DNA from: Bdellovibrio sp.
GTDB lineage: Bacteria > Bdellovibrionota > Bdellovibrionia > Bdellovibrionales > Bdellovibrionaceae
Assembly (NCBI GenBank): GCA_036676395.1
Contig: JAKFCY010000002.1
Coordinates: 1,728,001-1,792,000 of the forward strand
Direction of reading: 5' to 3'
Length of the DNA stretch: 64,000 nucleotides
Positions within the stretch are counted from its first letter, which is position 1. The number at the start of each line of letters is the position of its first letter. Below the pieces are notes generated by a model. That model was not told where the DNA came from and searched no databases. It saw only the letters and a list, made by a program, of their open reading frames with translations. Shown here in pieces: positions 1 to 64,000 of the stretch. The position numbers and the translations under genes were made by a program.

Positions 1-395
1 AAAATCATTTCTTTAACTTGCGCAAACTTCTGCATCGGGAACTCCCACTGAGTTAAAAGCGGCTCGATAAGTTCAACTGATTTTACCGCATGATCCACAT
101 CCGGGCTATCATGCGGGGCAATGCCCCCTAAATCATGCAGAAATGAAGCTACAAATAAGACATCCAGATCAATCACAAAATCTTCTTTGTCAGCTAGCGC
201 TAGTGAAACTTGGTAGCCTCTTTCAGAATGCGCAAGCCCCCATGAGGGGTGTTTCACGTTAGCTTTTGCATAAGCATAAACTTGCTGTTTCCATTCAGTG
301 TTTAGAGCAATGCCCGTCGCTGTTTGCGATACGGTATTAGCCATTGCTGCAATTGAGACATTTAACATTAATAGTGTAAAAATAATTTTTCTCAT
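1..395 (-). CDS. HD-domain metal-dependent phosphohydrolase with signal peptide (partial, runs off the left edge)
   Basis: Not in the ORF track. Read manually from ATG at 395 with RBS AGGAG: MRKIIFTLLMLNVSIAAMA...WGLAHSER...ASFLHDLGG...DHAVKS; H...HD...H pattern. Confidence 0.8.
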   Translation of the reverse strand, partial: MRKIIFTLLMLNVSIAAMANTVSQTATGIALNTEWKQQVYAYAKANVKHPSWGLAHSERGYQVSLALADKEDFVIDLDVLFVASFLHDLGGIAPHDSPDVDHAVKSVELIEPLLTQWEFPMQKFAQVKEMI

Positions 396-489
396 GGTTA
401 TTTCTCCTGTAGCCCAATTTACACATAAGAAAAAACCTGCCGTTATACAAAAGATGATCGGGTCAGATAGTGACCCTAATTGTGATCAT

Positions 490-1164
490 CTATTCTAAAT
501 CGTTAAACAGTCTTTTTGTTTTCGGCAAATAATTTATAAACCAATCGCCAGCAAGCTTTGAGACCTGTTCTAATGTACCGGCCTCTTCAAAAAGATGAGT
601 AGCTCCGGGAATAAGTGTTAATTTTGCATTTTTTAATTCTTGGCGTGCTTCTTCGTTATAAGTAATGACTTGATAATCCCGATCACCAACAAGCAGAAGC
701 GTAGGCGCCGTGACATCTTTTAAATGCTGCATAGCTAAGTCGGGTCTTCCGCCCCGAGAAACAACGGCGAAAATTTGATCTTTAAGATCTGCAGCGGCCG
801 ATAACGCAGCACCTGCACCAGTACTGGCTCCGAAGTAGCCGATCGAAAGATTTTTAGCGAAATCTTGTCGCTGTACCCACTTTGTTGCAGCAATAAGTCT
901 TTTTGCCAAAAATGGAATATCAAATACATTCGTGCGATTTTGCGATTCTTGCTCTGTCAATAAATCAAACAGAAGAGTACCTATGCCAATCTCATTTAAG
1001 CTAGTTGCCACTTGTTGATTACGAGTACTGAAGCGACTGCTTCCGCTTCCGTGCGCAAAGATCACAAAACCATTCAGCGTACTGGAAAGATTTAAAAACC
1101 CTTTTGTTTCAATTCCCTGTTCATTAGGAATTATTACTTTTTTACTCTCAAATTTTTGATTCAC
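490..1164 (-). CDS. Dienelactone hydrolase family alpha/beta hydrolase
   Basis: FAHGSGSSRFSTRN, GYFGASTG, VSRGGRPDLA, PGATHLFEE motifs. Confidence 0.85.
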   Translation of the reverse strand: MNQKFESKKVIIPNEQGIETKGFLNLSSTLNGFVIFAHGSGSSRFSTRNQQVATSLNEIGIGTLLFDLLTEQESQNRTNVFDIPFLAKRLIAATKWVQRQDFAKNLSIGYFGASTGAGAALSAAADLKDQIFAVVSRGGRPDLAMQHLKDVTAPTLLLVGDRDYQVITYNEEARQELKNAKLTLIPGATHLFEEAGTLEQVSKLAGDWFINYLPKTKRLFNDLE

Positions 1165-1246
1165 TGCACACCTCGGTTAAGAAAATATCAAACAAAAAAA
1201 GAGCAGATAACGTGCCATTGCTTAATGGAAAATCTGACTCAAAGTT

Positions 1247-1263
1247 TTGGTTTTGGTTTTGCA
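1247..1263 (+). promoter_or_regulatory. Candidate sigma54 -24/-12 promoter for the small heat-shock gene
   Basis: TTGG-TTTTGGTTTT-GCA: GG-N10-GC about 50 nt upstream of ATG 1311. Confidence 0.4.
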
Positions 1264-1310
1264 TGGAAAAATCCATTCAGATCGAAAAACATTTTAACCA
1301 GGAGCAACAC

Positions 1311-1817
1311 ATGTTTCGCAGAAATAAAGATTCAGAAAGATTACCAGTAACACGCAGATCAAACCTTTCACCATTTTCAACCTTTTCACCGGACTTTTGG
1401 GAGCCAGCACGCTGGTTCGATGACGTCTTTAGCCGAGACTTATTTCCGAGCACGCAAGAATCCCAATTTTTATCACCAGCTATTGACATTGAAGAATCCG
1501 ATACCGAATATTTAGTAAGCGCAGACTTACCAGGCGTTAAAAAAGAAGACATCAATGTCGAATCATCCGGCAATCAATTAACAATTTCAGCAGAAAGAAA
1601 ATACGAAAAAACCGAAGGTCGCAAACGCGATCGCCAGGAAAGATACTTTGGCGCTTACCAAAGAACCTTCACTCTTCCGTCAGGTGTTAAAGCTGATGAA
1701 ATTCGTGCCGATTTTTCTAATGGCGAGTTAATGGTGCATATTCCAAAAGGCGAACAAAATCGCGCCAAAAAAATTGAGATTGCTGATCAAAAATCATCAG
1801 AACAAGCCAAACATTAA
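1311..1817 (+). CDS. Hsp20/alpha-crystallin small heat-shock protein
   Basis: PAIDIEE, ADLPGVKKEDI, ERYFGAYQRTFTLP, NGELMVHIPK; ATG 1311 with AGGAG RBS preferred over 1212. Confidence 0.92.
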   Translation: MFRRNKDSERLPVTRRSNLSPFSTFSPDFWEPARWFDDVFSRDLFPSTQESQFLSPAIDIEESDTEYLVSADLPGVKKEDINVESSGNQLTISAERKYEKTEGRKRDRQERYFGAYQRTFTLPSGVKADEIRADFSNGELMVHIPKGEQNRAKKIEIADQKSSEQAKH

Positions 1818-1879
1818 AAACTAAATGCGACATACCAGGTAGGTCGAATACAAAGACCTACCCTATTCGAGAGTAATTT

Positions 1880-2446
1880 ATGAAATACTTTATTAAAAGC
1901 AAACCTGTTATTGCTATATTTTTCTTTATTATTGGCGTTGCCGTAACCAGCGCTTACTGGAAACAAAAACCGTTCAGAAATATGCACACAGAAGCTCAGC
2001 TTGGCCCTTCGTTCAATTCAAGTTTTTTTGACGGTTTATTTAACGACGATTTTTTCGGTAAGTCGAAAAATCCGTTCGCAGAAATGCAACGTATGCAAAG
2101 ACAGATGCTTAAAGAATTCAATGAGCCCGATGTTTTTCAAAATTCATTTAATGATTGGTACAAAAATAAATTTGGCGGCGGCAATATTTACGAGTTAACA
2201 CAGCGAGAAGATGCTCACTATATTTATTATGAAATCCAACTCGAAGGTTTACATCCACAAAAAGTAGATATCGATGTAAAAGACGGACAAGTCTTTATTT
2301 CGGGAAGTGCTGAAGCCACAACTAAAGACAGCTTAGTAGAATCTACTTTTCAAAGATCATTTCCTGTTCCACCCAACGTAGATGCTAATAAACTTAATAT
2401 GGAACAGCTAGAAAGCAAGATTATCATAAAATTTCCGAAACTTTAA
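1880..2446 (+). CDS. Hsp20-like protein with N-terminal membrane anchor
   Basis: N-terminal hydrophobic helix; C-terminal VDIDVKDGQVFISG...FQRSFPVPPNVD...IIIKFPK alpha-crystallin-like domain. Confidence 0.75.
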   Translation: MKYFIKSKPVIAIFFFIIGVAVTSAYWKQKPFRNMHTEAQLGPSFNSSFFDGLFNDDFFGKSKNPFAEMQRMQRQMLKEFNEPDVFQNSFNDWYKNKFGGGNIYELTQREDAHYIYYEIQLEGLHPQKVDIDVKDGQVFISGSAEATTKDSLVESTFQRSFPVPPNVDANKLNMEQLESKIIIKFPKL

Positions 2447-3780
2447 ACCCCTTGCGGCCAAGTTTCAGGAATATCTTCACGTTTAAATTCTTGTGCAAAA
2501 GGAATTAGTGCCGAAGTGCGGTCTATAAAAATAAATCCGTCGTAGCGTCTGCTTAGCGATGTCGGCACGTAATTACCCAGCCGCTCATAAGCGGGATTAT
2601 AAACAACCCCGATGGCTCTGTGCCCTAGCACTTGAGACAGTGCACCGACTTTGTCGTCATCGTGAAGCCAAACATAAAAAGCATTCTCATGTATTTTTTG
2701 GGCAGCTGCATGAAAGTGAGCTTCATAACTTGCGGGCCGCCCTGGAGGTACAGCCATCTTCTGAGTAGGCCCATCCCAGGCATTTGAAGCAATCACTTCG
2801 CCTTGGTAAGTTCCAAAACCAACAAGTGACACGCGTTCGGCGCCCCACTTTTCGCGCGCAAGACCACCGATATTAACTAGGTTTTCTTTGACCATGTCAG
2901 TCGCCCGGTAATCCCCGATATGAGTGTTATGGGCCCAGACAATGCCTTTGGACTCTGGCCCGAAGCGCTTAAATAATATTTCAAGAGTTTCAATCATGTG
3001 GCGGTCTCTGACATTCCAAGAATCTTCTACACCCAGAATCATAGTGCGGTAATAGTCTTCAGCATTTTTAACAATTCTTGCGTTTTGCTCGGCATCGAAA
3101 AGCTCTTCAAAGTGATCTTTAATATTTTCAACGCGAATTTTTAACATATCGGTAAGAACTTTTACAACTTGCGCTTCACAACCTGCTGGCGAAAATTTTA
3201 AATGGCGTGCATACGCGCGTTCATCTCGCTGAAAGGGCGAAAAACATGCGTAATGCTCACGCGCTTGCCGGGCCAGGCCGGGGTTAACCTTTCGCAGTTG
3301 TTTTATAACTTCGTCGATGGATTCAAATAACGAATACACATCCAGACCGAAAAAACTGGCTTTGTTATCTTTGGATCTTGATTCATTATATGTTTTCATC
3401 CACTGCGCTAATTTCATGACTTCGGTATTAGCCCACATCCAAGTCGGCCAGCGCTTAAAATACCCTAGGGCTTCACGCGCCGTTTCTTTTTTTAACTCAG
3501 AATGAAGAAAACGATTAAGCTCGGCACAGGGCGGCCAATCCCCTTCAACAGCAATAAAATTAAAACCATATTGCGAAATAAGTTCTTCAGAAATCAGACG
3601 TCGCCACTCATAGAATTCTTGGGTGCCGTGACTTGCTTCGCCAAGCATCACCACTTTTGACTGAGAAAATTTAGAAACTAACGCCGACAAATCTCTACGT
3701 TCGTGTAAGGGCTGTGCATTTTCTATGATGACATCTTCAATTGAAGTTATAATTTTATTCATAACGACACTAAAAAGCAT
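2443..3780 (-). CDS. Erythromycin esterase family protein
   Basis: LGEASHGTQEFY, AVEGDWP, WNVRDRHM, VWAHNTHIGD, RAIGVVY; start may be 3762. Confidence 0.9.
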   Translation of the reverse strand: MLFSVVMNKIITSIEDVIIENAQPLHERRDLSALVSKFSQSKVVMLGEASHGTQEFYEWRRLISEELISQYGFNFIAVEGDWPPCAELNRFLHSELKKETAREALGYFKRWPTWMWANTEVMKLAQWMKTYNESRSKDNKASFFGLDVYSLFESIDEVIKQLRKVNPGLARQAREHYACFSPFQRDERAYARHLKFSPAGCEAQVVKVLTDMLKIRVENIKDHFEELFDAEQNARIVKNAEDYYRTMILGVEDSWNVRDRHMIETLEILFKRFGPESKGIVWAHNTHIGDYRATDMVKENLVNIGGLAREKWGAERVSLVGFGTYQGEVIASNAWDGPTQKMAVPPGRPASYEAHFHAAAQKIHENAFYVWLHDDDKVGALSQVLGHRAIGVVYNPAYERLGNYVPTSLSRRYDGFIFIDRTSALIPFAQEFKREDIPETWPQGV

Positions 3781-3863
3781 ACCCTATGCCATTACAAAAA
3801 TGGGACAGTTTGACTCAAATGAGTGTCTTGAATTTTCTTACTCCTTATTGTTAAAATGTAATC

Positions 3864-4388
3864 ATGAAAACAATTTATTTTGCTGCCGCCAGCATGGATG
3901 GATATATTGCCGATGAAAACAATTCTTTAGAATGGCTTTTTAAAAATGGCCCAAGCGACACTAGCTTTATTGACCAATTTCTAGAAACTGTGGGTGCCAT
4001 CGCCATGGGAGCTTCAACGTATCAGTGGTTACTTGATAACCTTAAAGGACCTTGGCCCTATAAAGTTCCTTGCCTTGTGTTTACCTATCGAAATTTTAAA
4101 ATGATAGATAATGCTGATGTACGTTTTGCTTCAGGAGAAGTTTTAGCCCAGCATGAAGAACTTAAAAAATTAGCCGGTGATAAAAATATTTGGCTTATGG
4201 GTGGCGGCGACCTGGTTGGCCAATTTTATGACTATGGCCTACTGGACGAAATGCACATACAGACTGTCGCCGTTTTCTTAAATGACGGCAAAAAGCTGTT
4301 CAATCGCAAAACTGAGAATGCTTTTAAGATAAAAGAAATTCGCCAACGAGGCGATACTTGCATTGAAGTCATATATTTAGTTAAATAA
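3864..4388 (+). CDS. Dihydrofolate reductase family (RibD C-terminal-like) protein
   Basis: ASMDGYIAD, MGASTY, IWLMGGGDL, GLLDE motifs. Confidence 0.85.
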   Translation: MKTIYFAAASMDGYIADENNSLEWLFKNGPSDTSFIDQFLETVGAIAMGASTYQWLLDNLKGPWPYKVPCLVFTYRNFKMIDNADVRFASGEVLAQHEELKKLAGDKNIWLMGGGDLVGQFYDYGLLDEMHIQTVAVFLNDGKKLFNRKTENAFKIKEIRQRGDTCIEVIYLVK

Positions 4389-4392
4389 TCTA

Positions 4393-4806
4393 ATGAAAAC
4401 TTACATTGTAATTTTAGTGACGATGATGGGCTCTTTGACTTTTGCAAAACCAACTGAAAATGTAGAAGGTTTTTTAAAAAGCTGTTATCAGAACTATGTA
4501 ATAGCATTTGCATCCACAGCTAAAGATAGCGAAGAAACAGGCGCCAAAATCAGAGAAAAATGTCTTTCAAAAGAATTTAGAAAGTTTTGGTTTAAAACTA
4601 TTTCTAAATCTAACGCAGATGGCCTGTTGATCGCTCAAGAGGCGCCAAAATCTTGGAAAACAAATATCGAGATTAAAGGTTTAGATACAGAAAAAAAATC
4701 AGCTAAAGTCATTTTAGGCAAAAAATCCGAGCAACATTGTTTAGTGATCAACTATATCAACGAACCTGATTTAAAAATTGATTTTGTTTCTAAATGCAAA
4801 CCTTAA
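4393..4806 (+). CDS. Secreted hypothetical protein (weak DUF3828/YbjP-like)
   Basis: Signal peptide; ADGLLIAQE...W motif; overlaps next stop. Confidence 0.55.
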   Translation: MKTYIVILVTMMGSLTFAKPTENVEGFLKSCYQNYVIAFASTAKDSEETGAKIREKCLSKEFRKFWFKTISKSNADGLLIAQEAPKSWKTNIEIKGLDTEKKSAKVILGKKSEQHCLVINYINEPDLKIDFVSKCKP

Positions 4807-5084
4807 TGCGGCTGCTGGTGGCGGTCGCGTGACATTTTTTTATGTAATTTTTTTTGCACCTTAAGCTCGTTTTTTACATCATTTACCCCAACCACATAAT
4901 CTAAGGTTTCGCCGGTCATCTTTTTAACGACATCTTCTTCAACGGCTCCGCTTAAGGTGACCACACCGTCTTTAACTGAAACTTTAATTTCAGAACAATC
5001 GACGTGGGGTGTTTGAGATAAAATATCACAGACATCTTCTTTAATTTTTTTATCGGAGGGATGATGATTTGTTTTAACTTTCAT
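4803..5084 (-). CDS. BON domain protein
   Basis: IKVSVKDGVVTLSGAV...GVNDVKNELKV. Confidence 0.88.
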   Translation of the reverse strand: MKVKTNHHPSDKKIKEDVCDILSQTPHVDCSEIKVSVKDGVVTLSGAVEEDVVKKMTGETLDYVVGVNDVKNELKVQKKLHKKMSRDRHQQPH

Positions 5085-7522
5085 GACGGCACTTCCTTTT
5101 GTTTAGAAAAAATATCGAACACAGACCACCTGGCCAGCTTGTCATAGCTGCCAAAGTGTTTAAAAAATTGTCCTTTAGGTAGACTTAATAAAATAACCAG
5201 TAGCGAACTTAAAATAATTTCCCATTTTAATGAAAGCTCTAATTCGCCCGAAACCCCGATCGCAACAGCCAGTATGAACCCCACGATGATATTTAAAATC
5301 CTTACTGGACGTGCAATTTCAGATAAAGCAATAATTGAAAAAGTAACTAAAAGTGCTGAACACATATGAATTATGTCTGATGCAGATTTCGGTAACTGCA
5401 AATATGTCGGCACCGCCATTAAAAGAAAACTTATAAAGCAACAACCGACAAGCCCCCACGGAATTGCCGATTTAATTTTCTGTGTTTTTTCGTTAAATTT
5501 TTCTGCCGGCAGTTCGACAATTTCTTCTGTCGTTAACGGGATGCCCCGCAAAAAAGTTCTCCAGAAGGGTTTACCTTCTCGGTGACTTTGTCGTAAAAAT
5601 TGAACTGTGGCTACGACCTCATCTAATGCCGGTGATACCATAACCAGCATGATAAATGCTGTTAACAGACAAAGAAAACACCACGCCCCGACACCAACGG
5701 GTTGAAGAATAACCAGCACGATGCTGGTGACTCCGGGCGGAATAATCATAAAGCCAAATAAAATAACCATCCAAGGCATCGTGCGCCAGCGGCGCTTATC
5801 GCCTATCATGCCAGAAACAGCGTCTAACAAATAAGAAAAGGCTCCTAATCCCGCATCCGAAACCGGAAAAGCTTTAGATATATCTGATTTTAAAATAGTG
5901 GCCGTCTGTTGATCAAATACTGGATCCCAAACTGTGTTGGTATGACCTAACTGATAAGCGGCCATATACCTTGCAATGAAAAAACCCAAAAAAGCCAAAG
6001 TAATAATAGGAATTCTTTGGCTCCAGGCCGAAGGGTTATAATCCCAGTTTTGCGGTGTATTTAAAACTTCTGGAACAGCATAGTAATGTTTTGCCGGCTG
6101 ATAACAACTACAGAGTATAATCAGCAGGCCTAATAAATTTCCTAGCGAATATGAAGTGCTTGAAGGTGTCCAAAATGCCAGTGGGGCAAATAAAATCCAA
6201 ACACCAGCGATGGCTGACAGCCAACGCGGCCAAGCCCATAGCGTCCAAAATGTAAGGCCTGAAAGCAGTATCACAAGCAGACCTGAAACCACTTCACTTC
6301 GTAAAACCGCTGCGTTTGATAAATGGGTAACGCTATCAGAAATTAACCAAAGGCCCCACAAAATATTCATAAAGTTAAGGGCATTGAGCTGGCGTATATA
6401 AATTTGCGAGGGCACTTCAAAACCTGAACCTTCTCCCTGCATTCGGCCTAGGGCCCGAGCTAACCGGTTTGGAATTTCCAGTTTATTTTCTTTATACCAT
6501 CTAACAGGATCAGCTTTTAAAGCGTCTAACATCAATGGAATTGTTTTTTTCAATTGATGATTCGGGTGCCAATTTAGCAACCGCTGGGCCTGGGTAATAT
6601 CCAAATCATAATGATCATCGGCAAAATCAATCATCCAGTGTTTTACAAACGGTTTACGTATAAAGGGAGTGTGATGTTGCAGCCAAGCTCCGGTTTTGGC
6701 AAACCACGTTGGCACTTTGAGTGAATCCCACTCATGACTGTAAAGCAGTTGCCCGATTTTTTCTTGCAGCTGGTTGTAAGACACCACCTCGGGTTCGCCC
6801 AAAAGTAAATCCAGCTGCTTCGGTAATTGTTTTCTTTTTTGCACGACTTTATCAATCGCATCAACTAGATCATTTAGATGGATAAAAGCTTGCCCTTTAG
6901 ACGAATCGCCCGGAAAAAAGTGACTGGATAAATGTTTTTCATAGATACGCACAATTTGATTTGAAATCGGAATTGAATGGCAACGATCATCGTAAACACC
7001 CGCTATTCTTAAACTCACAATCGGAATATCGCTGCTTGATCCTTTTAAGATTTTTTCGGCGGCGACCTTTGAGGCCGGATAAGCCCAAGAGGGTTCAACC
7101 GGCGAAGTCTCTTTGATCTTTTCGCCTTTTTGAGCCGGTTTATGAACTAGCATCGTGCTTGAAAATACAAACTGCTCAACAGTATAATTATTTAAAGCTG
7201 TTAATAAATTTTCTGTGCCTTTGACAGTGATTTTTTCATATTGCGGGCTTTCTTCTTCGGCAAAACTGTAATAGGCCGCTAAATGCACAACTGATGCAAT
7301 ATGATTTCCGTGTTTAACTTTAACCAGCTCTAAAGCCTGAGAAATACTGTTCAAAGATGAAATATCAACTTCGTAGTTTTCGCTATCTTTTGAACTGCCG
7401 GATATTTTTTGGTCAAATCCGATCACGGTAAATTGCGGCGATAATCTTGCTGCTATGGCTTTGCCGATGAAGCCACTGCTTCCGGTAATTATAACTGTAG
7501 GTTTCTGCGTTGAATTATCCAT
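5081..7522 (-). CDS. NAD-dependent epimerase/dehydratase fused to SPW-repeat and vitamin K epoxide reductase domains
   Basis: ITGSSGFIG, YPASK (YxxxK), then TM segments, FPVSDAGLG, WCFLCL (CxxC). Confidence 0.85.
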   Translation of the reverse strand: MDNSTQKPTVIITGSSGFIGKAIAARLSPQFTVIGFDQKISGSSKDSENYEVDISSLNSISQALELVKVKHGNHIASVVHLAAYYSFAEEESPQYEKITVKGTENLLTALNNYTVEQFVFSSTMLVHKPAQKGEKIKETSPVEPSWAYPASKVAAEKILKGSSSDIPIVSLRIAGVYDDRCHSIPISNQIVRIYEKHLSSHFFPGDSSKGQAFIHLNDLVDAIDKVVQKRKQLPKQLDLLLGEPEVVSYNQLQEKIGQLLYSHEWDSLKVPTWFAKTGAWLQHHTPFIRKPFVKHWMIDFADDHYDLDITQAQRLLNWHPNHQLKKTIPLMLDALKADPVRWYKENKLEIPNRLARALGRMQGEGSGFEVPSQIYIRQLNALNFMNILWGLWLISDSVTHLSNAAVLRSEVVSGLLVILLSGLTFWTLWAWPRWLSAIAGVWILFAPLAFWTPSSTSYSLGNLLGLLIILCSCYQPAKHYYAVPEVLNTPQNWDYNPSAWSQRIPIITLAFLGFFIARYMAAYQLGHTNTVWDPVFDQQTATILKSDISKAFPVSDAGLGAFSYLLDAVSGMIGDKRRWRTMPWMVILFGFMIIPPGVTSIVLVILQPVGVGAWCFLCLLTAFIMLVMVSPALDEVVATVQFLRQSHREGKPFWRTFLRGIPLTTEEIVELPAEKFNEKTQKIKSAIPWGLVGCCFISFLLMAVPTYLQLPKSASDIIHMCSALLVTFSIIALSEIARPVRILNIIVGFILAVAIGVSGELELSLKWEIILSSLLVILLSLPKGQFFKHFGSYDKLARWSVFDIFSKQKEVPS

Positions 7523-7641
7523 ATAGGCCAGAATTGCAAAACACAGACCCTAGCTAATGAATAAGTGTGAGGTGCATAGCCGCGAAAGTCAGAACTCTTG
7601 CCCCGTTGTTTTTTGGGGCGTTTGATTCAAATTGGCACGTT

Positions 7642-7683
7642 AATACATAGGCAAATACATAGGTAAATGCATAGGCAAATGCA
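7642..7683. repeat. 12-bp tandem repeat AATRCATAGGYA x3.5
   Basis: aatacataggca aatacataggta aatgcataggca aatgca in the divergent intergenic region. Confidence 0.8.
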
Positions 7684-7731
7684 GCGCTGATAAACAGATT
7701 TTCAGCTAAAAGAAGGTGTATACTCATACAT

Positions 7732-9669
7732 ATGAATGACATACTAAGAATTCTTATTGTCGAAGACAATAAGGTAGATCAAATCATCATCCGGAAGACG
7801 TTGGAAAAGTCTAAACTTAATCACGTCTCTGCTCTGGCTGATAATCATGTAGACTTTTTAAATCAACTTGAAAAATTCAAACCAAATTTAATTCTGTGTG
7901 ATTATTCAATGCCAAATTACGGGGCTCTGTATGTATTACGGTATTTAAAACAAAATAAAATCGATATTCCACTCATTATCGTCACTGGCACCTTAACTGA
8001 CGAGATGGCCGTCGAGAGTTTAAAAAATGGGGCTTCAGATTATGTTTTAAAAGATAAACTTGTCAGGCTTCCCACGACGATCAAAAATGCCATGAAAACC
8101 ACCCAGTACCTAAAAGAAAAGGCCGAAGTTGAAGACCGACTGGAAGTCATTTCTAATACAGTACCAGCTTCGCTATCTTATATATCAGCTGATCTGATTT
8201 TTTTATTCTGTAATAAGTTAAATTACGAATGGTTTCAAAAAATAATTGTCGGGTCTACAGTCAAAAATATTTTAGGGCCCGAGGTTCACCATAAAATTTT
8301 AAAAAACAAAGCCACCCTACGAAAAGGTTTGCAAGTTAACTTCGAAAGCTGCGTCGATCTTAAATCACGCCCAAGATATGTGAGTATTACACTGACCCCT
8401 GAATTAAATGGTCATGTCATTAAAGGTTATGTCTGCCTTATTACCGACATCACAGAACGAATTATTTTTGAAGAAACTTTAAAAAAATCAAAACAAGACG
8501 CCGAAGCTGCCAACAAAGCCAAAAGTCAGTTTCTTGCAAATATGAGCCATGAAATACGAACGCCCTTAAATGCAATTTTAGGTTTATCAGAGATGCTTTT
8601 AACTAATCACAATAGTATTAATCAAAGAACTTTATGGTTAAATAAAATTATTAAAAATAGCGAGCATCTTAAAAACGTCATTGATTCAGTGCTGGACTTA
8701 TCTAAAATCGAAGCTGGCAAAATGAGTGTTTATATACAAAAAACTTCAATTGCTGCAATCATTGCTCAGGTAAGATCTCTTTTACAGCCGCTAGCCTCTG
8801 AAAAAAAAATAAATTTGAAATTTGAAGTTCTCGGTGAAATTCCCGCTTATATTTTTTCTGATATGTCGAAAGTCATTCATATATTACTTAACATAGTCGG
8901 CAATTCTATAAAGTTCACTCCGCATGGAAGCGTTACAATTCAAGTGAGTGGCTTCAAAAATAAAGATAAATACTTTATTAAGTTCTTAATCAAAGATACA
9001 GGAGTTGGTATATCACAAGAAACCTGCAAAAATTTATTTTTGCCATTTTCGCAAGCTGACAACTCAATGACCCGAAGATTTGGCGGCACAGGATTAGGTT
9101 TAGTACTTTCAAAACAATTGGCCCTGGTGCTGGGTGGCGATATTGCACTTGAAGAATCGCTTCCTGGACTTGGATCTATATTTTCTGCAATCATTGAAGC
9201 TGGTGTTGTTGATTTCAGCCATACAATTACAAACTTTGAAAATTTGATTTCTGATCCTCATGAAAAAATCGACGAAATCATTAAATCAGCACAGCTTACA
9301 GATTTCAAAGTCTTGCTTGTTGAAGATTCTCCTGAAAACCAATTAGTCGTTCAAAATTTTTTAGAAACCGCAGGAGCCAAAGTCGATGTCGCCTCTGATG
9401 GCCAACAGGGCGTTGAGATGGCCGAGAATGGTAACCACGCCCTCATTATCATGGACATTCAAATGCCGATCATGGATGGCTATACCGCCGCTTCATTACT
9501 TCGCAATAATGGCTATGATAAGCCGATCATTGCTTTTACCGCGCATGCTTTTGAAGAAGAAAAACAAAAGTGCTTACAACTCGGATTTACAGATTTTCTT
9601 TCAAAGCCGATTCGAAAAACAGATTTACTTCAATGTGTTTCAAAATATAAAACATACAAGCACATCTAA
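7732..9669 (+). CDS. Hybrid sensor histidine kinase (REC-PAS-HisKA-HATPase-REC)
   Basis: [27 protein letters not shown], two receiver domains. Confidence 0.93.
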
Positions 9670-10826
9670 AAAAAAGAACAGTTCACTGAATCTTCGTCTG
9701 GAACAGAAACAGCTGAAGCCCAATCTTTTTCAAAAATATTCAACATTTCTTTAATAGGTGCTGCTTCTGAAAACAAAATCCCCAGCTCGCGCGCATAGGC
9801 CATCGAATTACGAGAAAAATTAACTGAACCTATATAAGATGTTATTCCGTCGGCGATCATCATTTTAGAATGCATATACGGATGGGTCACGCTTTCAGGT
9901 TCTGGCATGACTTTGGTTTTTACTCCGCCAGCAGCCAGTTCTTTTAAATGGGGATAATTTAATTTCGCACTGCCACCTTTACTGCACATGGGCACTACAA
10001 TCCTAACAGCGACGCCCCTTTTTACAGCCGCAATTAAAGCGGTTTGAATTTCTACCGCACCAAGGTTTTCGACTTGCACAACCAGTGATTTTTTTGCTGA
10101 TGAAATTAAACTGACAAGCTTAGTTAAAGAATTGACAGGACTCCATACAAGGTGAATAGCGCTCACCGCAGGCGTCAGACCCTGTTGGGCACTTGCATTT
10201 TGCCAATCTTGCTCAAAAACATTTATCACTTCATTTACGACGACAGGGTCGTGAACGATCAAACCAAAATCGCGAGTGGTCTCGGTCAACTTTGTTAGAT
10301 TAATAGCTGTAATAAATGCTTCTGAATGATCAATGACCATAGATTTCTGATGCGAAATCGTAAATGCAGATGTGCTTGCACGCACGTCAACGCCACCGGC
10401 TTTTAATTGCTGATAGCCAAAATTAAAATTGGGCAGATTAAGGCTTATAGCATCGACAATAACTTTAACTGTTACTCCCCGTTTATGCGCTGACACTAAA
10501 GCATTGATAACATCGTTATCAGTTATATGAAACATCGCCATACGAATAATGCCGCCACTGACTGTTTTATTAATGCTTTGTAAAAACTCGACATGGCCTT
10601 TTGCATTCGGAGTTACAATTAACTGAACCGCTCCACTCAGTGCTGGTATCGCTGAGCTCACAACCGGCGAACTTGTCGGTGGAATTACCGGAGAAATCAC
10701 TGGTGGTTCTTCGGAATTTGGAGTTTCAGTTGAAGTATAAGTCGGTAAGATAGAACTGTCTGTACCTTGGGTGCAATTGAGTAGTAAAAAACAAACAAAC
10801 AAGATTGATAAAAACTGATTTTTCAT
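9666..10826 (-). CDS. Phospholipase D superfamily lipoprotein
   Basis: Two HKD motifs ([16 protein letters not shown]...GSVN); lipobox-like LLNC; Pro/Ser-rich linker. Confidence 0.88.
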
Positions 10827-10874
10827 CTTTTAGTTGTAGTCGATTTTTTCAGATAAAGTAATAAACAAACGTAT

Positions 10875-11474
10875 TTATTTGGTTTTTTCGATAAACAAAT
10901 AAAACTGTGAATCCAAATATCTTCTCATAAAAAAATACGGAGCTGGCGTTTTCATTTTTTTTCTGACTTCACGCACACTGACCGGGCGCACACATTTAAA
11001 CTCAAGAATTTTTTCAGCTTCACAAAGTTCAGAAACTTCTTCGCCGCGTTCAAAATATTGAATGTAAATTTCGACACTTGGTTCGGTTTTTATTTTTTGC
11101 GCTAGCTCTGCAGGCAGCGGCGTATTTAGAACTTGAATATACCAACAGTTTTCAGTGCAATTTGTTTGTGGAGCTATGCGAAGATCAAAAAACGAAGGCT
11201 TGCTGTTAGTTTGATAATAAGAAAGTGTACTTTCAGGAATATGCGTAAAAGGCTCATCTTCTATACCCATATACCAAATTACATTTTTAGCTGTTTGAAA
11301 ATCCGGAAACAAACGAAGTGCGATTGACTTTGCAATAAGTTCTGGCGCCGTGCCGATCTCTGTTGGGGCGATGACTCCCGCAGGGCGAAGTGCTGCACCT
11401 TGCTTCACTAGATAAAGCATTACACCAGAACCAATTAGAACAGCTGCCACAAGTAGAGAGATAACTATTTTCAT
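10875..11474 (-). CDS. Hypothetical membrane-anchored protein
   Basis: 199-aa ORF with N-terminal TM helix. Confidence 0.6.
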   Translation of the reverse strand: MKIVISLLVAAVLIGSGVMLYLVKQGAALRPAGVIAPTEIGTAPELIAKSIALRLFPDFQTAKNVIWYMGIEDEPFTHIPESTLSYYQTNSKPSFFDLRIAPQTNCTENCWYIQVLNTPLPAELAQKIKTEPSVEIYIQYFERGEEVSELCEAEKILEFKCVRPVSVREVRKKMKTPAPYFFMRRYLDSQFYLFIEKTK

Positions 11475-11611
11475 ACAAAATTAAATCTACAGTACTTTTT
11501 CTCAGAATAAATGCCGCTCCTTGCTAAACAACTTTCTAAGTAGAGTTGCTGATTTTTTAGAGCGCTCATATTAGCTGACATCATACCTATGACAGATTAT
11601 CCTGAATTTCT

Positions 11612-12730
11612 ATGGAGAATTCATCTAATACAGAACAAGCAAAGTTTGAGGCCGTTTTTTACGGCACCGAAGCTCCATTAGTCATCTTCACCGGCCCTGA
11701 GATGGCCTATGAAATGCTGAACGACACTTATCAATCGATTTATCCGGGCCGCGAGCTTTTAGGCAAACCACTTCTTGAGGCCGTTCCTGAACTCGCCCAC
11801 TCACCTTTTCCGGGTATCTTAAAAAAAGTTTATGAAACCGGAGAAAATTTCATTTCGCATGAAGGTGTTGTTTATCTCAAAAATGAAATGACCGGCAAAA
11901 CAGAAGAGCGCTACTTCGACACCACATTTTCGCGTATTGATTACGGCGACGGGCAATTTCGCATCCTTGCAACACCCAAAGAAGTCACAGAAAAAGTTTT
12001 TGCCCGCAAAAAACTTGAACAAAGTTTAGTTGAATTAGAAGTTGAAAAAGAATTACGTGAAAAATTTGTTTCAGCACTGACTCACGACTTGCGAACACCA
12101 CTTGCAGTGATAAAATTGAGTGCGCAAGTTTTAAAAATGAAAAACGTTGATGCGCAAGCTCTTAATAAGAGCGTTCATCGCATATTGAGCAACACTGACC
12201 GGGCCGATCGCATGATTCATAATCTACTTGATGCCAATCGCTTAAAAGCCAACGAAGGCTTATCAGTCGTTGCTCAGGAATGCCAGCTTGAAGAAGTCAT
12301 CGAGTACGCTATCAATGACCTCGAAGATCTTTATGGCAAAAGATTTGTGATAGATAATTCTATCGGTAAAATCAAAGTCTACTGGGATAACATGGCTGTC
12401 CATCGATTGATTGAAAACCTGGCCAGCAATGCCATTAAATACGGTTCAGAAAACACCCCCGTCACGATCAGAATCAAACGCGACGGCGATTGGCTGGAAG
12501 TCAGAGTCCACAATTTGGGTAATCCAATTTCTGCTGAAGACCAAAAACTACTTTTTCACACCTATCAAAGAACTGAATGCGCCAAGGCCAGCAAACAAAA
12601 AGGCTGGGGCATCGGGCTGTCGCTTGTTCAGGGATTAGCGCAAGCCCATAGCGGCTCGATTTCACTTGAAAGCTGTGCCGATCACGGGACCTCGTTCATC
12701 GTTCGTCTTCCGATAGATGCGCGAAAATAA
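11612..12730 (+). CDS. PAS-domain sensor histidine kinase
   Basis: LLGKPLLEAVPEL PAS segment; LTHDLRTPL; NAIKYG; GWGIGL. Confidence 0.9.
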   Translation: MENSSNTEQAKFEAVFYGTEAPLVIFTGPEMAYEMLNDTYQSIYPGRELLGKPLLEAVPELAHSPFPGILKKVYETGENFISHEGVVYLKNEMTGKTEERYFDTTFSRIDYGDGQFRILATPKEVTEKVFARKKLEQSLVELEVEKELREKFVSALTHDLRTPLAVIKLSAQVLKMKNVDAQALNKSVHRILSNTDRADRMIHNLLDANRLKANEGLSVVAQECQLEEVIEYAINDLEDLYGKRFVIDNSIGKIKVYWDNMAVHRLIENLASNAIKYGSENTPVTIRIKRDGDWLEVRVHNLGNPISAEDQKLLFHTYQRTECAKASKQKGWGIGLSLVQGLAQAHSGSISLESCADHGTSFIVRLPIDARK

Positions 12731-12742
12731 TTTATTATAAAA

Positions 12743-13894
12743 TTAAGTGAGCCCTAAATAGCCCATGACTGCTGCGGCAAGAATCAACCACGCTGAATTT
12801 AATTTGAACCGCACAAGCAAAACTAAACTTACAGCAAGCATAAGACCGAAATACATTGAAATATCGCTTGATCGAAATAGTAAAATCGAAGCTCCCAGCA
12901 TTAAGCTTAAAGAAGAAATATTCAATCCATCAAGAACATATGAAATTTTTTTTGATTTTCTAAGCCTTGGTAAAAATGGTGCGCTTAACGCCACGAATAC
13001 GAAGGCTGGTAGAAATATACCTAAAGTTGCCATGACTGCACCTAAATTTCCGGCAATGACATAACCAATAAAGGTAGCGGTCGTGAATACCGGGCCAGGA
13101 GTAAACTGGCCAACTGCGATGGCATCAACAAGTTGCTGCTGATTAATCCATTGATACTTCATAACTAAATCACTTTGAAGAAAAGCGACAAGCACATATC
13201 CACTACCGAATAAGACTGAACCAATTTTAGCAAAATAAAAAAAGAGTTGGTTTATGGATGCATTATTTAGTGACGCCACGAAGCTAGCGGCTTTTGCCCC
13301 TGGTTGATGTAGAAAAGTTCCCAACATCAAAACACTGTACCCAGAAAAACTGTTTCGTTCGCGCCATATTAAATTCAATACGGCCGCAGAAAACAAAATA
13401 ACTAACTCATTTACACCAAACACATAAGCTACTAACGAACCAGCTGCCAAAACAAAATGGCCAATATCTTTAACGGCTGATTTTGAAAGGTTATAGACCG
13501 CATGAAATATAATTGCGATGATCACGGGAACAGTAGCTGCAAAGATAGCTTTAAAGGCTGGTAATGAGCCAAACTTCATATAGAACCAGGCTATCGCCCA
13601 TACAATTAAAAAGGCCGGTAAAATAAAACACACCCCCGCAGCGACAAGTCCACGCCACCCTGCTTTTTTGTGCCCGATATGAATCGCTAATTCTGTCGAA
13701 TTCGGACCAGGAATAAGATTTGTTGCTCCCAGCAAATCCAAAAACTCTTCTTTAGAAAGCCATTTTTTCTTTTGCACAAGATCGCTTTCCATCATCGCAA
13801 TATGAGCCGCCGGGCCACCGAATGCAGTGGTTCCAAGTTTTAAAAAACTGAGCGCTATTTCTTTAATTGAAACTGGCTTGTCGTTAGCATTCAT
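12743..13894 (-). CDS. chrA: Chromate efflux transporter (CHR family)
   Basis: FLKLGTTAFGGPAAH, IPGPNSTE, FGSGYVL, GQFTPGPV; start set at ATG 13894. Confidence 0.92.
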   Translation of the reverse strand: MNANDKPVSIKEIALSFLKLGTTAFGGPAAHIAMMESDLVQKKKWLSKEEFLDLLGATNLIPGPNSTELAIHIGHKKAGWRGLVAAGVCFILPAFLIVWAIAWFYMKFGSLPAFKAIFAATVPVIIAIIFHAVYNLSKSAVKDIGHFVLAAGSLVAYVFGVNELVILFSAAVLNLIWRERNSFSGYSVLMLGTFLHQPGAKAASFVASLNNASINQLFFYFAKIGSVLFGSGYVLVAFLQSDLVMKYQWINQQQLVDAIAVGQFTPGPVFTTATFIGYVIAGNLGAVMATLGIFLPAFVFVALSAPFLPRLRKSKKISYVLDGLNISSLSLMLGASILLFRSSDISMYFGLMLAVSLVLLVRFKLNSAWLILAAAVMGYLGLT

Positions 13895-14387
13895 AAAGTA
13901 ATTTAGACTTCTGTACGTTAATTGACTTATTTTTTGGTATTTCAGCAAAAAACTCCAGCTGCCAAGTTTGGGTCTTGCCGGCCTGCTTACTTTCAGCTTT
14001 ATCCCAAGGCGGATAAACTCTTAAGGCGCGCTTACCGCCTTTTCCGTTAACTGAAATCACGCCCTGCTTAATTAAAGCAGCTTTTGGAAAAACAAACTGA
14101 CCGAAATTATTTTTTTCTTTAACAATCACGATCAACAAATCGATATCGTCAGAACTATCATAGGGCTGAATACTTTTTGCAGATGGTCGCTTCCAAAAAG
14201 TAACAAATTGTCCGACTTTAGTTGGAGTAATCTTAGCATGCCGGTAATGCACAGATTTTTTATTAAGCTTAAAGGTGTGCGCGCAATACTCTGAACTTTC
14301 ATCTTCTTTTTGCAACTTAGAAACTTTGAATTTACAAACTTCAAAGACTTGTTTTCGTAAAATATTAAAAGTAGCCGAAAAATCCAT
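13884..14387 (-). CDS. MepB family protein
   Basis: AKITPTKVGQFVTFWKR, GQFVFPK, GGKRALRVYPPWD, KTQTWQ. Confidence 0.85.
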   Translation of the reverse strand: MDFSATFNILRKQVFEVCKFKVSKLQKEDESSEYCAHTFKLNKKSVHYRHAKITPTKVGQFVTFWKRPSAKSIQPYDSSDDIDLLIVIVKEKNNFGQFVFPKAALIKQGVISVNGKGGKRALRVYPPWDKAESKQAGKTQTWQLEFFAEIPKNKSINVQKSKLLYEC

Positions 14388-14669
14388 AATCTAACCTTAT
14401 TAGGAATTTAAAGTTTTGAGAACAGTTGAATTTTATCTGGAAGAAAAAAAGGCGTGTTCTTAACAGCTGGGCTGAATTGCTGGCTTTTTGCACAATATTG
14501 AACTATCGCAAACTGCTTATGAAATTAATAAGAAATTACAATTTTTGCAGATCGATCACATTTTTCGATATGACTGTCGTAAAGCTAATCTCCATCGCTT
14601 ATAACCTTAAAGTTCTGGAATTAATCTTGCACAACTCTTTATAACAACTTTCTAGCTTGGGAACTGACA

Positions 14670-15272
14670 TTGTATCAATTTAAGACGATTTTAACCGCAT
14701 TTATATTTCTATTTGTAGGATTTATTCTATCGCCCTCTCGCGTTCTGGCTAAGCCAGCTGGCCAATGCATTCAGCTTTTTGCTGCGGTCAACGTGTCGGA
14801 AAGTGCTGTGTTTGTGCTTGGACTAGATACAAATCTGAATTCATTTACTGAATATATAAAGGGTCAAACAGAGCTTGGCGTTTTTAACTACCGCACGATG
14901 AAAAATTTTATCAGTGAACGTGAATCATTAACTCAGCAGCTACTTAAAGATGTTTCGCTGCAAGATAAATACAGAACTGCCGAAGAATGGGCGCCCGTGT
15001 TTCAAAAAATAGTGCTAAATTTGATTCGCTTACCAAATCCAGAAAAGCCAATACTGTTCAATTTAGATGGTTACAATCTGCGCGAGCTTGTACATTTTCA
15101 ACAAGGAATCGTGCATCGAAAAACGAACTTCACTAATGTAGAGCTTATATTCATACTTTCAAACCCAGATGTCTTTAAACAAGTACGTTGGTTTTTATAT
15201 GACCGTGAACTTTCAAAAGCTGAAACCGAAAAGTTATTTAAAGATATAAATCCAAATCTATTCTTAGATTAA
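14670..15272 (+). CDS. Secreted hypothetical protein
   Basis: Signal peptide; candidate GG-N10-GC promoter at 14616-14631. Confidence 0.6.
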   Translation: MYQFKTILTAFIFLFVGFILSPSRVLAKPAGQCIQLFAAVNVSESAVFVLGLDTNLNSFTEYIKGQTELGVFNYRTMKNFISERESLTQQLLKDVSLQDKYRTAEEWAPVFQKIVLNLIRLPNPEKPILFNLDGYNLRELVHFQQGIVHRKTNFTNVELIFILSNPDVFKQVRWFLYDRELSKAETEKLFKDINPNLFLD

Positions 15273-15277
15273 GAGTG

Positions 15278-15805
15278 TCAAAGGCGATAGGCCTTTTCAA
15301 GGCTTAAAGCCGCTGCAGAGGCATGGGCTGAGGTCAAAAATGGTGCTGTCACCAGCCCATGAATAAAAGCGTGAATAACAATGATGTCTTCTTCTGGTAA
15401 GTTTGAAAATATTTGTTTAAGCAAGGCTTGAAATTTCTTTTCGGTTTGTATCAATTCTAATTTTATCCACGAATCTTGGGTGCGCCACTTTTGATAAAAT
15501 AAAACAATCTCAAAGTTTTTTATTAAAAAATTACGCGTAAATTCAATGCGTTGATGAAATGGCATTGGCTTTTCTTCATCTCTGAAGCCGTAAAATTCAA
15601 AAGTAAAAATCTGTAACGAGTTTTTTAGTATTTCTTCTTTTGTGCTTCCCAAATAGCGATAAATCAATGAACGACTTACTTTTGATTTTGCCTCTAGCTC
15701 TGTGACTTTCCACTTTAAGTGCCCCTTGCTGGATTCAAGCTTTAAAACACTGACCGATAACTTTAGCAAAGTGGCTTCTTTTTTTGGTAATACGGTGGCT
15801 TTCAT
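15278..15805 (-). CDS. TetR/AcrR-like transcriptional regulator
   Basis: VTELEAKSKVSRSLIYRYLGSTKEEIL HTH. Confidence 0.7.
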   Translation of the reverse strand: MKATVLPKKEATLLKLSVSVLKLESSKGHLKWKVTELEAKSKVSRSLIYRYLGSTKEEILKNSLQIFTFEFYGFRDEEKPMPFHQRIEFTRNFLIKNFEIVLFYQKWRTQDSWIKLELIQTEKKFQALLKQIFSNLPEEDIIVIHAFIHGLVTAPFLTSAHASAAALSLEKAYRL

Positions 15806-15924
15806 GATCCTATGATATGAAGCTCTGAGCCAAAAGAATAGGTCAAAAATCGCGAAAAGTGTAGACTCTATATTCTCGCAAAAAAAGCGTAAAATGCTAA
15901 CGTCTTAAAAAAAAGGAAGTTCCT

Positions 15925-16404
15925 ATGAAAAACATTTTAATCAGTTCAGTTGTACTAACATTTATCAGCATCAATGCTGCTGCCGCAGTGAGTGATAATC
16001 TTACACCTTTTGTAAGCTATTCAGGTAATTACACCGTGTTTGTTGAAACTGGCTCATATTGCTCGCAGGCTTATCAGTCTTTACAATTAGAAATTAAGCC
16101 AAATCAACAAACTGTTACCGAAACTTTCATAGGCGAGGGCGCTATGCACGGCCAACCGACAGCCGGCGTACAAGATTTTTCAGTCAGTGTAAATGACACC
16201 TACGAACTGCCAAGTTCTACAGGCCGCAGACTTCAGCGCGTCGTTGTAAAAAAACAAGCTATCATCGTTCAAGAGTCTACATTTGCTCCGCTTTTTGGCC
16301 TATTTGGAAAATGGAAAGACAACCAAGCTTTATTAACATTTCATAAAGATGGAGCTATCTCTGTTTACCGTGGTGGCTATAACTGTAAATTTATCAGAGA
16401 CTAA
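15925..16404 (+). CDS. Secreted hypothetical protein
   Basis: Signal peptide, AAGGAAG RBS, Cys pair. Confidence 0.6.
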   Translation: MKNILISSVVLTFISINAAAAVSDNLTPFVSYSGNYTVFVETGSYCSQAYQSLQLEIKPNQQTVTETFIGEGAMHGQPTAGVQDFSVSVNDTYELPSSTGRRLQRVVVKKQAIIVQESTFAPLFGLFGKWKDNQALLTFHKDGAISVYRGGYNCKFIRD

Positions 16405-17817
16405 TCACTTCATATAAGAGGCTTTATATTTACGACCCTTGATTTTATTTGTGGTGAGTTTTTGCAAGGCCTTGCCTGCGACAGAAAAAGAAACCGCCAC
16501 ATACGTAAATGTATCGTGAAGTTCGATTTTTCCGATATCAACAGCGGCGATGGCCTGGGGCTGCGAAGTCAGGGTGCCGATAATATCTCCGGGACGAAGT
16601 TTATCTTTACGGCCACCAGAAATATAAATCATTTTCATTTTTGGTTGCTGTAAGGTTTTTGCGATAACGGCTTTACCTTTTAAATTCAGTTCAAAACGAT
16701 TAAATGGTTTTCCGATCACCCGTTCAAGTTCTTCTACTTTAGTTGCCTCAAAAGCATCGGCAATTGAAACAGCAACACCTTTTTTACCAGCGCGGCCAGT
16801 GCGGCCAATACGATGAAGATAAATATCGGTCGTCGACGGTAAATCAAAATTAATTACTAATTCTAAATGATCGATATCAATTCCGCGGGCTGCTACATCT
16901 GTTGCAACCAATACACGCAAACTGCCACTGCGAAAACGAGCCATCGTCTGATCACGTTGCACCTGCTCAAGATCGCCATGCAATGCACTTGTTGCGACAT
17001 CAGCCTCACGCAAAAGTTCGTTGATTTCAGCAACAGAAGCTTTGGTGCGACAAAAAATCAAAACGCTGTTCGCTGGATGTTGTTGAAGAATTCGCATAAG
17101 AGTATCGATTTTTTCAGATTTTTCTGCAGTGTAAAGAAATTGTTCGATCAGCGGGGTAGATTTTGTTTCTTGCAAAACACTGACGGTCTCTGGATTTTTT
17201 TGATATTTCAAGCTCAGCTGTTCAATGCTTTCAGGAAAGGTCGCAGAAAAAAAGACAGTCTGTCTTTTTGAAGGTAATAGTTCAATAATTTGCGTGACCT
17301 CTTCAGTGAAGCCTTCATCTAACATTCGATCAGCTTCATCTAAGACCAAAGTTTTTAAATCTGACTGATCAAAAAGTCTATTTTTTAAAAACTCTAAAGT
17401 ACGCCCTGGAGTACCTACAATAATTTGTGCCCCCATTTCTAAAGACTTAATTTGTGCTGCCGAAGATTGGCCGCCAACTAAAGCCATTACTTGAATATTT
17501 TTAAGGCCTTTAGAAAATTTACGAATCTCTTGCAGAATTTGTTCACACAGTTCGCGGGTCGGAGCTAAAATTAAAGCTTGTGGGGTTTTATCGTCTTTAC
17601 GTATTTTTTGTAAAATCGGAAGCGCAAAAGCTGCAGTCTTGCCGCTTCCGGTTTGTGATCTTCCAACCAGATCATGGCCTTCTAATAAAAGAGGAATACT
17701 TGCCGCTTGAATCGGGGTCATTTGCACATAGCCCAAATTTTGGATCGAGGCTAAAATCTCTGCAGATAATTTTAAACGTTTGAAGCTGTTTGAATCCATT
17801 TCATTAATGTAATTCAA
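16405..17817 (-). CDS. dbpA: DEAD-box RNA helicase DbpA
   Basis: QTGSGKT, DEAD, SAT, HRIGRTGRAG, C-terminal GGRKDKLRPGDI RNA-binding domain. Confidence 0.92.
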   Translation of the reverse strand: MNYINEMDSNSFKRLKLSAEILASIQNLGYVQMTPIQAASIPLLLEGHDLVGRSQTGSGKTAAFALPILQKIRKDDKTPQALILAPTRELCEQILQEIRKFSKGLKNIQVMALVGGQSSAAQIKSLEMGAQIIVGTPGRTLEFLKNRLFDQSDLKTLVLDEADRMLDEGFTEEVTQIIELLPSKRQTVFFSATFPESIEQLSLKYQKNPETVSVLQETKSTPLIEQFLYTAEKSEKIDTLMRILQQHPANSVLIFCRTKASVAEINELLREADVATSALHGDLEQVQRDQTMARFRSGSLRVLVATDVAARGIDIDHLELVINFDLPSTTDIYLHRIGRTGRAGKKGVAVSIADAFEATKVEELERVIGKPFNRFELNLKGKAVIAKTLQQPKMKMIYISGGRKDKLRPGDIIGTLTSQPQAIAAVDIGKIELHDTFTYVAVSFSVAGKALQKLTTNKIKGRKYKASYMK

Positions 17818-17918
17818 ATAATGCAGTATAGATAATGTTTTTACCCTAAATCTGTGGTTTTTTGGGACAAATTTCTGGTTAAAAGCCTACACTAATAATT
17901 GCAGTTTAAAGTCGCTAA

Positions 17919-18425
17919 ATGTCAGAAATAAACATACGACAACTTACAGAAAATGATTGGCCCTTGTACCGCGAAATTCGCTTAGAAGCCCTTGCGCACG
18001 AGCCTGAGTTTTTTACGACCTGCGAAAATGAAGCAAACTTTATTTCAGAAAACTGGATTGAACATATAACCAATAAAAATGGGGCTATATTTGGGTTATT
18101 TCACAAAGGCCAGATTATTGGGGTTACCAGTATTCATCGCGAAAACGATGACCCCAAAAGCTACCGCGCCTGGATGGGATCAAGCTACATTAAACCCGAA
18201 TTTCGTGGCAATCATTTATCCGATTTACTTTTTGAGACCCGAATCGAATGGGCAAAAAAACAAGGCAACATCATTGCCTTAGTCGTAGCTCATCGTGAAA
18301 ACAATCAGGTTTCGAAAAAAGCTATTCAACATAATGGGTTTAAGTTTATTGGTTCACGCACAAAAACTTACTTAGACGGAAAACCCGCAGCATCTTTAGT
18401 TTACGAACGTGATTTAACTAAGTAA
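17919..18425 (+). CDS. GNAT family N-acetyltransferase
   Basis: IRLEAL, YIKPEFRGNHL, N..S..AIQHNGF. Confidence 0.82.
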   Translation: MSEINIRQLTENDWPLYREIRLEALAHEPEFFTTCENEANFISENWIEHITNKNGAIFGLFHKGQIIGVTSIHRENDDPKSYRAWMGSSYIKPEFRGNHLSDLLFETRIEWAKKQGNIIALVVAHRENNQVSKKAIQHNGFKFIGSRTKTYLDGKPAASLVYERDLTK

Positions 18426-18431
18426 GAATCC

Positions 18432-20759
18432 TTATAAGCCTGTCTTTTTCAATCTCAATGCATTTGCAATAACTGAAACAGAACTTAAACTCATGGCCGC
18501 TGCAGCTATCATCGGACTTAAAAGAACTCCGAAGTAGGGATAAAGAACACCTGCTGCGACAGGAACTCCTAAAGCATTATAAAAAAATGCAAAAAATAAA
18601 TTTTGCCTGATATTTCTGATAGTTCCTTCACTTAAAGCGCGCGCCCGCACGAGGCCAACCAGATCGCCCTTGATCAAAGTAATTCCGGCGCTTTGTATGG
18701 CCACATCTGTACCTGTACCCATAGCAATTCCCACCTGGGCTTGAGCTAATGCGGGAGCATCGTTAATTCCGTCGCCGGCCATTCCTACAAATCTTCCTTC
18801 AGCCTGCAATTTTTTAACAATGTCGGCTTTGCCTTGCGGCAAAACGTCTGCGAAATAACCATTAAGACCAACTTTATCTGCCACGACCTTAGCTGTCTTT
18901 TCGTTATCACCAGTAATCATTACAACTTTAACTCCAGCTTTACGTAATTGCTGAATAGCTGCGATCGTCGTCTCTTTGATGGGGTCGATGACTCCTAATA
19001 GCCCTGCGATCTTTCCATCGATCGCGACATACATGACTGTTTGCCCATCGCTGCGCAGTGAATTTGCTTCTGTTTCACTGTTGTCTAATGAAATTCCTAA
19101 ACCAGTAATTAGAGCTTTATTACCAATGGCTATTTTTTTACCTGAGATTACAGCAGTTGCACCCTTACCCGTAACCGATTTAAAATCTTCAACCGGCAAT
19201 AGAGAAATTTGTTTTTCTTTTGCTCCGTTTACTATCGCTGCGGCCAAGGGGTGTTCGCTGGCTCGTTCAAGACTTGCTGATAGCGAGAGAAGTTCTGTAT
19301 CAGTTAAAGAAAATGATCTTACAGTTACAAGTTTTGGTTTTCCTAAAGTTAAAGTTCCAGTTTTATCAATTACAAGCGTATCCACTTTTCTCATCAGTTC
19401 GATAGCTTCTGCATTTTTGAATAACACGCCCATCGTGGCGCCTCTGCCTGTGGCAACCATGATCGACATCGGAGTAGCCAACCCTAGCGCACACGGGCAG
19501 GCAATGATTAAAACAGCTACTGCATTGATGATCGCATGGGCGATCTTTGGTTCAGGCCCCCAAAAAGACCACACGGCAAAGGTAATCACTGCAGAAAAAA
19601 TAACCGCCGGCACAAAATACGCCGAGACCTGATCCACTAATTTTTGAATTGGTGCTCTTGATCTCTGCGCTTCTGCGACCATGTGAACTATTTGCGACAG
19701 TAAAGTATCTTTTCCAACTTTTTCGGCGCCGATAACTATTGATCCGGTGCCATTGATAGTTGCACCGATAACTTTGGTGTTGATCGTTTTTGCAACCGGA
19801 AAAGATTCTCCGGTAACCATTGATTCATCAATCGAAGTTTCTCCAACTAGAACGACTCCATCGACCGGAACTTTCTCTCCGGGCCTTACTCTTAGTTTAT
19901 CTCCAACTTGAATCAATTCAAGTGGTACATCTTTTTCAGTACCATCAGCAAATATTTTTCGTGCTTCTTTCGGAGCAAGTTGAAGCAGAGATTTTATTGC
20001 GGCACTGGTTTGGCCGCGGGCTTTTAGCTCTAAGACCTGACCTAAAAGAACCAGAGCCACAATCACTGATGCAGCTTCAAAATACAAACCTACTTCGCCA
20101 GACATCGGATCCAAAAAAGAATCCGGAAAAATATTCGGAAATAAAACCGCCACAAAACTATAAAGATAAGCCACGGCAACTCCGAGGCCAATCAAAGTAA
20201 ACATATTCAAGGATTTATTTTTTAGCGACTGCCAAAATTTTTCAAAAAAGGGCCAGCCACACCAAAGCACGACAGGAGTCGCAAGTGCTAATTCAACATA
20301 TTTAAAAAAACCGTGCGCGTTAGAAAAAAAATGTTTTCCGCCCATAGCTAAAAACACAAGTGGAAGACTGAGTAAAGCGCTTATCCAAAACCGCTTTTTC
20401 ATAATAAGATATTCAGAATTATCATCTTCTTGATTTGCCGATAACTCTGCAGGCTCTAAGGCCATTCCGCAAATGGGGCAACTGCCAGGGCCCTTTTGTC
20501 TAATCTCGGGATGCATAGGACAGGTATATTCAACATCGCTTTGAGCTGGTTTTTGCTTTTCTTCAGACGATAAATATCTCTGCGGTTCTTGTTCAAACTT
20601 GCTCTTACATTTAATGCTGCAAAAGTGATAGTCGTGGCCTTGAAAAACAACGTGACCGCCTTTTGCATTTTGCGGATTAACTTTCATACCACAAACAGGA
20701 TCAGTAACAGTTCCAGACTGAGCATAATTTGAATGTTGATGAGACGCGTGTTCGTTCAT
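18432..20759 (-). CDS. copA: Cu(I)-translocating P1B-type ATPase with YHS and metal-binding N-terminal domains
   Basis: DPVCGM, YTCPMHP, TGES, CPCALGLATP, DKTGT, GDGINDAP, YN and MSLSS motifs. Confidence 0.93.
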   Translation of the reverse strand: MNEHASHQHSNYAQSGTVTDPVCGMKVNPQNAKGGHVVFQGHDYHFCSIKCKSKFEQEPQRYLSSEEKQKPAQSDVEYTCPMHPEIRQKGPGSCPICGMALEPAELSANQEDDNSEYLIMKKRFWISALLSLPLVFLAMGGKHFFSNAHGFFKYVELALATPVVLWCGWPFFEKFWQSLKNKSLNMFTLIGLGVAVAYLYSFVAVLFPNIFPDSFLDPMSGEVGLYFEAASVIVALVLLGQVLELKARGQTSAAIKSLLQLAPKEARKIFADGTEKDVPLELIQVGDKLRVRPGEKVPVDGVVLVGETSIDESMVTGESFPVAKTINTKVIGATINGTGSIVIGAEKVGKDTLLSQIVHMVAEAQRSRAPIQKLVDQVSAYFVPAVIFSAVITFAVWSFWGPEPKIAHAIINAVAVLIIACPCALGLATPMSIMVATGRGATMGVLFKNAEAIELMRKVDTLVIDKTGTLTLGKPKLVTVRSFSLTDTELLSLSASLERASEHPLAAAIVNGAKEKQISLLPVEDFKSVTGKGATAVISGKKIAIGNKALITGLGISLDNSETEANSLRSDGQTVMYVAIDGKIAGLLGVIDPIKETTIAAIQQLRKAGVKVVMITGDNEKTAKVVADKVGLNGYFADVLPQGKADIVKKLQAEGRFVGMAGDGINDAPALAQAQVGIAMGTGTDVAIQSAGITLIKGDLVGLVRARALSEGTIRNIRQNLFFAFFYNALGVPVAAGVLYPYFGVLLSPMIAAAAMSLSSVSVIANALRLKKTGL

Positions 20760-20796
20760 ATTTTTCCTTTATCGAGATAATATTATTGGTAGCAAG

Positions 20797-20812
20797 TGGC
20801 ATACCGCGTGCA
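20797..20812 (+). promoter_or_regulatory. Candidate sigma54 promoter
   Basis: TGGCATACCGCGTGCA, GG-N10-GC, upstream of 20924. Confidence 0.5.
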
Positions 20813-20865
20813 AGTAGAGCTATAAACGAACTCATGAATTGTTAAAGATCATCTCATGAAAAACT

Positions 20866-20903
20866 TGTGACGATTTGTCATTTTTAACCGACAAATCGTC
20901 ACA
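20866..20903. promoter_or_regulatory. Perfect 14-bp inverted repeat, CusR/CopR-box-like operator
   Basis: TGTGACGATTTGTC-N10-GACAAATCGTCACA between copA and the Met-rich gene. Confidence 0.65.
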
Positions 20904-20923
20904 TAAAATATAAAGGAAAAACC

Positions 20924-21193
20924 ATGAATCAAACAATAAAATCAGCTCTAGCGGCTTTTGCATTAACTGGACTACTGACTGTTGTAAGCAGCGCCGACGA
21001 AGTAAAAAAAGACGACAAGTCTGAAATGGGTATGATGCAAAAAATGGATATGAAACACATGCACAGCATGATGGACGAATGCATGAATACGCAGAAAGAT
21101 AAAAAAATGTGTAAACACGACATGATGGAAAAATGCGAAAAACAAATGTCTAAAGACGAATGCACTAAAATGATGAAAAAAGTTAAAAAATAA
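20924..21193 (+). CDS. Small secreted Met/His/Cys-rich putative metal-binding protein
   Basis: Signal peptide; MGMMQKMDMKHMHSMMDEC...; divergent from copA. Confidence 0.7.
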   Translation: MNQTIKSALAAFALTGLLTVVSSADEVKKDDKSEMGMMQKMDMKHMHSMMDECMNTQKDKKMCKHDMMEKCEKQMSKDECTKMMKKVKK

Positions 21194-21216
21194 ATTCTCG
21201 TGGTTGATGTTATAAA

Positions 21217-21717
21217 CTAAATCAGCGTTTTAAGAATTTTATCAACTGAAGGGCCCACGCGCTCACAAAGACGCGTAAGCTCTTTAGCTAATTGAGTTTC
21301 AAATTTTTCATCTGTAGCATCCAGATACTTTGTAAACGGCTGTTGACCGTATTTACCCGTTCTGAACTCATAACCTTCCCATGACGAAACTTCATCATAG
21401 ATTTGATCCACCAAGGGTTTGGCGAATTCTTTACGTGAAATTTTCGTTCCAGGAATTTCATCAGCATGAAGCGCATGTAACGTTACATAGGTCTTTTTTT
21501 GTTTTTTAGGGTTTAAATCAAAATAAGATTCAAAGTGAATCCCCTGACGTTCGTCATTAAACCAATTCTTTTTAAAAACCTGTAAAGTTACTCCATCTGG
21601 ATTTTTTGCCGGAAATGGATGAACTGAAACGATCCAACGATCTTTTTTAAACCAAGGTTTGGCTTGAAGTAATTTTTCGACTTTTTTAAAACGCGAGATT
21701 AAATCGTCTATTTGCAT
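21217..21717 (-). CDS. Hypothetical protein
   Basis: 166-aa ORF with no recognised motif. Confidence 0.65.
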   Translation of the reverse strand: MQIDDLISRFKKVEKLLQAKPWFKKDRWIVSVHPFPAKNPDGVTLQVFKKNWFNDERQGIHFESYFDLNPKKQKKTYVTLHALHADEIPGTKISRKEFAKPLVDQIYDEVSSWEGYEFRTGKYGQQPFTKYLDATDEKFETQLAKELTRLCERVGPSVDKILKTLI

Positions 21718-21729
21718 GAGCTTGATGTA

Positions 21730-22080
21730 TCAGTATTCGCTATCATTTGCCAGCAACTGCTGAGGTAAATTCTTAAACGACTTAACTTTTACACCTTTAA
21801 ACTCTAAAACCCAGTAACGGTCAAAATTCTTACCCCATGCGATAGGAGCATTAGCTGCCCCAAACTGATGTGCAATATCAGCCAGCGTCTCATGCTGCCA
21901 GGCAACCAGAACCACTTGGCCATCGTATCTATCGTCATGCGATAACATCTGCACTAAATCTGTAACTTCGTCTCGAGTAAAAGGTGTCTGAATCTGCAAA
22001 CCGAGCGCACTAGATAGCGGTTGCAAAGTTTGAATAGAACGAATAGATCCCTTTTTTTTATGCGGCTTTAATGTGGCTGT
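21730..22080 (-). pseudogene. 5'-truncated histidine phosphatase family gene fragment
   Basis: RSIQTLQPL...VLVAWQHE...FDRYW C-terminal half; in-frame stop near 22083 and no N-terminal RHG motif. Confidence 0.55.
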
Positions 22081-22293
22081 CTATTCATTTGACGGTCTAC
22101 AGTTTTATGTCTTTTTTTAGTGTTTTCTCGAGATAACAGGCATGAAAAATCAGACACAATTTGTGAGTTAAACCATGAATAAATTGCTATTAATTTCATT
22201 TATCATAATCCAATAGTTTATGAATTATCTTAATTATTTTGTAAGGGGTATTTCATCATTTAAGAACAACCTTAACTGACAAAGGAAAACAAA

Positions 22294-22734
22294 ATGAAAA
22301 AATTATTAGTTATCTTAACAGGTACCCTATTAACACTAACATCAACTGCGCAAGCTAGAAACTCAGTACACACAGTTACTCTTGAAAGCAAAGCGATCGA
22401 TTTAGCGATCAACAGCGAGTCAGCTCACTTCAGAGTTAACTACCCTGGCCTTGGAAATCGTGCTGTTTGCTCTCTTGAACTTCAGGTAAGCCCGTTCAAC
22501 TATGTATCATCAGCAGGTCTTAATGACATTTTAGTTGTTGAAGAAACTTTCGCTCACCAAGTGACCCCGTTAACAATCGTTGATTCAAAATCAGCAAGCA
22601 TTGAATTAGAACGTAATTTGTACGTAACCCAAGTTTCTATTTCAACTCGCGATGGCCGCACATTGCGCGAAGCTTTAAAAGATCTTGGAATCTACAAAGG
22701 TTACTTAAAATTAGTTGGCCGCGGTTGCCAGTAA
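22294..22734 (+). CDS. Secreted hypothetical protein
   Basis: AAGGA RBS, signal peptide MKKLLVIL...AQA. Confidence 0.7.
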   Translation: MKKLLVILTGTLLTLTSTAQARNSVHTVTLESKAIDLAINSESAHFRVNYPGLGNRAVCSLELQVSPFNYVSSAGLNDILVVEETFAHQVTPLTIVDSKSASIELERNLYVTQVSISTRDGRTLREALKDLGIYKGYLKLVGRGCQ

Positions 22735-22739
22735 ACAAG

Positions 22740-23774
22740 TCATTGCGAATGTATCGCTCTCTCACTCATATCATGTAATACATCTTTGAGTGTTTCGATC
22801 ACAGGACGAAACTGAAGCGAGAGTTCATTTTGACTTTTTGAATGATCGAAGGTTGATTTACCCGCTTCTTTGTTAAGTAACTTGACCGACCCTAAGCCAA
22901 GCAACACCGGGCGACCCGTAAGGCGCGCGTAGGCTTCGCTTAATAACGCTATTACATAGAGCAAGCGAAATGGAATTGGCTTGGATGGTCCACGAACCCC
23001 AGAAACATTTTGCAACTCCAGTATCAGTTCCTTCATATTCATATTGCGACCAGCGGCAAGATAACGCTCGCCAGGTCTACCAAGCTTAGCAACTTGAATC
23101 TGTGCCCAGGCGACATCGCGAGCATCGACGACACTGAATGTGCCCGGAGGAATTCCAGGAAGCTTTTTATTTAAAAAATCTTGAACAAACTGACCTGATG
23201 ACGTGGGTCCTAAATCGCCTGGCCCAAACATCCATCCCGGCAGCACGAAACTAATACGCATGTCAGGGTGAGTCTTTAAGAAATCACGAACGGTGTTTTC
23301 TGATAAAATTTTACTTCTATAGTAGTCATCCGCGTCTTCAACTTTTCTACTCATGGTCTCGTCAATGGGAAAACCAGAAGGCCCGTCAAGAACTGCTATT
23401 GAAGAAGTATGAACCACTCGGTGAATTCCCGCTTTATAAGAAGCCTCGAGAAGCTGCTTTGTGCCCTCGACATTGATTTTATATAACTCGTCCCAGTGTT
23501 TGCCGCCCTTATAGTTGTCGCGAAAAAAAGCGGCGGTGTGAAATAGCACATCCGATCCTTGAAGATGTTTTGCAAAGCTATTGATATCGGTCATATCGCC
23601 AACGATGATTTCAACATCGAGGCCCTTGAACTGAGCCTTTGCTTTGGACTCAGATCGTGCCAGTGCTTTCACCCGAACTCCCTGCTTTAAAAGCAGACGT
23701 ACCAGGTTATTGCCCAAAAGGCCTGTAGCGCCAGTGACGAAAGCCGTATTAAAATCTTGCATTTTGCTCTCCAT
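22740..23774 (-). CDS. Extended SDR oxidoreductase (dihydroflavonol-reductase-like)
   Basis: VTGATGLLG, HTSS, YYRSK. Confidence 0.9.
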   Translation of the reverse strand: MESKMQDFNTAFVTGATGLLGNNLVRLLLKQGVRVKALARSESKAKAQFKGLDVEIIVGDMTDINSFAKHLQGSDVLFHTAAFFRDNYKGGKHWDELYKINVEGTKQLLEASYKAGIHRVVHTSSIAVLDGPSGFPIDETMSRKVEDADDYYRSKILSENTVRDFLKTHPDMRISFVLPGWMFGPGDLGPTSSGQFVQDFLNKKLPGIPPGTFSVVDARDVAWAQIQVAKLGRPGERYLAAGRNMNMKELILELQNVSGVRGPSKPIPFRLLYVIALLSEAYARLTGRPVLLGLGSVKLLNKEAGKSTFDHSKSQNELSLQFRPVIETLKDVLHDMSERAIHSQ

Positions 23775-23789
23775 TCATACTAATATGTA

Positions 23790-23832
23790 TTCAGATACCT
23801 TTAGGTATATTAAATACCAAAAGGTATCTGAA
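23790..23832. promoter_or_regulatory. TetR operator (nested inverted repeat)
   Basis: TTCAGATACCTTTAGGTAT-attaa-ATACCAAAAGGTATCTGAA between divergent SDR and TetR. Confidence 0.75.
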
Positions 23833-23869
23833 ATGCAAGTTTTTATTTTATGACTGCGAGGTGTGTTTC

Positions 23870-24478
23870 ATGGCGAGATTAACAAGAGAAGAAAGTAAGC
23901 TTAAAACACGTCAGATGCTACTGGCGGCGGCTAAAGCAGAGTTTGCCAATGTGGGTTTTGGTGGTGCATCGGCTGATGTCATCGCAGAGAACGCAGGATT
24001 TTCAAAGGGTGCCTTTTATGCAAACTTTGAATCTAAGGAAGACGTTTTTCTGGAGCTTTTAAAAAGTCATATGGACCTGGAAGCTCAGGCCATCCATCAA
24101 TTGATTCAAGTCAGTTCAACAACCAAGCAAATTTATAGTGGTATTGAATCTTGGTTTTTGGCGATGCAAAAAGATGCTGATTGGAAGCTTTTGTCTGTCG
24201 AGCTAGCTCTGCACGCAAAACGGAATGCTGAATTTGGAAAGAAATTCGATGAAGCTCAAGATCATCATCGTAAAGAACTAGGAAAGCTCATTAAATTATT
24301 CTTTGACGGCGAAAAAAAGAAATCCCCTGAAAAGCCCGAACGCTTAGCCGGTGCACTGATGGGATTATCACATGGCCTGGGCTTGGTGAAAACATCCAAG
24401 GATGATTCTGATAATATTGCAGGAAAAATCACCGTCTTATTTCTTAAAGGTTTGCTGGAGATAGCCGAGAACAAATGA
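23870..24478 (+). CDS. TetR/AcrR family transcriptional regulator
   Basis: IAENAGFSKGAFYANFESKE HTH; ATG 23870 after GAGG. Confidence 0.92.
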   Translation: MARLTREESKLKTRQMLLAAAKAEFANVGFGGASADVIAENAGFSKGAFYANFESKEDVFLELLKSHMDLEAQAIHQLIQVSSTTKQIYSGIESWFLAMQKDADWKLLSVELALHAKRNAEFGKKFDEAQDHHRKELGKLIKLFFDGEKKKSPEKPERLAGALMGLSHGLGLVKTSKDDSDNIAGKITVLFLKGLLEIAENK

Positions 24479-24515
24479 GCGGATCCCTGCTTGTTGTAAA
24501 TAATTAATTTCAGAC

Positions 24516-24548
24516 AAAAAAAATCCCAAGTTTTAAGGCTTGGGATTT
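24516..24548 (-). terminator. Intrinsic terminator downstream of tRNA-Leu
   Basis: AAATCCCAAG-loop-CTTGGGATTT followed by a T-run on the minus strand. Confidence 0.75.
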
Positions 24549-24566
24549 AAGATTCAGAATTAAAAA

Positions 24567-24658
24567 TGGTGCCCCGGGCCGGACTTGAACCGGCACGCCC
24601 GTGTTAACGAAGCTCAGGATTTTAAGTCCTGTGTGTCTACCAATTTCACCACCGGGGC
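24567..24658 (-). tRNA. tRNA-Leu (anticodon UAA)
   Basis: GCCCCGG acceptor stem, CAGGA-CTTAAAA-TCCTG anticodon arm, long variable arm, GGTTCAAGTCC T-loop, encoded CCA. Confidence 0.96.
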
Positions 24659-24739
24659 ACTAGAAATGTGAAGTTAGAATCTAGATATTTGTAAAAGCTT
24701 TGTCACGCCTTTTCATATTTTTTTTCATGGGACTTTTTA

Positions 24740-25519
24740 TTGACTAGTAAGCTGTATGCGCCAATGATGAATCATGTTGTGTCTAATGAACAAAATTTAA
24801 GAACATTCAACATATTCCACACCCTGAAAATTGCATTTCTGCCGATTTTTTTAGCGTTATTAGTATCCGGAACCCTAGATCAGTTCATAAACACTAAAAT
24901 TGAAGCAATTTTACGTTCGCCCCAAGGCTTATCCCAAACTATTTGGTTTTACGGTGCAGTCTCTATTTTTTCATCACTTCTGTTTCCGCTGATTATTACT
25001 TTTTTTGCAAGCTACGCCCTGGCTCGCTCGATTCAAGATGTCGACTATGCCGCGTTTATGCCGAAAAGCTTTGATGGCTTTTTTAAAGATAACTTTGAAT
25101 TATCGTTCTTAGAAACGATCCGCTCTTGGGGAAAAACCTTTTTATGGACGTTTTTATTTATCCTCCCCGGCATTATCAAATTCTTCTTATATATTCCGGT
25201 GCCGTTTGTGGTGTTTTTTTCGAAACGTTACCAGGCTGGCGAAGTCGATGCTTTAAAGCTGTCGCAAAAAATTGCCAAGAAGCATTGGTTTTGGCTTTTG
25301 ATCTACATGACGATGTTTACTTTCGTGTTACCGATGACTTTGTCTTTAGGCATGGACCAATACCGCGTATTTCGCGAGTACATTGTTTATGCTTCGCTAT
25401 TAACTGCAATTGATGCGGTGATCGTTATTGTTTTTCACTACTATATTTTAAAATTGATTCTAAAATTTATTAAAGACGACGATTTAAAAGGAGTTACTGC
25501 AAATGGCATTAATGTTTAA
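24740..25519 (+). CDS. Integral membrane protein (DUF975-like)
   Basis: LWTFLFILPGIIK motif, several TM helices; start uncertain. Confidence 0.65.
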   Translation: MTSKLYAPMMNHVVSNEQNLRTFNIFHTLKIAFLPIFLALLVSGTLDQFINTKIEAILRSPQGLSQTIWFYGAVSIFSSLLFPLIITFFASYALARSIQDVDYAAFMPKSFDGFFKDNFELSFLETIRSWGKTFLWTFLFILPGIIKFFLYIPVPFVVFFSKRYQAGEVDALKLSQKIAKKHWFWLLIYMTMFTFVLPMTLSLGMDQYRVFREYIVYASLLTAIDAVIVIVFHYYILKLILKFIKDDDLKGVTANGINV

Positions 25520-26552
25520 CTGGAAAGATATTAAAAATCGCGATCACGGCTTAACGTTTGATGACGTTTTAATTATGCCTAAAAAATCTGAAATGAAATC
25601 GCGCAAAGACCCGTCATTAAAATCTCGCATTACTAAAACTAAATTTTTAGAAACTCCTATTATTTCTGCCAATATGGATATGGTGACTGAAGCACGTATG
25701 GCGATTGCTATGCACCAGTTCGGTGGTTTAGGAATCCTTCATAGATTCATGGACACAGATAAACAAGTGGCGATGATTGAAGAAGTTAAAGCTTCAGGTG
25801 CGGGAATCATTTCTGCAAGTATCGGTGTGAACGCCGATTTTAAAGAACGCGCGCATGCAATCGTTAAAGCTGGTGTGAATTTAATGACGATCGATATCGC
25901 TCACGGCCATTCAGTTTCGATGATGGATACTTTAAAATGGTTAAAAGATACATTTCCTGGTTTAGAAGTTATCGCTGGTAATTTAGCTACGCCTGATGCT
26001 GCGATTGATTTAATCGAAGCAGGTGCTGACGCCATTAAAGTTGGTATCGGCCCGGGCTCAATGTGTACAACTCGTATTATTACTGGTTGCGGAGTTCCGC
26101 AATTAACAGCGATCGCATTATGTGCTGAAGCTGCTGAAAGTTACAATGTGCCGGTAATCGCTGATGGTGGTATCAGAACAAGTGGCGACATGGTTAAAGC
26201 TTTCGGTGCAGGCGCATCGGTGATCATGCTTGGTTCGATGTTATCTGGAACCATTGAAACTCCGGGAGACATCGTTAATGGTAAAAAACAATACCGCGGA
26301 ATGGCTTCGAAAAAAGCGCAAGTTTCTTGGCGCGGTGATATGCCAAAAGGCATGGCTCCAGAAGGTGAATCAACTTTTGTAACTGTTAAGGGTCACGTTG
26401 AAGATGTGTTACACGAACTGTGCGGCGGCATCCGTTCTGGTATGACTTACATGAATGCGCAGACAATATCAGAGATGCGTGATAAAACTCATTTTATGGA
26501 AATGTCTTCTAACGGAATTTCAGAATCACGCGCGCATGGAGTGAGAACTTAA
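25503..26552 (+). CDS. guaB: IMP dehydrogenase / GMP reductase family enzyme lacking CBS domains
   Basis: [41 protein letters not shown]; could be a GMP reductase. Confidence 0.8.
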
Positions 26553-26554
26553 GA

Positions 26555-27364
26555 ATGTCATTTGATCATCGCCCTATCGGAGTTTTTGATTCAGGAATCG
26601 GAGGACTAACAGTTCTTCGTGAACTCTTAAAAAACTTTCCGGAAGAAAATTTTATTTATCTTGGTGATACTGCACGTTTACCGTATGGCAGCAAGTCTGC
26701 AAATACGGTTCGCAAGTACACTGAACAAAATATGAATTTTCTAAAAAATCGCGATGTGAAAGCGATCGTTGTTGCGTGCAATACCGCTTCAACACAAGTT
26801 TTCGAAACAGAGTATGAAGGTTTACCCGTTTATAATGTGATTGATCCAGGTTCTGAATTAGCCGCTAAGATCACAGAAAATAATCGCGTGGCAGTTATCG
26901 CCACTCGCGCGACTATAAAGGCTGAAACTTACACAAAAAAAATTAAAAATCATAAACCAGAAATTGAAGTCTTCAGCACCGCGTGCCCTTTGTTCGTGCC
27001 TCTTGCTGAAGAAGGCTGGCATGATGACCCGATTACAAATCTAATTGCCTTTAGATATTTACAAGGTTTAAAAGCTCACGAAGTAGATACTGTGGTCTTA
27101 GGCTGCACTCATTACCCACTCTTAAAAATTGCGATTCAAAAAGTATTTGGCAATCACGTAAACCTTGTTGATTCAGGTGAAGCGATCGCTAAATTGTTAG
27201 CCGAAGATATGACTAAAAATCGTGTGGTTGCTAACAACCAAGCTGAAGATAAATTGTTAATTTGTCTGACTGATGCCGGAGCCCAATTTGAAAAACTGGC
27301 GCTTTCTTTAGTAGGTAATTTTACCGAACAAAAGATTGTTTTCGAAACAGTTTCTGTCATTTGA
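26555..27364 (+). CDS. murI: Glutamate racemase
   Basis: FDSGIGGL, PYGSKS, ACNTAS, LGCTHYP. Confidence 0.96.
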   Translation: MSFDHRPIGVFDSGIGGLTVLRELLKNFPEENFIYLGDTARLPYGSKSANTVRKYTEQNMNFLKNRDVKAIVVACNTASTQVFETEYEGLPVYNVIDPGSELAAKITENNRVAVIATRATIKAETYTKKIKNHKPEIEVFSTACPLFVPLAEEGWHDDPITNLIAFRYLQGLKAHEVDTVVLGCTHYPLLKIAIQKVFGNHVNLVDSGEAIAKLLAEDMTKNRVVANNQAEDKLLICLTDAGAQFEKLALSLVGNFTEQKIVFETVSVI

Positions 27365-27416
27365 CGAACCTTTTTACGCTCTAATCCCCCCTAATGCCAT
27401 TTAATATTGGCAAGCA

Positions 27417-27433
27417 TTGGCTTGGTCTCTGCA
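27417..27433 (+). promoter_or_regulatory. Candidate sigma54 promoter (duplicated copy A)
   Basis: TTGGCTTGGTCTCTGCA, GG-N10-GC. Confidence 0.5.
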
Positions 27434-27448
27434 TAGTTATTCTTTTGC

Positions 27449-28099
27449 ATGAAAACCATTAATGCCAAAATTTTGCTTCTACTACCCGCTTTACTTCTGG
27501 CGTTTTCGGCCTGTGCACCTAGCTCACGATCTAACAAAAATGACGTGGTTACCGCTGACCAAGCTATGCAAGTCGGCGATATTATCTTTCACAAAAGCCA
27601 GTCTCAGCAATCTAAAGCCATTCATGAAGCTGCAGAATCGGAGTGGACACACGTTGGAATCATCGTCTCTAAAAATGATGAATGGTACGTAGCTGAAGCT
27701 ATCGGCCCAGTGGTATCAACTAAGCTTCAAGATTTCATTAACCGCGGTAAAGATAAAGAGTACAAAATCTATCGCTTCAAGCATTTTAATCCAGAGACGA
27801 TGGAAGATAAGCTGATCAGAGCTATCAAAAAACAGAACAAAAAATATGACATATACTTCGAGTTTTCAGATGAGAAAACTTATTGTTCTGAGTTAGTTTA
27901 CAAAGTCATGCTTGCCGTGACTGGCCATGAGCTTGGTAAAGTTCAGCAGTTTAAAGACTTAAAACTGGATGGCCCTCATATGAAAGATTTAATTAAGCGC
28001 CGTTTGACTGATAAAGGCCGCGAATTAAACCCGGATGAAGAGATTATTACTCCAGTTTCGCAAATGATTGATTCCAATTTAGTTCTAATTAAAGACTAG
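27449..28099 (+). CDS. YiiX/YebB-like permuted papain-like (NlpC/P60 superfamily) lipoprotein
   Basis: Lipobox FSAC; GDIIF, WTHVGI, YDIYF, YCSELV. Confidence 0.88.
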   Translation: MKTINAKILLLLPALLLAFSACAPSSRSNKNDVVTADQAMQVGDIIFHKSQSQQSKAIHEAAESEWTHVGIIVSKNDEWYVAEAIGPVVSTKLQDFINRGKDKEYKIYRFKHFNPETMEDKLIRAIKKQNKKYDIYFEFSDEKTYCSELVYKVMLAVTGHELGKVQQFKDLKLDGPHMKDLIKRRLTDKGRELNPDEEIITPVSQMIDSNLVLIKD

Positions 28100-28140
28100 T
28101 TTTGAAACAGTTTCTGTCATCTGACGATCTTTTTTACACC
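28099..28140 (+). repeat. Direct repeat of the murI 3' end (copy of 27338-27380)
   Basis: tttgaaacagtttctgtcatctgacgatcttttttac versus ttcgaaacagtttctgtcatttgacgaacctttttac; both encode FETVSVI-stop. Confidence 0.85.
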
Positions 28141-28178
28141 CAAAAAGGTCTCTAATGTGTCAAATTGCAGCTAAGATA

Positions 28179-28194
28179 TGGCGCGGTCTCTGCT
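28179..28194 (+). promoter_or_regulatory. Candidate sigma54 promoter (copy B)
   Basis: TGGCGCGGTCTCTGCT, GG-N10-GC. Confidence 0.55.
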
Positions 28195-28228
28195 TTAAAT
28201 CTTTGGTAACTCTAAGGAAGCAGTACGT

Positions 28229-29911
28229 ATGAAACAGTCCATTTCTAAAATTCCAGTTATTTTACTAAGCCTAATTATGGCCTTATCAGCCTGTGCACCT
28301 AGCACTCAGCGCGCAAGCAATACGGGTAAAAACCAAGAAGCCGGCGTCATCAACGGCGAAGATGAGCTTCCACCAGTTGTTGAACAAGATCTAGTTTCTA
28401 ACACTGATAACTTTCAAAAACTTTTAGAAGAACAGGGTAAAACGGCCGCTGATTACGAAGCCCCTACCCAATCGATTACCAATGGCGAAGACATCATGTA
28501 TGTCGGCTACACTAATTTAAAGAACATCAAATCAGTTTTTAACCGCAACAGTAAAGAGTTAGAAGTATCTGGTCTTGCAGAAATTATGAACGCGGATAAA
28601 AAAACAATCCGCGTAAGCCAAGCTTTTAAAATCAAAGGCAAATACAAAGCTAAAACTGGAACAATTAATTTACGCCCAGTCGACGAAGAAAAAAATGAAA
28701 ATGGCGTGCAAGTTCGCGCTGTTGTTACCTGTTTAAAAAGTGATTTAGATGATAAATATGACTGCGCTCGTGCCATCATTGATTTATTCATTAAACATCA
28801 AAATAACTACTACACTGAACAGTTAGAATCGACGGCTTTTGAAAAACCAAAAATGGTTGGCGGCAAAGACTCTAGCAAGCCCGCACCAGAAGTTAAAGTT
28901 GAAATCACAGAACCTGATATTGTAAATCCAGTGAAAGTGACACCTGATCAAGAACCAGCAAAACCAGTTATTGATACAAAAATTAAAGATGCACCAGCGG
29001 CTTCAGCAGCGGTTGTGGTTAAAGTGATCGATGAAACTAAAGAAGAAGCTGACGGCGAAGCTGTTGCTGAAGTTGAAGAAGGCGATGATGGCGCTATCCA
29101 AGGCCGTTACGAAGGTAAAGCAGCATTAGTAAAATTAGCTAAATTATTCTTAACTCCTAAGGCTGGCAAAGAAGATTCTGAGGATGAAGACGACGAAGAC
29201 CAAAGTGATGATAAAAAACAAGCGGTCACTCCAGAAGTAAAAAAAGACACTAAAGGTCGCCTGATGTTAACAAACCAAGCTATCGGAAGCCCTGATCAAG
29301 GCAGACTTCGCAATGCTTCGTTTTTAAAAACGCATTTAGATACTTACAACTTAGCAAATAAAATCGTGATCGCGAATTCTTCGACAAAGAATTATTATGG
29401 TACACAAGAAATGATGAATGTCTTAGAAGCTGTTGGCGATAAGGCTTATTCATTTCAACAAAATAAAATTCATATCAGCCGTATTTCTGCAAAACAAGGC
29501 GGACGTTTACCTCCATCAGTAAGCCATCAAAACGGAATGGATGTGGATATGGGATACCCTACGGTTCAGGGCCGAGTTGGCTTTCCGATCGTGGCCTCTG
29601 GCGGTTCGATGAAAAAATCTGATTTTTCGATCGCAAAAACTTTAGAGTTATTTAAATTTATCATGACTCAAACAGTTTCTCCGGTGGATCGTTTATTCGT
29701 AGACCAGTCGATCATTAATAGACTTTGTAAAGAAGCTAAAGAAACAGGTCGTTTTAAAGGATCTGAGCGCGCGGCGATGGTAAAATTATTTGAAAACTTA
29801 CAACACGTCGATGGCCACGGAAATCATTTTCACATGCGCCTACGTTGTACGCCGAACCAACCTGATTGCCGTCACAAAGTTTATAGAAAAATGAATAACT
29901 GCGCTGGGTAG
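28229..29911 (+). CDS. Lipoprotein with C-terminal penicillin-insensitive murein endopeptidase (MepA-like) domain
   Basis: Lipobox LSAC; acidic linker; QAIGSPDQGRL, YYGT, SHQNGMDVD, HGNHFHMRL LAS-type motifs. Confidence 0.85.
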   Translation: MKQSISKIPVILLSLIMALSACAPSTQRASNTGKNQEAGVINGEDELPPVVEQDLVSNTDNFQKLLEEQGKTAADYEAPTQSITNGEDIMYVGYTNLKNIKSVFNRNSKELEVSGLAEIMNADKKTIRVSQAFKIKGKYKAKTGTINLRPVDEEKNENGVQVRAVVTCLKSDLDDKYDCARAIIDLFIKHQNNYYTEQLESTAFEKPKMVGGKDSSKPAPEVKVEITEPDIVNPVKVTPDQEPAKPVIDTKIKDAPAASAAVVVKVIDETKEEADGEAVAEVEEGDDGAIQGRYEGKAALVKLAKLFLTPKAGKEDSEDEDDEDQSDDKKQAVTPEVKKDTKGRLMLTNQAIGSPDQGRLRNASFLKTHLDTYNLANKIVIANSSTKNYYGTQEMMNVLEAVGDKAYSFQQNKIHISRISAKQGGRLPPSVSHQNGMDVDMGYPTVQGRVGFPIVASGGSMKKSDFSIAKTLELFKFIMTQTVSPVDRLFVDQSIINRLCKEAKETGRFKGSERAAMVKLFENLQHVDGHGNHFHMRLRCTPNQPDCRHKVYRKMNNCAG

Positions 29912-29942
29912 TTTGGTTGCGCGGCCTACTGGCCGCCAGCGT

Positions 29943-31124
29943 TTAAATAAATATTTCGGCTGCGATATTTTTTAGATTATAATTGCTTGCCATACTGCGA
30001 ACGTAAGCACCGCAATCTGCCATCACTAATAAATCCATCTCTTTAGTTTCAAATAACTCGAAATTTTTGTGAAACACATCTGATGATTCACAAATCGGCC
30101 CGACTAAAGAGTAATTTAACTTCGCATCAGAATGTTTTTTTAAATTATAAAAATGGTGATGCGCCTGGTACAATGATGGGCGTAAATTATTATTCATCCC
30201 AAGATCAAGAACTAACATATTTTTATTTTTAATATACTGCACCTGACAGATAAACACCGCAGACCTTGCCACGATAAAACGGCCAAGTTCTGATAAAATA
30301 TCAGCGTTGAAATCTTTTAATGAATCTTCGTACGCTGATTTTAATAAATTCCAGCGGTCAAAATCCAGATCTAAATCATGTGATTTATAATCAATACCTA
30401 ATCCCCCGCCGACATCAAAACGATCTAAGCTTGGAAATTGTTTTTTTAATTCTAAAAAATAAACTTTCATCTTTTCGACAGATTCTTTAAACACCATTGG
30501 ATCAAGAATTTGCGAGCCGATATGAAAAGATAAACATTTAAATTCAACTAATGGATTTTTCTTAATCACATCTAAACATTCAGGCACATCATTTAAATCA
30601 ATGCCGAATTTAGAATCTTTAAGTGCCGTTGAAATATAAGGATGAGTTGGTGTGTCGATTAAGGGATTTACACGCAAGCCCACGCTGGTTTTTTTATTTT
30701 TTCGAGTTGCGATTTCACTGATACGGCGAAGTTCTGCCGCAGATTCTACGTTGATCTGATAAATTTGTTGATCAATCGCAAATTCAATCTCAGCAATGGT
30801 TTTACCAACGCCTGAAAAAATAAAATCTTTCGGGCTAAAACCACAGTCAAGGCCATGCTTAATTTCGCCAAGGCTAACCACATCAAGGCCGCAGCCCCCG
30901 TCTTTAAAGAGTTTTAATATTTCAGGGTTATAATTCGATTTCATCGCAAAATGCAGCTGTTTAAGCTTTGTCCAAGATTTAACCCAGGCAATACGTTCAC
31001 TGATCAGTGATTTTTGATACACCAAGACAGGCTCTTGGTAGTTAAAGACCACTGGCAAAGCGCTTAAATTGCTGCCTGCAAAGTGTAATTCGTTATTCTG
31101 ATAGTGAAATAGTTCGCGTGACAT
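29943..31124 (-). CDS. lysA: Diaminopimelate decarboxylase
   Basis: FAMKSN, FSGVGKT, SKFGI, HIGSQ, GGGLG, GPICES, MASNYN. Confidence 0.92.
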   Translation of the reverse strand: MSRELFHYQNNELHFAGSNLSALPVVFNYQEPVLVYQKSLISERIAWVKSWTKLKQLHFAMKSNYNPEILKLFKDGGCGLDVVSLGEIKHGLDCGFSPKDFIFSGVGKTIAEIEFAIDQQIYQINVESAAELRRISEIATRKNKKTSVGLRVNPLIDTPTHPYISTALKDSKFGIDLNDVPECLDVIKKNPLVEFKCLSFHIGSQILDPMVFKESVEKMKVYFLELKKQFPSLDRFDVGGGLGIDYKSHDLDLDFDRWNLLKSAYEDSLKDFNADILSELGRFIVARSAVFICQVQYIKNKNMLVLDLGMNNNLRPSLYQAHHHFYNLKKHSDAKLNYSLVGPICESSDVFHKNFELFETKEMDLLVMADCGAYVRSMASNYNLKNIAAEIFI

Positions 31125-31141
31125 TTCAGCTATCTTAGCTA

Positions 31142-31816
31142 ATGATCTTAAGAATGAAAATGATTAATTTAGGTTACACAAAATTAGGTCTTCCGCTTCA
31201 TGGATATCATTTTACTCCTGTAAAGGGCGTAGCCAAAAACCGCGCTCTTGTTATCGGCGGCATTCACGGTGATGAGCCAGAAGGCGTTGTCGCAACGCGC
31301 GGCTTACTAGATGCTTTTCTAAAAAACTACACTTTGGATTTAGAATTAGTGTTAGTTCCTGAAATGAACCCTGAAGGTGTGTTACTTAAAACTCGTGGTA
31401 ATTCAAATAAAGTAGATCTTAATCGCAATATGGCGACAAAAGATTGGTCTCCGGTTGCGGCCAGCGAACGCTATCACCCAGGTCCTGCTCCGATGAGCGA
31501 ACTTGAAAACCAACTGTTAGCTAAATTTATCGAAGACTTCAAACCTACAGTTATTTTTTCGCTGCACTCATGGAAGCCGATGTTAAACACCAACGGTGTT
31601 TTACCTGAAGCTGACGCTATCGCCAAAATCACAGGATACGAAATTCACCCCGATATCGGCTACCCGACCCCCGGATCACTTGGCACCTGGGCAGGCTTTG
31701 AAAGAAACATTCCTACATTAACTTACGAAGTCGAACGCGATATTTCATTTAAACCAATTATTGATATTCATGTGCCAGCGATCATCGAAGGCCTAAAAGT
31801 CACAGCCCAAAGGTAA
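31142..31816 (+). CDS. mpaA: Murein peptide amidase A-like M14 zinc carboxypeptidase
   Basis: GGIHGDE, VDLNRN, SLHS, GYPTPGSLGTW, TYE. Confidence 0.8.
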   Translation: MILRMKMINLGYTKLGLPLHGYHFTPVKGVAKNRALVIGGIHGDEPEGVVATRGLLDAFLKNYTLDLELVLVPEMNPEGVLLKTRGNSNKVDLNRNMATKDWSPVAASERYHPGPAPMSELENQLLAKFIEDFKPTVIFSLHSWKPMLNTNGVLPEADAIAKITGYEIHPDIGYPTPGSLGTWAGFERNIPTLTYEVERDISFKPIIDIHVPAIIEGLKVTAQR

Positions 31817-31847
31817 ACAAGTCGTGTCGAAGACACGCGGAGAAACA

Positions 31848-32663
31848 ATGAAACAAGACATTCTTAAATTACACCAAACATTAGCCGACAATAAAGACTA
31901 CCAAATCTCAGCTTTCGATAAAGAATTAATCTTGAACGCGATGAATGATTTAGACACTGGTAAAATCCGCGTTTCAGAAAAAATAGATGGCCAATGGATC
32001 ACCAATGAATGGGTTAAAAAATCTATTCTTTTATATTTTCGTATCACGACAAATAAAGTGATCAACTCGGGCGATTTATCTTACTTTGATAAAATCCCGG
32101 TTAAAAAATTTGGCGAAGCCAATGGCGTACGTGTGGTTCCGCAGGCGATCGCACGTTTTGGTTCATTCATTGAAGCAGGCGCAATCTTAATGCCTTCGTA
32201 TGTAAATATCGGGGCATATGTTGGCGCCGGCACAATGGTTGATACCTGGGCCACTGTAGGATCATGTGCACAAGTTGGAAAAAATGTTCACTTGTCTGGT
32301 GGTGTTGGTCTTGGCGGAGTTTTAGAACCGGCACAAGCACAACCCGTTATTGTTGAAGATGATTGTTTTGTTGGCAGCCGGTGCATCGTGGTTGAAGGTG
32401 TTCATCTTGAACCCGGTGTTGTGTTAGGCGCAGGAGTTACAATTACGGCTTCGACAAAAATCATTGATGTGACTCAAAAAGATGTGGTTTACAAAGGTCG
32501 CGTTCCTGCAAATTCAGTGGTGATTCCAGGTGTTGAAATGAAGACTTACCCTGCCGGAACATTCGGTGTACCAGCCGCTTTAATTATTGGTTTAAGAAAA
32601 GAATCAACGAACAAGAAAACATCGTTAAACGATGCGCTTCGTGATTTTAACGTTAGTGTTTAG
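31848..32663 (+). CDS. dapD: Tetrahydrodipicolinate N-succinyltransferase
   Basis: EWVKKSILLYF, MPSYVNIGAYV, DTWATVGSCAQ, GGVLEP. Confidence 0.95.
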   Translation: MKQDILKLHQTLADNKDYQISAFDKELILNAMNDLDTGKIRVSEKIDGQWITNEWVKKSILLYFRITTNKVINSGDLSYFDKIPVKKFGEANGVRVVPQAIARFGSFIEAGAILMPSYVNIGAYVGAGTMVDTWATVGSCAQVGKNVHLSGGVGLGGVLEPAQAQPVIVEDDCFVGSRCIVVEGVHLEPGVVLGAGVTITASTKIIDVTQKDVVYKGRVPANSVVIPGVEMKTYPAGTFGVPAALIIGLRKESTNKKTSLNDALRDFNVSV

Positions 32664-33891
32664 ATTTTAAAAGAATAGCCGGTTCGATCTTAAGCGATGC
32701 TCGAGCCGGAATATAACAGCCAACGACAGCTAAAGCAGTCACGCCCAAGACCACATAAAAAGTAAATACCGGATTTACCAAAGCCGGAATCGAAGAATCA
32801 TAATAAACCGCAGGCAAAATATTTAAGGGGTAATACTGCAAGTAATATCCCGCCGCCACGCCAATAAATGTTCCTAAAAATAATCCTGATAATGAAATCC
32901 ATAAGCCCATCATTAAAAACAACATGAGAGTATTTTTTGATGAATAGCCTAACGTTTTAATAATCGCGATATCTAATTTTTTCTGCGACATAATAAGAGC
33001 CAACACCGTTAAAATTGAAGAAGATGCAATTAATCCTGCAAGCCCCAGAAATACACCGATCATGGTTTTCTCCATAAACAGAGCAAAAAATAAATCTGAG
33101 TTTTTTTGCTGCCAAGATTCAACGTGCTCAAAACCTTGCGCTTCTAAACTGGTTCTTAGCGGCTCCATTTGGTTGATATCTTTTAACCACACATGATAAC
33201 CGCTGGTCTTAGACGGACTTTGTCGTAATGATTTGATCGATAAGTCTTTATTAAAAAATAGTAATTTTGAATCGAGATCATATAAATCGGTCGTAACGAT
33301 TCTACGAATAGTGGCCTTTTCAAAAACTGGAGCTTCCATCGAGCTTAATAATAAACTCTCGGCCGGAATCAGCGTGACCATATCACCTTCTAATAAACCA
33401 AGAGATCTGGCCAGATCAATCCCCACCGCGATTTCATTAGCCTGAAGCTCTAAGTCGACATCAAGTGATGGGTCATAAAACACAAACCTTGGATCTTGGT
33501 TACTTACTTTTAAATCTTTAAGTTGTTTAAACCAAAAACTGATCCCTGCTTGGTCATACCCGATCGCACTGGTTCCGCGAAACTGGCCGTCCACTGTTCG
33601 AAGCATCAGATCATAACTCTCATAGGGAATGACCGACATGTCATTTGTCGAAGGAATCTCGGCTAAGGCTTTTTCTTTTTTAATGATATTTAAATGCGGG
33701 TCTAAAGCTAAGATACGGTTTTTAATATTGTGGTTCATGCCGTTCATGACAAAAAGCACCAAGAAAAAGATGGCGACACTTAAAGTAATGGCGATAAACG
33801 ATAGTAGCGAAATCCGGCGAATCAACGAAGCTGATCTGTTGGAAATAATTAATTTAGTTAAAAAGAAATAACTTAACGAATCTCGCAGCAT
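32653..33891 (-). CDS. LolC/E-type (FtsX-like) ABC transporter permease
   Basis: VLFVMNG, large periplasmic loop, IAIIKTLG, IPARA...EPA. Confidence 0.82.
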   Translation of the reverse strand: MLRDSLSYFFLTKLIISNRSASLIRRISLLSFIAITLSVAIFFLVLFVMNGMNHNIKNRILALDPHLNIIKKEKALAEIPSTNDMSVIPYESYDLMLRTVDGQFRGTSAIGYDQAGISFWFKQLKDLKVSNQDPRFVFYDPSLDVDLELQANEIAVGIDLARSLGLLEGDMVTLIPAESLLLSSMEAPVFEKATIRRIVTTDLYDLDSKLLFFNKDLSIKSLRQSPSKTSGYHVWLKDINQMEPLRTSLEAQGFEHVESWQQKNSDLFFALFMEKTMIGVFLGLAGLIASSSILTVLALIMSQKKLDIAIIKTLGYSSKNTLMLFLMMGLWISLSGLFLGTFIGVAAGYYLQYYPLNILPAVYYDSSIPALVNPVFTFYVVLGVTALAVVGCYIPARASLKIEPAILLKSKH

Positions 33892-33938
33892 GCGAGCTTA
33901 TTAGAACACTGAGGCTTAAACCTGTCTAGTTCGAGAAT

Positions 33939-34628
33939 TTAGAAATGAGCGACTTTTTTAGTGGGCGCTGTTTCATCAAAATAGATGATGCCTTCTTCTA
34001 AAAACAATTTGTTATGGCCAATATGGTTCATCGCCGTTGGGTGATGGTTGGTCATAAAAATGTGGCGCAAATGCCCAGCACGCTGTTTGTACTGAATAAG
34101 GTCTAAAAAGTTTAACCACTGTGCCTCTGTAAGGCCTGAGGCTGGGTCTTCTAACAAAAGCATTTGCGGATTTTTAGCAATGGCTTGAGTCATAAAAACC
34201 ATCTTTTGTACGCCATAACTTAATTTGCCTAACTCGTTATTCAAATAAGGAGTTAGATCTAACTGTTCACAAATCACTTGAAGTTCTTCAGGCGTGGTAA
34301 ACTGATCAAAAAAAGCTTTCACCGTGATACTTAAGTGGTGATGACTACCTTCAAAGTAGGCTCCCATAATTGAACGTGGGTCAACCTCGTGTTCGTCTGC
34401 AAAAATATCCTGACCGTTCCATAAAATCCGGCCCGAAGTGCATGGACGAGCCCCCGATAAAAACTGTAAAAATTGTAATGAACTATTTGGGTTTGATGAT
34501 TCAATCACCACAGTTTGATCTGCAGGCAATTCAAAATCTACGCTTTGCAAAACGGGATCTGTGCCCGGTTGTAAAAGAGTAACGTTTTCTAAGTAGACTT
34601 GATTTAGATCAAATAAATTTGCCATCAA
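33939..34628 (-). CDS. ABC ATPase-like protein with degenerate Walker A
   Basis: LSYGVQK signature-like, LLLEDP Walker B-like, H-loop; ESSNPNSS where GxxGxGK is expected. Confidence 0.7.
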   Translation of the reverse strand: MMANLFDLNQVYLENVTLLQPGTDPVLQSVDFELPADQTVVIESSNPNSSLQFLQFLSGARPCTSGRILWNGQDIFADEHEVDPRSIMGAYFEGSHHHLSITVKAFFDQFTTPEELQVICEQLDLTPYLNNELGKLSYGVQKMVFMTQAIAKNPQMLLLEDPASGLTEAQWLNFLDLIQYKQRAGHLRHIFMTNHHPTAMNHIGHNKLFLEEGIIYFDETAPTKKVAHF

Positions 34629-34640
34629 GGCTTTATCGGC

Positions 34641-35216
34641 TTATGCGCCGATAAAGTTAACTAGACCGAAGACTGTATAGAACAATGATTTCACTAATTC
34701 TAAGGCAAAATCAAAAACTGATTGTTCTGACCTAGAATTGGCTAGCGTAAGCTTTTTGATATCGATGGTGTTCGGAAAGACATCGCGAAAGATCGAATAA
34801 GCTCTGGCCATGTGCAATTGCGACGTGACCAATAAAACATCCTGGCATTTAAGTGATTCAACTAAAACCACGGATTGATGGGCATTACCAAAAGTTGTTT
34901 GTGATCTTTTTTCTAAGATCACATCATCGGGATTAATTTCATTATAATACGGCCAATACGGAAAAACTTCGGTGTAGGTGGCCTCTTTGAAAACCCCCGA
35001 CACGATTAGTTTTTTGATGCGTTTTTGCTGAAGTAGTTCAAAGCCTTCACGGATTCTTCCAGGTGCGCCAGTTAAAACAACCGCACAGTCGGCTTCAGTC
35101 GTTTGCGTCCATACATTGATCGGTTCATCTTTTATTTTTTTGGCGTGAATAGTTAAAATACTCACACCAATTAAAAAGAAAACATAGAAGATCAATGATT
35201 TAGGTCTAAATGACAT
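34641..35216 (-). CDS. YdcF/DUF218 family protein
   Basis: VVLTG..GRI, LIVSG, SQTTFGNA, VTSQLHMARA. Confidence 0.88.
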   Translation of the reverse strand: MSFRPKSLIFYVFFLIGVSILTIHAKKIKDEPINVWTQTTEADCAVVLTGAPGRIREGFELLQQKRIKKLIVSGVFKEATYTEVFPYWPYYNEINPDDVILEKRSQTTFGNAHQSVVLVESLKCQDVLLVTSQLHMARAYSIFRDVFPNTIDIKKLTLANSRSEQSVFDFALELVKSLFYTVFGLVNFIGA

Positions 35217-35221
35217 CGAGC

Positions 35222-35608
35222 TTAAGCTTGTTTATGAGCAATCACTTCGATTTCAACATTCACACCTTTTGGTAAACCGGCAACAGCTACAGTTGAACGC
35301 GCTGGTGGGTTTTGCGGAAAACGCGTGGCATAAACTTCGTTGACCGCTGCAAAGTCATTCATGCTTGTTAAAAAAATCGTCGTTTTGATGATATTAGAAA
35401 ATTTAAGATCAGCTTGAGTTAAAACAGCTTCGATATTTTTCAATACCATTTCAGTTTGCTGTTTAACATCGCCCGTGAACACTTCTTGTGTTTGTGGGTT
35501 AATTGCAATCTGCCCAGAGCAGAATAAGAAGTCTCCCATTTGCACAGCTTGTGAATATGGACCTACTGCTTTTGGAGCATTGTCTGTGTGAAGAATTGAT
35601 TTAGCCAT
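35222..35608 (-). CDS. ridA: RidA/YjgF family enamine deaminase
   Basis: APKAVGPYSQA, SGQI, PARSTVAV, LPKGVNVEIE. Confidence 0.93.
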   Translation of the reverse strand: MAKSILHTDNAPKAVGPYSQAVQMGDFLFCSGQIAINPQTQEVFTGDVKQQTEMVLKNIEAVLTQADLKFSNIIKTTIFLTSMNDFAAVNEVYATRFPQNPPARSTVAVAGLPKGVNVEIEVIAHKQA

Positions 35609-35619
35609 TACATTTTCTC

Positions 35620-36111
35620 CTAGAAATAAAAAATAATACCAGCACGTAACGGATGATCTGCAATCGTGCGGATACGGGTGTCTTTAACTGACGACAATCC
35701 TAAACCGCCCTCAAACGAAAAACCAACATTTTCTAGCCCGCTAGCGAAAAACTCAATGCCCATTAAAAAATTAGCTTCAAAGCCATTTTCTTTACCGGTT
35801 ACCGGCTCTTCAAATGTCACTAAACCCAGCTGACCACCAGCGTAATAATGCAATTGGTTTTCGTGAAAAATAACATGGCGAATACCCGCATTGATTTGGA
35901 ATTTTGAATAATCTTTTTTCGTGTCTACACCGACACCGCCAGTGACAGCTGTTAAGCCATTAATGTGATAGACAACGGCTAAAGAAGGAAGACTTTCAGA
36001 GGTATTATCTTTAATACCCACCCCTAAACGTTGGGGCATTTCTTTAGCCGCAACCAGTGATGAAAATAACGACACAATTGCAAGGGCAAGGAATTTTTTT
36101 GATAACTTCAT
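35620..36111 (-). CDS. Small outer-membrane beta-barrel protein
   Basis: Signal peptide, amphipathic strands, C-terminal IFYF; ATG 36111 after GGAGG. Confidence 0.75.
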   Translation of the reverse strand: MKLSKKFLALAIVSLFSSLVAAKEMPQRLGVGIKDNTSESLPSLAVVYHINGLTAVTGGVGVDTKKDYSKFQINAGIRHVIFHENQLHYYAGGQLGLVTFEEPVTGKENGFEANFLMGIEFFASGLENVGFSFEGGLGLSSVKDTRIRTIADHPLRAGIIFYF

Positions 36112-36181
36112 AGTAGCCTCCATCCCCTATAGGTTGACACTGCGGCGTTGGCTTGTCAGCATATTTTCTATGGAGATTCGT

Positions 36182-36829
36182 ATGAAAAAATTAATGACCT
36201 TAGTAATTACAACTGCAATCACAGCTTTTTCTTTAGCTCTATCTGCTCAATCTTTGACGACTAATGTGGGCGATAAAAAATATGACACTTATAGCTTAGC
36301 TGATTCAGCTGATCTTAAAGTTGATAAAGACACGATGAACTTAAAGCCCGTTTCTCATGGCATCAGAAAGAAAAAATTTTTCGCAATCCTGCCAGTTAAA
36401 GTTTATTACGCTGAATTGTTAGCAGCTAAACCTGAAGCTTTAGTTAAGACTGACACAGAAGTTTTACCTTCATTAAAAGCTGCAGGGCCTGTGCAACTGC
36501 GTTTAACAATGTTACGTGATTTACCAGCAAAAAAGATTTCTGATTCTTTCGTTGATGCTCTTAAGGCTAATGATGTCGCTGTTGATTCAGGTGACATGAA
36601 AACTGTATTAGAACATATCTCGACGATGAGCGAATTCAAAAAAGGCGAAATTTTTTCAATCGTTGGTTCATCAAAAGACGATAAAGGTTTTTTATACTTG
36701 CAAAAACCTACTGGCGAAATCATTACGGTTGCTGGTTCTAATAAACTTGTCGAACAAATGTTTAGCATTTGGTTAGGCAAACCCGTTGATGACAAATTAG
36801 CAGAGTTAAAAAAAGAACTTCTTAAATAG
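36182..36829 (+). CDS. Chalcone isomerase-like family secreted protein
   Basis: GIRKKKF..VKVY, LRLTMLRD, FSIWLGKPVD..LK..LL. Confidence 0.82.
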   Translation: MKKLMTLVITTAITAFSLALSAQSLTTNVGDKKYDTYSLADSADLKVDKDTMNLKPVSHGIRKKKFFAILPVKVYYAELLAAKPEALVKTDTEVLPSLKAAGPVQLRLTMLRDLPAKKISDSFVDALKANDVAVDSGDMKTVLEHISTMSEFKKGEIFSIVGSSKDDKGFLYLQKPTGEIITVAGSNKLVEQMFSIWLGKPVDDKLAELKKELLK

Positions 36830-38058
36830 TGCGTAAGTTCATATTATTTTTCTTTATTTCACTTTATTCAGCCTGTGCTTTTGCACAGGCTTTTTCTATT
36901 GGCCAATTTTCAATCGGCGAAGCTGCCGTTGATCTAGATGTAAATGATTTTAACATCGAAAAAAGCCATAGTGATATCGACGCCAGCTTCAATGCCGATA
37001 GCATCCAGTGGCTGCGTCCGGAGAACAATTTATTAACTCCCCGTGTTTTATTAACCATTAATGTTCCTAAGAAATACCACCCGGTTTATTTTAAAATTGC
37101 TGGCCAAGTTGTCTTTGCCACCCAAGTTTATGTAAATTTATTTAATCCTGAAACGATTCAAATTTTTCAGGGCGATAAAATCTTAGACACTATTCATATC
37201 ACTGCCAAATCGGTGGCCCGCTCTAAACTAAAACAATGGATCGATTACACTTGTCTTCCGTATAACGTGGTTATCACTGGCATTGAGCAGCAGTACTCAT
37301 CTACGGGTTGCAAATTGCATCGCGTGGGTTCTTTTGGCCGCGAAACTCCCCGGTTAGAAGTAGCATTCGCTTCTCCGAATTTAGCCACTTTAGCCGGTGA
37401 TCACCCGCCATTTTTATTTAATCTTCAGGATAACGCAGCCGTTGATACGGTTTTAATAAATAATAGCACCAAAGAAAAAGTAAACGTTTCTGTCAGTGCA
37501 AAACTTCCTGAACGTTTGCAGCGTTTAAAAATGGCTGGCGGTATTGGCCCTTACTTTTTTACGAGCACTTATAATTTAGAAACTAAAGGGCCAGATGCGG
37601 CTCCTTCATATATGCTTTATGGAAAATACGAATTATCTGAAACATCATCATTTAAAGCTTTTGATGCTTTAGTTTATAATAATAAATCGTTATTCAATAA
37701 TTCAGGTTTGTATTTTTCTTATGATTTGGCGCAAGTTCTTGATGGCCAGGTTGTTTTAGGCGCACTGATTGGCTTTCAGGGTTTGCACTATCGTTTTGAC
37801 AGCGGTTATCCGAGTGAATTTGAAGTGATTTATCCGCAAGGTTTTGAAATTACTTATAATCATGCTTTCGGAATCCAGAATTACTATTTAAGTTACGGTA
37901 TGTTTTTATCGACCACTGAAGATGTGTACCGCAACATCTGGCTCCGTTACGGCAGCCAAGTGTTTTACGAATTAAATTATATTACCTGGGGTTCTGATAT
38001 TGCCGAAATCGAAATGTGGGGATTGTCTGTGGGCTTTCCGTTATTTAAAGCTTTTTAA
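36829..38058 (+). CDS. Secreted/outer-membrane hypothetical protein
   Basis: Signal peptide; aromatic-rich beta-strand C-terminal half. Confidence 0.65.
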   Translation: MRKFILFFFISLYSACAFAQAFSIGQFSIGEAAVDLDVNDFNIEKSHSDIDASFNADSIQWLRPENNLLTPRVLLTINVPKKYHPVYFKIAGQVVFATQVYVNLFNPETIQIFQGDKILDTIHITAKSVARSKLKQWIDYTCLPYNVVITGIEQQYSSTGCKLHRVGSFGRETPRLEVAFASPNLATLAGDHPPFLFNLQDNAAVDTVLINNSTKEKVNVSVSAKLPERLQRLKMAGGIGPYFFTSTYNLETKGPDAAPSYMLYGKYELSETSSFKAFDALVYNNKSLFNNSGLYFSYDLAQVLDGQVVLGALIGFQGLHYRFDSGYPSEFEVIYPQGFEITYNHAFGIQNYYLSYGMFLSTTEDVYRNIWLRYGSQVFYELNYITWGSDIAEIEMWGLSVGFPLFKAF

Positions 38059-38525
38059 TTAGACTTAAAATTAAGCTGAAATAAATCCGGCCGAACAATT
38101 AAATTAAACTGGCCGGTATCATCAGTGATATTAATTTCAGATCCATCTTGATTTGGAAAAAACTGAGCAAACATCTCTTTAGCTTTATCTCCGGTGTATT
38201 TTACGATCGCCGAGTTAAAACCGATTTTTCCAAAAGCAGAATTAAAAACTATAAATGAACAGTGATAGACGTTTTCTTGTTTTTTATTGCAGATGAAAGT
38301 CATTTCTTTTTGTGAAACGGCTAAGGCTTTGCCTGGCCCCAACATACTGTTTTGCTCAGAGACATTCATCTGTTCATAAATTCGTGCCGGCGTATGATCA
38401 AAGGTGCCATCGAAAGAATTCGAAATAAGATTAATCATATATTGCTGGCCCAGAAACCGCCCCTCGGTTCGGGCCTGCAAATTAATACTGACTAAAATTA
38501 AACTAAAAAATAATAACTTATTCAT
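38055..38525 (-). CDS. Secreted hypothetical protein
   Basis: Signal peptide, Cys pair. Confidence 0.6.
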   Translation of the reverse strand: MNKLLFFSLILVSINLQARTEGRFLGQQYMINLISNSFDGTFDHTPARIYEQMNVSEQNSMLGPGKALAVSQKEMTFICNKKQENVYHCSFIVFNSAFGKIGFNSAIVKYTGDKAKEMFAQFFPNQDGSEINITDDTGQFNLIVRPDLFQLNFKSN

Positions 38526-38538
38526 GACTTCTAAAAGG

Positions 38539-39822
38539 CTAACGTAAAGATCTGAAATTCACAAAAACTTTTTTTCCAGATTTGATTTCTATGACTTGCG
38601 AAGGCAAGTTATCCGCCGTGGGAAAATCCGCGCTATCTAACCCCAAAACTTGTATGTCATATTTCCCCGGTTTTAAAAAAACACGGGCCATTTGGATTTT
38701 AGACGGTAACGTTGACCATTGACGAAGATCAGCGCGGTCGGCCAAATTCATCGCAATCCAGGCTACCCCACCTAATAATTCATTTTTCTGTCTGATTTGA
38801 TCAGACATTACAGCTTTTGCAGCAACGCCCCCAATTCGGCGCGCTACCAGTGACGAATAATCTTTATCTAAAGTCATCATCGCCATACGATCAATATCAT
38901 AAATCACGCGCGACTTATTAACTTGGGTATAGGTTTTACCTGTTGATGATTCAAGCGGAGTAATTTCAACTTGGGCGATACTGGTTTTAAGATATTCAGT
39001 TTGTAGCGTTGGAAACCTAGGTTCATCTTGACGCGGGATTTTTTTCGCGCCGAATCCCTGTTGAAAAATAACAACAAGTTCACCGTTTTTGCGACCATTT
39101 AATTCTGCATCTAAAGCATTACGGTCAGCTTTAAACTCTTTTTTCCATTTATCTAAAGCTTGTTCTCGTCCGGCTAAACGCGCCGTGCGAATAAGGTCTC
39201 CGCCAAGGCCCGAGATAGATGGATCTAGCTTGTACGCTGCTTCATATTCTATGTAGGCATCGTCATATTTTTTTTGTGATTCCCAAATAATCGCTGATAG
39301 GTAACTGGCAAAGGGCGAAAGTTCATAGGCTTCGCGGCCTTCCATTTTAAATGATGAAATCTTGCTGTTGATTCTGCGGCATTCAACCAAGGCTGCATCA
39401 AAATCACCTAACATTAAATAATTTATAGCGTTCATGCTGTTGAGTAAAAATTTTTCGTAAGATTCACCCTTGTACTGAACCATTTCTTCGGCGCCTAAGG
39501 TGGCACCTACAATTTGACTGACAGAGTGGTAATCTTTTTCTTCTAAAAGTCGATCCGCTTTAATAAAAGCCTCGGCAGAACTGCGGTAATCACCAGAAAT
39601 TTGCAAAGCCATGGCGTAATCCAGCGTATACATCAGCTGGTCTTTTCCTGCCTCAGAAGATTTTTCTTTAAGTTCTTTTAAAGCTTGCATGATTTGCCCT
39701 TGGCGAAGAAGACTTTTGGTATTTTCGGATTGCGCCAAAAAAGAAGCGCAGCCGACCATCGCCAAGATTGTCACGACAAGTACAAAACGAATAAATTGAA
39801 ATGATTTTTTTGTGACTAGCAT
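38539..39822 (-). CDS. COG3014-type TPR-like lipoprotein
   Basis: Lipobox VGC; YKGESYE, AINYL, ALVECRR, ADLRQWSTLP. Confidence 0.8.
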   Translation of the reverse strand: MLVTKKSFQFIRFVLVVTILAMVGCASFLAQSENTKSLLRQGQIMQALKELKEKSSEAGKDQLMYTLDYAMALQISGDYRSSAEAFIKADRLLEEKDYHSVSQIVGATLGAEEMVQYKGESYEKFLLNSMNAINYLMLGDFDAALVECRRINSKISSFKMEGREAYELSPFASYLSAIIWESQKKYDDAYIEYEAAYKLDPSISGLGGDLIRTARLAGREQALDKWKKEFKADRNALDAELNGRKNGELVVIFQQGFGAKKIPRQDEPRFPTLQTEYLKTSIAQVEITPLESSTGKTYTQVNKSRVIYDIDRMAMMTLDKDYSSLVARRIGGVAAKAVMSDQIRQKNELLGGVAWIAMNLADRADLRQWSTLPSKIQMARVFLKPGKYDIQVLGLDSADFPTADNLPSQVIEIKSGKKVFVNFRSLR

Positions 39823-39874
39823 TATTAAAATTATGATTTATTACTTGATAAGCCGCAATAGCAAAAGATAGCAT

Positions 39875-42061
39875 GTGGAATCTATGATGCATCTACCGGA
39901 GCTTATTCAGGATCTTGGCTTTATTTTAATCACTGCAGCTGTAGTGACGTTGATCTTCAAAAAGCTTAATCAGCCCGTTGTTTTAGGCTATCTGATCGCA
40001 GGTTTTTTAGTAAGCTCGCATGTTCCTTTTTTGCCAAACGTGAAGGATGTTGAATCTATTAAGATTTGGGCCGAAATCGGAATCATCGTTTTACTATTTG
40101 GTTTAGGCTTAGAATTCAGTTTTAAAAAATTAGCGCAAACCGGCAGATCAGCAACTATCACGGCGGTCTTTGAAGTGATCTTTATGTTGGTGGCAGGCTT
40201 TGTTTTCGGCCAAATCATGGGCTGGAATCAAATAGATAGTCTGTATTTAGGTGGTATTTTATCTATTTCTTCGACCACGATTATTATTCGCGCCTTTGAT
40301 GAACTAGGACTCAAAGGGCAGAAATTTGTTTCATTAGTTTTTGGCGTGCTGATCGTTGAAGATATCGTGGCGATTTTACTCTTAGTGGCCCTATCCACAG
40401 TGGCGATCTCGCGTGAACTTTCAGGGCCAGATCTGCTCTATTCGGGTTTTCGCTTAGGATTTTTCTTAATTTTGTGGTTTATCATTGGCATTTACGTGCT
40501 GCCCACACTCATGCGTAAAATCAAACGCTTTTTAAATAATGAAACTACTTTAATAGTTTCTTTAGGGCTTTGTCTTGGAATGGTCAGTTTAGCGACTTAT
40601 GCTGGGTTTTCTCCGGCACTGGGCGCATTCGTTATGGGTTCGATTTTAGCTGAAACTAACGAAGGCCCGCGCATAGAAAAATTAATCCATCCGATTAAAG
40701 ATCTTTTTTCTGCGGTATTTTTTGTGTCTGTGGGAATGATGATTGATCCGGCTATTTTACAGGAGTACAGCTGGCAAATTTTATTAATCACTTGCATCAC
40801 GATTTTTGGTAAAGTGATCAGCACTTCATTGGGCGCGCTGTTATCTGGCGTGAGTTTTCGCCATTCAGTTCAAGCTGGGATGAGTCTTGCGCAAATTGGT
40901 GAGTTCTCGTTTATTATTGCAACTTTAGGCTTAACTTTAAAGGTTACCAGTGATTTTTTGTACCCCATTGCCGTTTCAGTTTCAGCGATCACCACTTTTG
41001 CAACTCCGTACCTGATTAAAAATTCTGACAGCTTACAATTGTTTTTACGGGCTAAACTGCCGGTGAATTTTTTTAATCGAATTGAAAAATATCAAACTGC
41101 TTTCTTAGCTGAGCAAAGTGAATCAGGAATCGTTAAAATTCTATGGCGCGCCTATGGCTGGAAAACTTTGATTAACGGTGTTTTAGTTTTTGCGATCATT
41201 TCTATAGCGATTCTTTTACGTTCGCGCTTTGGCGATTATATTTCTTTTGGTATAGCTTGTTTTCTTTCGATCCCGTTCTACTGGGCGATGTGCTTTGGTC
41301 AGCCTTCGAAATTTTTAACGGATAATGAACTTGTACGTCTTCACCAGCTTGATATTGGTGTTTTTATCGGGCGAAATATTTTAGGTTTTTTATTTGCTCT
41401 TTATGCCGTAAGTAGCTTTATGTCGCTAAACTCATGGCAAGGTTTAGTTTGTTTTGCCAGTCTTACATTGCTGGTGTTTTTTGGTGGTCTTTCGCAAGGA
41501 TTTTATCAAAAAATTGAAAATAAATTCATGAATAATCTGGTGTACGAAAGCCCAACCCGTAAACCCAAACTTGCCCCGTGGGATGCAAGTCTTGCGACTT
41601 TTACTATAAATCCGAACTCAAAATATGTGGGTTTAACGTTATTAGATTCAAAAATTAAAGAAAAATATAACATCACAGTGGCTTTAGTAGAGCGTGGTGA
41701 AAGTAAACATTTAGCTCCGGATCGCGATCTGATTCTTATGCCTTATGATAAGTTATATCTAATAGGTACAGATGAACAGGTTCACAAACTTGGAACTGAA
41801 CTTGAAACTTCAATCTATAAAGATGGCGATAGCCCTGCTGAATCGTATCGCTTACGTTCTTTAAAAGTAACTCCGTCATCCCCATTCGCTAATAAAACGA
41901 TTCGTGAAAGCACAATTCGTGAAAAAACATCGGGTTTAATCGTAGGCATCGAACGTAATGGTGAGAGGATAATTAGCCCCGACTCGTCGATGGAAATCCT
42001 GGTCAACGATATACTTTGGATTGTTGGCGATTATGATAAAATTAGCCGACTGCGTTCATAG
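39875..42061 (+). CDS. Cation:proton antiporter (CPA2) with two C-terminal TrkA-C domains
   Basis: QPVVLGYLIAG, LGLEFS, SSTTI, LIVED, QIGEFSFI; RCK_C repeats. Confidence 0.9.
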   Translation: MESMMHLPELIQDLGFILITAAVVTLIFKKLNQPVVLGYLIAGFLVSSHVPFLPNVKDVESIKIWAEIGIIVLLFGLGLEFSFKKLAQTGRSATITAVFEVIFMLVAGFVFGQIMGWNQIDSLYLGGILSISSTTIIIRAFDELGLKGQKFVSLVFGVLIVEDIVAILLLVALSTVAISRELSGPDLLYSGFRLGFFLILWFIIGIYVLPTLMRKIKRFLNNETTLIVSLGLCLGMVSLATYAGFSPALGAFVMGSILAETNEGPRIEKLIHPIKDLFSAVFFVSVGMMIDPAILQEYSWQILLITCITIFGKVISTSLGALLSGVSFRHSVQAGMSLAQIGEFSFIIATLGLTLKVTSDFLYPIAVSVSAITTFATPYLIKNSDSLQLFLRAKLPVNFFNRIEKYQTAFLAEQSESGIVKILWRAYGWKTLINGVLVFAIISIAILLRSRFGDYISFGIACFLSIPFYWAMCFGQPSKFLTDNELVRLHQLDIGVFIGRNILGFLFALYAVSSFMSLNSWQGLVCFASLTLLVFFGGLSQGFYQKIENKFMNNLVYESPTRKPKLAPWDASLATFTINPNSKYVGLTLLDSKIKEKYNITVALVERGESKHLAPDRDLILMPYDKLYLIGTDEQVHKLGTELETSIYKDGDSPAESYRLRSLKVTPSSPFANKTIRESTIREKTSGLIVGIERNGERIISPDSSMEILVNDILWIVGDYDKISRLRS

Positions 42062-42101
42062 CTTGGCTTTTGCATGCTGAATTCCTCAATGGAGAATTCA
42101 T

Positions 42102-43535
42102 ATGAATATGCGCAACGCAATGACCGTCTTTTTAATCTCAGCATTAACTACAACTGTTTCGTTCGCTGGTCCGATCGTAAATAAATTAGGTAAAAACCCG
42201 TTCAACACTCAAATTGCTGAACTTATCGAATCCGCTTTAGGGCGCTGGTCTCAATCAGATTCATTAAACCCAGCGGTTGCGTTCTATGAAACTTTTCCTG
42301 CACGATCAATGCTGCCTTTAGATGATGTTACATTTGTACCGCGATCGAACGATACAGATTCAGTGGTATTAACTGATTATATTGCCATCGGCGCCCAGTC
42401 GTCTGTGGGATCTGCAATTGGCTTACGTATGGCTTTAGCGCCGCAAGAATCCCGGCTTAAAGTTTCTCAGTCACTGGCCGAAAGTGGATTAGTTAAAAGT
42501 GGTGATATTATCGTCTCAACTCGTCCTCTATTTGCGAACTCGTTACAATACTTAGCCTTACAATTATTAAATACTCACAACTCTGTAGCTGTTGTTGTTA
42601 ACGAAAACGGCAAAAAATTATTTTATAACATCGATATGCCGATGGATGAAGACATGTTAGGAGGTGCAGCTTTGGGTTTTGGCAGATCCACCATCGATTC
42701 ACCGCATTTTACTAAAGATAACAAAAACATGATGGTTCATATTTTACGCCCACGTTTAGACTCAAACCAAAAAGCAAACCTGCAAAAATGGCTAGAAAAA
42801 TCCTTAAGCAAAGCGCGCGCAAAAACTATTTACCCAAAGTTTGTATCTTTTAACAAAGATTACAATAAACCGACGTATCAAAGTAACGGAGATCTATCTT
42901 TCGTGGCTGATGTCGCCCGTCTTTTATTGGGCCAGAAAATGCAGGTTCACAAACATATCAAAATGTACTGCTCTGAATTTTCGTGGGTAATGTTATCGCT
43001 AAAAGATTGTAATCCAGACACAACTGCAGATGATTTCAAAACATCAAAAACTCCGGCATGCGTGAAAGAATTTTTTAAACCGATGCAAATGTTTGGTTCT
43101 GCATTCAGCGGCGGCTCGGCTTCGGATCCGAGTTTATATGGCATGAGTGATGGTATTCCGATGTTGATCACTCAAACGGGGGCATTGCCCCGGACAAGTA
43201 TGGAACTTATCGACTTTGCTTTACCTGGTGTTGATCGTGAAGCGGATGGTTTATCTAGCGGACACAAAGCCATCGCTGCCGAGATGGCACCCTTGATTAA
43301 AAAGGCCAATGGTTACTTCAAGTTAATTTTAACTCGGGAATACTCACAAATTGATGATGCCCGGGCAAAACTAAATCCAGCTGCTCCCCGCAACTATTCT
43401 CCAACTAGTTTTTCAGTACTGGCTGCCATACCAGACACGTTAAACGGTCAAAAAGTAACACAAAAAAAATTCGACTACGTCACAACAATTAAATACCTTC
43501 CCAAAGCTAAACTCAAAGACCTACAGTCGAAATAA
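42102..43535 (+). CDS. Secreted large permuted papain-like protein, paralogue 1
   Basis: Signal peptide; SGDIIVS, NTHNS, MYCSEF; colinear with 43809-45245. Confidence 0.65.
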   Translation: MNMRNAMTVFLISALTTTVSFAGPIVNKLGKNPFNTQIAELIESALGRWSQSDSLNPAVAFYETFPARSMLPLDDVTFVPRSNDTDSVVLTDYIAIGAQSSVGSAIGLRMALAPQESRLKVSQSLAESGLVKSGDIIVSTRPLFANSLQYLALQLLNTHNSVAVVVNENGKKLFYNIDMPMDEDMLGGAALGFGRSTIDSPHFTKDNKNMMVHILRPRLDSNQKANLQKWLEKSLSKARAKTIYPKFVSFNKDYNKPTYQSNGDLSFVADVARLLLGQKMQVHKHIKMYCSEFSWVMLSLKDCNPDTTADDFKTSKTPACVKEFFKPMQMFGSAFSGGSASDPSLYGMSDGIPMLITQTGALPRTSMELIDFALPGVDREADGLSSGHKAIAAEMAPLIKKANGYFKLILTREYSQIDDARAKLNPAAPRNYSPTSFSVLAAIPDTLNGQKVTQKKFDYVTTIKYLPKAKLKDLQSK

Positions 43536-43808
43536 GCCTGTTTTTTCTCGCACCGAGGGGGCATTGCCCCGAATAAACGTAGTGTCTCAATCTGAGAAAA
43601 ACACTTACAGCAACACTGAACTGTGTCTGATTGTGTCTGACGACGAGTTAGACACTAGGGCCCGCAATAATTGTCCTACGTCAAAATTTTAAGCCTTAAA
43701 ACAATTTTATCCTGTTTAAAGCTTTCTGAATCGGGCACTTTTCTTGAACCCTAGCTCTTCGTTGAGTTTTTATAAACGGTTATTAATTATATAAAACGGA
43801 GAAAACAT

Positions 43809-45245
43809 ATGAACATGAAAAAAGCAATTAGCGCCTTTTTAAGTACAGCATTACTGGTAAGCACAGCGACTGCTGGTCCCATCGTAAACAAATTGGGAAA
43901 AAATGCGTTTAACACACAAATTTCTGCAGGGATTGAATCAGTTCTTGGTAAGTGGACTCAGTCTGCTTCATTAAATCCTTCAGTCGTATTCTATGAAACT
44001 TTTCCGGCAAAAGGAATGTTACCTTTAAATGACGTATCTTTTGTTCCCCGTTCAGACGATTCAAATTCAGTTGTATTAACAGACTACATTTCTATCGCTG
44101 CACAATCAGCAACTGGAACTTCATTAGGTTTACGTATGGCTTTAGCACCGCAAGAATCTCGTCTTGAAGCAGCTCGTTCAATGGCTGAAAGCGGATTAAT
44201 TAAAACTGGCGACACTATCGTTTCGGTTCGTCCGATGTTTGCTAACTCATTACAATATTTAGCGATTCAATTACTTAACACGCACATTTCAACTGCTGTT
44301 GTTGTTACTGAAAATGGCCGTAAGGTTGTTTACAACATCGATATGCCGATGGATGGAGACATGTTAGGCGGAGCTTCTTTAGGTTTTGGTAAATCAGCAA
44401 TGGATTCTCCGCATTTCGTAGCTGATAACGAAAATATGATGTTACATATTTTACGCCCGCGTTTAACTGAAGCGCAAAGACAAAACATGCAAAAATGGTT
44501 TGAAAAATCTTTAGCTAAAGCCCGCGCTAAAACGATGTACCCGAAATCTTTATCTTTCAACTCAGATTACAACAGCCCGACTTACCGTGGTAGTGACATC
44601 TCTTTCGTAGGTGATGTAGGCCGTCTTTTATTAGACCAAAAATTAAAAGCTGCTGACCACTTACAAATGTTTTGTTCTGAATTTGCTTGGGTCATGTTAT
44701 CTTTACGTGACTGTAACCCAGATACTACTGCAAAAGATTTCGCAAAAAATAACACTCCGTCTTGCGTATCTAAATTTTTTGAACCAATGCAAGTTTTCGG
44801 TTCTGGCTTTAGCGGTGGTGATGTTGAAAGAGACCAATCATTATATGGTATGACTGATGGTATCCCAATGCTAATCGAGCAAACTGGTGCTGGTCCTCAA
44901 GTGGCTATGCAATTAATCGACTTCTCTTTACCAGGTACTGAAAAAGAAGCAAAAGGTTTATCGAGCGGTCATAAAGGTGTAGCTTCTGCAATGGCTCCGC
45001 TAATCGCTCAAATGAACGGTTACTTTAAATTAGCTTTATTAGACAAAACTGCTGCGAAAATCGATGGAGCAAGAGCTCAGTTAAATCCGGCTTCTCCTCG
45101 TAACTACTCGCCAACAGGTTTCTCGGTTCATGCAGCAATGCCGAACTCGATCAACGGTAAAACTGTATCACAAAAGAAATTTGACTACGTAGTAACTGTA
45201 AAATACGTACCTAAAGCTAAACTTAAAGATCTTCAATCTAAATAA
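43809..45245 (+). CDS. Secreted large permuted papain-like protein, paralogue 2
   Basis: Signal peptide; TGDTIVS, NTHIS, MFCSEF; identical C-terminus PKAKLKDLQSK. Confidence 0.65.
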   Translation: MNMKKAISAFLSTALLVSTATAGPIVNKLGKNAFNTQISAGIESVLGKWTQSASLNPSVVFYETFPAKGMLPLNDVSFVPRSDDSNSVVLTDYISIAAQSATGTSLGLRMALAPQESRLEAARSMAESGLIKTGDTIVSVRPMFANSLQYLAIQLLNTHISTAVVVTENGRKVVYNIDMPMDGDMLGGASLGFGKSAMDSPHFVADNENMMLHILRPRLTEAQRQNMQKWFEKSLAKARAKTMYPKSLSFNSDYNSPTYRGSDISFVGDVGRLLLDQKLKAADHLQMFCSEFAWVMLSLRDCNPDTTAKDFAKNNTPSCVSKFFEPMQVFGSGFSGGDVERDQSLYGMTDGIPMLIEQTGAGPQVAMQLIDFSLPGTEKEAKGLSSGHKGVASAMAPLIAQMNGYFKLALLDKTAAKIDGARAQLNPASPRNYSPTGFSVHAAMPNSINGKTVSQKKFDYVVTVKYVPKAKLKDLQSK

Positions 45246-45272
45246 TTTAAAGCGAAAGAAAACGAGAAATAT

Positions 45273-45779
45273 ATGAAAAAACAAATTTTATTAACTCTAG
45301 TGACTTTGTTAACTGTATCTTCAGCTTTCGCTGAATCAGAGATCACGAGACTACAACGCGTAAAAACTAAAGATTGCTCGACTGCTGAATTAGCAAAAGC
45401 AATTACAGCGACTGCAGATAACGTTCTTTACTCAGAGAAAAAAGTAACTGTTCTTGAAGAAAGCTTAGAAATCACAACAGAACAAAAAGAAGCTGGCACG
45501 ATCGCTAAAGTATTAGGTTCATACCCACGCTCTAGTGTATCAGCGCACAACAAAACTGTTGCTAAAGCAGAAGCGACTGCAGCTGCAGGTAAAGTCGGTA
45601 TCACAGCCCCTGCATCATTTGATGTTGTTTACGCAGTTCAAGATGCATCTGGTGCTCAAATTGGTTCTAGAGGCCGTGTTTCTATCGCAGTAACTTGCCG
45701 TGTAGAAAAAATCGGTAACAAGATCGCTCACGCGGCTTCTCTTTTATCTTTCGATGTAAAAGCTAAAGGCGTTAAGTAA
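45273..45779 (+). CDS. Secreted hypothetical protein
   Basis: Signal peptide; 27 bp after the preceding gene. Confidence 0.7.
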   Translation: MKKQILLTLVTLLTVSSAFAESEITRLQRVKTKDCSTAELAKAITATADNVLYSEKKVTVLEESLEITTEQKEAGTIAKVLGSYPRSSVSAHNKTVAKAEATAAAGKVGITAPASFDVVYAVQDASGAQIGSRGRVSIAVTCRVEKIGNKIAHAASLLSFDVKAKGVK

Positions 45780-45811
45780 TTTTTAAATAAGAAAACCAAG
45801 ACCCAAACTTT

Positions 45812-45850
45812 AAGCCCAGACACTTTATCAAAGTCTGGGCTTTTTTATTT
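45812..45850 (+). terminator. Intrinsic terminator
   Basis: AAGCCCAGAC-loop-GTCTGGGCTT followed by a T-run. Confidence 0.8.
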
Positions 45851-45878
45851 CTGGAACACTTCTTTCTAGACTAGCCGT

Positions 45879-45905
45879 TAAAACCCGCGCCCTGCTTACC
45901 GATAA
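45879..45905 (+). promoter_or_regulatory. Candidate sigma28 (FliA) promoter
   Basis: TAAA-N15-ACCGATAA just upstream of ATG 45913. Confidence 0.6.
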
Positions 45906-45912
45906 AAACGGT

Positions 45913-46542
45913 ATGCAAAACATAAAACAAAAAATCAGCGCTCTTTTTTTATTAGCTACGTTAACAATCGCGGGCAATGCCCATGCTCAGACACTTAAAG
46001 TCGGCGATATTATCTTTCACAAAAGTCAGTCGCAACAAGCAAAAGCGATTACTGAAGCCTCTGGATCTGAATGGACTCACGTTGGAATTCTAGTTGCCAG
46101 CGCCGGTAAATGGTATGTGGCCGAAGCTATTGGCCCGGTTAAAGCAACTCCGCTGCAAGATTTTATCAACCGTGGTAAAAACAAAGAGTATAAAATCTAT
46201 CGTTTCAAACACTTCAATCCAAAAACAATGGAATTAGCATTACATAATGCGATCAAAAGACAAAACAAGCCTTACGACATCTATTTCGAAATGTCTGACA
46301 CTAGAACATATTGTTCAGAACTAGTTTACAAAGCGATGCGCGAAGTAACCGGTCAAGAAGTTGGCACAATGCAAAAGTTTAAAGATTTAAAATTAACTGG
46401 CCCGTATGTGAAAGCGTTAATTAAAAAGCGCCTAACAGACACTGGTCGCGAACTAGATCCGAACGAACCAATCATCACTCCGATCTCACAAATGCGCGAA
46501 TCAGATTTTACGCTCGTAAAACAATACGTAAAATCACGCTAA
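45913..46542 (+). CDS. YiiX/YebB-like permuted papain-like enzyme (Sec signal)
   Basis: AHA signal; GDIIF, WTHVGI, YDIYF, YCSELV; close paralogue of 27449-28099. Confidence 0.88.
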   Translation: MQNIKQKISALFLLATLTIAGNAHAQTLKVGDIIFHKSQSQQAKAITEASGSEWTHVGILVASAGKWYVAEAIGPVKATPLQDFINRGKNKEYKIYRFKHFNPKTMELALHNAIKRQNKPYDIYFEMSDTRTYCSELVYKAMREVTGQEVGTMQKFKDLKLTGPYVKALIKKRLTDTGRELDPNEPIITPISQMRESDFTLVKQYVKSR

Positions 46543-46575
46543 TTACTTTCGCAAAAAATACGAATTACACTTCAC

Positions 46576-46612
46576 AAACCGTTTCCAAGGCATTGCCCCG
46601 AAACGGTTTTTT
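46576..46612 (+). repeat. Hairpin with REP-like core (terminator-like)
   Basis: AAACCGTTTC-caaggcattgcccc-GAAACGGTTT followed by Ts. Confidence 0.6.
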
Positions 46613-46704
46613 ACTTTCCACAACCGCCGCAGTTCCGCACTTCGTCCTTGATCTCGCGTTAAACTGGGCACCGCCCCGCTCTGTAAGTTGCACCATGCGC
46701 ATAT

Positions 46705-47304
46705 ATGCAACAAAGCTTATATTTCAAGACCAAAGTTAATTACAGAAAAGAACACGGCGGAGACCTTTCTATATGCCGACGTAAATCTAAACGCCATCTC
46801 ACGATCAAAAATCCCTTTCATGTAACACTTAGAAGTGAGTATGCGACTGGAAAACGATCTTTGCTGCGGCATAAAAACATGATCTACAAGGTTTTACATA
46901 AGGCTTCTCGCCGTTTCGGAGTTAAGATTTATCAACAGGCGATTTGCGGTAATCATATTCATTTATTAGTACGCGGGCGACAGCGATTTGCGATTCAAAA
47001 CTTTTTTCGCGTTGTTGCAGGCCATATCGCGCAGAAAGTTCTCGAGCTCCACCCGATTTCTGATCAAGAACGCCAGCGGGGCAATGCCCTATCTAAAGAT
47101 GCAAAAGCGAAGTATCAGCGGAAATTTTGGGGAGCGTTGTTGTATTCGAGGATGGTTCGGTGGGGACGGGATTTTTCGAATGTTGTGAATTATATCGAAA
47201 GAAACATCCTGGAAGCTATCGGCTGGATTCCGTATGTGCGAAAGAAATGGCGCTATATAGAAAAAGGTGGGGCAATGCCCCACCTTTTTGAAATTCGTGA
47301 ATGA
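46705..47304 (+). mobile_element. REP-associated tyrosine transposase (RAYT / Y1 HUH) gene
   Basis: FHVTLR, NHIHLL (HUH), KFW, YIERN (catalytic Tyr); no terminal inverted repeats seen. Confidence 0.78.
47261..47289. terminator. Perfect bidirectional hairpin containing GGGGCAATGCCCC
   Basis: AAAAAGGTGGGGCA-A-TGCCCCACCTTTTT at the junction of converging genes. Confidence 0.7.
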
Positions 47305-47315
47305 AAATCTGCTGC

Positions 47316-48644
47316 TTAGCGAATAATTTCTAAGGCTTTATTGATGTGTTTATCACCGTCTTCATCAAATGATGTTGATGTGAATTTGAATTTCGACGAC
47401 GTGTTATCTAATTGTAGTACTGTGAAATTATGTTTGCTTGTCGAATCAAGACGACGCGGGTTTTTCTTTCTTTTTGCATTACCTAAGAAAGTAAAACTGT
47501 GCATTGAACTTGAGGTTATTTCGAATGTTTTATAACCTAAGACTTTCGATTCAATTTGCATAATTTCAGAAAAATGTACGTCTCCTGAAACAAAACACAC
47601 TGGCGCATTGATACGTGACAACTGTTGGCAAATTAACGATAAGTCTTTAGCTTGCTCGTATTCGTAAGCGTCTTTCTTAAGATAACCACCGAAAAATTGG
47701 CTGCCGTTCATTAAAAATGCCGGCGAATTATCAGAACTTAGTGTTGAAAATAATTGGTCCTTTTGCGTCTCGCCCCATTGAGTCGTTGCATTTCTGTTAA
47801 AACGACCATCCATTAAACAAAATTTGTAACCGAAAACAGATAGAACTTGTGATACACCCACGCCACGTTTGTATTTGTCGTGTTCTGGATATAACCAAAA
47901 ATTAGAGAATAATTCTAGCGTGAATTGCTTTCCGCCAAAAGATCCATCGAAGCCATTGCCCCCGAAATCGTGGTCATCCCAAATAGCCATGATAGGAACT
48001 AAGTTTTTGTGACGAAACACTCCGATTTTAGTACGCGTTTCAGTGTAACGTTTCCAAAAACCTAATTGTGTTCCATCATTGCCGTTATCTGCATAACATG
48101 TATCTCCGACCAGAAAAACTAAGTCTGGAGTTTGATTTCCCAACGAGGCCCACATTTGCGTGCATGCTGATTTAAAAAAATCATTCATACAGCTTGCAAT
48201 AGCTACTTTTGGATTTTTCTTATTCGTATCTAAGGCCTTAAAATTACGTTCATCGACGATTTTACCCTTAGCATCTAAAACACGAAATCTATAAGTCTGA
48301 CCTAATTGAAGACCAGTCACTTTAAATTTATCTAATTGTAAATCTGAACCCTTCATTCCCGCTGCTGATAAAGCAACTAAGGCAAGCTTTGCATTTTTGC
48401 TATCAACTACTTCAACCGACAGTTCTGCTGTTTTTGGACGTAGTACATTAAAGTAAGCTAAATCTTCAAAAGTTAAACCTTGATGAATTGGATATTTACC
48501 CGTGTAAGCAGGAGTTGTTGCTAATGTAGATACCATATCTGATTCTTGTGCCCAAACTCTTGAGCCCCCGAAAGGTTTAAATGTAAGAATGCCGGCAGAT
48601 ATAATACCTGAGTGTTTTAAAAAATCACGACGTGATTGTGACAT
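47316..48644 (-). CDS. phoD: Alkaline phosphatase D family protein, Tat-exported
   Basis: SRRDFLK Tat motif; ASC, GDTCYAD, WDDHDF, SGDVH; ATG 48644 after AGGAGG. Confidence 0.85.
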   Translation of the reverse strand: MSQSRRDFLKHSGIISAGILTFKPFGGSRVWAQESDMVSTLATTPAYTGKYPIHQGLTFEDLAYFNVLRPKTAELSVEVVDSKNAKLALVALSAAGMKGSDLQLDKFKVTGLQLGQTYRFRVLDAKGKIVDERNFKALDTNKKNPKVAIASCMNDFFKSACTQMWASLGNQTPDLVFLVGDTCYADNGNDGTQLGFWKRYTETRTKIGVFRHKNLVPIMAIWDDHDFGGNGFDGSFGGKQFTLELFSNFWLYPEHDKYKRGVGVSQVLSVFGYKFCLMDGRFNRNATTQWGETQKDQLFSTLSSDNSPAFLMNGSQFFGGYLKKDAYEYEQAKDLSLICQQLSRINAPVCFVSGDVHFSEIMQIESKVLGYKTFEITSSSMHSFTFLGNAKRKKNPRRLDSTSKHNFTVLQLDNTSSKFKFTSTSFDEDGDKHINKALEIIR

Positions 48645-49069
48645 ATGGATGGTCCTCCTAACTAACCTTTCGGAGGGCAAATTCGCCGATTCGACTAGAC
48701 TTATGTGAATCTGGACTATTGCTAGACCACTGGCCTAACTTCTGTAGTGCGATTGTACTAAAACAAAACGGCGCCAAAAATTATTCACCTGAAATTTGGT
48801 GCACAAGTTCGCTTCAGCCTGAAACTTTTTAAAAAGTTATCACCGTGAATTACGCAGCCAATCTGATTCTCATTCTTACGAACGCACCTTTCAGCATGAA
48901 CTTGTTAAAAAAAAATGAAGGATTAAACAAGAAATTCCAATGTGAAACTGGACTTACATCGCCGGTGGATTCTTGACCTTAGATGGTGACCGGGTCTGGA
49001 TCGTTTGCACTGCTAAAGGCTTTGCAAACAAGAAATTAATTTGCTGTCTCAATTTGATCTATGTTGGCT

Positions 49070-49096
49070 TAAGTGAACAGGTTTTTTTGTCGATAA
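49070..49096 (+). promoter_or_regulatory. Candidate sigma28 (FliA) promoter
   Basis: TAAG-N15-GTCGATAA upstream of the large surface-protein operon. Confidence 0.6.
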
Positions 49097-49136
49097 ATTA
49101 GTCGTGAGATACATGTTGGCACATCTTTGTAAAGCT

Positions 49137-51710
49137 ATGCGTTCTTTTAACCCCATCAGATTATTCGTGGGCGCGTGTTTTATTTTGTTAACATCAGGTT
49201 GTGATTTAAAAGCAAATCTACAATCACTTTTATCAGTTTCAAATGTTCCCATTTGTGAAATTACAGACGGCAAAATTACAAATCCTCCGTGCGAATTACC
49301 TGATGGCTACGAGGAGCATTTTATTTCTGAAAATGAATTCTCTGGCCGTACCACAACAATCACTTCAGCTACTATCGCAGCGTCTTCAACACTTGTTTAC
49401 GGTGAAGAAGGCTTTGAAGGTGTAGCCGTACTTTCACAGCTTCCGATAGCTTGGTCTACGGGCTATGCCGTCTTGAGTTTAGATAAATCTTTAAATCAAC
49501 AAGGTGGAACATTTAATCCTGATTACCTTGCTAATAATATCGCGTCTGGAACTTCTATCTTTGGCTTGGCTGGTAGCTTCTTTAGCACGCAAAAAGTTTA
49601 TTGCTCTAATACAGATACAGCGTCTTCGACCTCTACTGTTCCTGGCATTGGACTTCCGGTAAATGGTAACGAATGTGTGGCTCCTGAAAATAACTTTATC
49701 TATACGACACCATTTAATGGTCGCGCCAACAACTGTAACGCTGCCGGTGGCACGAATAATTCAAGTTGTTTCATTCAACAAGCTGCCCAGGATTTATATT
49801 TAGCAAATGCAAATTCAGTTCCGTTAGCTTGTACATATAATGGTAACAACGGAACATTCTGGGATGTCTCAACTACAAGCTTAACTTACGGTAAATTAAA
49901 ATCTCCGACTATCAATAGTATTGTTCGTGACTACTGCCAAGTAGCACAAGGACAATTTTTCTATTCAGACCCATTCGGAGGACGCACGTCAGTTTGTGGT
50001 CCGGTACCAAATCCGCCATGTTTTTTAGAGATTCCACCATATCAGACTCGAACGGTAAACTTAGGTGAATCATCGACCACGCCAGTATGCCTAGAAGATC
50101 AATCAGACATTTTACCAGCAAACTGGTTAGGTGGCCTTGATGAACCGCTAAGTAAAAATTCGGCGCAATGTTTAACACCGGGTAATAACCGCTACGTTTA
50201 CAACACAGCCTATGATGGACGTTTTCGCGCTTGTAATGGAACTAATATCGGAAAATGTTATTACACTGGTTCAGAAGTTTCTGCAAATATCAGTTATATT
50301 TTTACAACAAGTGAAAATGCATCTTGTCGCACGACTTTGAATTCTTGTGTTAACACTTGTGCGACGCAAAAAGATACTTGTAATGGCTTAGCCGATGCTG
50401 ATGAGAATAAATGTTTAGGGCAATATTCACAATGTTATTATAGCTGTTACGAGCGCCCTACAGTTTCTGGAGTAACACCCGTTGGCTATGCAAAATGCGC
50501 TGACAATGCTTGTACAACGACAAAAAATTCTTGTAACACAGCTTGCGGGTCGAATGTCACATGTAAAAATAATTGTACGACAGCTTACAACGACTGTAAG
50601 TACGTTGAGAATCCACGTACTGGCATTTGGTTTTTAAATGCTTCATTTAATTTAGCAAATCCAAGAACCAAAGCTTTGATCATCCCCGTTGGCCAAAAAA
50701 AATCGGCATCAATTCCGATGGCTGATCTTTTAAATACATCTGCAATTAAAGCCGGTGTAAATATTTTCGGATTCACTGGTTCATTTGGTGGTCTTGGTGT
50801 CTGGGCATCTGGTATGCATCGTGATAAATCAATTCCACAATTAACCTTGAATGAAGAGAATAATAACTTTTCAGGTTTATCTGAAGAACCACTTCCAACA
50901 AATTTTCCGAACTTTTACGAGCCTTTTAAACCGTATCGTGAAGTGACTTCAATTGCCAAAGACGATGATGGTTCAGTCACTGATCAAAATGTATTAGCTA
51001 CTCCAAGTCGCTCTTCATGGGGACAAACCCAGTGTGGTGTCGGGGGCACGTTAACAACAATAGATCTAAAAATTTCAGATTGCGGAGCCAAATTCGGTTC
51101 ACTTTCATCTTGGGATGGCGTAACGAATGGAAATGCCGGTCAAGGTCGCTGGACACTGGTGTCGCGCAAATTAAACGCTTCTACAGGAACAATGGTTGAA
51201 GTATGGCGTGATGAAAGAACCATGATGTTATGGAGTTCTTTAATCAGCGAAGCCACTAATTGGTGTAAAGCTTCAGGCAGCAGCAACAGCACTAATGCTG
51301 CGGTAAATAACCGTTATAAAGAAAATGATCCGTCTGATATTTGTGATAATCCAAGTAACCAAAATCAAGGAGCAGCAGAGACTGTAATCAGCGCTTGTCT
51401 GGCAGATTTAGGTTTTACAAATACTGATGCAGATTTCAATATCAACGGTAAAGTAGACTTGGATTTAACTTCAGCTCCAAAAATTCACTGGCGCATCCCA
51501 ACGATGTACGATTATGAAGTCGCAGAATACAATGGCATTCGTTTCGTATTGCCAGATATGGGAACACAACGAGGCATACCGCTGGTTGAATGGACAGCTA
51601 CGGTTAACTCGGCAAATCGCAGCGAAGCCTGGGGCATCAACTCAATGGATGGAGCACACAGAGTCATCAATCGTTCTGACTTAGCGGGGGTAAGATGTAT
51701 CGGCCGCTAA
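49137..51710 (+). CDS. Large Cys-rich lipoprotein with tail-fibre-like motifs and a C-terminal DUF1566/C-type-lectin-like domain
   Basis: Lipobox TSGC; two NIxxGxxIFGxxG motifs; VWRDERTMMLW, WRIPT, EWTAT, VRCIGR; ORF track start 49104. Confidence 0.72.
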   Translation: MRSFNPIRLFVGACFILLTSGCDLKANLQSLLSVSNVPICEITDGKITNPPCELPDGYEEHFISENEFSGRTTTITSATIAASSTLVYGEEGFEGVAVLSQLPIAWSTGYAVLSLDKSLNQQGGTFNPDYLANNIASGTSIFGLAGSFFSTQKVYCSNTDTASSTSTVPGIGLPVNGNECVAPENNFIYTTPFNGRANNCNAAGGTNNSSCFIQQAAQDLYLANANSVPLACTYNGNNGTFWDVSTTSLTYGKLKSPTINSIVRDYCQVAQGQFFYSDPFGGRTSVCGPVPNPPCFLEIPPYQTRTVNLGESSTTPVCLEDQSDILPANWLGGLDEPLSKNSAQCLTPGNNRYVYNTAYDGRFRACNGTNIGKCYYTGSEVSANISYIFTTSENASCRTTLNSCVNTCATQKDTCNGLADADENKCLGQYSQCYYSCYERPTVSGVTPVGYAKCADNACTTTKNSCNTACGSNVTCKNNCTTAYNDCKYVENPRTGIWFLNASFNLANPRTKALIIPVGQKKSASIPMADLLNTSAIKAGVNIFGFTGSFGGLGVWASGMHRDKSIPQLTLNEENNNFSGLSEEPLPTNFPNFYEPFKPYREVTSIAKDDDGSVTDQNVLATPSRSSWGQTQCGVGGTLTTIDLKISDCGAKFGSLSSWDGVTNGNAGQGRWTLVSRKLNASTGTMVEVWRDERTMMLWSSLISEATNWCKASGSSNSTNAAVNNRYKENDPSDICDNPSNQNQGAAETVISACLADLGFTNTDADFNINGKVDLDLTSAPKIHWRIPTMYDYEVAEYNGIRFVLPDMGTQRGIPLVEWTATVNSANRSEAWGINSMDGAHRVINRSDLAGVRCIGR

Positions 51711-53827
51711 TTTCAATTATTTTTGTTTTTCTATTTAATGTTTCAGTCGTTCGCGCTGAAGAAATCATCGACACATCTAATCTATTTTTATGTGATCTTG
51801 AATCTATCATTACACAAAAATGTGGCGTGTTAAATACCGCTTATGTTTATGATGTTCAGTACGGCCCGCGCAGTTCAAGTTATTTACAGCACTACACGGC
51901 GAATGCCGAGGCCTCAACTATTCAGTTAGCACCAGGTTGGCATGAAGGTAATGAAATCACTTGGCAATCGATTGGTTTACGACCAGAAAACATCGTGAAA
52001 GATAAAAAGATTTTTGGTGTGGTTGGAACTCTTGATAATACCGTTTACACAAGTTGTGTAACGAATGCGGCTTCTGGACAATTAACAGCACACAACTCGA
52101 ACTTTTGTTATGCACCGGCTGGCGCATATTATGTTTATTCTTCATACTGGGGCGGACGCAATAATGAGTGTTCGTTTGTTCAAGTCGATTCAATATCATA
52201 CAAATTAGTTAATAAATTTGACGGCGAGAAGCCAAAAGGCGCTTGTTGGATCAACACACAAGACACAATAACTGCAGACGGATTTAGCATTGATGGCAAC
52301 GCCTTAAAAACTAGTGGAAATCCAAATTTTGTTATTCGTAACACGGCAACAGCAAACACCTGTTCGGTTATTGGTGGCGGTACGGGTTTACAAACAACGT
52401 CTTGCACAACTCCGGATCGTAACGATTTTAATGGTTACTTCTACCCGGCATTTGTGACAAGAACCATTAATGGGGTGGCCAAGCAGGTCAGTGGATCTTT
52501 CGGTGGCCGTGGTAAAAATTGTATTTACGGAACAAACAACGAACCTTGTTGGATTGATGATGCCGATGCTTATGTAGAAAACGATACGACTTGTAATGAA
52601 AAATATCCAGACGGAACTCCTGGTGTCAGCGCAACTTCACCATTAAATGCTTATTCTTGTAAAACAAAAGGTATTGAGCGCGCGGTGAACATTAACAATG
52701 GAATTGTTTCTTCGACTATTGGTCGTTTCGTTTACAAAACTGCACGCGGTGGAAGAAATACAGACTGCGCCCAAGGTAAAGTCGGCCTTTGTTTTACGAC
52801 AACTGATTTTAAATCCAATCTTGATCCTGATTTAGATCCGAATAACATTCAAAAAGGAATCGTTATTTTTGGCGTGCGCGGAACCTATGAAGCTCCAGAA
52901 ATCGTCTATGGCAGCGGTGCACATCGCACACCATCAAGCAGTACTGTTGCAAACAAATTGAATTACAAACAAAACTTAACTGGTGAATCTAACCGTCTTG
53001 AGGCAAATCCAAATCAAAACTCAAGTCAGATTTACCCAGCGGATTATCATGCGATTCCAAAAATAGCCACTGACTCTGAAGCGGATGTAGTTAAAGTAAA
53101 CCGTGCCACCTGGTCAAACACTCAGTGCGGAACGATCGGTACAACTTCAGCCCGTATTGCAAATTGCGTAACTGCTTTTGGCACGAACGCCACATGGAAG
53201 GGTTCTGTTAAGGGGAATGCCGGGCAAACGGATTGGGAGCTTGTAACCCGTAAACGTGATAGCGTTGATGCAAATAAAACTTATGAAGTCTGGCGTGATT
53301 CAAGCACTGGCTTATTATGGAGTTCACTGGTTTCAACAAGTCAAAATTGGTGTAAATCAACCGGTAGTAATGGTAGAAAAATTTCTGATGGTGTAGACAT
53401 GGTTTATGACCAACAAACATCTTCTGAAGATGATCCGTCAAACTATTGTGACAACCCGACTTATCAAGATCAAAATACTCCGGTTTCAGTTTGTTATATC
53501 GACATGCCCGAAAATGGCGATCCAAATTTATTTTCTACAGATTACAGTACAGCGACAACTCCAGGTAAAGCAGGTCTTCTTCCTGACCTGACGGCGGCTA
53601 CAGGCCGAGTTTACTGGCGCGTACCGACAATGTTTGATTACATTTTAGCAAATCACCACGGTCTTCGCTTTGTAATGCCAGATATCGGTGTAAATACCGA
53701 CGAAGAATGGACAGCTACGACATCAGCTTCAAATCGTAAGAATGCCTGGACATTCAGTGGTAAAACCGGCGCTCGTCAATACAAACAACGCAACAACCCT
53801 GCAGCAGTTCGCTGCATTGGCCGGTAG
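51695..53827 (+). CDS. Secreted Cys-rich paralogue with tail-fibre-like motifs and a DUF1566-like tip
   Basis: ENIVKDKKIFGVVGT, NNIQKGIVIFGVRGT, VWRDSSTGLLW, WRVPT, VRCIGR. Confidence 0.72.
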   Translation: MYRPLISIIFVFLFNVSVVRAEEIIDTSNLFLCDLESIITQKCGVLNTAYVYDVQYGPRSSSYLQHYTANAEASTIQLAPGWHEGNEITWQSIGLRPENIVKDKKIFGVVGTLDNTVYTSCVTNAASGQLTAHNSNFCYAPAGAYYVYSSYWGGRNNECSFVQVDSISYKLVNKFDGEKPKGACWINTQDTITADGFSIDGNALKTSGNPNFVIRNTATANTCSVIGGGTGLQTTSCTTPDRNDFNGYFYPAFVTRTINGVAKQVSGSFGGRGKNCIYGTNNEPCWIDDADAYVENDTTCNEKYPDGTPGVSATSPLNAYSCKTKGIERAVNINNGIVSSTIGRFVYKTARGGRNTDCAQGKVGLCFTTTDFKSNLDPDLDPNNIQKGIVIFGVRGTYEAPEIVYGSGAHRTPSSSTVANKLNYKQNLTGESNRLEANPNQNSSQIYPADYHAIPKIATDSEADVVKVNRATWSNTQCGTIGTTSARIANCVTAFGTNATWKGSVKGNAGQTDWELVTRKRDSVDANKTYEVWRDSSTGLLWSSLVSTSQNWCKSTGSNGRKISDGVDMVYDQQTSSEDDPSNYCDNPTYQDQNTPVSVCYIDMPENGDPNLFSTDYSTATTPGKAGLLPDLTAATGRVYWRVPTMFDYILANHHGLRFVMPDIGVNTDEEWTATTSASNRKNAWTFSGKTGARQYKQRNNPAAVRCIGR

Positions 53828-53829
53828 TC

Positions 53830-56800
53830 ATGAATTTTAAATTTTATCTATTATTGTTTTTATTATTAAGCGGCTGTACCGGCTCTATTTTAGAAGAAGA
53901 ACTTTTATCTAACCTGTCACAAAAAGGTGCCGGTGGTATTGAGCTTGATGAGTACATCCCGCCAGGAATCCAATTTGTCGAAAACACGACTCAGGGTATG
54001 CAACAAGAAGGTTTTCCATTTCTTCGCAATAACAGAACTTTTAATATCAAATGGATTATCAAAACTTGTGATCCTGTAAATAATCCGTTAGATGCCGCGT
54101 GCGCAAATTTACCCACAGGCACTGCTGAAAATCCAGATCCGGGCTTTTATATTACTCGTTTAGAATACACATCTGGAACAACTTACGTGCAGATTCCAGG
54201 CGCTACCAGTCTTGGTGGTTATAATGACCAGATTCAAAGTTTCAGTTGGTCAATTCCGATTTCTTTAACTGATGAGGGCGCTGATTTTCGCTTTAGATTA
54301 ATCACGCGCAATGCAAAACTTGAAGACTTCTTTGCAACTTCAAGTAGTTTTGTTATGGATAGCAGCGCTCCTGTTATTCAAACTGGTTCGTTAACTTTTA
54401 ATGGCTCGGCCGACACCCCGTTAAACCTGAAATCGCCGGGTGTTAATATTGATTTTAATGCCGATGATAATTATTCTCCGGTTGAAAGTTTTTGTTTAAA
54501 AGATTCAGCGGCTATTCCAACTGCAGACCATGCCTGCTGGTTAAAAATCACTTCTTTAGGATTAACTGAAAGTAAAAACTTACAAGTTAAAAACTTAAAA
54601 CGTGTTCTTGGCTGGATCGGCGGATCTTTTACTTTCTATTTCTGGATCAAAGACAAAGCCGGTAACTACTCACGTTTAACAAACGATGTCGGCGATGAAA
54701 CAATCGACCGTCGCACTATTTCTTATGCTCCAGGGCGCAGTGTTGCGTTCTTAAAAAACATTGCGGCAAACGATGATTCGGTTACAGATAATCCGGCGCT
54801 CGATAAAACTGTAATCAATGCTTCTGCCCCGACTGTTTTTATCAAGTGGAGTTACACCATCGATCAGAATACAACTCTGGATTCTGTGGAGCCTTATAAA
54901 ATTGAATACTCAACAGACGGCGCTACTTTTCAAAACATCACCGGCGTAAGTGAGACCGCTTTACTTGACAGTGAAATTTCAAACAACGTCAATGTGAATT
55001 GCCAAACTGTTCCTTCACAAGATCCGGCCTCTATTGATAGCTGTTATGCTTGGACCGTTCCGGCAAGTCTTCACGACGTCCCATTCTACATTCGTGTCCA
55101 TGTGCGTGATTCGGCAGGTTTCGTTTATTCAATCAGTACAAACCCTTTCAATCTAAGCACATCAACTAGCTTAGACGGAAAAGTTCAGGGTTTACGTTTT
55201 GCGGCTGGCCTTTCAGATTCATTAATCGGCGCCTCGGCGCTGAACACAAAATTTGATATCGATACGGCTTATTCTCGTACTGGCGGAAAACTCGTTGTGC
55301 ATGAAGATGGACGTATGTTTGTCTTAGATAACAGCGCAGGTATTATTGAAATCAGTCAGTTCGACGGTCGCGCACGATTATATATTAAAAAATCCACGGC
55401 ATCAGTTGACGGTTATGCTGTTGATTCGCCAGATCTGCTAGCCGGACGAACAGAAGCTGTCACTTCAAATATTATTAAAATTTCTCTCGATTACAAGGGC
55501 CGTTTGATCATCATGGAAAACAATCGTATTCGTCAGGTCACTGATGAACGTGATGCTCAAGGAAATTTAACCGGCGTTCGGTACGTAAAAACCATTGTTG
55601 GTTGTTTACAAACACCAACATCAAATTGTTATTACAATAACACTTATAAAAATACCGCTTACAATGCTAAAGTGCCAATTCAGTATTGGCAAAATGCGTG
55701 GATCAATGCCGATGAATTTACATTTCCAGGCCCAGTTAACGACTGGAACCGCCAATTCAGACATTTCACCGCACTTCCGAACGGCGATATTTATTTTTCT
55801 GTGAATGCTGACTACACGCAAGTCTCGACGGCTTTGGCAAGTAGCGCAAACAGCTGGAGAGCTTTAGACTTTCGTATTTACCGTCCAGATGCAGATCCGA
55901 CCAAACCCGGAAAGTTACTTCCCTTAAAGTTAACTGGTTATGGCGTTTTAGGTGAGCCATTTAAACCGATTTCAGAATTGTATCCACAATCAATGGGTGG
56001 ACTTACGTTTAATCCAATCACCGGAAATCCGACGACCCTTGCGATGTTCTGGGATTATTGCCCACCAAACACAACAGCTCAGTGCGAATATTTCACTTCA
56101 AATCATAATCCTAAAACCGGCCAATCAAACGGCACTGGTACACATTACTATTCATACACCATGTCGATCAAAAATTCGCTCGCTAAAGGCTATGTTGATT
56201 CACACACTTTCAGATATTTTACTTCACGTCGCGGCGAACTTTACGCTTACAACACAAACCAATTTGAAAAAGTGTTGGGTAAATTAAATACTTCGACTAA
56301 CAAGTTCGAAAGAATCTTGGGCGGTATTGGCTATGATGGCTATTGCGCCGATGGCACCTTAGCGATAGCTTGTCCTAATTATATTCGCGATGCCTGGGTG
56401 ACCCAAGATAACACCGTCTTTTTTATTGATGGGCAACAAATTCGCATGATCGGGGCCGATGGCCGCGTAGTTACACTGTTTGGCCGTAAACCTGCTGATC
56501 GCAGTGGCCTTGAAGCGACTCTTTCTACCTTAGGCCGCTTTGAGAATTTCGGCAAATGGTATGACACTAACACGTCGAGTGAAAAGTTTGTGCTGCGCGA
56601 ATACGATAGTATTTTACTGCGCGAATTCAGTATGGATAAAAAAATTGAAACCATCGCCGGCAATGAAACTACAAATTGGGGACTCACTTGGAAAGCTGCG
56701 GCCTCAAAACCCGGTTATTTTGTTTCGACCAAATTGGCTAATGCTGAAATGGGTGCATGGACTCAGGCTCACTACATTCATCCACCAGTCACTGTTGACC

Positions 56801-57693
56801 CTAATAACGGTGAAGTTTTTGATTTTACACCTGAAACCAATCGCTCAGTGATGAAATTAATCCGCTCTGGTCATCCAAGTGATACCGGCCGCTGGATGCG
56901 TATTTTAGGTGGCGGTAGTGCGGCTACGCCATATCTGAATACTAAAGGTACAAGCTCTTGCGATGGCAAAATGAACACCCAGTGTCGCGGTGATTCTAAT
57001 GGCGCCAACTATATCTTAGGCTACGTCCCTGCTAAAAACATTATCGTTAACGGTAATCCCGAAGTGCGCCCAGCGCAAATCATCACGCAATATAGCCGGG
57101 CGTTTAGTAATATCTGGCAACAAAATTATCTAAAACTTGTAAACACAGACACAGGACAACAAACCCATGTCATGGGAAACAATGATTTAGCTTCTTCTTG
57201 GGATGCCCTCCACTTCCCGAATACCTTCTCGCCAGTGTCGGTGGCCGCGACTAATAATATTGATATATTATATAACGCTGCACGAATCATCTATGATGAA
57301 AACAGAGACGCCTTATTAGTCACACGCTACGGCGGGACTACAATCGGCGCGATTACCTTTAAATCTAACTCCAACGAACAAATCACCGAAGCCGATAAAT
57401 ACTTTAATATCACCGCTGTCGGAAACGGAACCATTTTATCCTTCACGCACAACGTTCAAGAAGGTGCTGATGTATTTTATTATTGTAACAACAGCGGTCG
57501 CCTATATCGTCGTGTAGTTACAGCGGGTTTTTCTTCTGAAATTATTTTACCTTTACCAACCGGCATGACTTGTTTTGGTCGTACACTAGAAAAAACTGTG
57601 GATGATAACAATGGCGTTATCAAACTTTATTTTCCGGCGGCTTTCAAAGGTCAATATATGATGGGAGAATACAGTGTATCGCTTGATCTTTAG
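53830..57693 (+). CDS. Giant lipoprotein with Ig-like and NHL/beta-propeller-like regions (putative adhesin)
   Basis: Lipobox LSGC; DKAGN Ig-fold ends; RIRQV, TIAG, YCADG propeller-like blades. Confidence 0.65.
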   Translation: MNFKFYLLLFLLLSGCTGSILEEELLSNLSQKGAGGIELDEYIPPGIQFVENTTQGMQQEGFPFLRNNRTFNIKWIIKTCDPVNNPLDAACANLPTGTAENPDPGFYITRLEYTSGTTYVQIPGATSLGGYNDQIQSFSWSIPISLTDEGADFRFRLITRNAKLEDFFATSSSFVMDSSAPVIQTGSLTFNGSADTPLNLKSPGVNIDFNADDNYSPVESFCLKDSAAIPTADHACWLKITSLGLTESKNLQVKNLKRVLGWIGGSFTFYFWIKDKAGNYSRLTNDVGDETIDRRTISYAPGRSVAFLKNIAANDDSVTDNPALDKTVINASAPTVFIKWSYTIDQNTTLDSVEPYKIEYSTDGATFQNITGVSETALLDSEISNNVNVNCQTVPSQDPASIDSCYAWTVPASLHDVPFYIRVHVRDSAGFVYSISTNPFNLSTSTSLDGKVQGLRFAAGLSDSLIGASALNTKFDIDTAYSRTGGKLVVHEDGRMFVLDNSAGIIEISQFDGRARLYIKKSTASVDGYAVDSPDLLAGRTEAVTSNIIKISLDYKGRLIIMENNRIRQVTDERDAQGNLTGVRYVKTIVGCLQTPTSNCYYNNTYKNTAYNAKVPIQYWQNAWINADEFTFPGPVNDWNRQFRHFTALPNGDIYFSVNADYTQVSTALASSANSWRALDFRIYRPDADPTKPGKLLPLKLTGYGVLGEPFKPISELYPQSMGGLTFNPITGNPTTLAMFWDYCPPNTTAQCEYFTSNHNPKTGQSNGTGTHYYSYTMSIKNSLAKGYVDSHTFRYFTSRRGELYAYNTNQFEKVLGKLNTSTNKFERILGGIGYDGYCADGTLAIACPNYIRDAWVTQDNTVFFIDGQQIRMIGADGRVVTLFGRKPADRSGLEATLSTLGRFENFGKWYDTNTSSEKFVLREYDSILLREFSMDKKIETIAGNETTNWGLTWKAAASKPGYFVSTKLANAEMGAWTQAHYIHPPVTVDPNNGEVFDFTPETNRSVMKLIRSGHPSDTGRWMRILGGGSAATPYLNTKGTSSCDGKMNTQCRGDSNGANYILGYVPAKNIIVNGNPEVRPAQIITQYSRAFSNIWQQNYLKLVNTDTGQQTHVMGNNDLASSWDALHFPNTFSPVSVAATNNIDILYNAARIIYDENRDALLVTRYGGTTIGAITFKSNSNEQITEADKYFNITAVGNGTILSFTHNVQEGADVFYYCNNSGRLYRRVVTAGFSSEIILPLPTGMTCFGRTLEKTVDDNNGVIKLYFPAAFKGQYMMGEYSVSLDL

Positions 57694-59884
57694 AGCGCTC
57701 CTGCTCGTATTAATTTTTACTTCTTGTTCTGGCTCAATGGAAGATCTTTCAAGCCTTGAAGCTTCTAAAGGTTTTATCACTGACGGAGAAAACGTCGAAA
57801 CACCTCCAGCGGTAGATCCTGGACTAGAAACTGATCCCGGCAACGCCGGCTCTGTTCCTAGTGATGGCTCTGGTGATGGCTCAAATGTTGGCGATGGCGA
57901 TGGCAACTCATTACCTCCGGCGGCTCCAGTAATTGAAATTTTAAATGTAAATTCAAATTACTTTCGTGGTGGAATAACTCAAGATCTGATTTTTCGTGTC
58001 ACTTCACGTGTGGGTTCTGTAAGTTTAGTTGAATATGTGGTGGCCTGCCCTACACCAACTGCGATTCCTGAATTTAGCATCTTAACTGGCACAACTTCAA
58101 ATACGACCTCAGCTGTCACTATTCAATCAGGCGTGGTCTCAGTCGGTGCCGGTGAAGACACGACAGTTTCCTGGGCAACGCCCAATTTAGCCGGTGTGCG
58201 CTGCCGAAAAATCGATAATTCTTTTGAACAAGCAGATAACCGTTTTAAAATTCGCATCACCAGCGTGGGTGAATCAAATTTATCAAGCTCAGCTGAAAGC
58301 CAGGAATTTCAAATCGATTCTGAAGCGCCGATCTTAGCTGCAAGCGGTCTTACATGCATTGGTGGCAACTGCGTGATCGGTGGAGTTTCTAACTTACAAG
58401 TTTCAGGAGTTTACGATTTAGTAACCCCGGTTGCTGATATCTGTTTAAAAATGGATGATGCCACAACTCCAGAAGTGAATGATGTTTGCTGGACACCACT
58501 TTCAAGCTTAGGCATTACAGTACCAACTCTTACACCGGCAAATTTTGCATTTAATTATTTCTTAGGATTTTTACCCTTCACGATGACCAGCTATTTCTGG
58601 ACAAAAGATTCTGCCGGAAATATTTCTGAGCTGTCTGCAGCCGCTGCCGGCACAGATGCCCGCGACCGTTTAAGCATTACAACCAGCGGCACAACCCGCT
58701 TTGTAAATGATTACGCAACCCTTTCAGCGTCATCAACGGGCCTTTATCATCATGCGGCTACAGGCGAATTTTTAACGATGCCCAGCGCCAGTGTTTCAGG
58801 AATTAAAACTTATCTTGAATCATCAGCTAACTTTAGTTTAACCGTTCCGGCTCATGATAGTTTAAATTTAGCTCCGAATGGTGAAATATTTGCTAAATCC
58901 GAAGACGGCGTTTATCGCTTCGATACAAAAATTTTAGATGATGCTCCAGGTTCTACTATTAAATCTTCGTTCATTCTAAACTCAGGAACTTTCGCAGAAG
59001 GCGCTTTAGGGGCTGCGACTTTTAACCACGTTAAACGTCATGCGATTGATGCTAAAGGTGTTCACTGGTTTTTAGATGACGGAAAAATTTCCTATTTTGA
59101 CCCAAGCTCTGCAACCCCACAACTGACTTATGTTGCTGGTGGTGGTACCAGCGAAACAACAGATGTGATTGATGATCCCAAACAATTAAAAATTAACGAT
59201 AGTTTAAATATCGATGCCTTCGGTGTATTTACAGTATTACCAAATCAATGGGTGGTTTTTTCGTCGGATGATCCAACTCTTCCGGTCAGTGCCGGTGTGC
59301 CTGCAAATCGTTTTAAACTGCGTGTGTACAAGCACAGCAGCGATCCAAGTAAACGTAGCGTATCTACAGTATTTATCAGCGGCAGCACCGCTCAAGGGCC
59401 GACCGATGCTTTAGTTCCGTATTCACGCTTAGCCATTAGCTTTGATCCGATTCGTAATAACATTGCAAATATCACCGGGCGTTTTTGCGCGACCAGTTTT
59501 GTTGATGGAATTACCGATCACTGTGATAGCGCTAAATTAATTAAGTTTTATGTCAGTACGAATACGAGTCCTGAATATATGGGTTCGGTAAATCGTGATA
59601 GCTTTCTATCATTTCAATACGGAAAAGATACACTATTTATGATGGATTCAACAAAAGGCACGATTTCAAAATATGATTCAAGTTCATTTCAAAAAATCGC
59701 CGGTGGTAATAGTCTTGGAACCGATTATTGTACTAACTTTACGCCTTCAACAAGCTGTCAGTTACGTGTGCGTGATTTTAAACCGATCATGAATGGAAAC
59801 GATCAAGTGCTAATCCTGGATCAAAACTATTTACGAATTATTGAACTAGGACAAGTATTTAGTATTTTTTCGGCTGCGCCTTAG
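57674..59884 (+). CDS. Lipoprotein paralogue of 53830-57693 (Ig-like plus propeller-like)
   Basis: Lipobox TSC; shared block IDSxAP...CLK...CW...LG...YFWxKDxAGN. Confidence 0.65.
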   Translation: MYRLIFRALLLVLIFTSCSGSMEDLSSLEASKGFITDGENVETPPAVDPGLETDPGNAGSVPSDGSGDGSNVGDGDGNSLPPAAPVIEILNVNSNYFRGGITQDLIFRVTSRVGSVSLVEYVVACPTPTAIPEFSILTGTTSNTTSAVTIQSGVVSVGAGEDTTVSWATPNLAGVRCRKIDNSFEQADNRFKIRITSVGESNLSSSAESQEFQIDSEAPILAASGLTCIGGNCVIGGVSNLQVSGVYDLVTPVADICLKMDDATTPEVNDVCWTPLSSLGITVPTLTPANFAFNYFLGFLPFTMTSYFWTKDSAGNISELSAAAAGTDARDRLSITTSGTTRFVNDYATLSASSTGLYHHAATGEFLTMPSASVSGIKTYLESSANFSLTVPAHDSLNLAPNGEIFAKSEDGVYRFDTKILDDAPGSTIKSSFILNSGTFAEGALGAATFNHVKRHAIDAKGVHWFLDDGKISYFDPSSATPQLTYVAGGGTSETTDVIDDPKQLKINDSLNIDAFGVFTVLPNQWVVFSSDDPTLPVSAGVPANRFKLRVYKHSSDPSKRSVSTVFISGSTAQGPTDALVPYSRLAISFDPIRNNIANITGRFCATSFVDGITDHCDSAKLIKFYVSTNTSPEYMGSVNRDSFLSFQYGKDTLFMMDSTKGTISKYDSSSFQKIAGGNSLGTDYCTNFTPSTSCQLRVRDFKPIMNGNDQVLILDQNYLRIIELGQVFSIFSAAP

Positions 59885-61260
59885 AAATCGAGAAGAAGAC
59901 CAAACTTAGTTAAACCAAATTTACGGCTACTGCCTGCCGCGGTAGCCAATTGCATATCTTGTGTTTCAAAAATCCCGCCGATAACATATTCAGTTTTACC
60001 CACAGTCATTTTATATTTGTAGTTTAAGCCAATTTTCATGTGTGATTTTACAACTTTTGAACCTAACGAGGCCATTTCAAATTTGCCGATAACCGTGCTT
60101 TTCGGATTCATCGTGTAAATAGCGTCGGCGCCGAAAGCAAATTGTGAAGATTGAAACTTCGTGCTTGAAAGATCTTGTTTAACATCGAAGTTTCTATGCC
60201 CCGTCCATACGCCGTAATTAAAGCTCGCTTTGTTGTTTGAATAATAACCAAAGGTCATTTTTGAATCACGAGAACTCACTACCGCCGGGTCTTCACCCGT
60301 CGAAAAACTATTATAAAAACCAAAGCCCACTTTAAAAGAAGTCCAAACAAAGTCTGTTAATCCAGAAAATTCGTAGAAAAAACTTGAAGAAGAATAACTT
60401 GCAGACTCACTGGCTAAAGCCGCTGACGCCATGCCAAAATAAAATGTTTTATCAAAGCCAATCGATAAAGCCGCTGCTTTTTCTTCTAACTTTTTAACAA
60501 AAACTGCAAAGGTTAAAGTTTGGTCTTGGTGTTTAAAACGAAAAGCCCCCGAAGCCTGGCCTTTTAAATTTCCGGTGGGAATCTCAAAAGTGCGGTAACG
60601 CTCACCTTTTCCAGAAACTTCAACGATGTTGGCGCTATTCCAACGGGCTTCTTGTGGAAGCGAAATAGTCACTAAGCCTGGCGACACTGAAAAATTACAG
60701 TTAATCCCCATCGGAAAAGTCACCGCTAAATTTTTAACTTCTTTTAATTTAAAAAGTTCTTCTGGACAGTTGCGGCTCATAAGAACTTTTTGCTCAGGCT
60801 TCCATTCAATTTCATAAAGCACTTGGCCCGCTTCATCTTGAATAAAAGTTTTACCAGCGCCAGTTACAATTCTGATTTCATCAGCCATCACCGGAGTATC
60901 TAATAGATCTTCAGCGATCACAGGTGTTGCCGCAGCTGCAGTTTCGGCTTTTACCGTGCCTGATTGCTCGGGTGGCGCTGCCGTTGTTAAAATGTATTTA
61001 TTCATGAATGAAAAATCTGTTGCCGCAGAGTCGGCACCTTTGGTTCTATATTTTTGAGGCAAGATAAAACCTTTTTTTAGAACAATTTCAACCCCGTAAA
61101 CAATATTTACCTGATCAAGTTTTACAAAGCCTTCTTTGGCAGAAAATAATACGGGATTGGCCGTTGAATTATTTTTGATATCTTTTATTGTGACTTCAGC
61201 TAAAGCAAATGACGAAAAGACCAATGAAAATAGAAGAGTTTTGATTTGACCTAGATGCAT
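59881..61260 (-). CDS. Putative outer-membrane beta-barrel protein with N-terminal periplasmic domain
   Basis: Signal peptide; alternating strands in the C-terminal half; terminal FGLLLDF. Confidence 0.65.
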   Translation of the reverse strand: MHLGQIKTLLFSLVFSSFALAEVTIKDIKNNSTANPVLFSAKEGFVKLDQVNIVYGVEIVLKKGFILPQKYRTKGADSAATDFSFMNKYILTTAAPPEQSGTVKAETAAAATPVIAEDLLDTPVMADEIRIVTGAGKTFIQDEAGQVLYEIEWKPEQKVLMSRNCPEELFKLKEVKNLAVTFPMGINCNFSVSPGLVTISLPQEARWNSANIVEVSGKGERYRTFEIPTGNLKGQASGAFRFKHQDQTLTFAVFVKKLEEKAAALSIGFDKTFYFGMASAALASESASYSSSSFFYEFSGLTDFVWTSFKVGFGFYNSFSTGEDPAVVSSRDSKMTFGYYSNNKASFNYGVWTGHRNFDVKQDLSSTKFQSSQFAFGADAIYTMNPKSTVIGKFEMASLGSKVVKSHMKIGLNYKYKMTVGKTEYVIGGIFETQDMQLATAAGSSRKFGLTKFGLLLDF

Positions 61261-61274
61261 GCCTTAATAGGTTA

Positions 61275-61946
61275 TTAATCTGCGTTATCTAATGCAATGT
61301 TTTTCTTGCTGCCGCGATAAGCGAGTACAAACATCACAACAAGAATAATAAAACTTATAGTAACTAGACCACCACCGGTATCGTGGGGTTGTTCCGAAGC
61401 CGGAGCCCGCTCAGCAATAACAAGCGTACCCTCTGTGGTTTTCTCGTTCGCCATAGCAAGCTGTTGATCTAAAGAGTTCTTCTGAGCTTGGCCTTTGGCA
61501 CTGCTGGTTTCTGCAAATGATTTTTTTGCATGATAAACTTTAACCTGTACCGAAGTGTTGGTTGCAAAGTCTGACACTTGGAACCGGTTTAAAGCTAAGA
61601 CCTCAATCCATGCATTCGAATACCCAATATGTTCATCTAAAGTGGTTTTAAAATCAGACTTTGTTAAAGTCACTAATTGATACGGACAGCGTTCTAATTC
61701 GTGGTTATTTAAAACTTTTTCTTTATGTTCATCTGCACGGGGCAAACTAGAATTAAAATAAACAAATTGTCCTGGTGCAAGCCCGCGCGATACACTGGCA
61801 TCGATTTTTTCAATATCTGCCGTTTTACCACCCAAACGTTTTATCGTTTTACGAATACCAGAAAGTGTATCACCGGGTTTAACGATGTAAACCGCGTTGA
61901 CTGTGATTCCACTTTTAGCAAAAGTTTGGGTTTGGTACTGCTTCAT
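61275..61946 (-). CDS. LysM-like domain protein with C-terminal TM helix
   Basis: YIVKPGDTLSGI; LVTISFIILVVMFVLAY anchor; TAATG-coupled to the upstream gene. Confidence 0.65.
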   Translation of the reverse strand: MKQYQTQTFAKSGITVNAVYIVKPGDTLSGIRKTIKRLGGKTADIEKIDASVSRGLAPGQFVYFNSSLPRADEHKEKVLNNHELERCPYQLVTLTKSDFKTTLDEHIGYSNAWIEVLALNRFQVSDFATNTSVQVKVYHAKKSFAETSSAKGQAQKNSLDQQLAMANEKTTEGTLVIAERAPASEQPHDTGGGLVTISFIILVVMFVLAYRGSKKNIALDNAD

Positions 61947-62773
61947 TAGTTAAATTTTTTCAAATTAATTTTTTTAGTTTTAGAACGATTGTCATCGTCA
62001 TCTTTTAATAATATTTTTTCGACTAATTTTTCCTGGCCGTTAACTACAATGAAAAGTGAAACTTCATTCGCTGATTCATCACCGCGGCTATTATACAAAG
62101 AAATATCAAAACTGTATTCACCGTCTTTAGGCGCTGTTGTTTTAAACATTTCAACACCTGGTCCACGATCTGAATCATTTACGAATTCATCAGGATCGGT
62201 ATCAGATAATTTGCGGTTTTTGAAATTAAGTTCTTGGCCTAATGGTGTTGTCACTTTTAAATCGACGTCATGACTTCTATTAGCCCATTTCACAAACACG
62301 ATCACACTTGTTGCATCAGCTGGTATTGCTTTCGTAGAAGCTACACCACGTGCAGCTTCTTGCATTTTGTTTTGAGCTGTTTTTGAAAATTGTGCAATTT
62401 TAACAATGGCTAAATCTTTTGTGCTTAATTCATCTTTAGCTTGTGATAATTGTGAACGTAATTTATTTACATCTGAATTTAATGACGCGATAATTTTTTT
62501 CAGTTCTTCAGTATCTGCATTAGCCACCATTTTATCCATGGCTGAACTTTGTTCAACTGCAGATGACTGAAAACCTTTTTCAGACATTTTTTTAAGTTCT
62601 TTTTCAACAGCATCAGCAACACTTTTATTCTTTAGCGCAAAAGAATATAACATTACGAATAGACCAAACAATAAAGTCATCATATCCGCATAACTGACTA
62701 GCCACTTTTCATCAACGTGGGGAACCCCGTGAGAATCGCTATGACGTTTTTTACGACGCACTCGCCACCTCAT
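61946..62773 (-). CDS. MotB-like protein (MotB TM + coiled coil + YfaP/DUF2135-like domain, no OmpA domain)
   Basis: WLVSYADMMTLLFGLFVMLYS; W..HDVDLKVTTP.G...DSDRGPGVE; start 62773 or GTG 62761. Confidence 0.78.
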   Translation of the reverse strand: MRWRVRRKKRHSDSHGVPHVDEKWLVSYADMMTLLFGLFVMLYSFALKNKSVADAVEKELKKMSEKGFQSSAVEQSSAMDKMVANADTEELKKIIASLNSDVNKLRSQLSQAKDELSTKDLAIVKIAQFSKTAQNKMQEAARGVASTKAIPADATSVIVFVKWANRSHDVDLKVTTPLGQELNFKNRKLSDTDPDEFVNDSDRGPGVEMFKTTAPKDGEYSFDISLYNSRGDESANEVSLFIVVNGQEKLVEKILLKDDDDNRSKTKKINLKKFN

Positions 62774-63614
62774 CTTTTGGTGGTTCCTCCACCGGAATTG
62801 CTGGCTGTTCATAGCTGGCAATAAATTTACCTAATGATTTTCTAACGGCCATTTGTTCATTGATATCTAAACCAAAAGTAATGACCTCAGTTAAGCTTTC
62901 AAATGACACGCCTTCTTTTTCTTTTACGATCGCTTCAGCGATAACTTCACGGATATGATTATCATCTTCAGCTAATTGAAACGCATAATCGGCCAAGGGT
63001 AAGAACACGAAATTGGCTAAACCGATTCCCCAGAAAGTGGCTGTTAAGGCCACCGCCATGGCTTTACCCATCGCCTCTGGGCCGCCCGATCCTAAATTAG
63101 TCATCATCTGAATCATACCCGTTGAAGCTCCGAGAAGACCTAAAGCTGGTGGATATTTAGAAATATTAAGTAAAACTTTTGCGTACGCTTGGTAGCGGAT
63201 TTTAAAATTTTGTACGCGCATGGCCATAGCTTCATAAACTTCATCCGGCTTCATGTGTGGTTCACGCAATAATAGTAATCCGTCTAATACGAACATGTGG
63301 TTGTATTTACGTTTTTTCGCATCAAAAAATGGGGATTTATTCTGATACAACGATGTTAATAACTCATAAACCACTTCGATATCGTATGAACTCTTTTTTA
63401 AGAAGAATCCGTAGATTAAGAAGTCGATAAGTTCTGAAACCATCTTAAACGAGTACGATAAAAGCGTAATCGCGATGGTTCCGCCGAACACTAAGGCTAA
63501 GGCATGCGTATTCGCAAAAATCGATAGATCCGCAAATCCACTGAAAACCCCGACATACATCACAAAGCCGAGAGCAATAAGTCCAAACCATATTGATCTA
63601 ATTTTCATAACCAT
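62751..63614 (-). CDS. MotA/TolQ/ExbB proton-channel family protein (MotA-like)
   Basis: LVFGGT, YPPALGLLGASTGMIQMM, MAVALTATFWGIGLANFVFLP. Confidence 0.85.
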   Translation of the reverse strand: MVMKIRSIWFGLIALGFVMYVGVFSGFADLSIFANTHALALVFGGTIAITLLSYSFKMVSELIDFLIYGFFLKKSSYDIEVVYELLTSLYQNKSPFFDAKKRKYNHMFVLDGLLLLREPHMKPDEVYEAMAMRVQNFKIRYQAYAKVLLNISKYPPALGLLGASTGMIQMMTNLGSGGPEAMGKAMAVALTATFWGIGLANFVFLPLADYAFQLAEDDNHIREVIAEAIVKEKEGVSFESLTEVITFGLDINEQMAVRKSLGKFIASYEQPAIPVEEPPKDEVASAS

Positions 63615-63620
63615 TCCCCT

Positions 63621-64000
63621 TTAATTAGCCACACTAATAATTTCGCGCGTGCGATGTGTTAAACGAACCACATCCCCATTCATATTCAGCAAACGAATTT
63701 GCTGAAACGCGCTTTGATTGTTTAAGTTCGTAAATTTAAATTCTGAAGTAAAATTGAAATACTGAGAGGCACTTTCAGCCAATTCTTTAGTAACAACGAT
63801 GTTTTGTTCAAGCACCGTATGTAAGTGTGCCGCTTTTTGCACTTCTGAAAAAGGTTTACCAAAATATAACATTTCACCTGTTTGTGGGCTCATGTGAATA
63901 ACAGCACTACCTTTAGCCGCACACAGCATAAATGATTTAAACACGCCACTATCATTCATCTTATGTTTTAGAAAACTTTCAATATCTAAGAGTGAGTTCA
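63621..64000 (-). CDS. Hypothetical protein (partial; frame open to the window edge)
   Basis: Frame stays open upstream of the ORF-track ATG 63959 (NSLLDIESFLKHK-M); stop lies 6 bp before motA-like start. Confidence 0.55.
   Translation of the reverse strand, partial: NSLLDIESFLKHKMNDSGVFKSFMLCAAKGSAVIHMSPQTGEMLYFGKPFSEVQKAAHLHTVLEQNIVVTKELAESASQYFNFTSEFKFTNLNNQSAFQQIRLLNMNGDVVRLTHRTREIISVAN

Follow-up and report, generated by a model that had tools for sequence, protein, structure and literature searches.

A MotA/MotB-like gene pair in a Bdellovibrio genome looks like part of an undescribed envelope-spanning, ion-driven machine that does not belong to the flagellum. We consider it fairly probable that the system is a non-flagellar force transducer that crosses the envelope, is driven by ions, has an outer-membrane barrel as its partner and acts on lipoproteins. 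The window analysed here is a stretch of 64,000 nucleotides, and we found no paper in the literature describing a cassette that combines motor, stalk and barrel.

Gene content of the operon

The first-pass annotation had placed five tightly coupled minus-strand genes at 59881-64000. An ORF check of the window bore them out, and each of the five-gene junctions is either an overlap or a gap of at most 14 nt. The five genes in view are not the whole operon, however: when the genes upstream of the window were read, seven were found, two of them lying wholly past the window edge. These two are g598 (67005-68801) and g564 (65336-67030), both upstream of g572, a 572-aa membrane protein (63621-65339) whose 3' end (63621-64000) is in the window and whose 5' part is outside. 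A gap of 6 nt separates g572 from the gene for the MotA-like A subunit (287 aa, 62751-63614). This is followed by the genes for the MotB-like B subunit (61946-62821), a LysM-like/TM protein of 223 aa (61275-61946) and a 459-aa outer-membrane barrel protein (59881-61260), all on the minus strand. No Pfam or NCBIfam family was found for g572, whose relatives are 11 unnamed and close proteins (58-94% identity); g564 gave a weak Por_Secre_tail match (E 0.011, below the cut-off). Among the 20 loci compared, g572, g564 and g598 were seen only at the window locus and at two loci of the same genus. A Pfam scan of the flanking genes revealed no flagellar families, in agreement with the earlier remark that none were nearby.

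The LysM-like protein has a LysM-like stretch at residues 18-65 and a single C-terminal TM segment followed by basic residues; inspection of the sequence showed no obvious N-terminal signal peptide. The Pfam LysM match covers 12 residues at E 0.041 and scores 14.3 bits, where the cut-off is 20.9. The MltD family of NCBIfam was matched at E 0.0021, and hhalign paired the LysM-like stretch with a MltD LysM repeat (82.6%, E 9.7e-6, 45 columns, 40% identity); no sequence match was present in the PDB. The gene previously labelled LysM therefore does carry a weak LysM similarity, but its Pfam score is sub-threshold. It is found in 3/20 loci, namely the window and two orthologs from the same genus, and the protein is a genus-specific accessory. 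The idea that wall anchoring was outsourced to this protein as a design principle is not supported. The proposed coupling of the LysM and barrel genes to the motor pair holds as far as adjacency and the co-conservation of the barrel are concerned, but not for the LysM-like gene.

The A and B subunits

The MotA-like protein can be aligned with E. coli MotA from end to end, its cytoplasmic loop being shorter. It matches PF01618 (MotA_ExbB, E 6.2e-18) and retains the channel prolines P173 and P222 (E. coli numbering). About 25 residues are deleted exactly at E. coli R90/E98, confirming that the loop has no FliG-contact motif; none of the 16 aligned MotA-like proteins from the motor family has a residue at the E98 position, whereas the flagellar MotA of the same genome retains R and E at the FliG-contact positions. 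Likewise, Pfam gave no MotA_N (PF20560) match to the MotA-like protein at E<=1, against 4e-30 for the flagellar MotA of this genome. The best NCBIfam matches of the pair are flagellar families, all far under their cut-offs; the top score of the MotA-like protein is 87.6 bits, where 237 would be required, and it lies below every flagellar cut-off. In a tree, the MotA-like protein was set apart from E. coli ExbB/TolQ and from the four ExbB/TolQ-type genes of the genome (branch 98/97), and its grouping with flagellar MotA was modestly supported (88/78) and involved long branches.

Gene callers start the MotB-like protein at Met17 (61946-62773, 275 aa); counted from a TTG codon it has 291 aa. It contains the TM signature WLVSYADMMTLL and matches MotB_plug at E 2.9e-14 (52.8 bits, cut-off 24). 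In the alignment, the counterpart of Asp32 in E. coli MotB is Asp46 (291-aa frame), so that the conserved channel Asp had been correctly recognised. The plug/TM helix leads into a charged stalk of ~110 residues and then into a beta-sandwich, and residues 54-170 gave weak Pfam matches of the coiled-coil type. Among relatives the whole B subunit measures 258-582 aa and the length of the stalk varies widely, which fits poorly with a fixed span. Where these relatives are named in public records, they are called either 'flagellar motor protein MotB' or 'hypothetical protein'.

The C-terminal domain (residues 172-291, 61949-62308, minus strand) is homologous to E. coli YfaP/DUF2135 and is not OmpA-like, as the first-pass annotation had suggested. 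Its predicted structure is an eight-strand beta-sandwich (pLDDT 95.9) for which the best fold match was TerD 2qz7_B (Z 9.1, rmsd 3.7, 115 residues aligned); a second TerD match had a Z of 8.2, with ~115 of 120 residues aligned. Although TerD is the best structural match, it has no sequence-level match to the domain. By hhalign, the profile of the domain matched E. coli YfaP at 99.2% (E 3e-19), and still at 97.3% (E 2.6e-11, 90 columns) after removal of the DUF2135-positive members, as against 0.1% for the E. coli MotB control. The homology with YfaP extends over ~90-111 columns and includes the W..D.DL and D...G.G.E motifs; YfaP differs in being a 258-aa protein without a motor anchor that is annotated in the yfaA-yfaP cluster. 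The window's copy falls short of the Pfam DUF2135 model, which spans only 48 residues: neither OmpA nor DUF2135 was matched in it at E<=1. DUF2135 (PF09906) was matched at E<=1 by 4/30 relatives, of which the YfaP-like L029 alone exceeded the cut-off (44.6 bits); an Atlas DUF2135 cluster at 0.89 was taken as a lead only. The flagellar-type MotB of the same genome also goes without a Pfam OmpA match, so the absence of such a match is in itself weak evidence; the non-OmpA assignment depends on the positive findings, namely the fold and the homology with YfaP. The W...DVDL...GPGVE signature of the domain is conserved, and W8, H13, D14, D16, D45, G49, P50, G51, E53, G63, Y65 and G76 are invariant in 26 relatives. 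From the motifs of TerD, we presume that the conserved Asp/Glu cluster is a putative Ca2+-binding site.

The barrel partner and the neighbouring lipoproteins

The 459-aa protein is the real, conserved partner of the motor pair. It has a signal peptide, an N-terminal domain that is all-beta and contains a GKGERW motif as well as two invariant Cys, a C-terminal 10-strand beta-barrel and a terminal Phe. In the predicted structure the 10 strands occupy residues 269-458 (pLDDT ~70-91), and the top Foldseek matches of the barrel, among 42 with E<=0.001, were OpcA, NspA and Pla/OmpT. C165, C188, G217 and K218 are invariant in the family and F459 is nearly so. The barrel gene lies within ~10 kb of the motor pair in 17/20 loci. 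In a sample of 401 genomes of the phylum, it was present in 22 of the 26 genomes with the C-terminal domain, as opposed to 1/375 without it (a weak match), and the domain was present in 22 of the 23 genomes with the barrel; since related genomes are not independent, these counts overstate the association. Copy numbers also track, with two of each in G000, G156 and G301. The co-conservation of the barrel with the motA/motB-like pair, anticipated earlier, is supported at both the locus and the genome level.

The spread of the system is patchy. It is found in 26/401 of the sampled genomes, in 9/13 of the window's own genus and in 0/26 of genus g3, which excludes a core role in the phylum. Among library representatives, 158 scored E<=1e-30; of the best 150, the architecture with a MotB-type anchor was seen in 113, and a second anchor type, also with Asp, in a further 13. 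All records with names are from Bdellovibrionota.

The plus strand of the window carries giant lipoprotein genes (49104-59884) that the earlier description overlooked. Nearest to the operon is big736, a predicted lipoprotein of 736 aa (57674-59884, lipobox LIFTSC), whose gene converges on that of the barrel so that the two share 4 nt. The predicted lipoprotein big1287 (1287 aa, 53830-57693, lipobox LLLSGC) has regions homologous to big736 and gave sub-threshold Pfam matches only (TEN_NHL, Big_3_2). Two tandem YGGR-repeat proteins of 868 and 710 aa (49104-53827) each end in ...VRCIGR, with a weakly Lcl_C-like C-terminus (E 0.0091 and 0.00072, neither of which reaches the cut-off).

A second copy of the motor system, likewise overlooked, is present in the same genome. 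In this paralog locus the motor, the YGGR proteins (which come after the motor pair), a big1287 homolog, the barrel and a big736 homolog, co-directional with the motor, are all on one strand. Homologs of big736 adjoin motor and barrel in L002, L034-L036 and L040, and homologs of big1287 are found in L034, L035 and L040 in addition to the paralog locus. S8 subtilases were neighbours in all four of the distant loci scanned, and nearly all large neighbour proteins have lipoboxes. Large lipoproteins, often S8 subtilases, accompany the cassette across loci. The window locus, a diverged second copy specific to its lineage, has gained g598, g564, g572 and the LysM-like gene.

A working model and its alternatives

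The loss of the FliG loop, the non-OmpA C-terminus and the linkage to the barrel uphold the earlier proposal of a repurposed, non-flagellar motor of the MotAB type. In the model that we prefer, a MotAB-derived inner-membrane motor would be driven by ion flow and presumably assemble with the 5:2 stoichiometry of its relatives. The A subunit has retained the channel helices and both prolines and has lost the FliG-pushing cytoplasmic loop, and the B subunit has, in place of an OmpA-like wall anchor, the long charged stalk with a DUF2135/YfaP-type beta-sandwich at its tip. Since the FliG-pushing loop is lost, the motor most likely does its work on the periplasmic side, by way of this stalk; ExbBD-TonB, GldLM and the vWA transducers have been proposed to act in that manner. 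Co-inheritance suggests that the tip of the stalk probably contacts the periplasmic N-terminal domain of the dedicated 10-strand barrel protein. The cassette probably works on the adjacent large lipoproteins, giant and YGGR-repeat proteins here and S8 subtilases elsewhere, which may be exposed, released or moved at the cell surface. More tentatively, it might be an unrecognised stator-derived machine for motor-powered display or secretion of lipoproteins, in which the motor would turn or pull a coiled stalk, the DUF2135/TerD-like tip would engage the dedicated barrel, and the clients would include subtilases. Ten strands are few for a pore that conducts proteins, which makes export through the barrel doubtful unless it oligomerises or serves for docking only.

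A precedent for such a fusion is provided by the vWA transducers, in which, as described in PMC12204202 (Mol Biol Evol 2025), an Asp-bearing transpore helix of the B-subunit type is joined directly to a non-wall-binding domain in the periplasm. These are proposed there to rotate inside a pentamer and to pull at the outer membrane. Theirs is a vWA domain with a TolQ-like pentamer, mainly in Proteobacteria and Verrucomicrobia, whereas the Bdellovibrionota system has a MotB-plug helix, a coiled stalk, a DUF2135/TerD-like sandwich and a barrel partner. By analogy only, GldLM/PorLM also have an all-beta, periplasm-spanning arm on a B-like subunit with a link to outer-membrane components, and help to secrete or move large surface proteins (PMC13104615). 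According to the same source, GldLM is not homologous to MotAB, and none of the operon or neighbour proteins had a significant Pfam match to GldL/GldM or another T9SS family.

An alternative that overlaps with our preferred reading, and differs from it solely in output, is a gliding or surface-adhesin motor that moves the large lipoproteins as adhesins, as in GldLM-SprB or AglRQS-Glt. A motor, an outer-membrane barrel and several lipoproteins resemble the known parts list of gliding, and the giant neighbours have weak NHL/Ig-like matches. The 2026 review PMC13104615 gives the motor and adhesins of Bdellovibrio gliding as unidentified. We nevertheless regard this output as unlikely: the system is missing from 375/401 sampled genomes and so cannot be a general gliding motor, and in many loci its neighbours are subtilases, which are not adhesin-like.

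Slightly less likely again is a Ton/Tol-like system that mediates uptake through the barrel, or tethers or stabilises the outer membrane, with the lipoprotein genes as mere neighbours. An inner-membrane motor paired with an outer-membrane barrel follows Ton logic, and the small barrel is channel- or anchor-like; as in the ExbBD-TonB and TolQR-TolA systems outlined in PMC12204202, an ion motor would exert force on an outer-membrane protein across the periplasm. The tree, however, clearly separates the A subunits from ExbB/TolQ. The neighbours scanned gave no match to a TonB- or TolA-like family and no separate transducer of that kind was seen, the stalk being on the B subunit itself. Moreover, the barrel has 10 strands, compared with 22 in TonB-dependent transporters, and large lipoprotein genes recur beside the cassette across distant loci.

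The pair shares with the flagellar stators MotAB/PomAB (the FIT group of PMC12505986) a PF01618 A subunit with both channel prolines, MotB_plug with the D32-equivalent Asp, and adjacent, overlapping genes. Together with the flagellar names of its relatives, its best NCBIfam matches and the loose grouping in the tree, this would suit an extra stator that is exchanged into the flagellar motor in certain circumstances, the 'MotB' annotation being correct. We think this very improbable: the FliG-contact loop is deleted, a MotA_N match is lacking, and all NCBIfam scores fall well short. The wall-binding domain is replaced by a YfaP-homologous sandwich, and the genes are linked to a dedicated barrel and to lipoproteins, not to flagellar genes.

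A Zorya-like anti-phage system, with a MotAB-like envelope sensor that triggers an effector, is barely credible and the earlier suggestion of phage sensing is not sustained, since PADLOC found among the five operon proteins a weak ZorB match (E 3.8e-5, residues 37-131) confined to the common plug/TM region but no ZorA, ZorC/D or other effector or defence family, and what is conserved beside the pair is a barrel and lipoproteins rather than any nuclease or helicase. The long stalk recalls the Zorya tail, but that tail belongs to ZorA and is cytoplasmic.

If the more tentative reading, that of an unrecognised machine for lipoprotein display or secretion, is true, predatory Bdellovibrionota would possess a new motor-powered route by which lipoproteins are displayed at the surface or secreted, and this route would have swappable sets of clients and two interchangeable types of motor.

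Operon layout and identity of the motor pair

The MotA-like/MotB-like pair lies in a minus-strand operon of seven genes, in which every junction is an overlap or a gap of at most 14 nt. In the ORF listing the barrel gene (459 aa) occupies 59881-61260, the LysM-like gene (223 aa) 61275-61946, the MotB-like gene (291 aa) 61946-62821 and the MotA-like gene (287 aa) 62751-63614. Reading the genes upstream of the window, a check proposed in the first-pass annotation, completed g572 (572 aa, 63621-65339), which is open at the window's end, and added g564 (564 aa, 65336-67030) and g598 (598 aa, 67005-68801), which precede it; hence the count of seven. None of these three upstream genes was assigned to a family by Pfam, NCBIfam or homolog search. 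In the models of gene callers the MotB-like protein begins at Met17 and has 275 aa over 61946-62773, the same interval that the first-pass annotation had used. Promoter and terminator scans of the operon stayed at shuffle level (31 vs 31.9 and 13 vs 10.3, respectively), and its boundaries are consequently based solely on gene spacing. Its G+C content is slightly lower than that upstream of it (35-41% vs 40-45%).

No flagellar family was found in the flanks, which hold unrelated genes such as a Na+/H+ exchanger, a PhoD-like phosphatase, MsrB and an IS200-like Y1 transposase (PF01797, E 1.4e-6; 46705-47304, plus strand), the last about 1.8 kb upstream of the YGGR-repeat and giant lipoprotein genes. 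At 42102-45245 (plus strand) are tandem paralogs of 477 and 478 aa, neither with a Pfam family, that have similar signal peptide-like N-termini and near-identical C-termini (...KYLPKAKLKDLQSK). A frame of about 1,220 aa outside the window (L001:15333-18998 of the window region, equal to 74333-77998; 1,211 aa from the first start codon) matched no Pfam family at E<=0.001.

Pfam identified the 287-aa protein as MotA_ExbB (PF01618, E 6.2e-18) and found MotB_plug in the 291-aa protein (E 2.9e-14). The latter carries the WLVSYADMMTLL motif, whose Asp46 aligns to Asp32 of E. coli MotB. We aligned the MotA-like protein with 15 relatives, E. coli MotA and the flagellar-type MotA of the same genome. 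Pro173 and Pro222 are kept in the window protein and its relatives, except for Ser at 173 in two of these, and about 25 residues are absent from all 16 at the site of E. coli Arg90/Glu98. The genome's flagellar-type MotA retains both equivalent charges and matches MotA_N (4e-30), a Pfam family absent from the window protein.

Three loci of this genome, in which the window spans C2:1728001-1792000, encode MotB_plug proteins: the flagellar-type pair (C2:418007-419887), the window pair and, at C2:2568188-2570172, a paralogous pair that shares the window pair's C-terminal domain. The flagellar-type MotB (C2:418934-419887; L003:4934-5884) is 56% identical to E. coli MotB over the TM/plug region; the protein gave no Pfam OmpA match at E<=0.1, its C-terminal half gave no BLAST match, and its wall-binding domain may be highly diverged.

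The C-terminal domain of the MotB-like protein

Residues 172-291 of the MotB-like protein align cleanly with 29 relatives (alignment A1), and the AlphaFold model built from A1 is an eight-strand beta-sandwich (pLDDT 95.9). Foldseek returned nothing at E<=0.001 with this model, its first row being a TerD-like protein. In a second fold search, independent of Foldseek, TerD ranked first (2qz7_B, Z 9.1, rmsd 3.7, 115 residues aligned), with TerD 2kxt at Z 8.2 and Ig-like folds crowded below at Z ~6. OmpA-like chains occurred in neither list, a result that is insufficient alone to exclude an OmpA-like fold. No PDB sequence matched the domain profile at E<0.019.

Against E. coli YfaP, an annotated DUF2135 protein, the domain profile scored 99.2% (E 3e-19). 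Because A1 held a genuine YfaP-like protein (L029; DUF2135, 44.6 bits), the profile was rebuilt as A4, 26 sequences without L029, L018, L028 and L031. The A4 profile still matched YfaP at 97.3% (E 2.6e-11, 90 columns), and E. coli MotB was matched by the domain profile at 0.1%. The domain is therefore YfaP/DUF2135-like and not OmpA-like, as had been claimed from the sequence at first reading. The comparison with Pfam models suggested at that time agreed in part: MotB_plug matched and OmpA did not, but the window copy did not reach the DUF2135 model either (both at E<=1). Four acidic residues, D14, D16, D45 and E53 in domain numbering, are invariant in A4; they may resemble the Ca2+ sites of TerD.

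The L029 protein (L029:1420-2199, genome G173), found by the domain query, has 259 aa, equal in size to E. coli YfaP, and lacks a MotB-type anchor. It shows that the phylum also has the domain in stand-alone form. Our literature searches found no paper mentioning DUF2135 and, judged by title and abstract, none on YfaP function among the papers listed; the MotB-like family would provide a first functional context for DUF2135/YfaP.

Family range, the barrel partner and the surrounding genes

When the A1 profile was run against 1.84 billion representatives, 4046 proteins matched at E<=0.001, 791 at E<=1e-10 and 158 at E<=1e-30. A MotB-type TM/plug motif is present in 113 of the best 150 (258-582 aa, median 365). 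Thirteen have a second anchor type, NVFSxSAIDLF, of which there are two further near-variants, and most of the rest are giant repeat proteins or fragments that lack the N-terminus. The second-anchor proteins adjoin a divergent A subunit of the PF01618 family (8.5e-11) and a small FHA-domain protein. A by-eye label of this anchor as ExbD/TolR-like was unsupported, as Pfam found neither ExbD nor MotB_plug in four such proteins. In two loci (L039:7457-7891 and L043:7475-7906) the PF01618 gene is overlapped at its start by the gene for the FHA-domain protein (144 aa, E 2.2e-10), an arrangement that hints at phospho-dependent control of this motor variant.

Within the phylum, the domain was found in 26 of 401 sampled genomes and 18 of 203 genera, including 4 of the 13 other genomes of the window's genus and none of 26 in genus g3. 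The G173 protein among these is of the YfaP-like kind and no part of a motor. For the window's MotB-like gene, close orthologs (79-81% identity) occur in G301 and G156 only. All 11 named records with one peptide pattern come from Bdellovibrionota, a set that stems from one narrow pattern (alignment A3) and does not represent the family's range. Public records that name these proteins use 'flagellar motor protein MotB' or 'hypothetical protein'. Since the family is numerous (158 representatives at E<=1e-30) and the former label is in use for it, the number of stators counted in predatory bacteria is probably too high.

The barrel is an obligate partner of the motor pair. A barrel profile (A2) run on the same 401 genomes detected it in 23, of which 22 also have the domain; the four domain genomes without it are G093, G289, G209 and the YfaP-type G173. 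Of the 375 genomes without the domain, one gave a barrel match, partial and at 26 bits. Copy numbers track as well (2 and 2 in G000, the window's genome, and in G156 and G301), and co-inheritance extends over seven or more families within the phylum, the sampled genomes being related rather than independent. In 20 loci (the window, the paralog locus and 18 of the 29 other places with the domain), where genes were classed by iterated HMMs, a barrel-family gene lies near the pair in 17 and is often adjacent; those without one nearby are L047, L049 and L044, the last of which is truncated by the end of its contig. Four genes, the LysM-like one with g598, g564 and g572, were found only in the window and two same-genus orthologs. 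The first-pass annotation had coupled both the LysM and barrel genes to the motor; co-conservation thus holds for the barrel (22/26 vs 1/375 genomes; 17/20 loci) but not for the LysM-like gene (3/20 loci).

Across 15 barrel-family proteins, two cysteines are invariant, the motif GKGERW is shared and the terminal Phe is nearly invariant. In the barrel model, whose mean pLDDT is 66, residues 269-458 form ten long strands (pLDDT about 70-91); the N-terminal domain (137-255) is all-beta but less confidently predicted, and an insert is disordered. Foldseek gave 42 matches to the model at E<=0.001, the best being the outer-membrane barrels OpcA, NspA and Pla/OmpT. An Atlas search with the protein was uninformative, returning clusters without names (0.90) and with few shared counts. 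Complex prediction for barrel residues 20-262 (A2) with the domain (A4) scored 0.13 against a mark of 0.32, which speaks neither for nor against binding. The LysM-like protein reached only 14.3 bits with Pfam LysM, and a three-sequence profile matched its residues 18-65 to one MltD LysM repeat at 82.6%; it has a single C-terminal TM segment and no obvious signal peptide, and a PDB sequence search gave no match.

Genes for large lipoproteins are linked to the pair. Two YGGR-repeat genes (49104-53827, plus strand) and the plus-strand genes of 1287 and 736 aa in the window have homologs in the paralog locus, where the order, all on the motor's strand, is motA, motB, YGGR, YGGR, the 1287-aa homolog, barrel and the 736-aa homolog. 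At other loci the YGGR and giant genes are replaced by different sets of large proteins, and the largest neighbour was an S8 subtilase in all four loci scanned (L037, L038, L039 and L050; E 1e-31 to 1e-47). Nearly all large neighbours have lipoboxes, and several have a similar Cys-x(3-6)-Cys ending. The subtilases and several other large neighbours (L037-L039, L043, L046, L050, L051) have an unusual lipobox context, F/A-Q-N-C-G/A, and the Cys-x(3-6)-Cys ending of other large lipoproteins, drawn from different loci, reads for example ...SCTEVCP or ...NCSETCP; both features may represent a common element for sorting or docking. In the window, the barrel and 736-aa lipoprotein genes are convergent, and their stop codons overlap by 4 nt (59881-59884), so that there is no room for a terminator between them; the overlap recurs in the ortholog locus L034, and a 15-nt gap is found in L035. 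The paralogous motor pair is immediately preceded, on its own strand, by a gene (C2:2570321-2576914; L002:12321-18914, minus) whose 2197-aa product ends in a Peptidase_S74 (endosialidase chaperone) domain (E 2.1e-7) and looks like a self-cleaving fibre-type surface protein.

Proposed mechanism and significance

The pair is a stator-type channel without either flagellar interface, with a new periplasmic tip domain and a linkage to lipoprotein genes. We infer a 5:2 complex in which ion flow would turn the B-subunit axle relative to the A ring. As the cytoplasmic rotor contact is absent, output would pass through the B-subunit stalk to the periplasmic domain of the barrel, and the neighbouring lipoproteins may be its clients. 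That this is a non-flagellar motor coupled to the barrel seems to us reasonably probable; that the machine serves surface lipoproteins is a more tentative suggestion, and on balance a doubtful one.

The known outputs of ion-driven 5:2 motors include flagella, Ton and Tol, gliding, type 9 secretion and Zorya defence. We rate four rival explanations well below the motor-plus-barrel reading. A gliding motor is the first; gliding is driven by such motors, and the genes that accompany this one encode a barrel and large lipoproteins. Ton/Tol-like upkeep or uptake would suit an inner-membrane motor coupled to an outer-membrane barrel; in a 27-row tree, a 98/97 branch parts the family MotAs from E. 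coli ExbB/TolQ and the genome's four ExbB/TolQ-type genes, and their grouping with two flagellar MotAs is only loose (88/78, long branches). A spare flagellar stator would account for the plug and channel, which the family keeps, and flagellar stator families were the only ones matched in NCBIfam, far under their cut-offs (best 87.6 bits vs 237); compared with a flagellar stator, however, the family has lost the FliG contact and the wall anchor and has gained the new periplasmic tip and the obligate barrel partner. As to Zorya-like defence, PADLOC gave weak ZorB matches confined to the plug/TM region and no match to ZorA.

In PMC12505986, MotA homologs are split into flagellar and generic groups, and generic B subunits are typically without a plug. 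By that rule, the window's family is intermediate, with the plug kept and the torque interface and OmpA domain lost; its members may be among the 272 generic homologs of that study. An analogous design from other phyla, a transpore helix fused to a vWA domain, is described in PMC12204202. Our searches of the literature on 5:2 motors and Bdellovibrio stators found no description of an architecture combining MotB-plug, a DUF2135-like domain and a barrel.

The family is a clean natural example of a stator converted to another use. Each new output module of 5:2 motors has led to new envelope biology, and the link to large lipoproteins and subtilases gives a way to test how these predators bring large hydrolases or adhesins to their surface.
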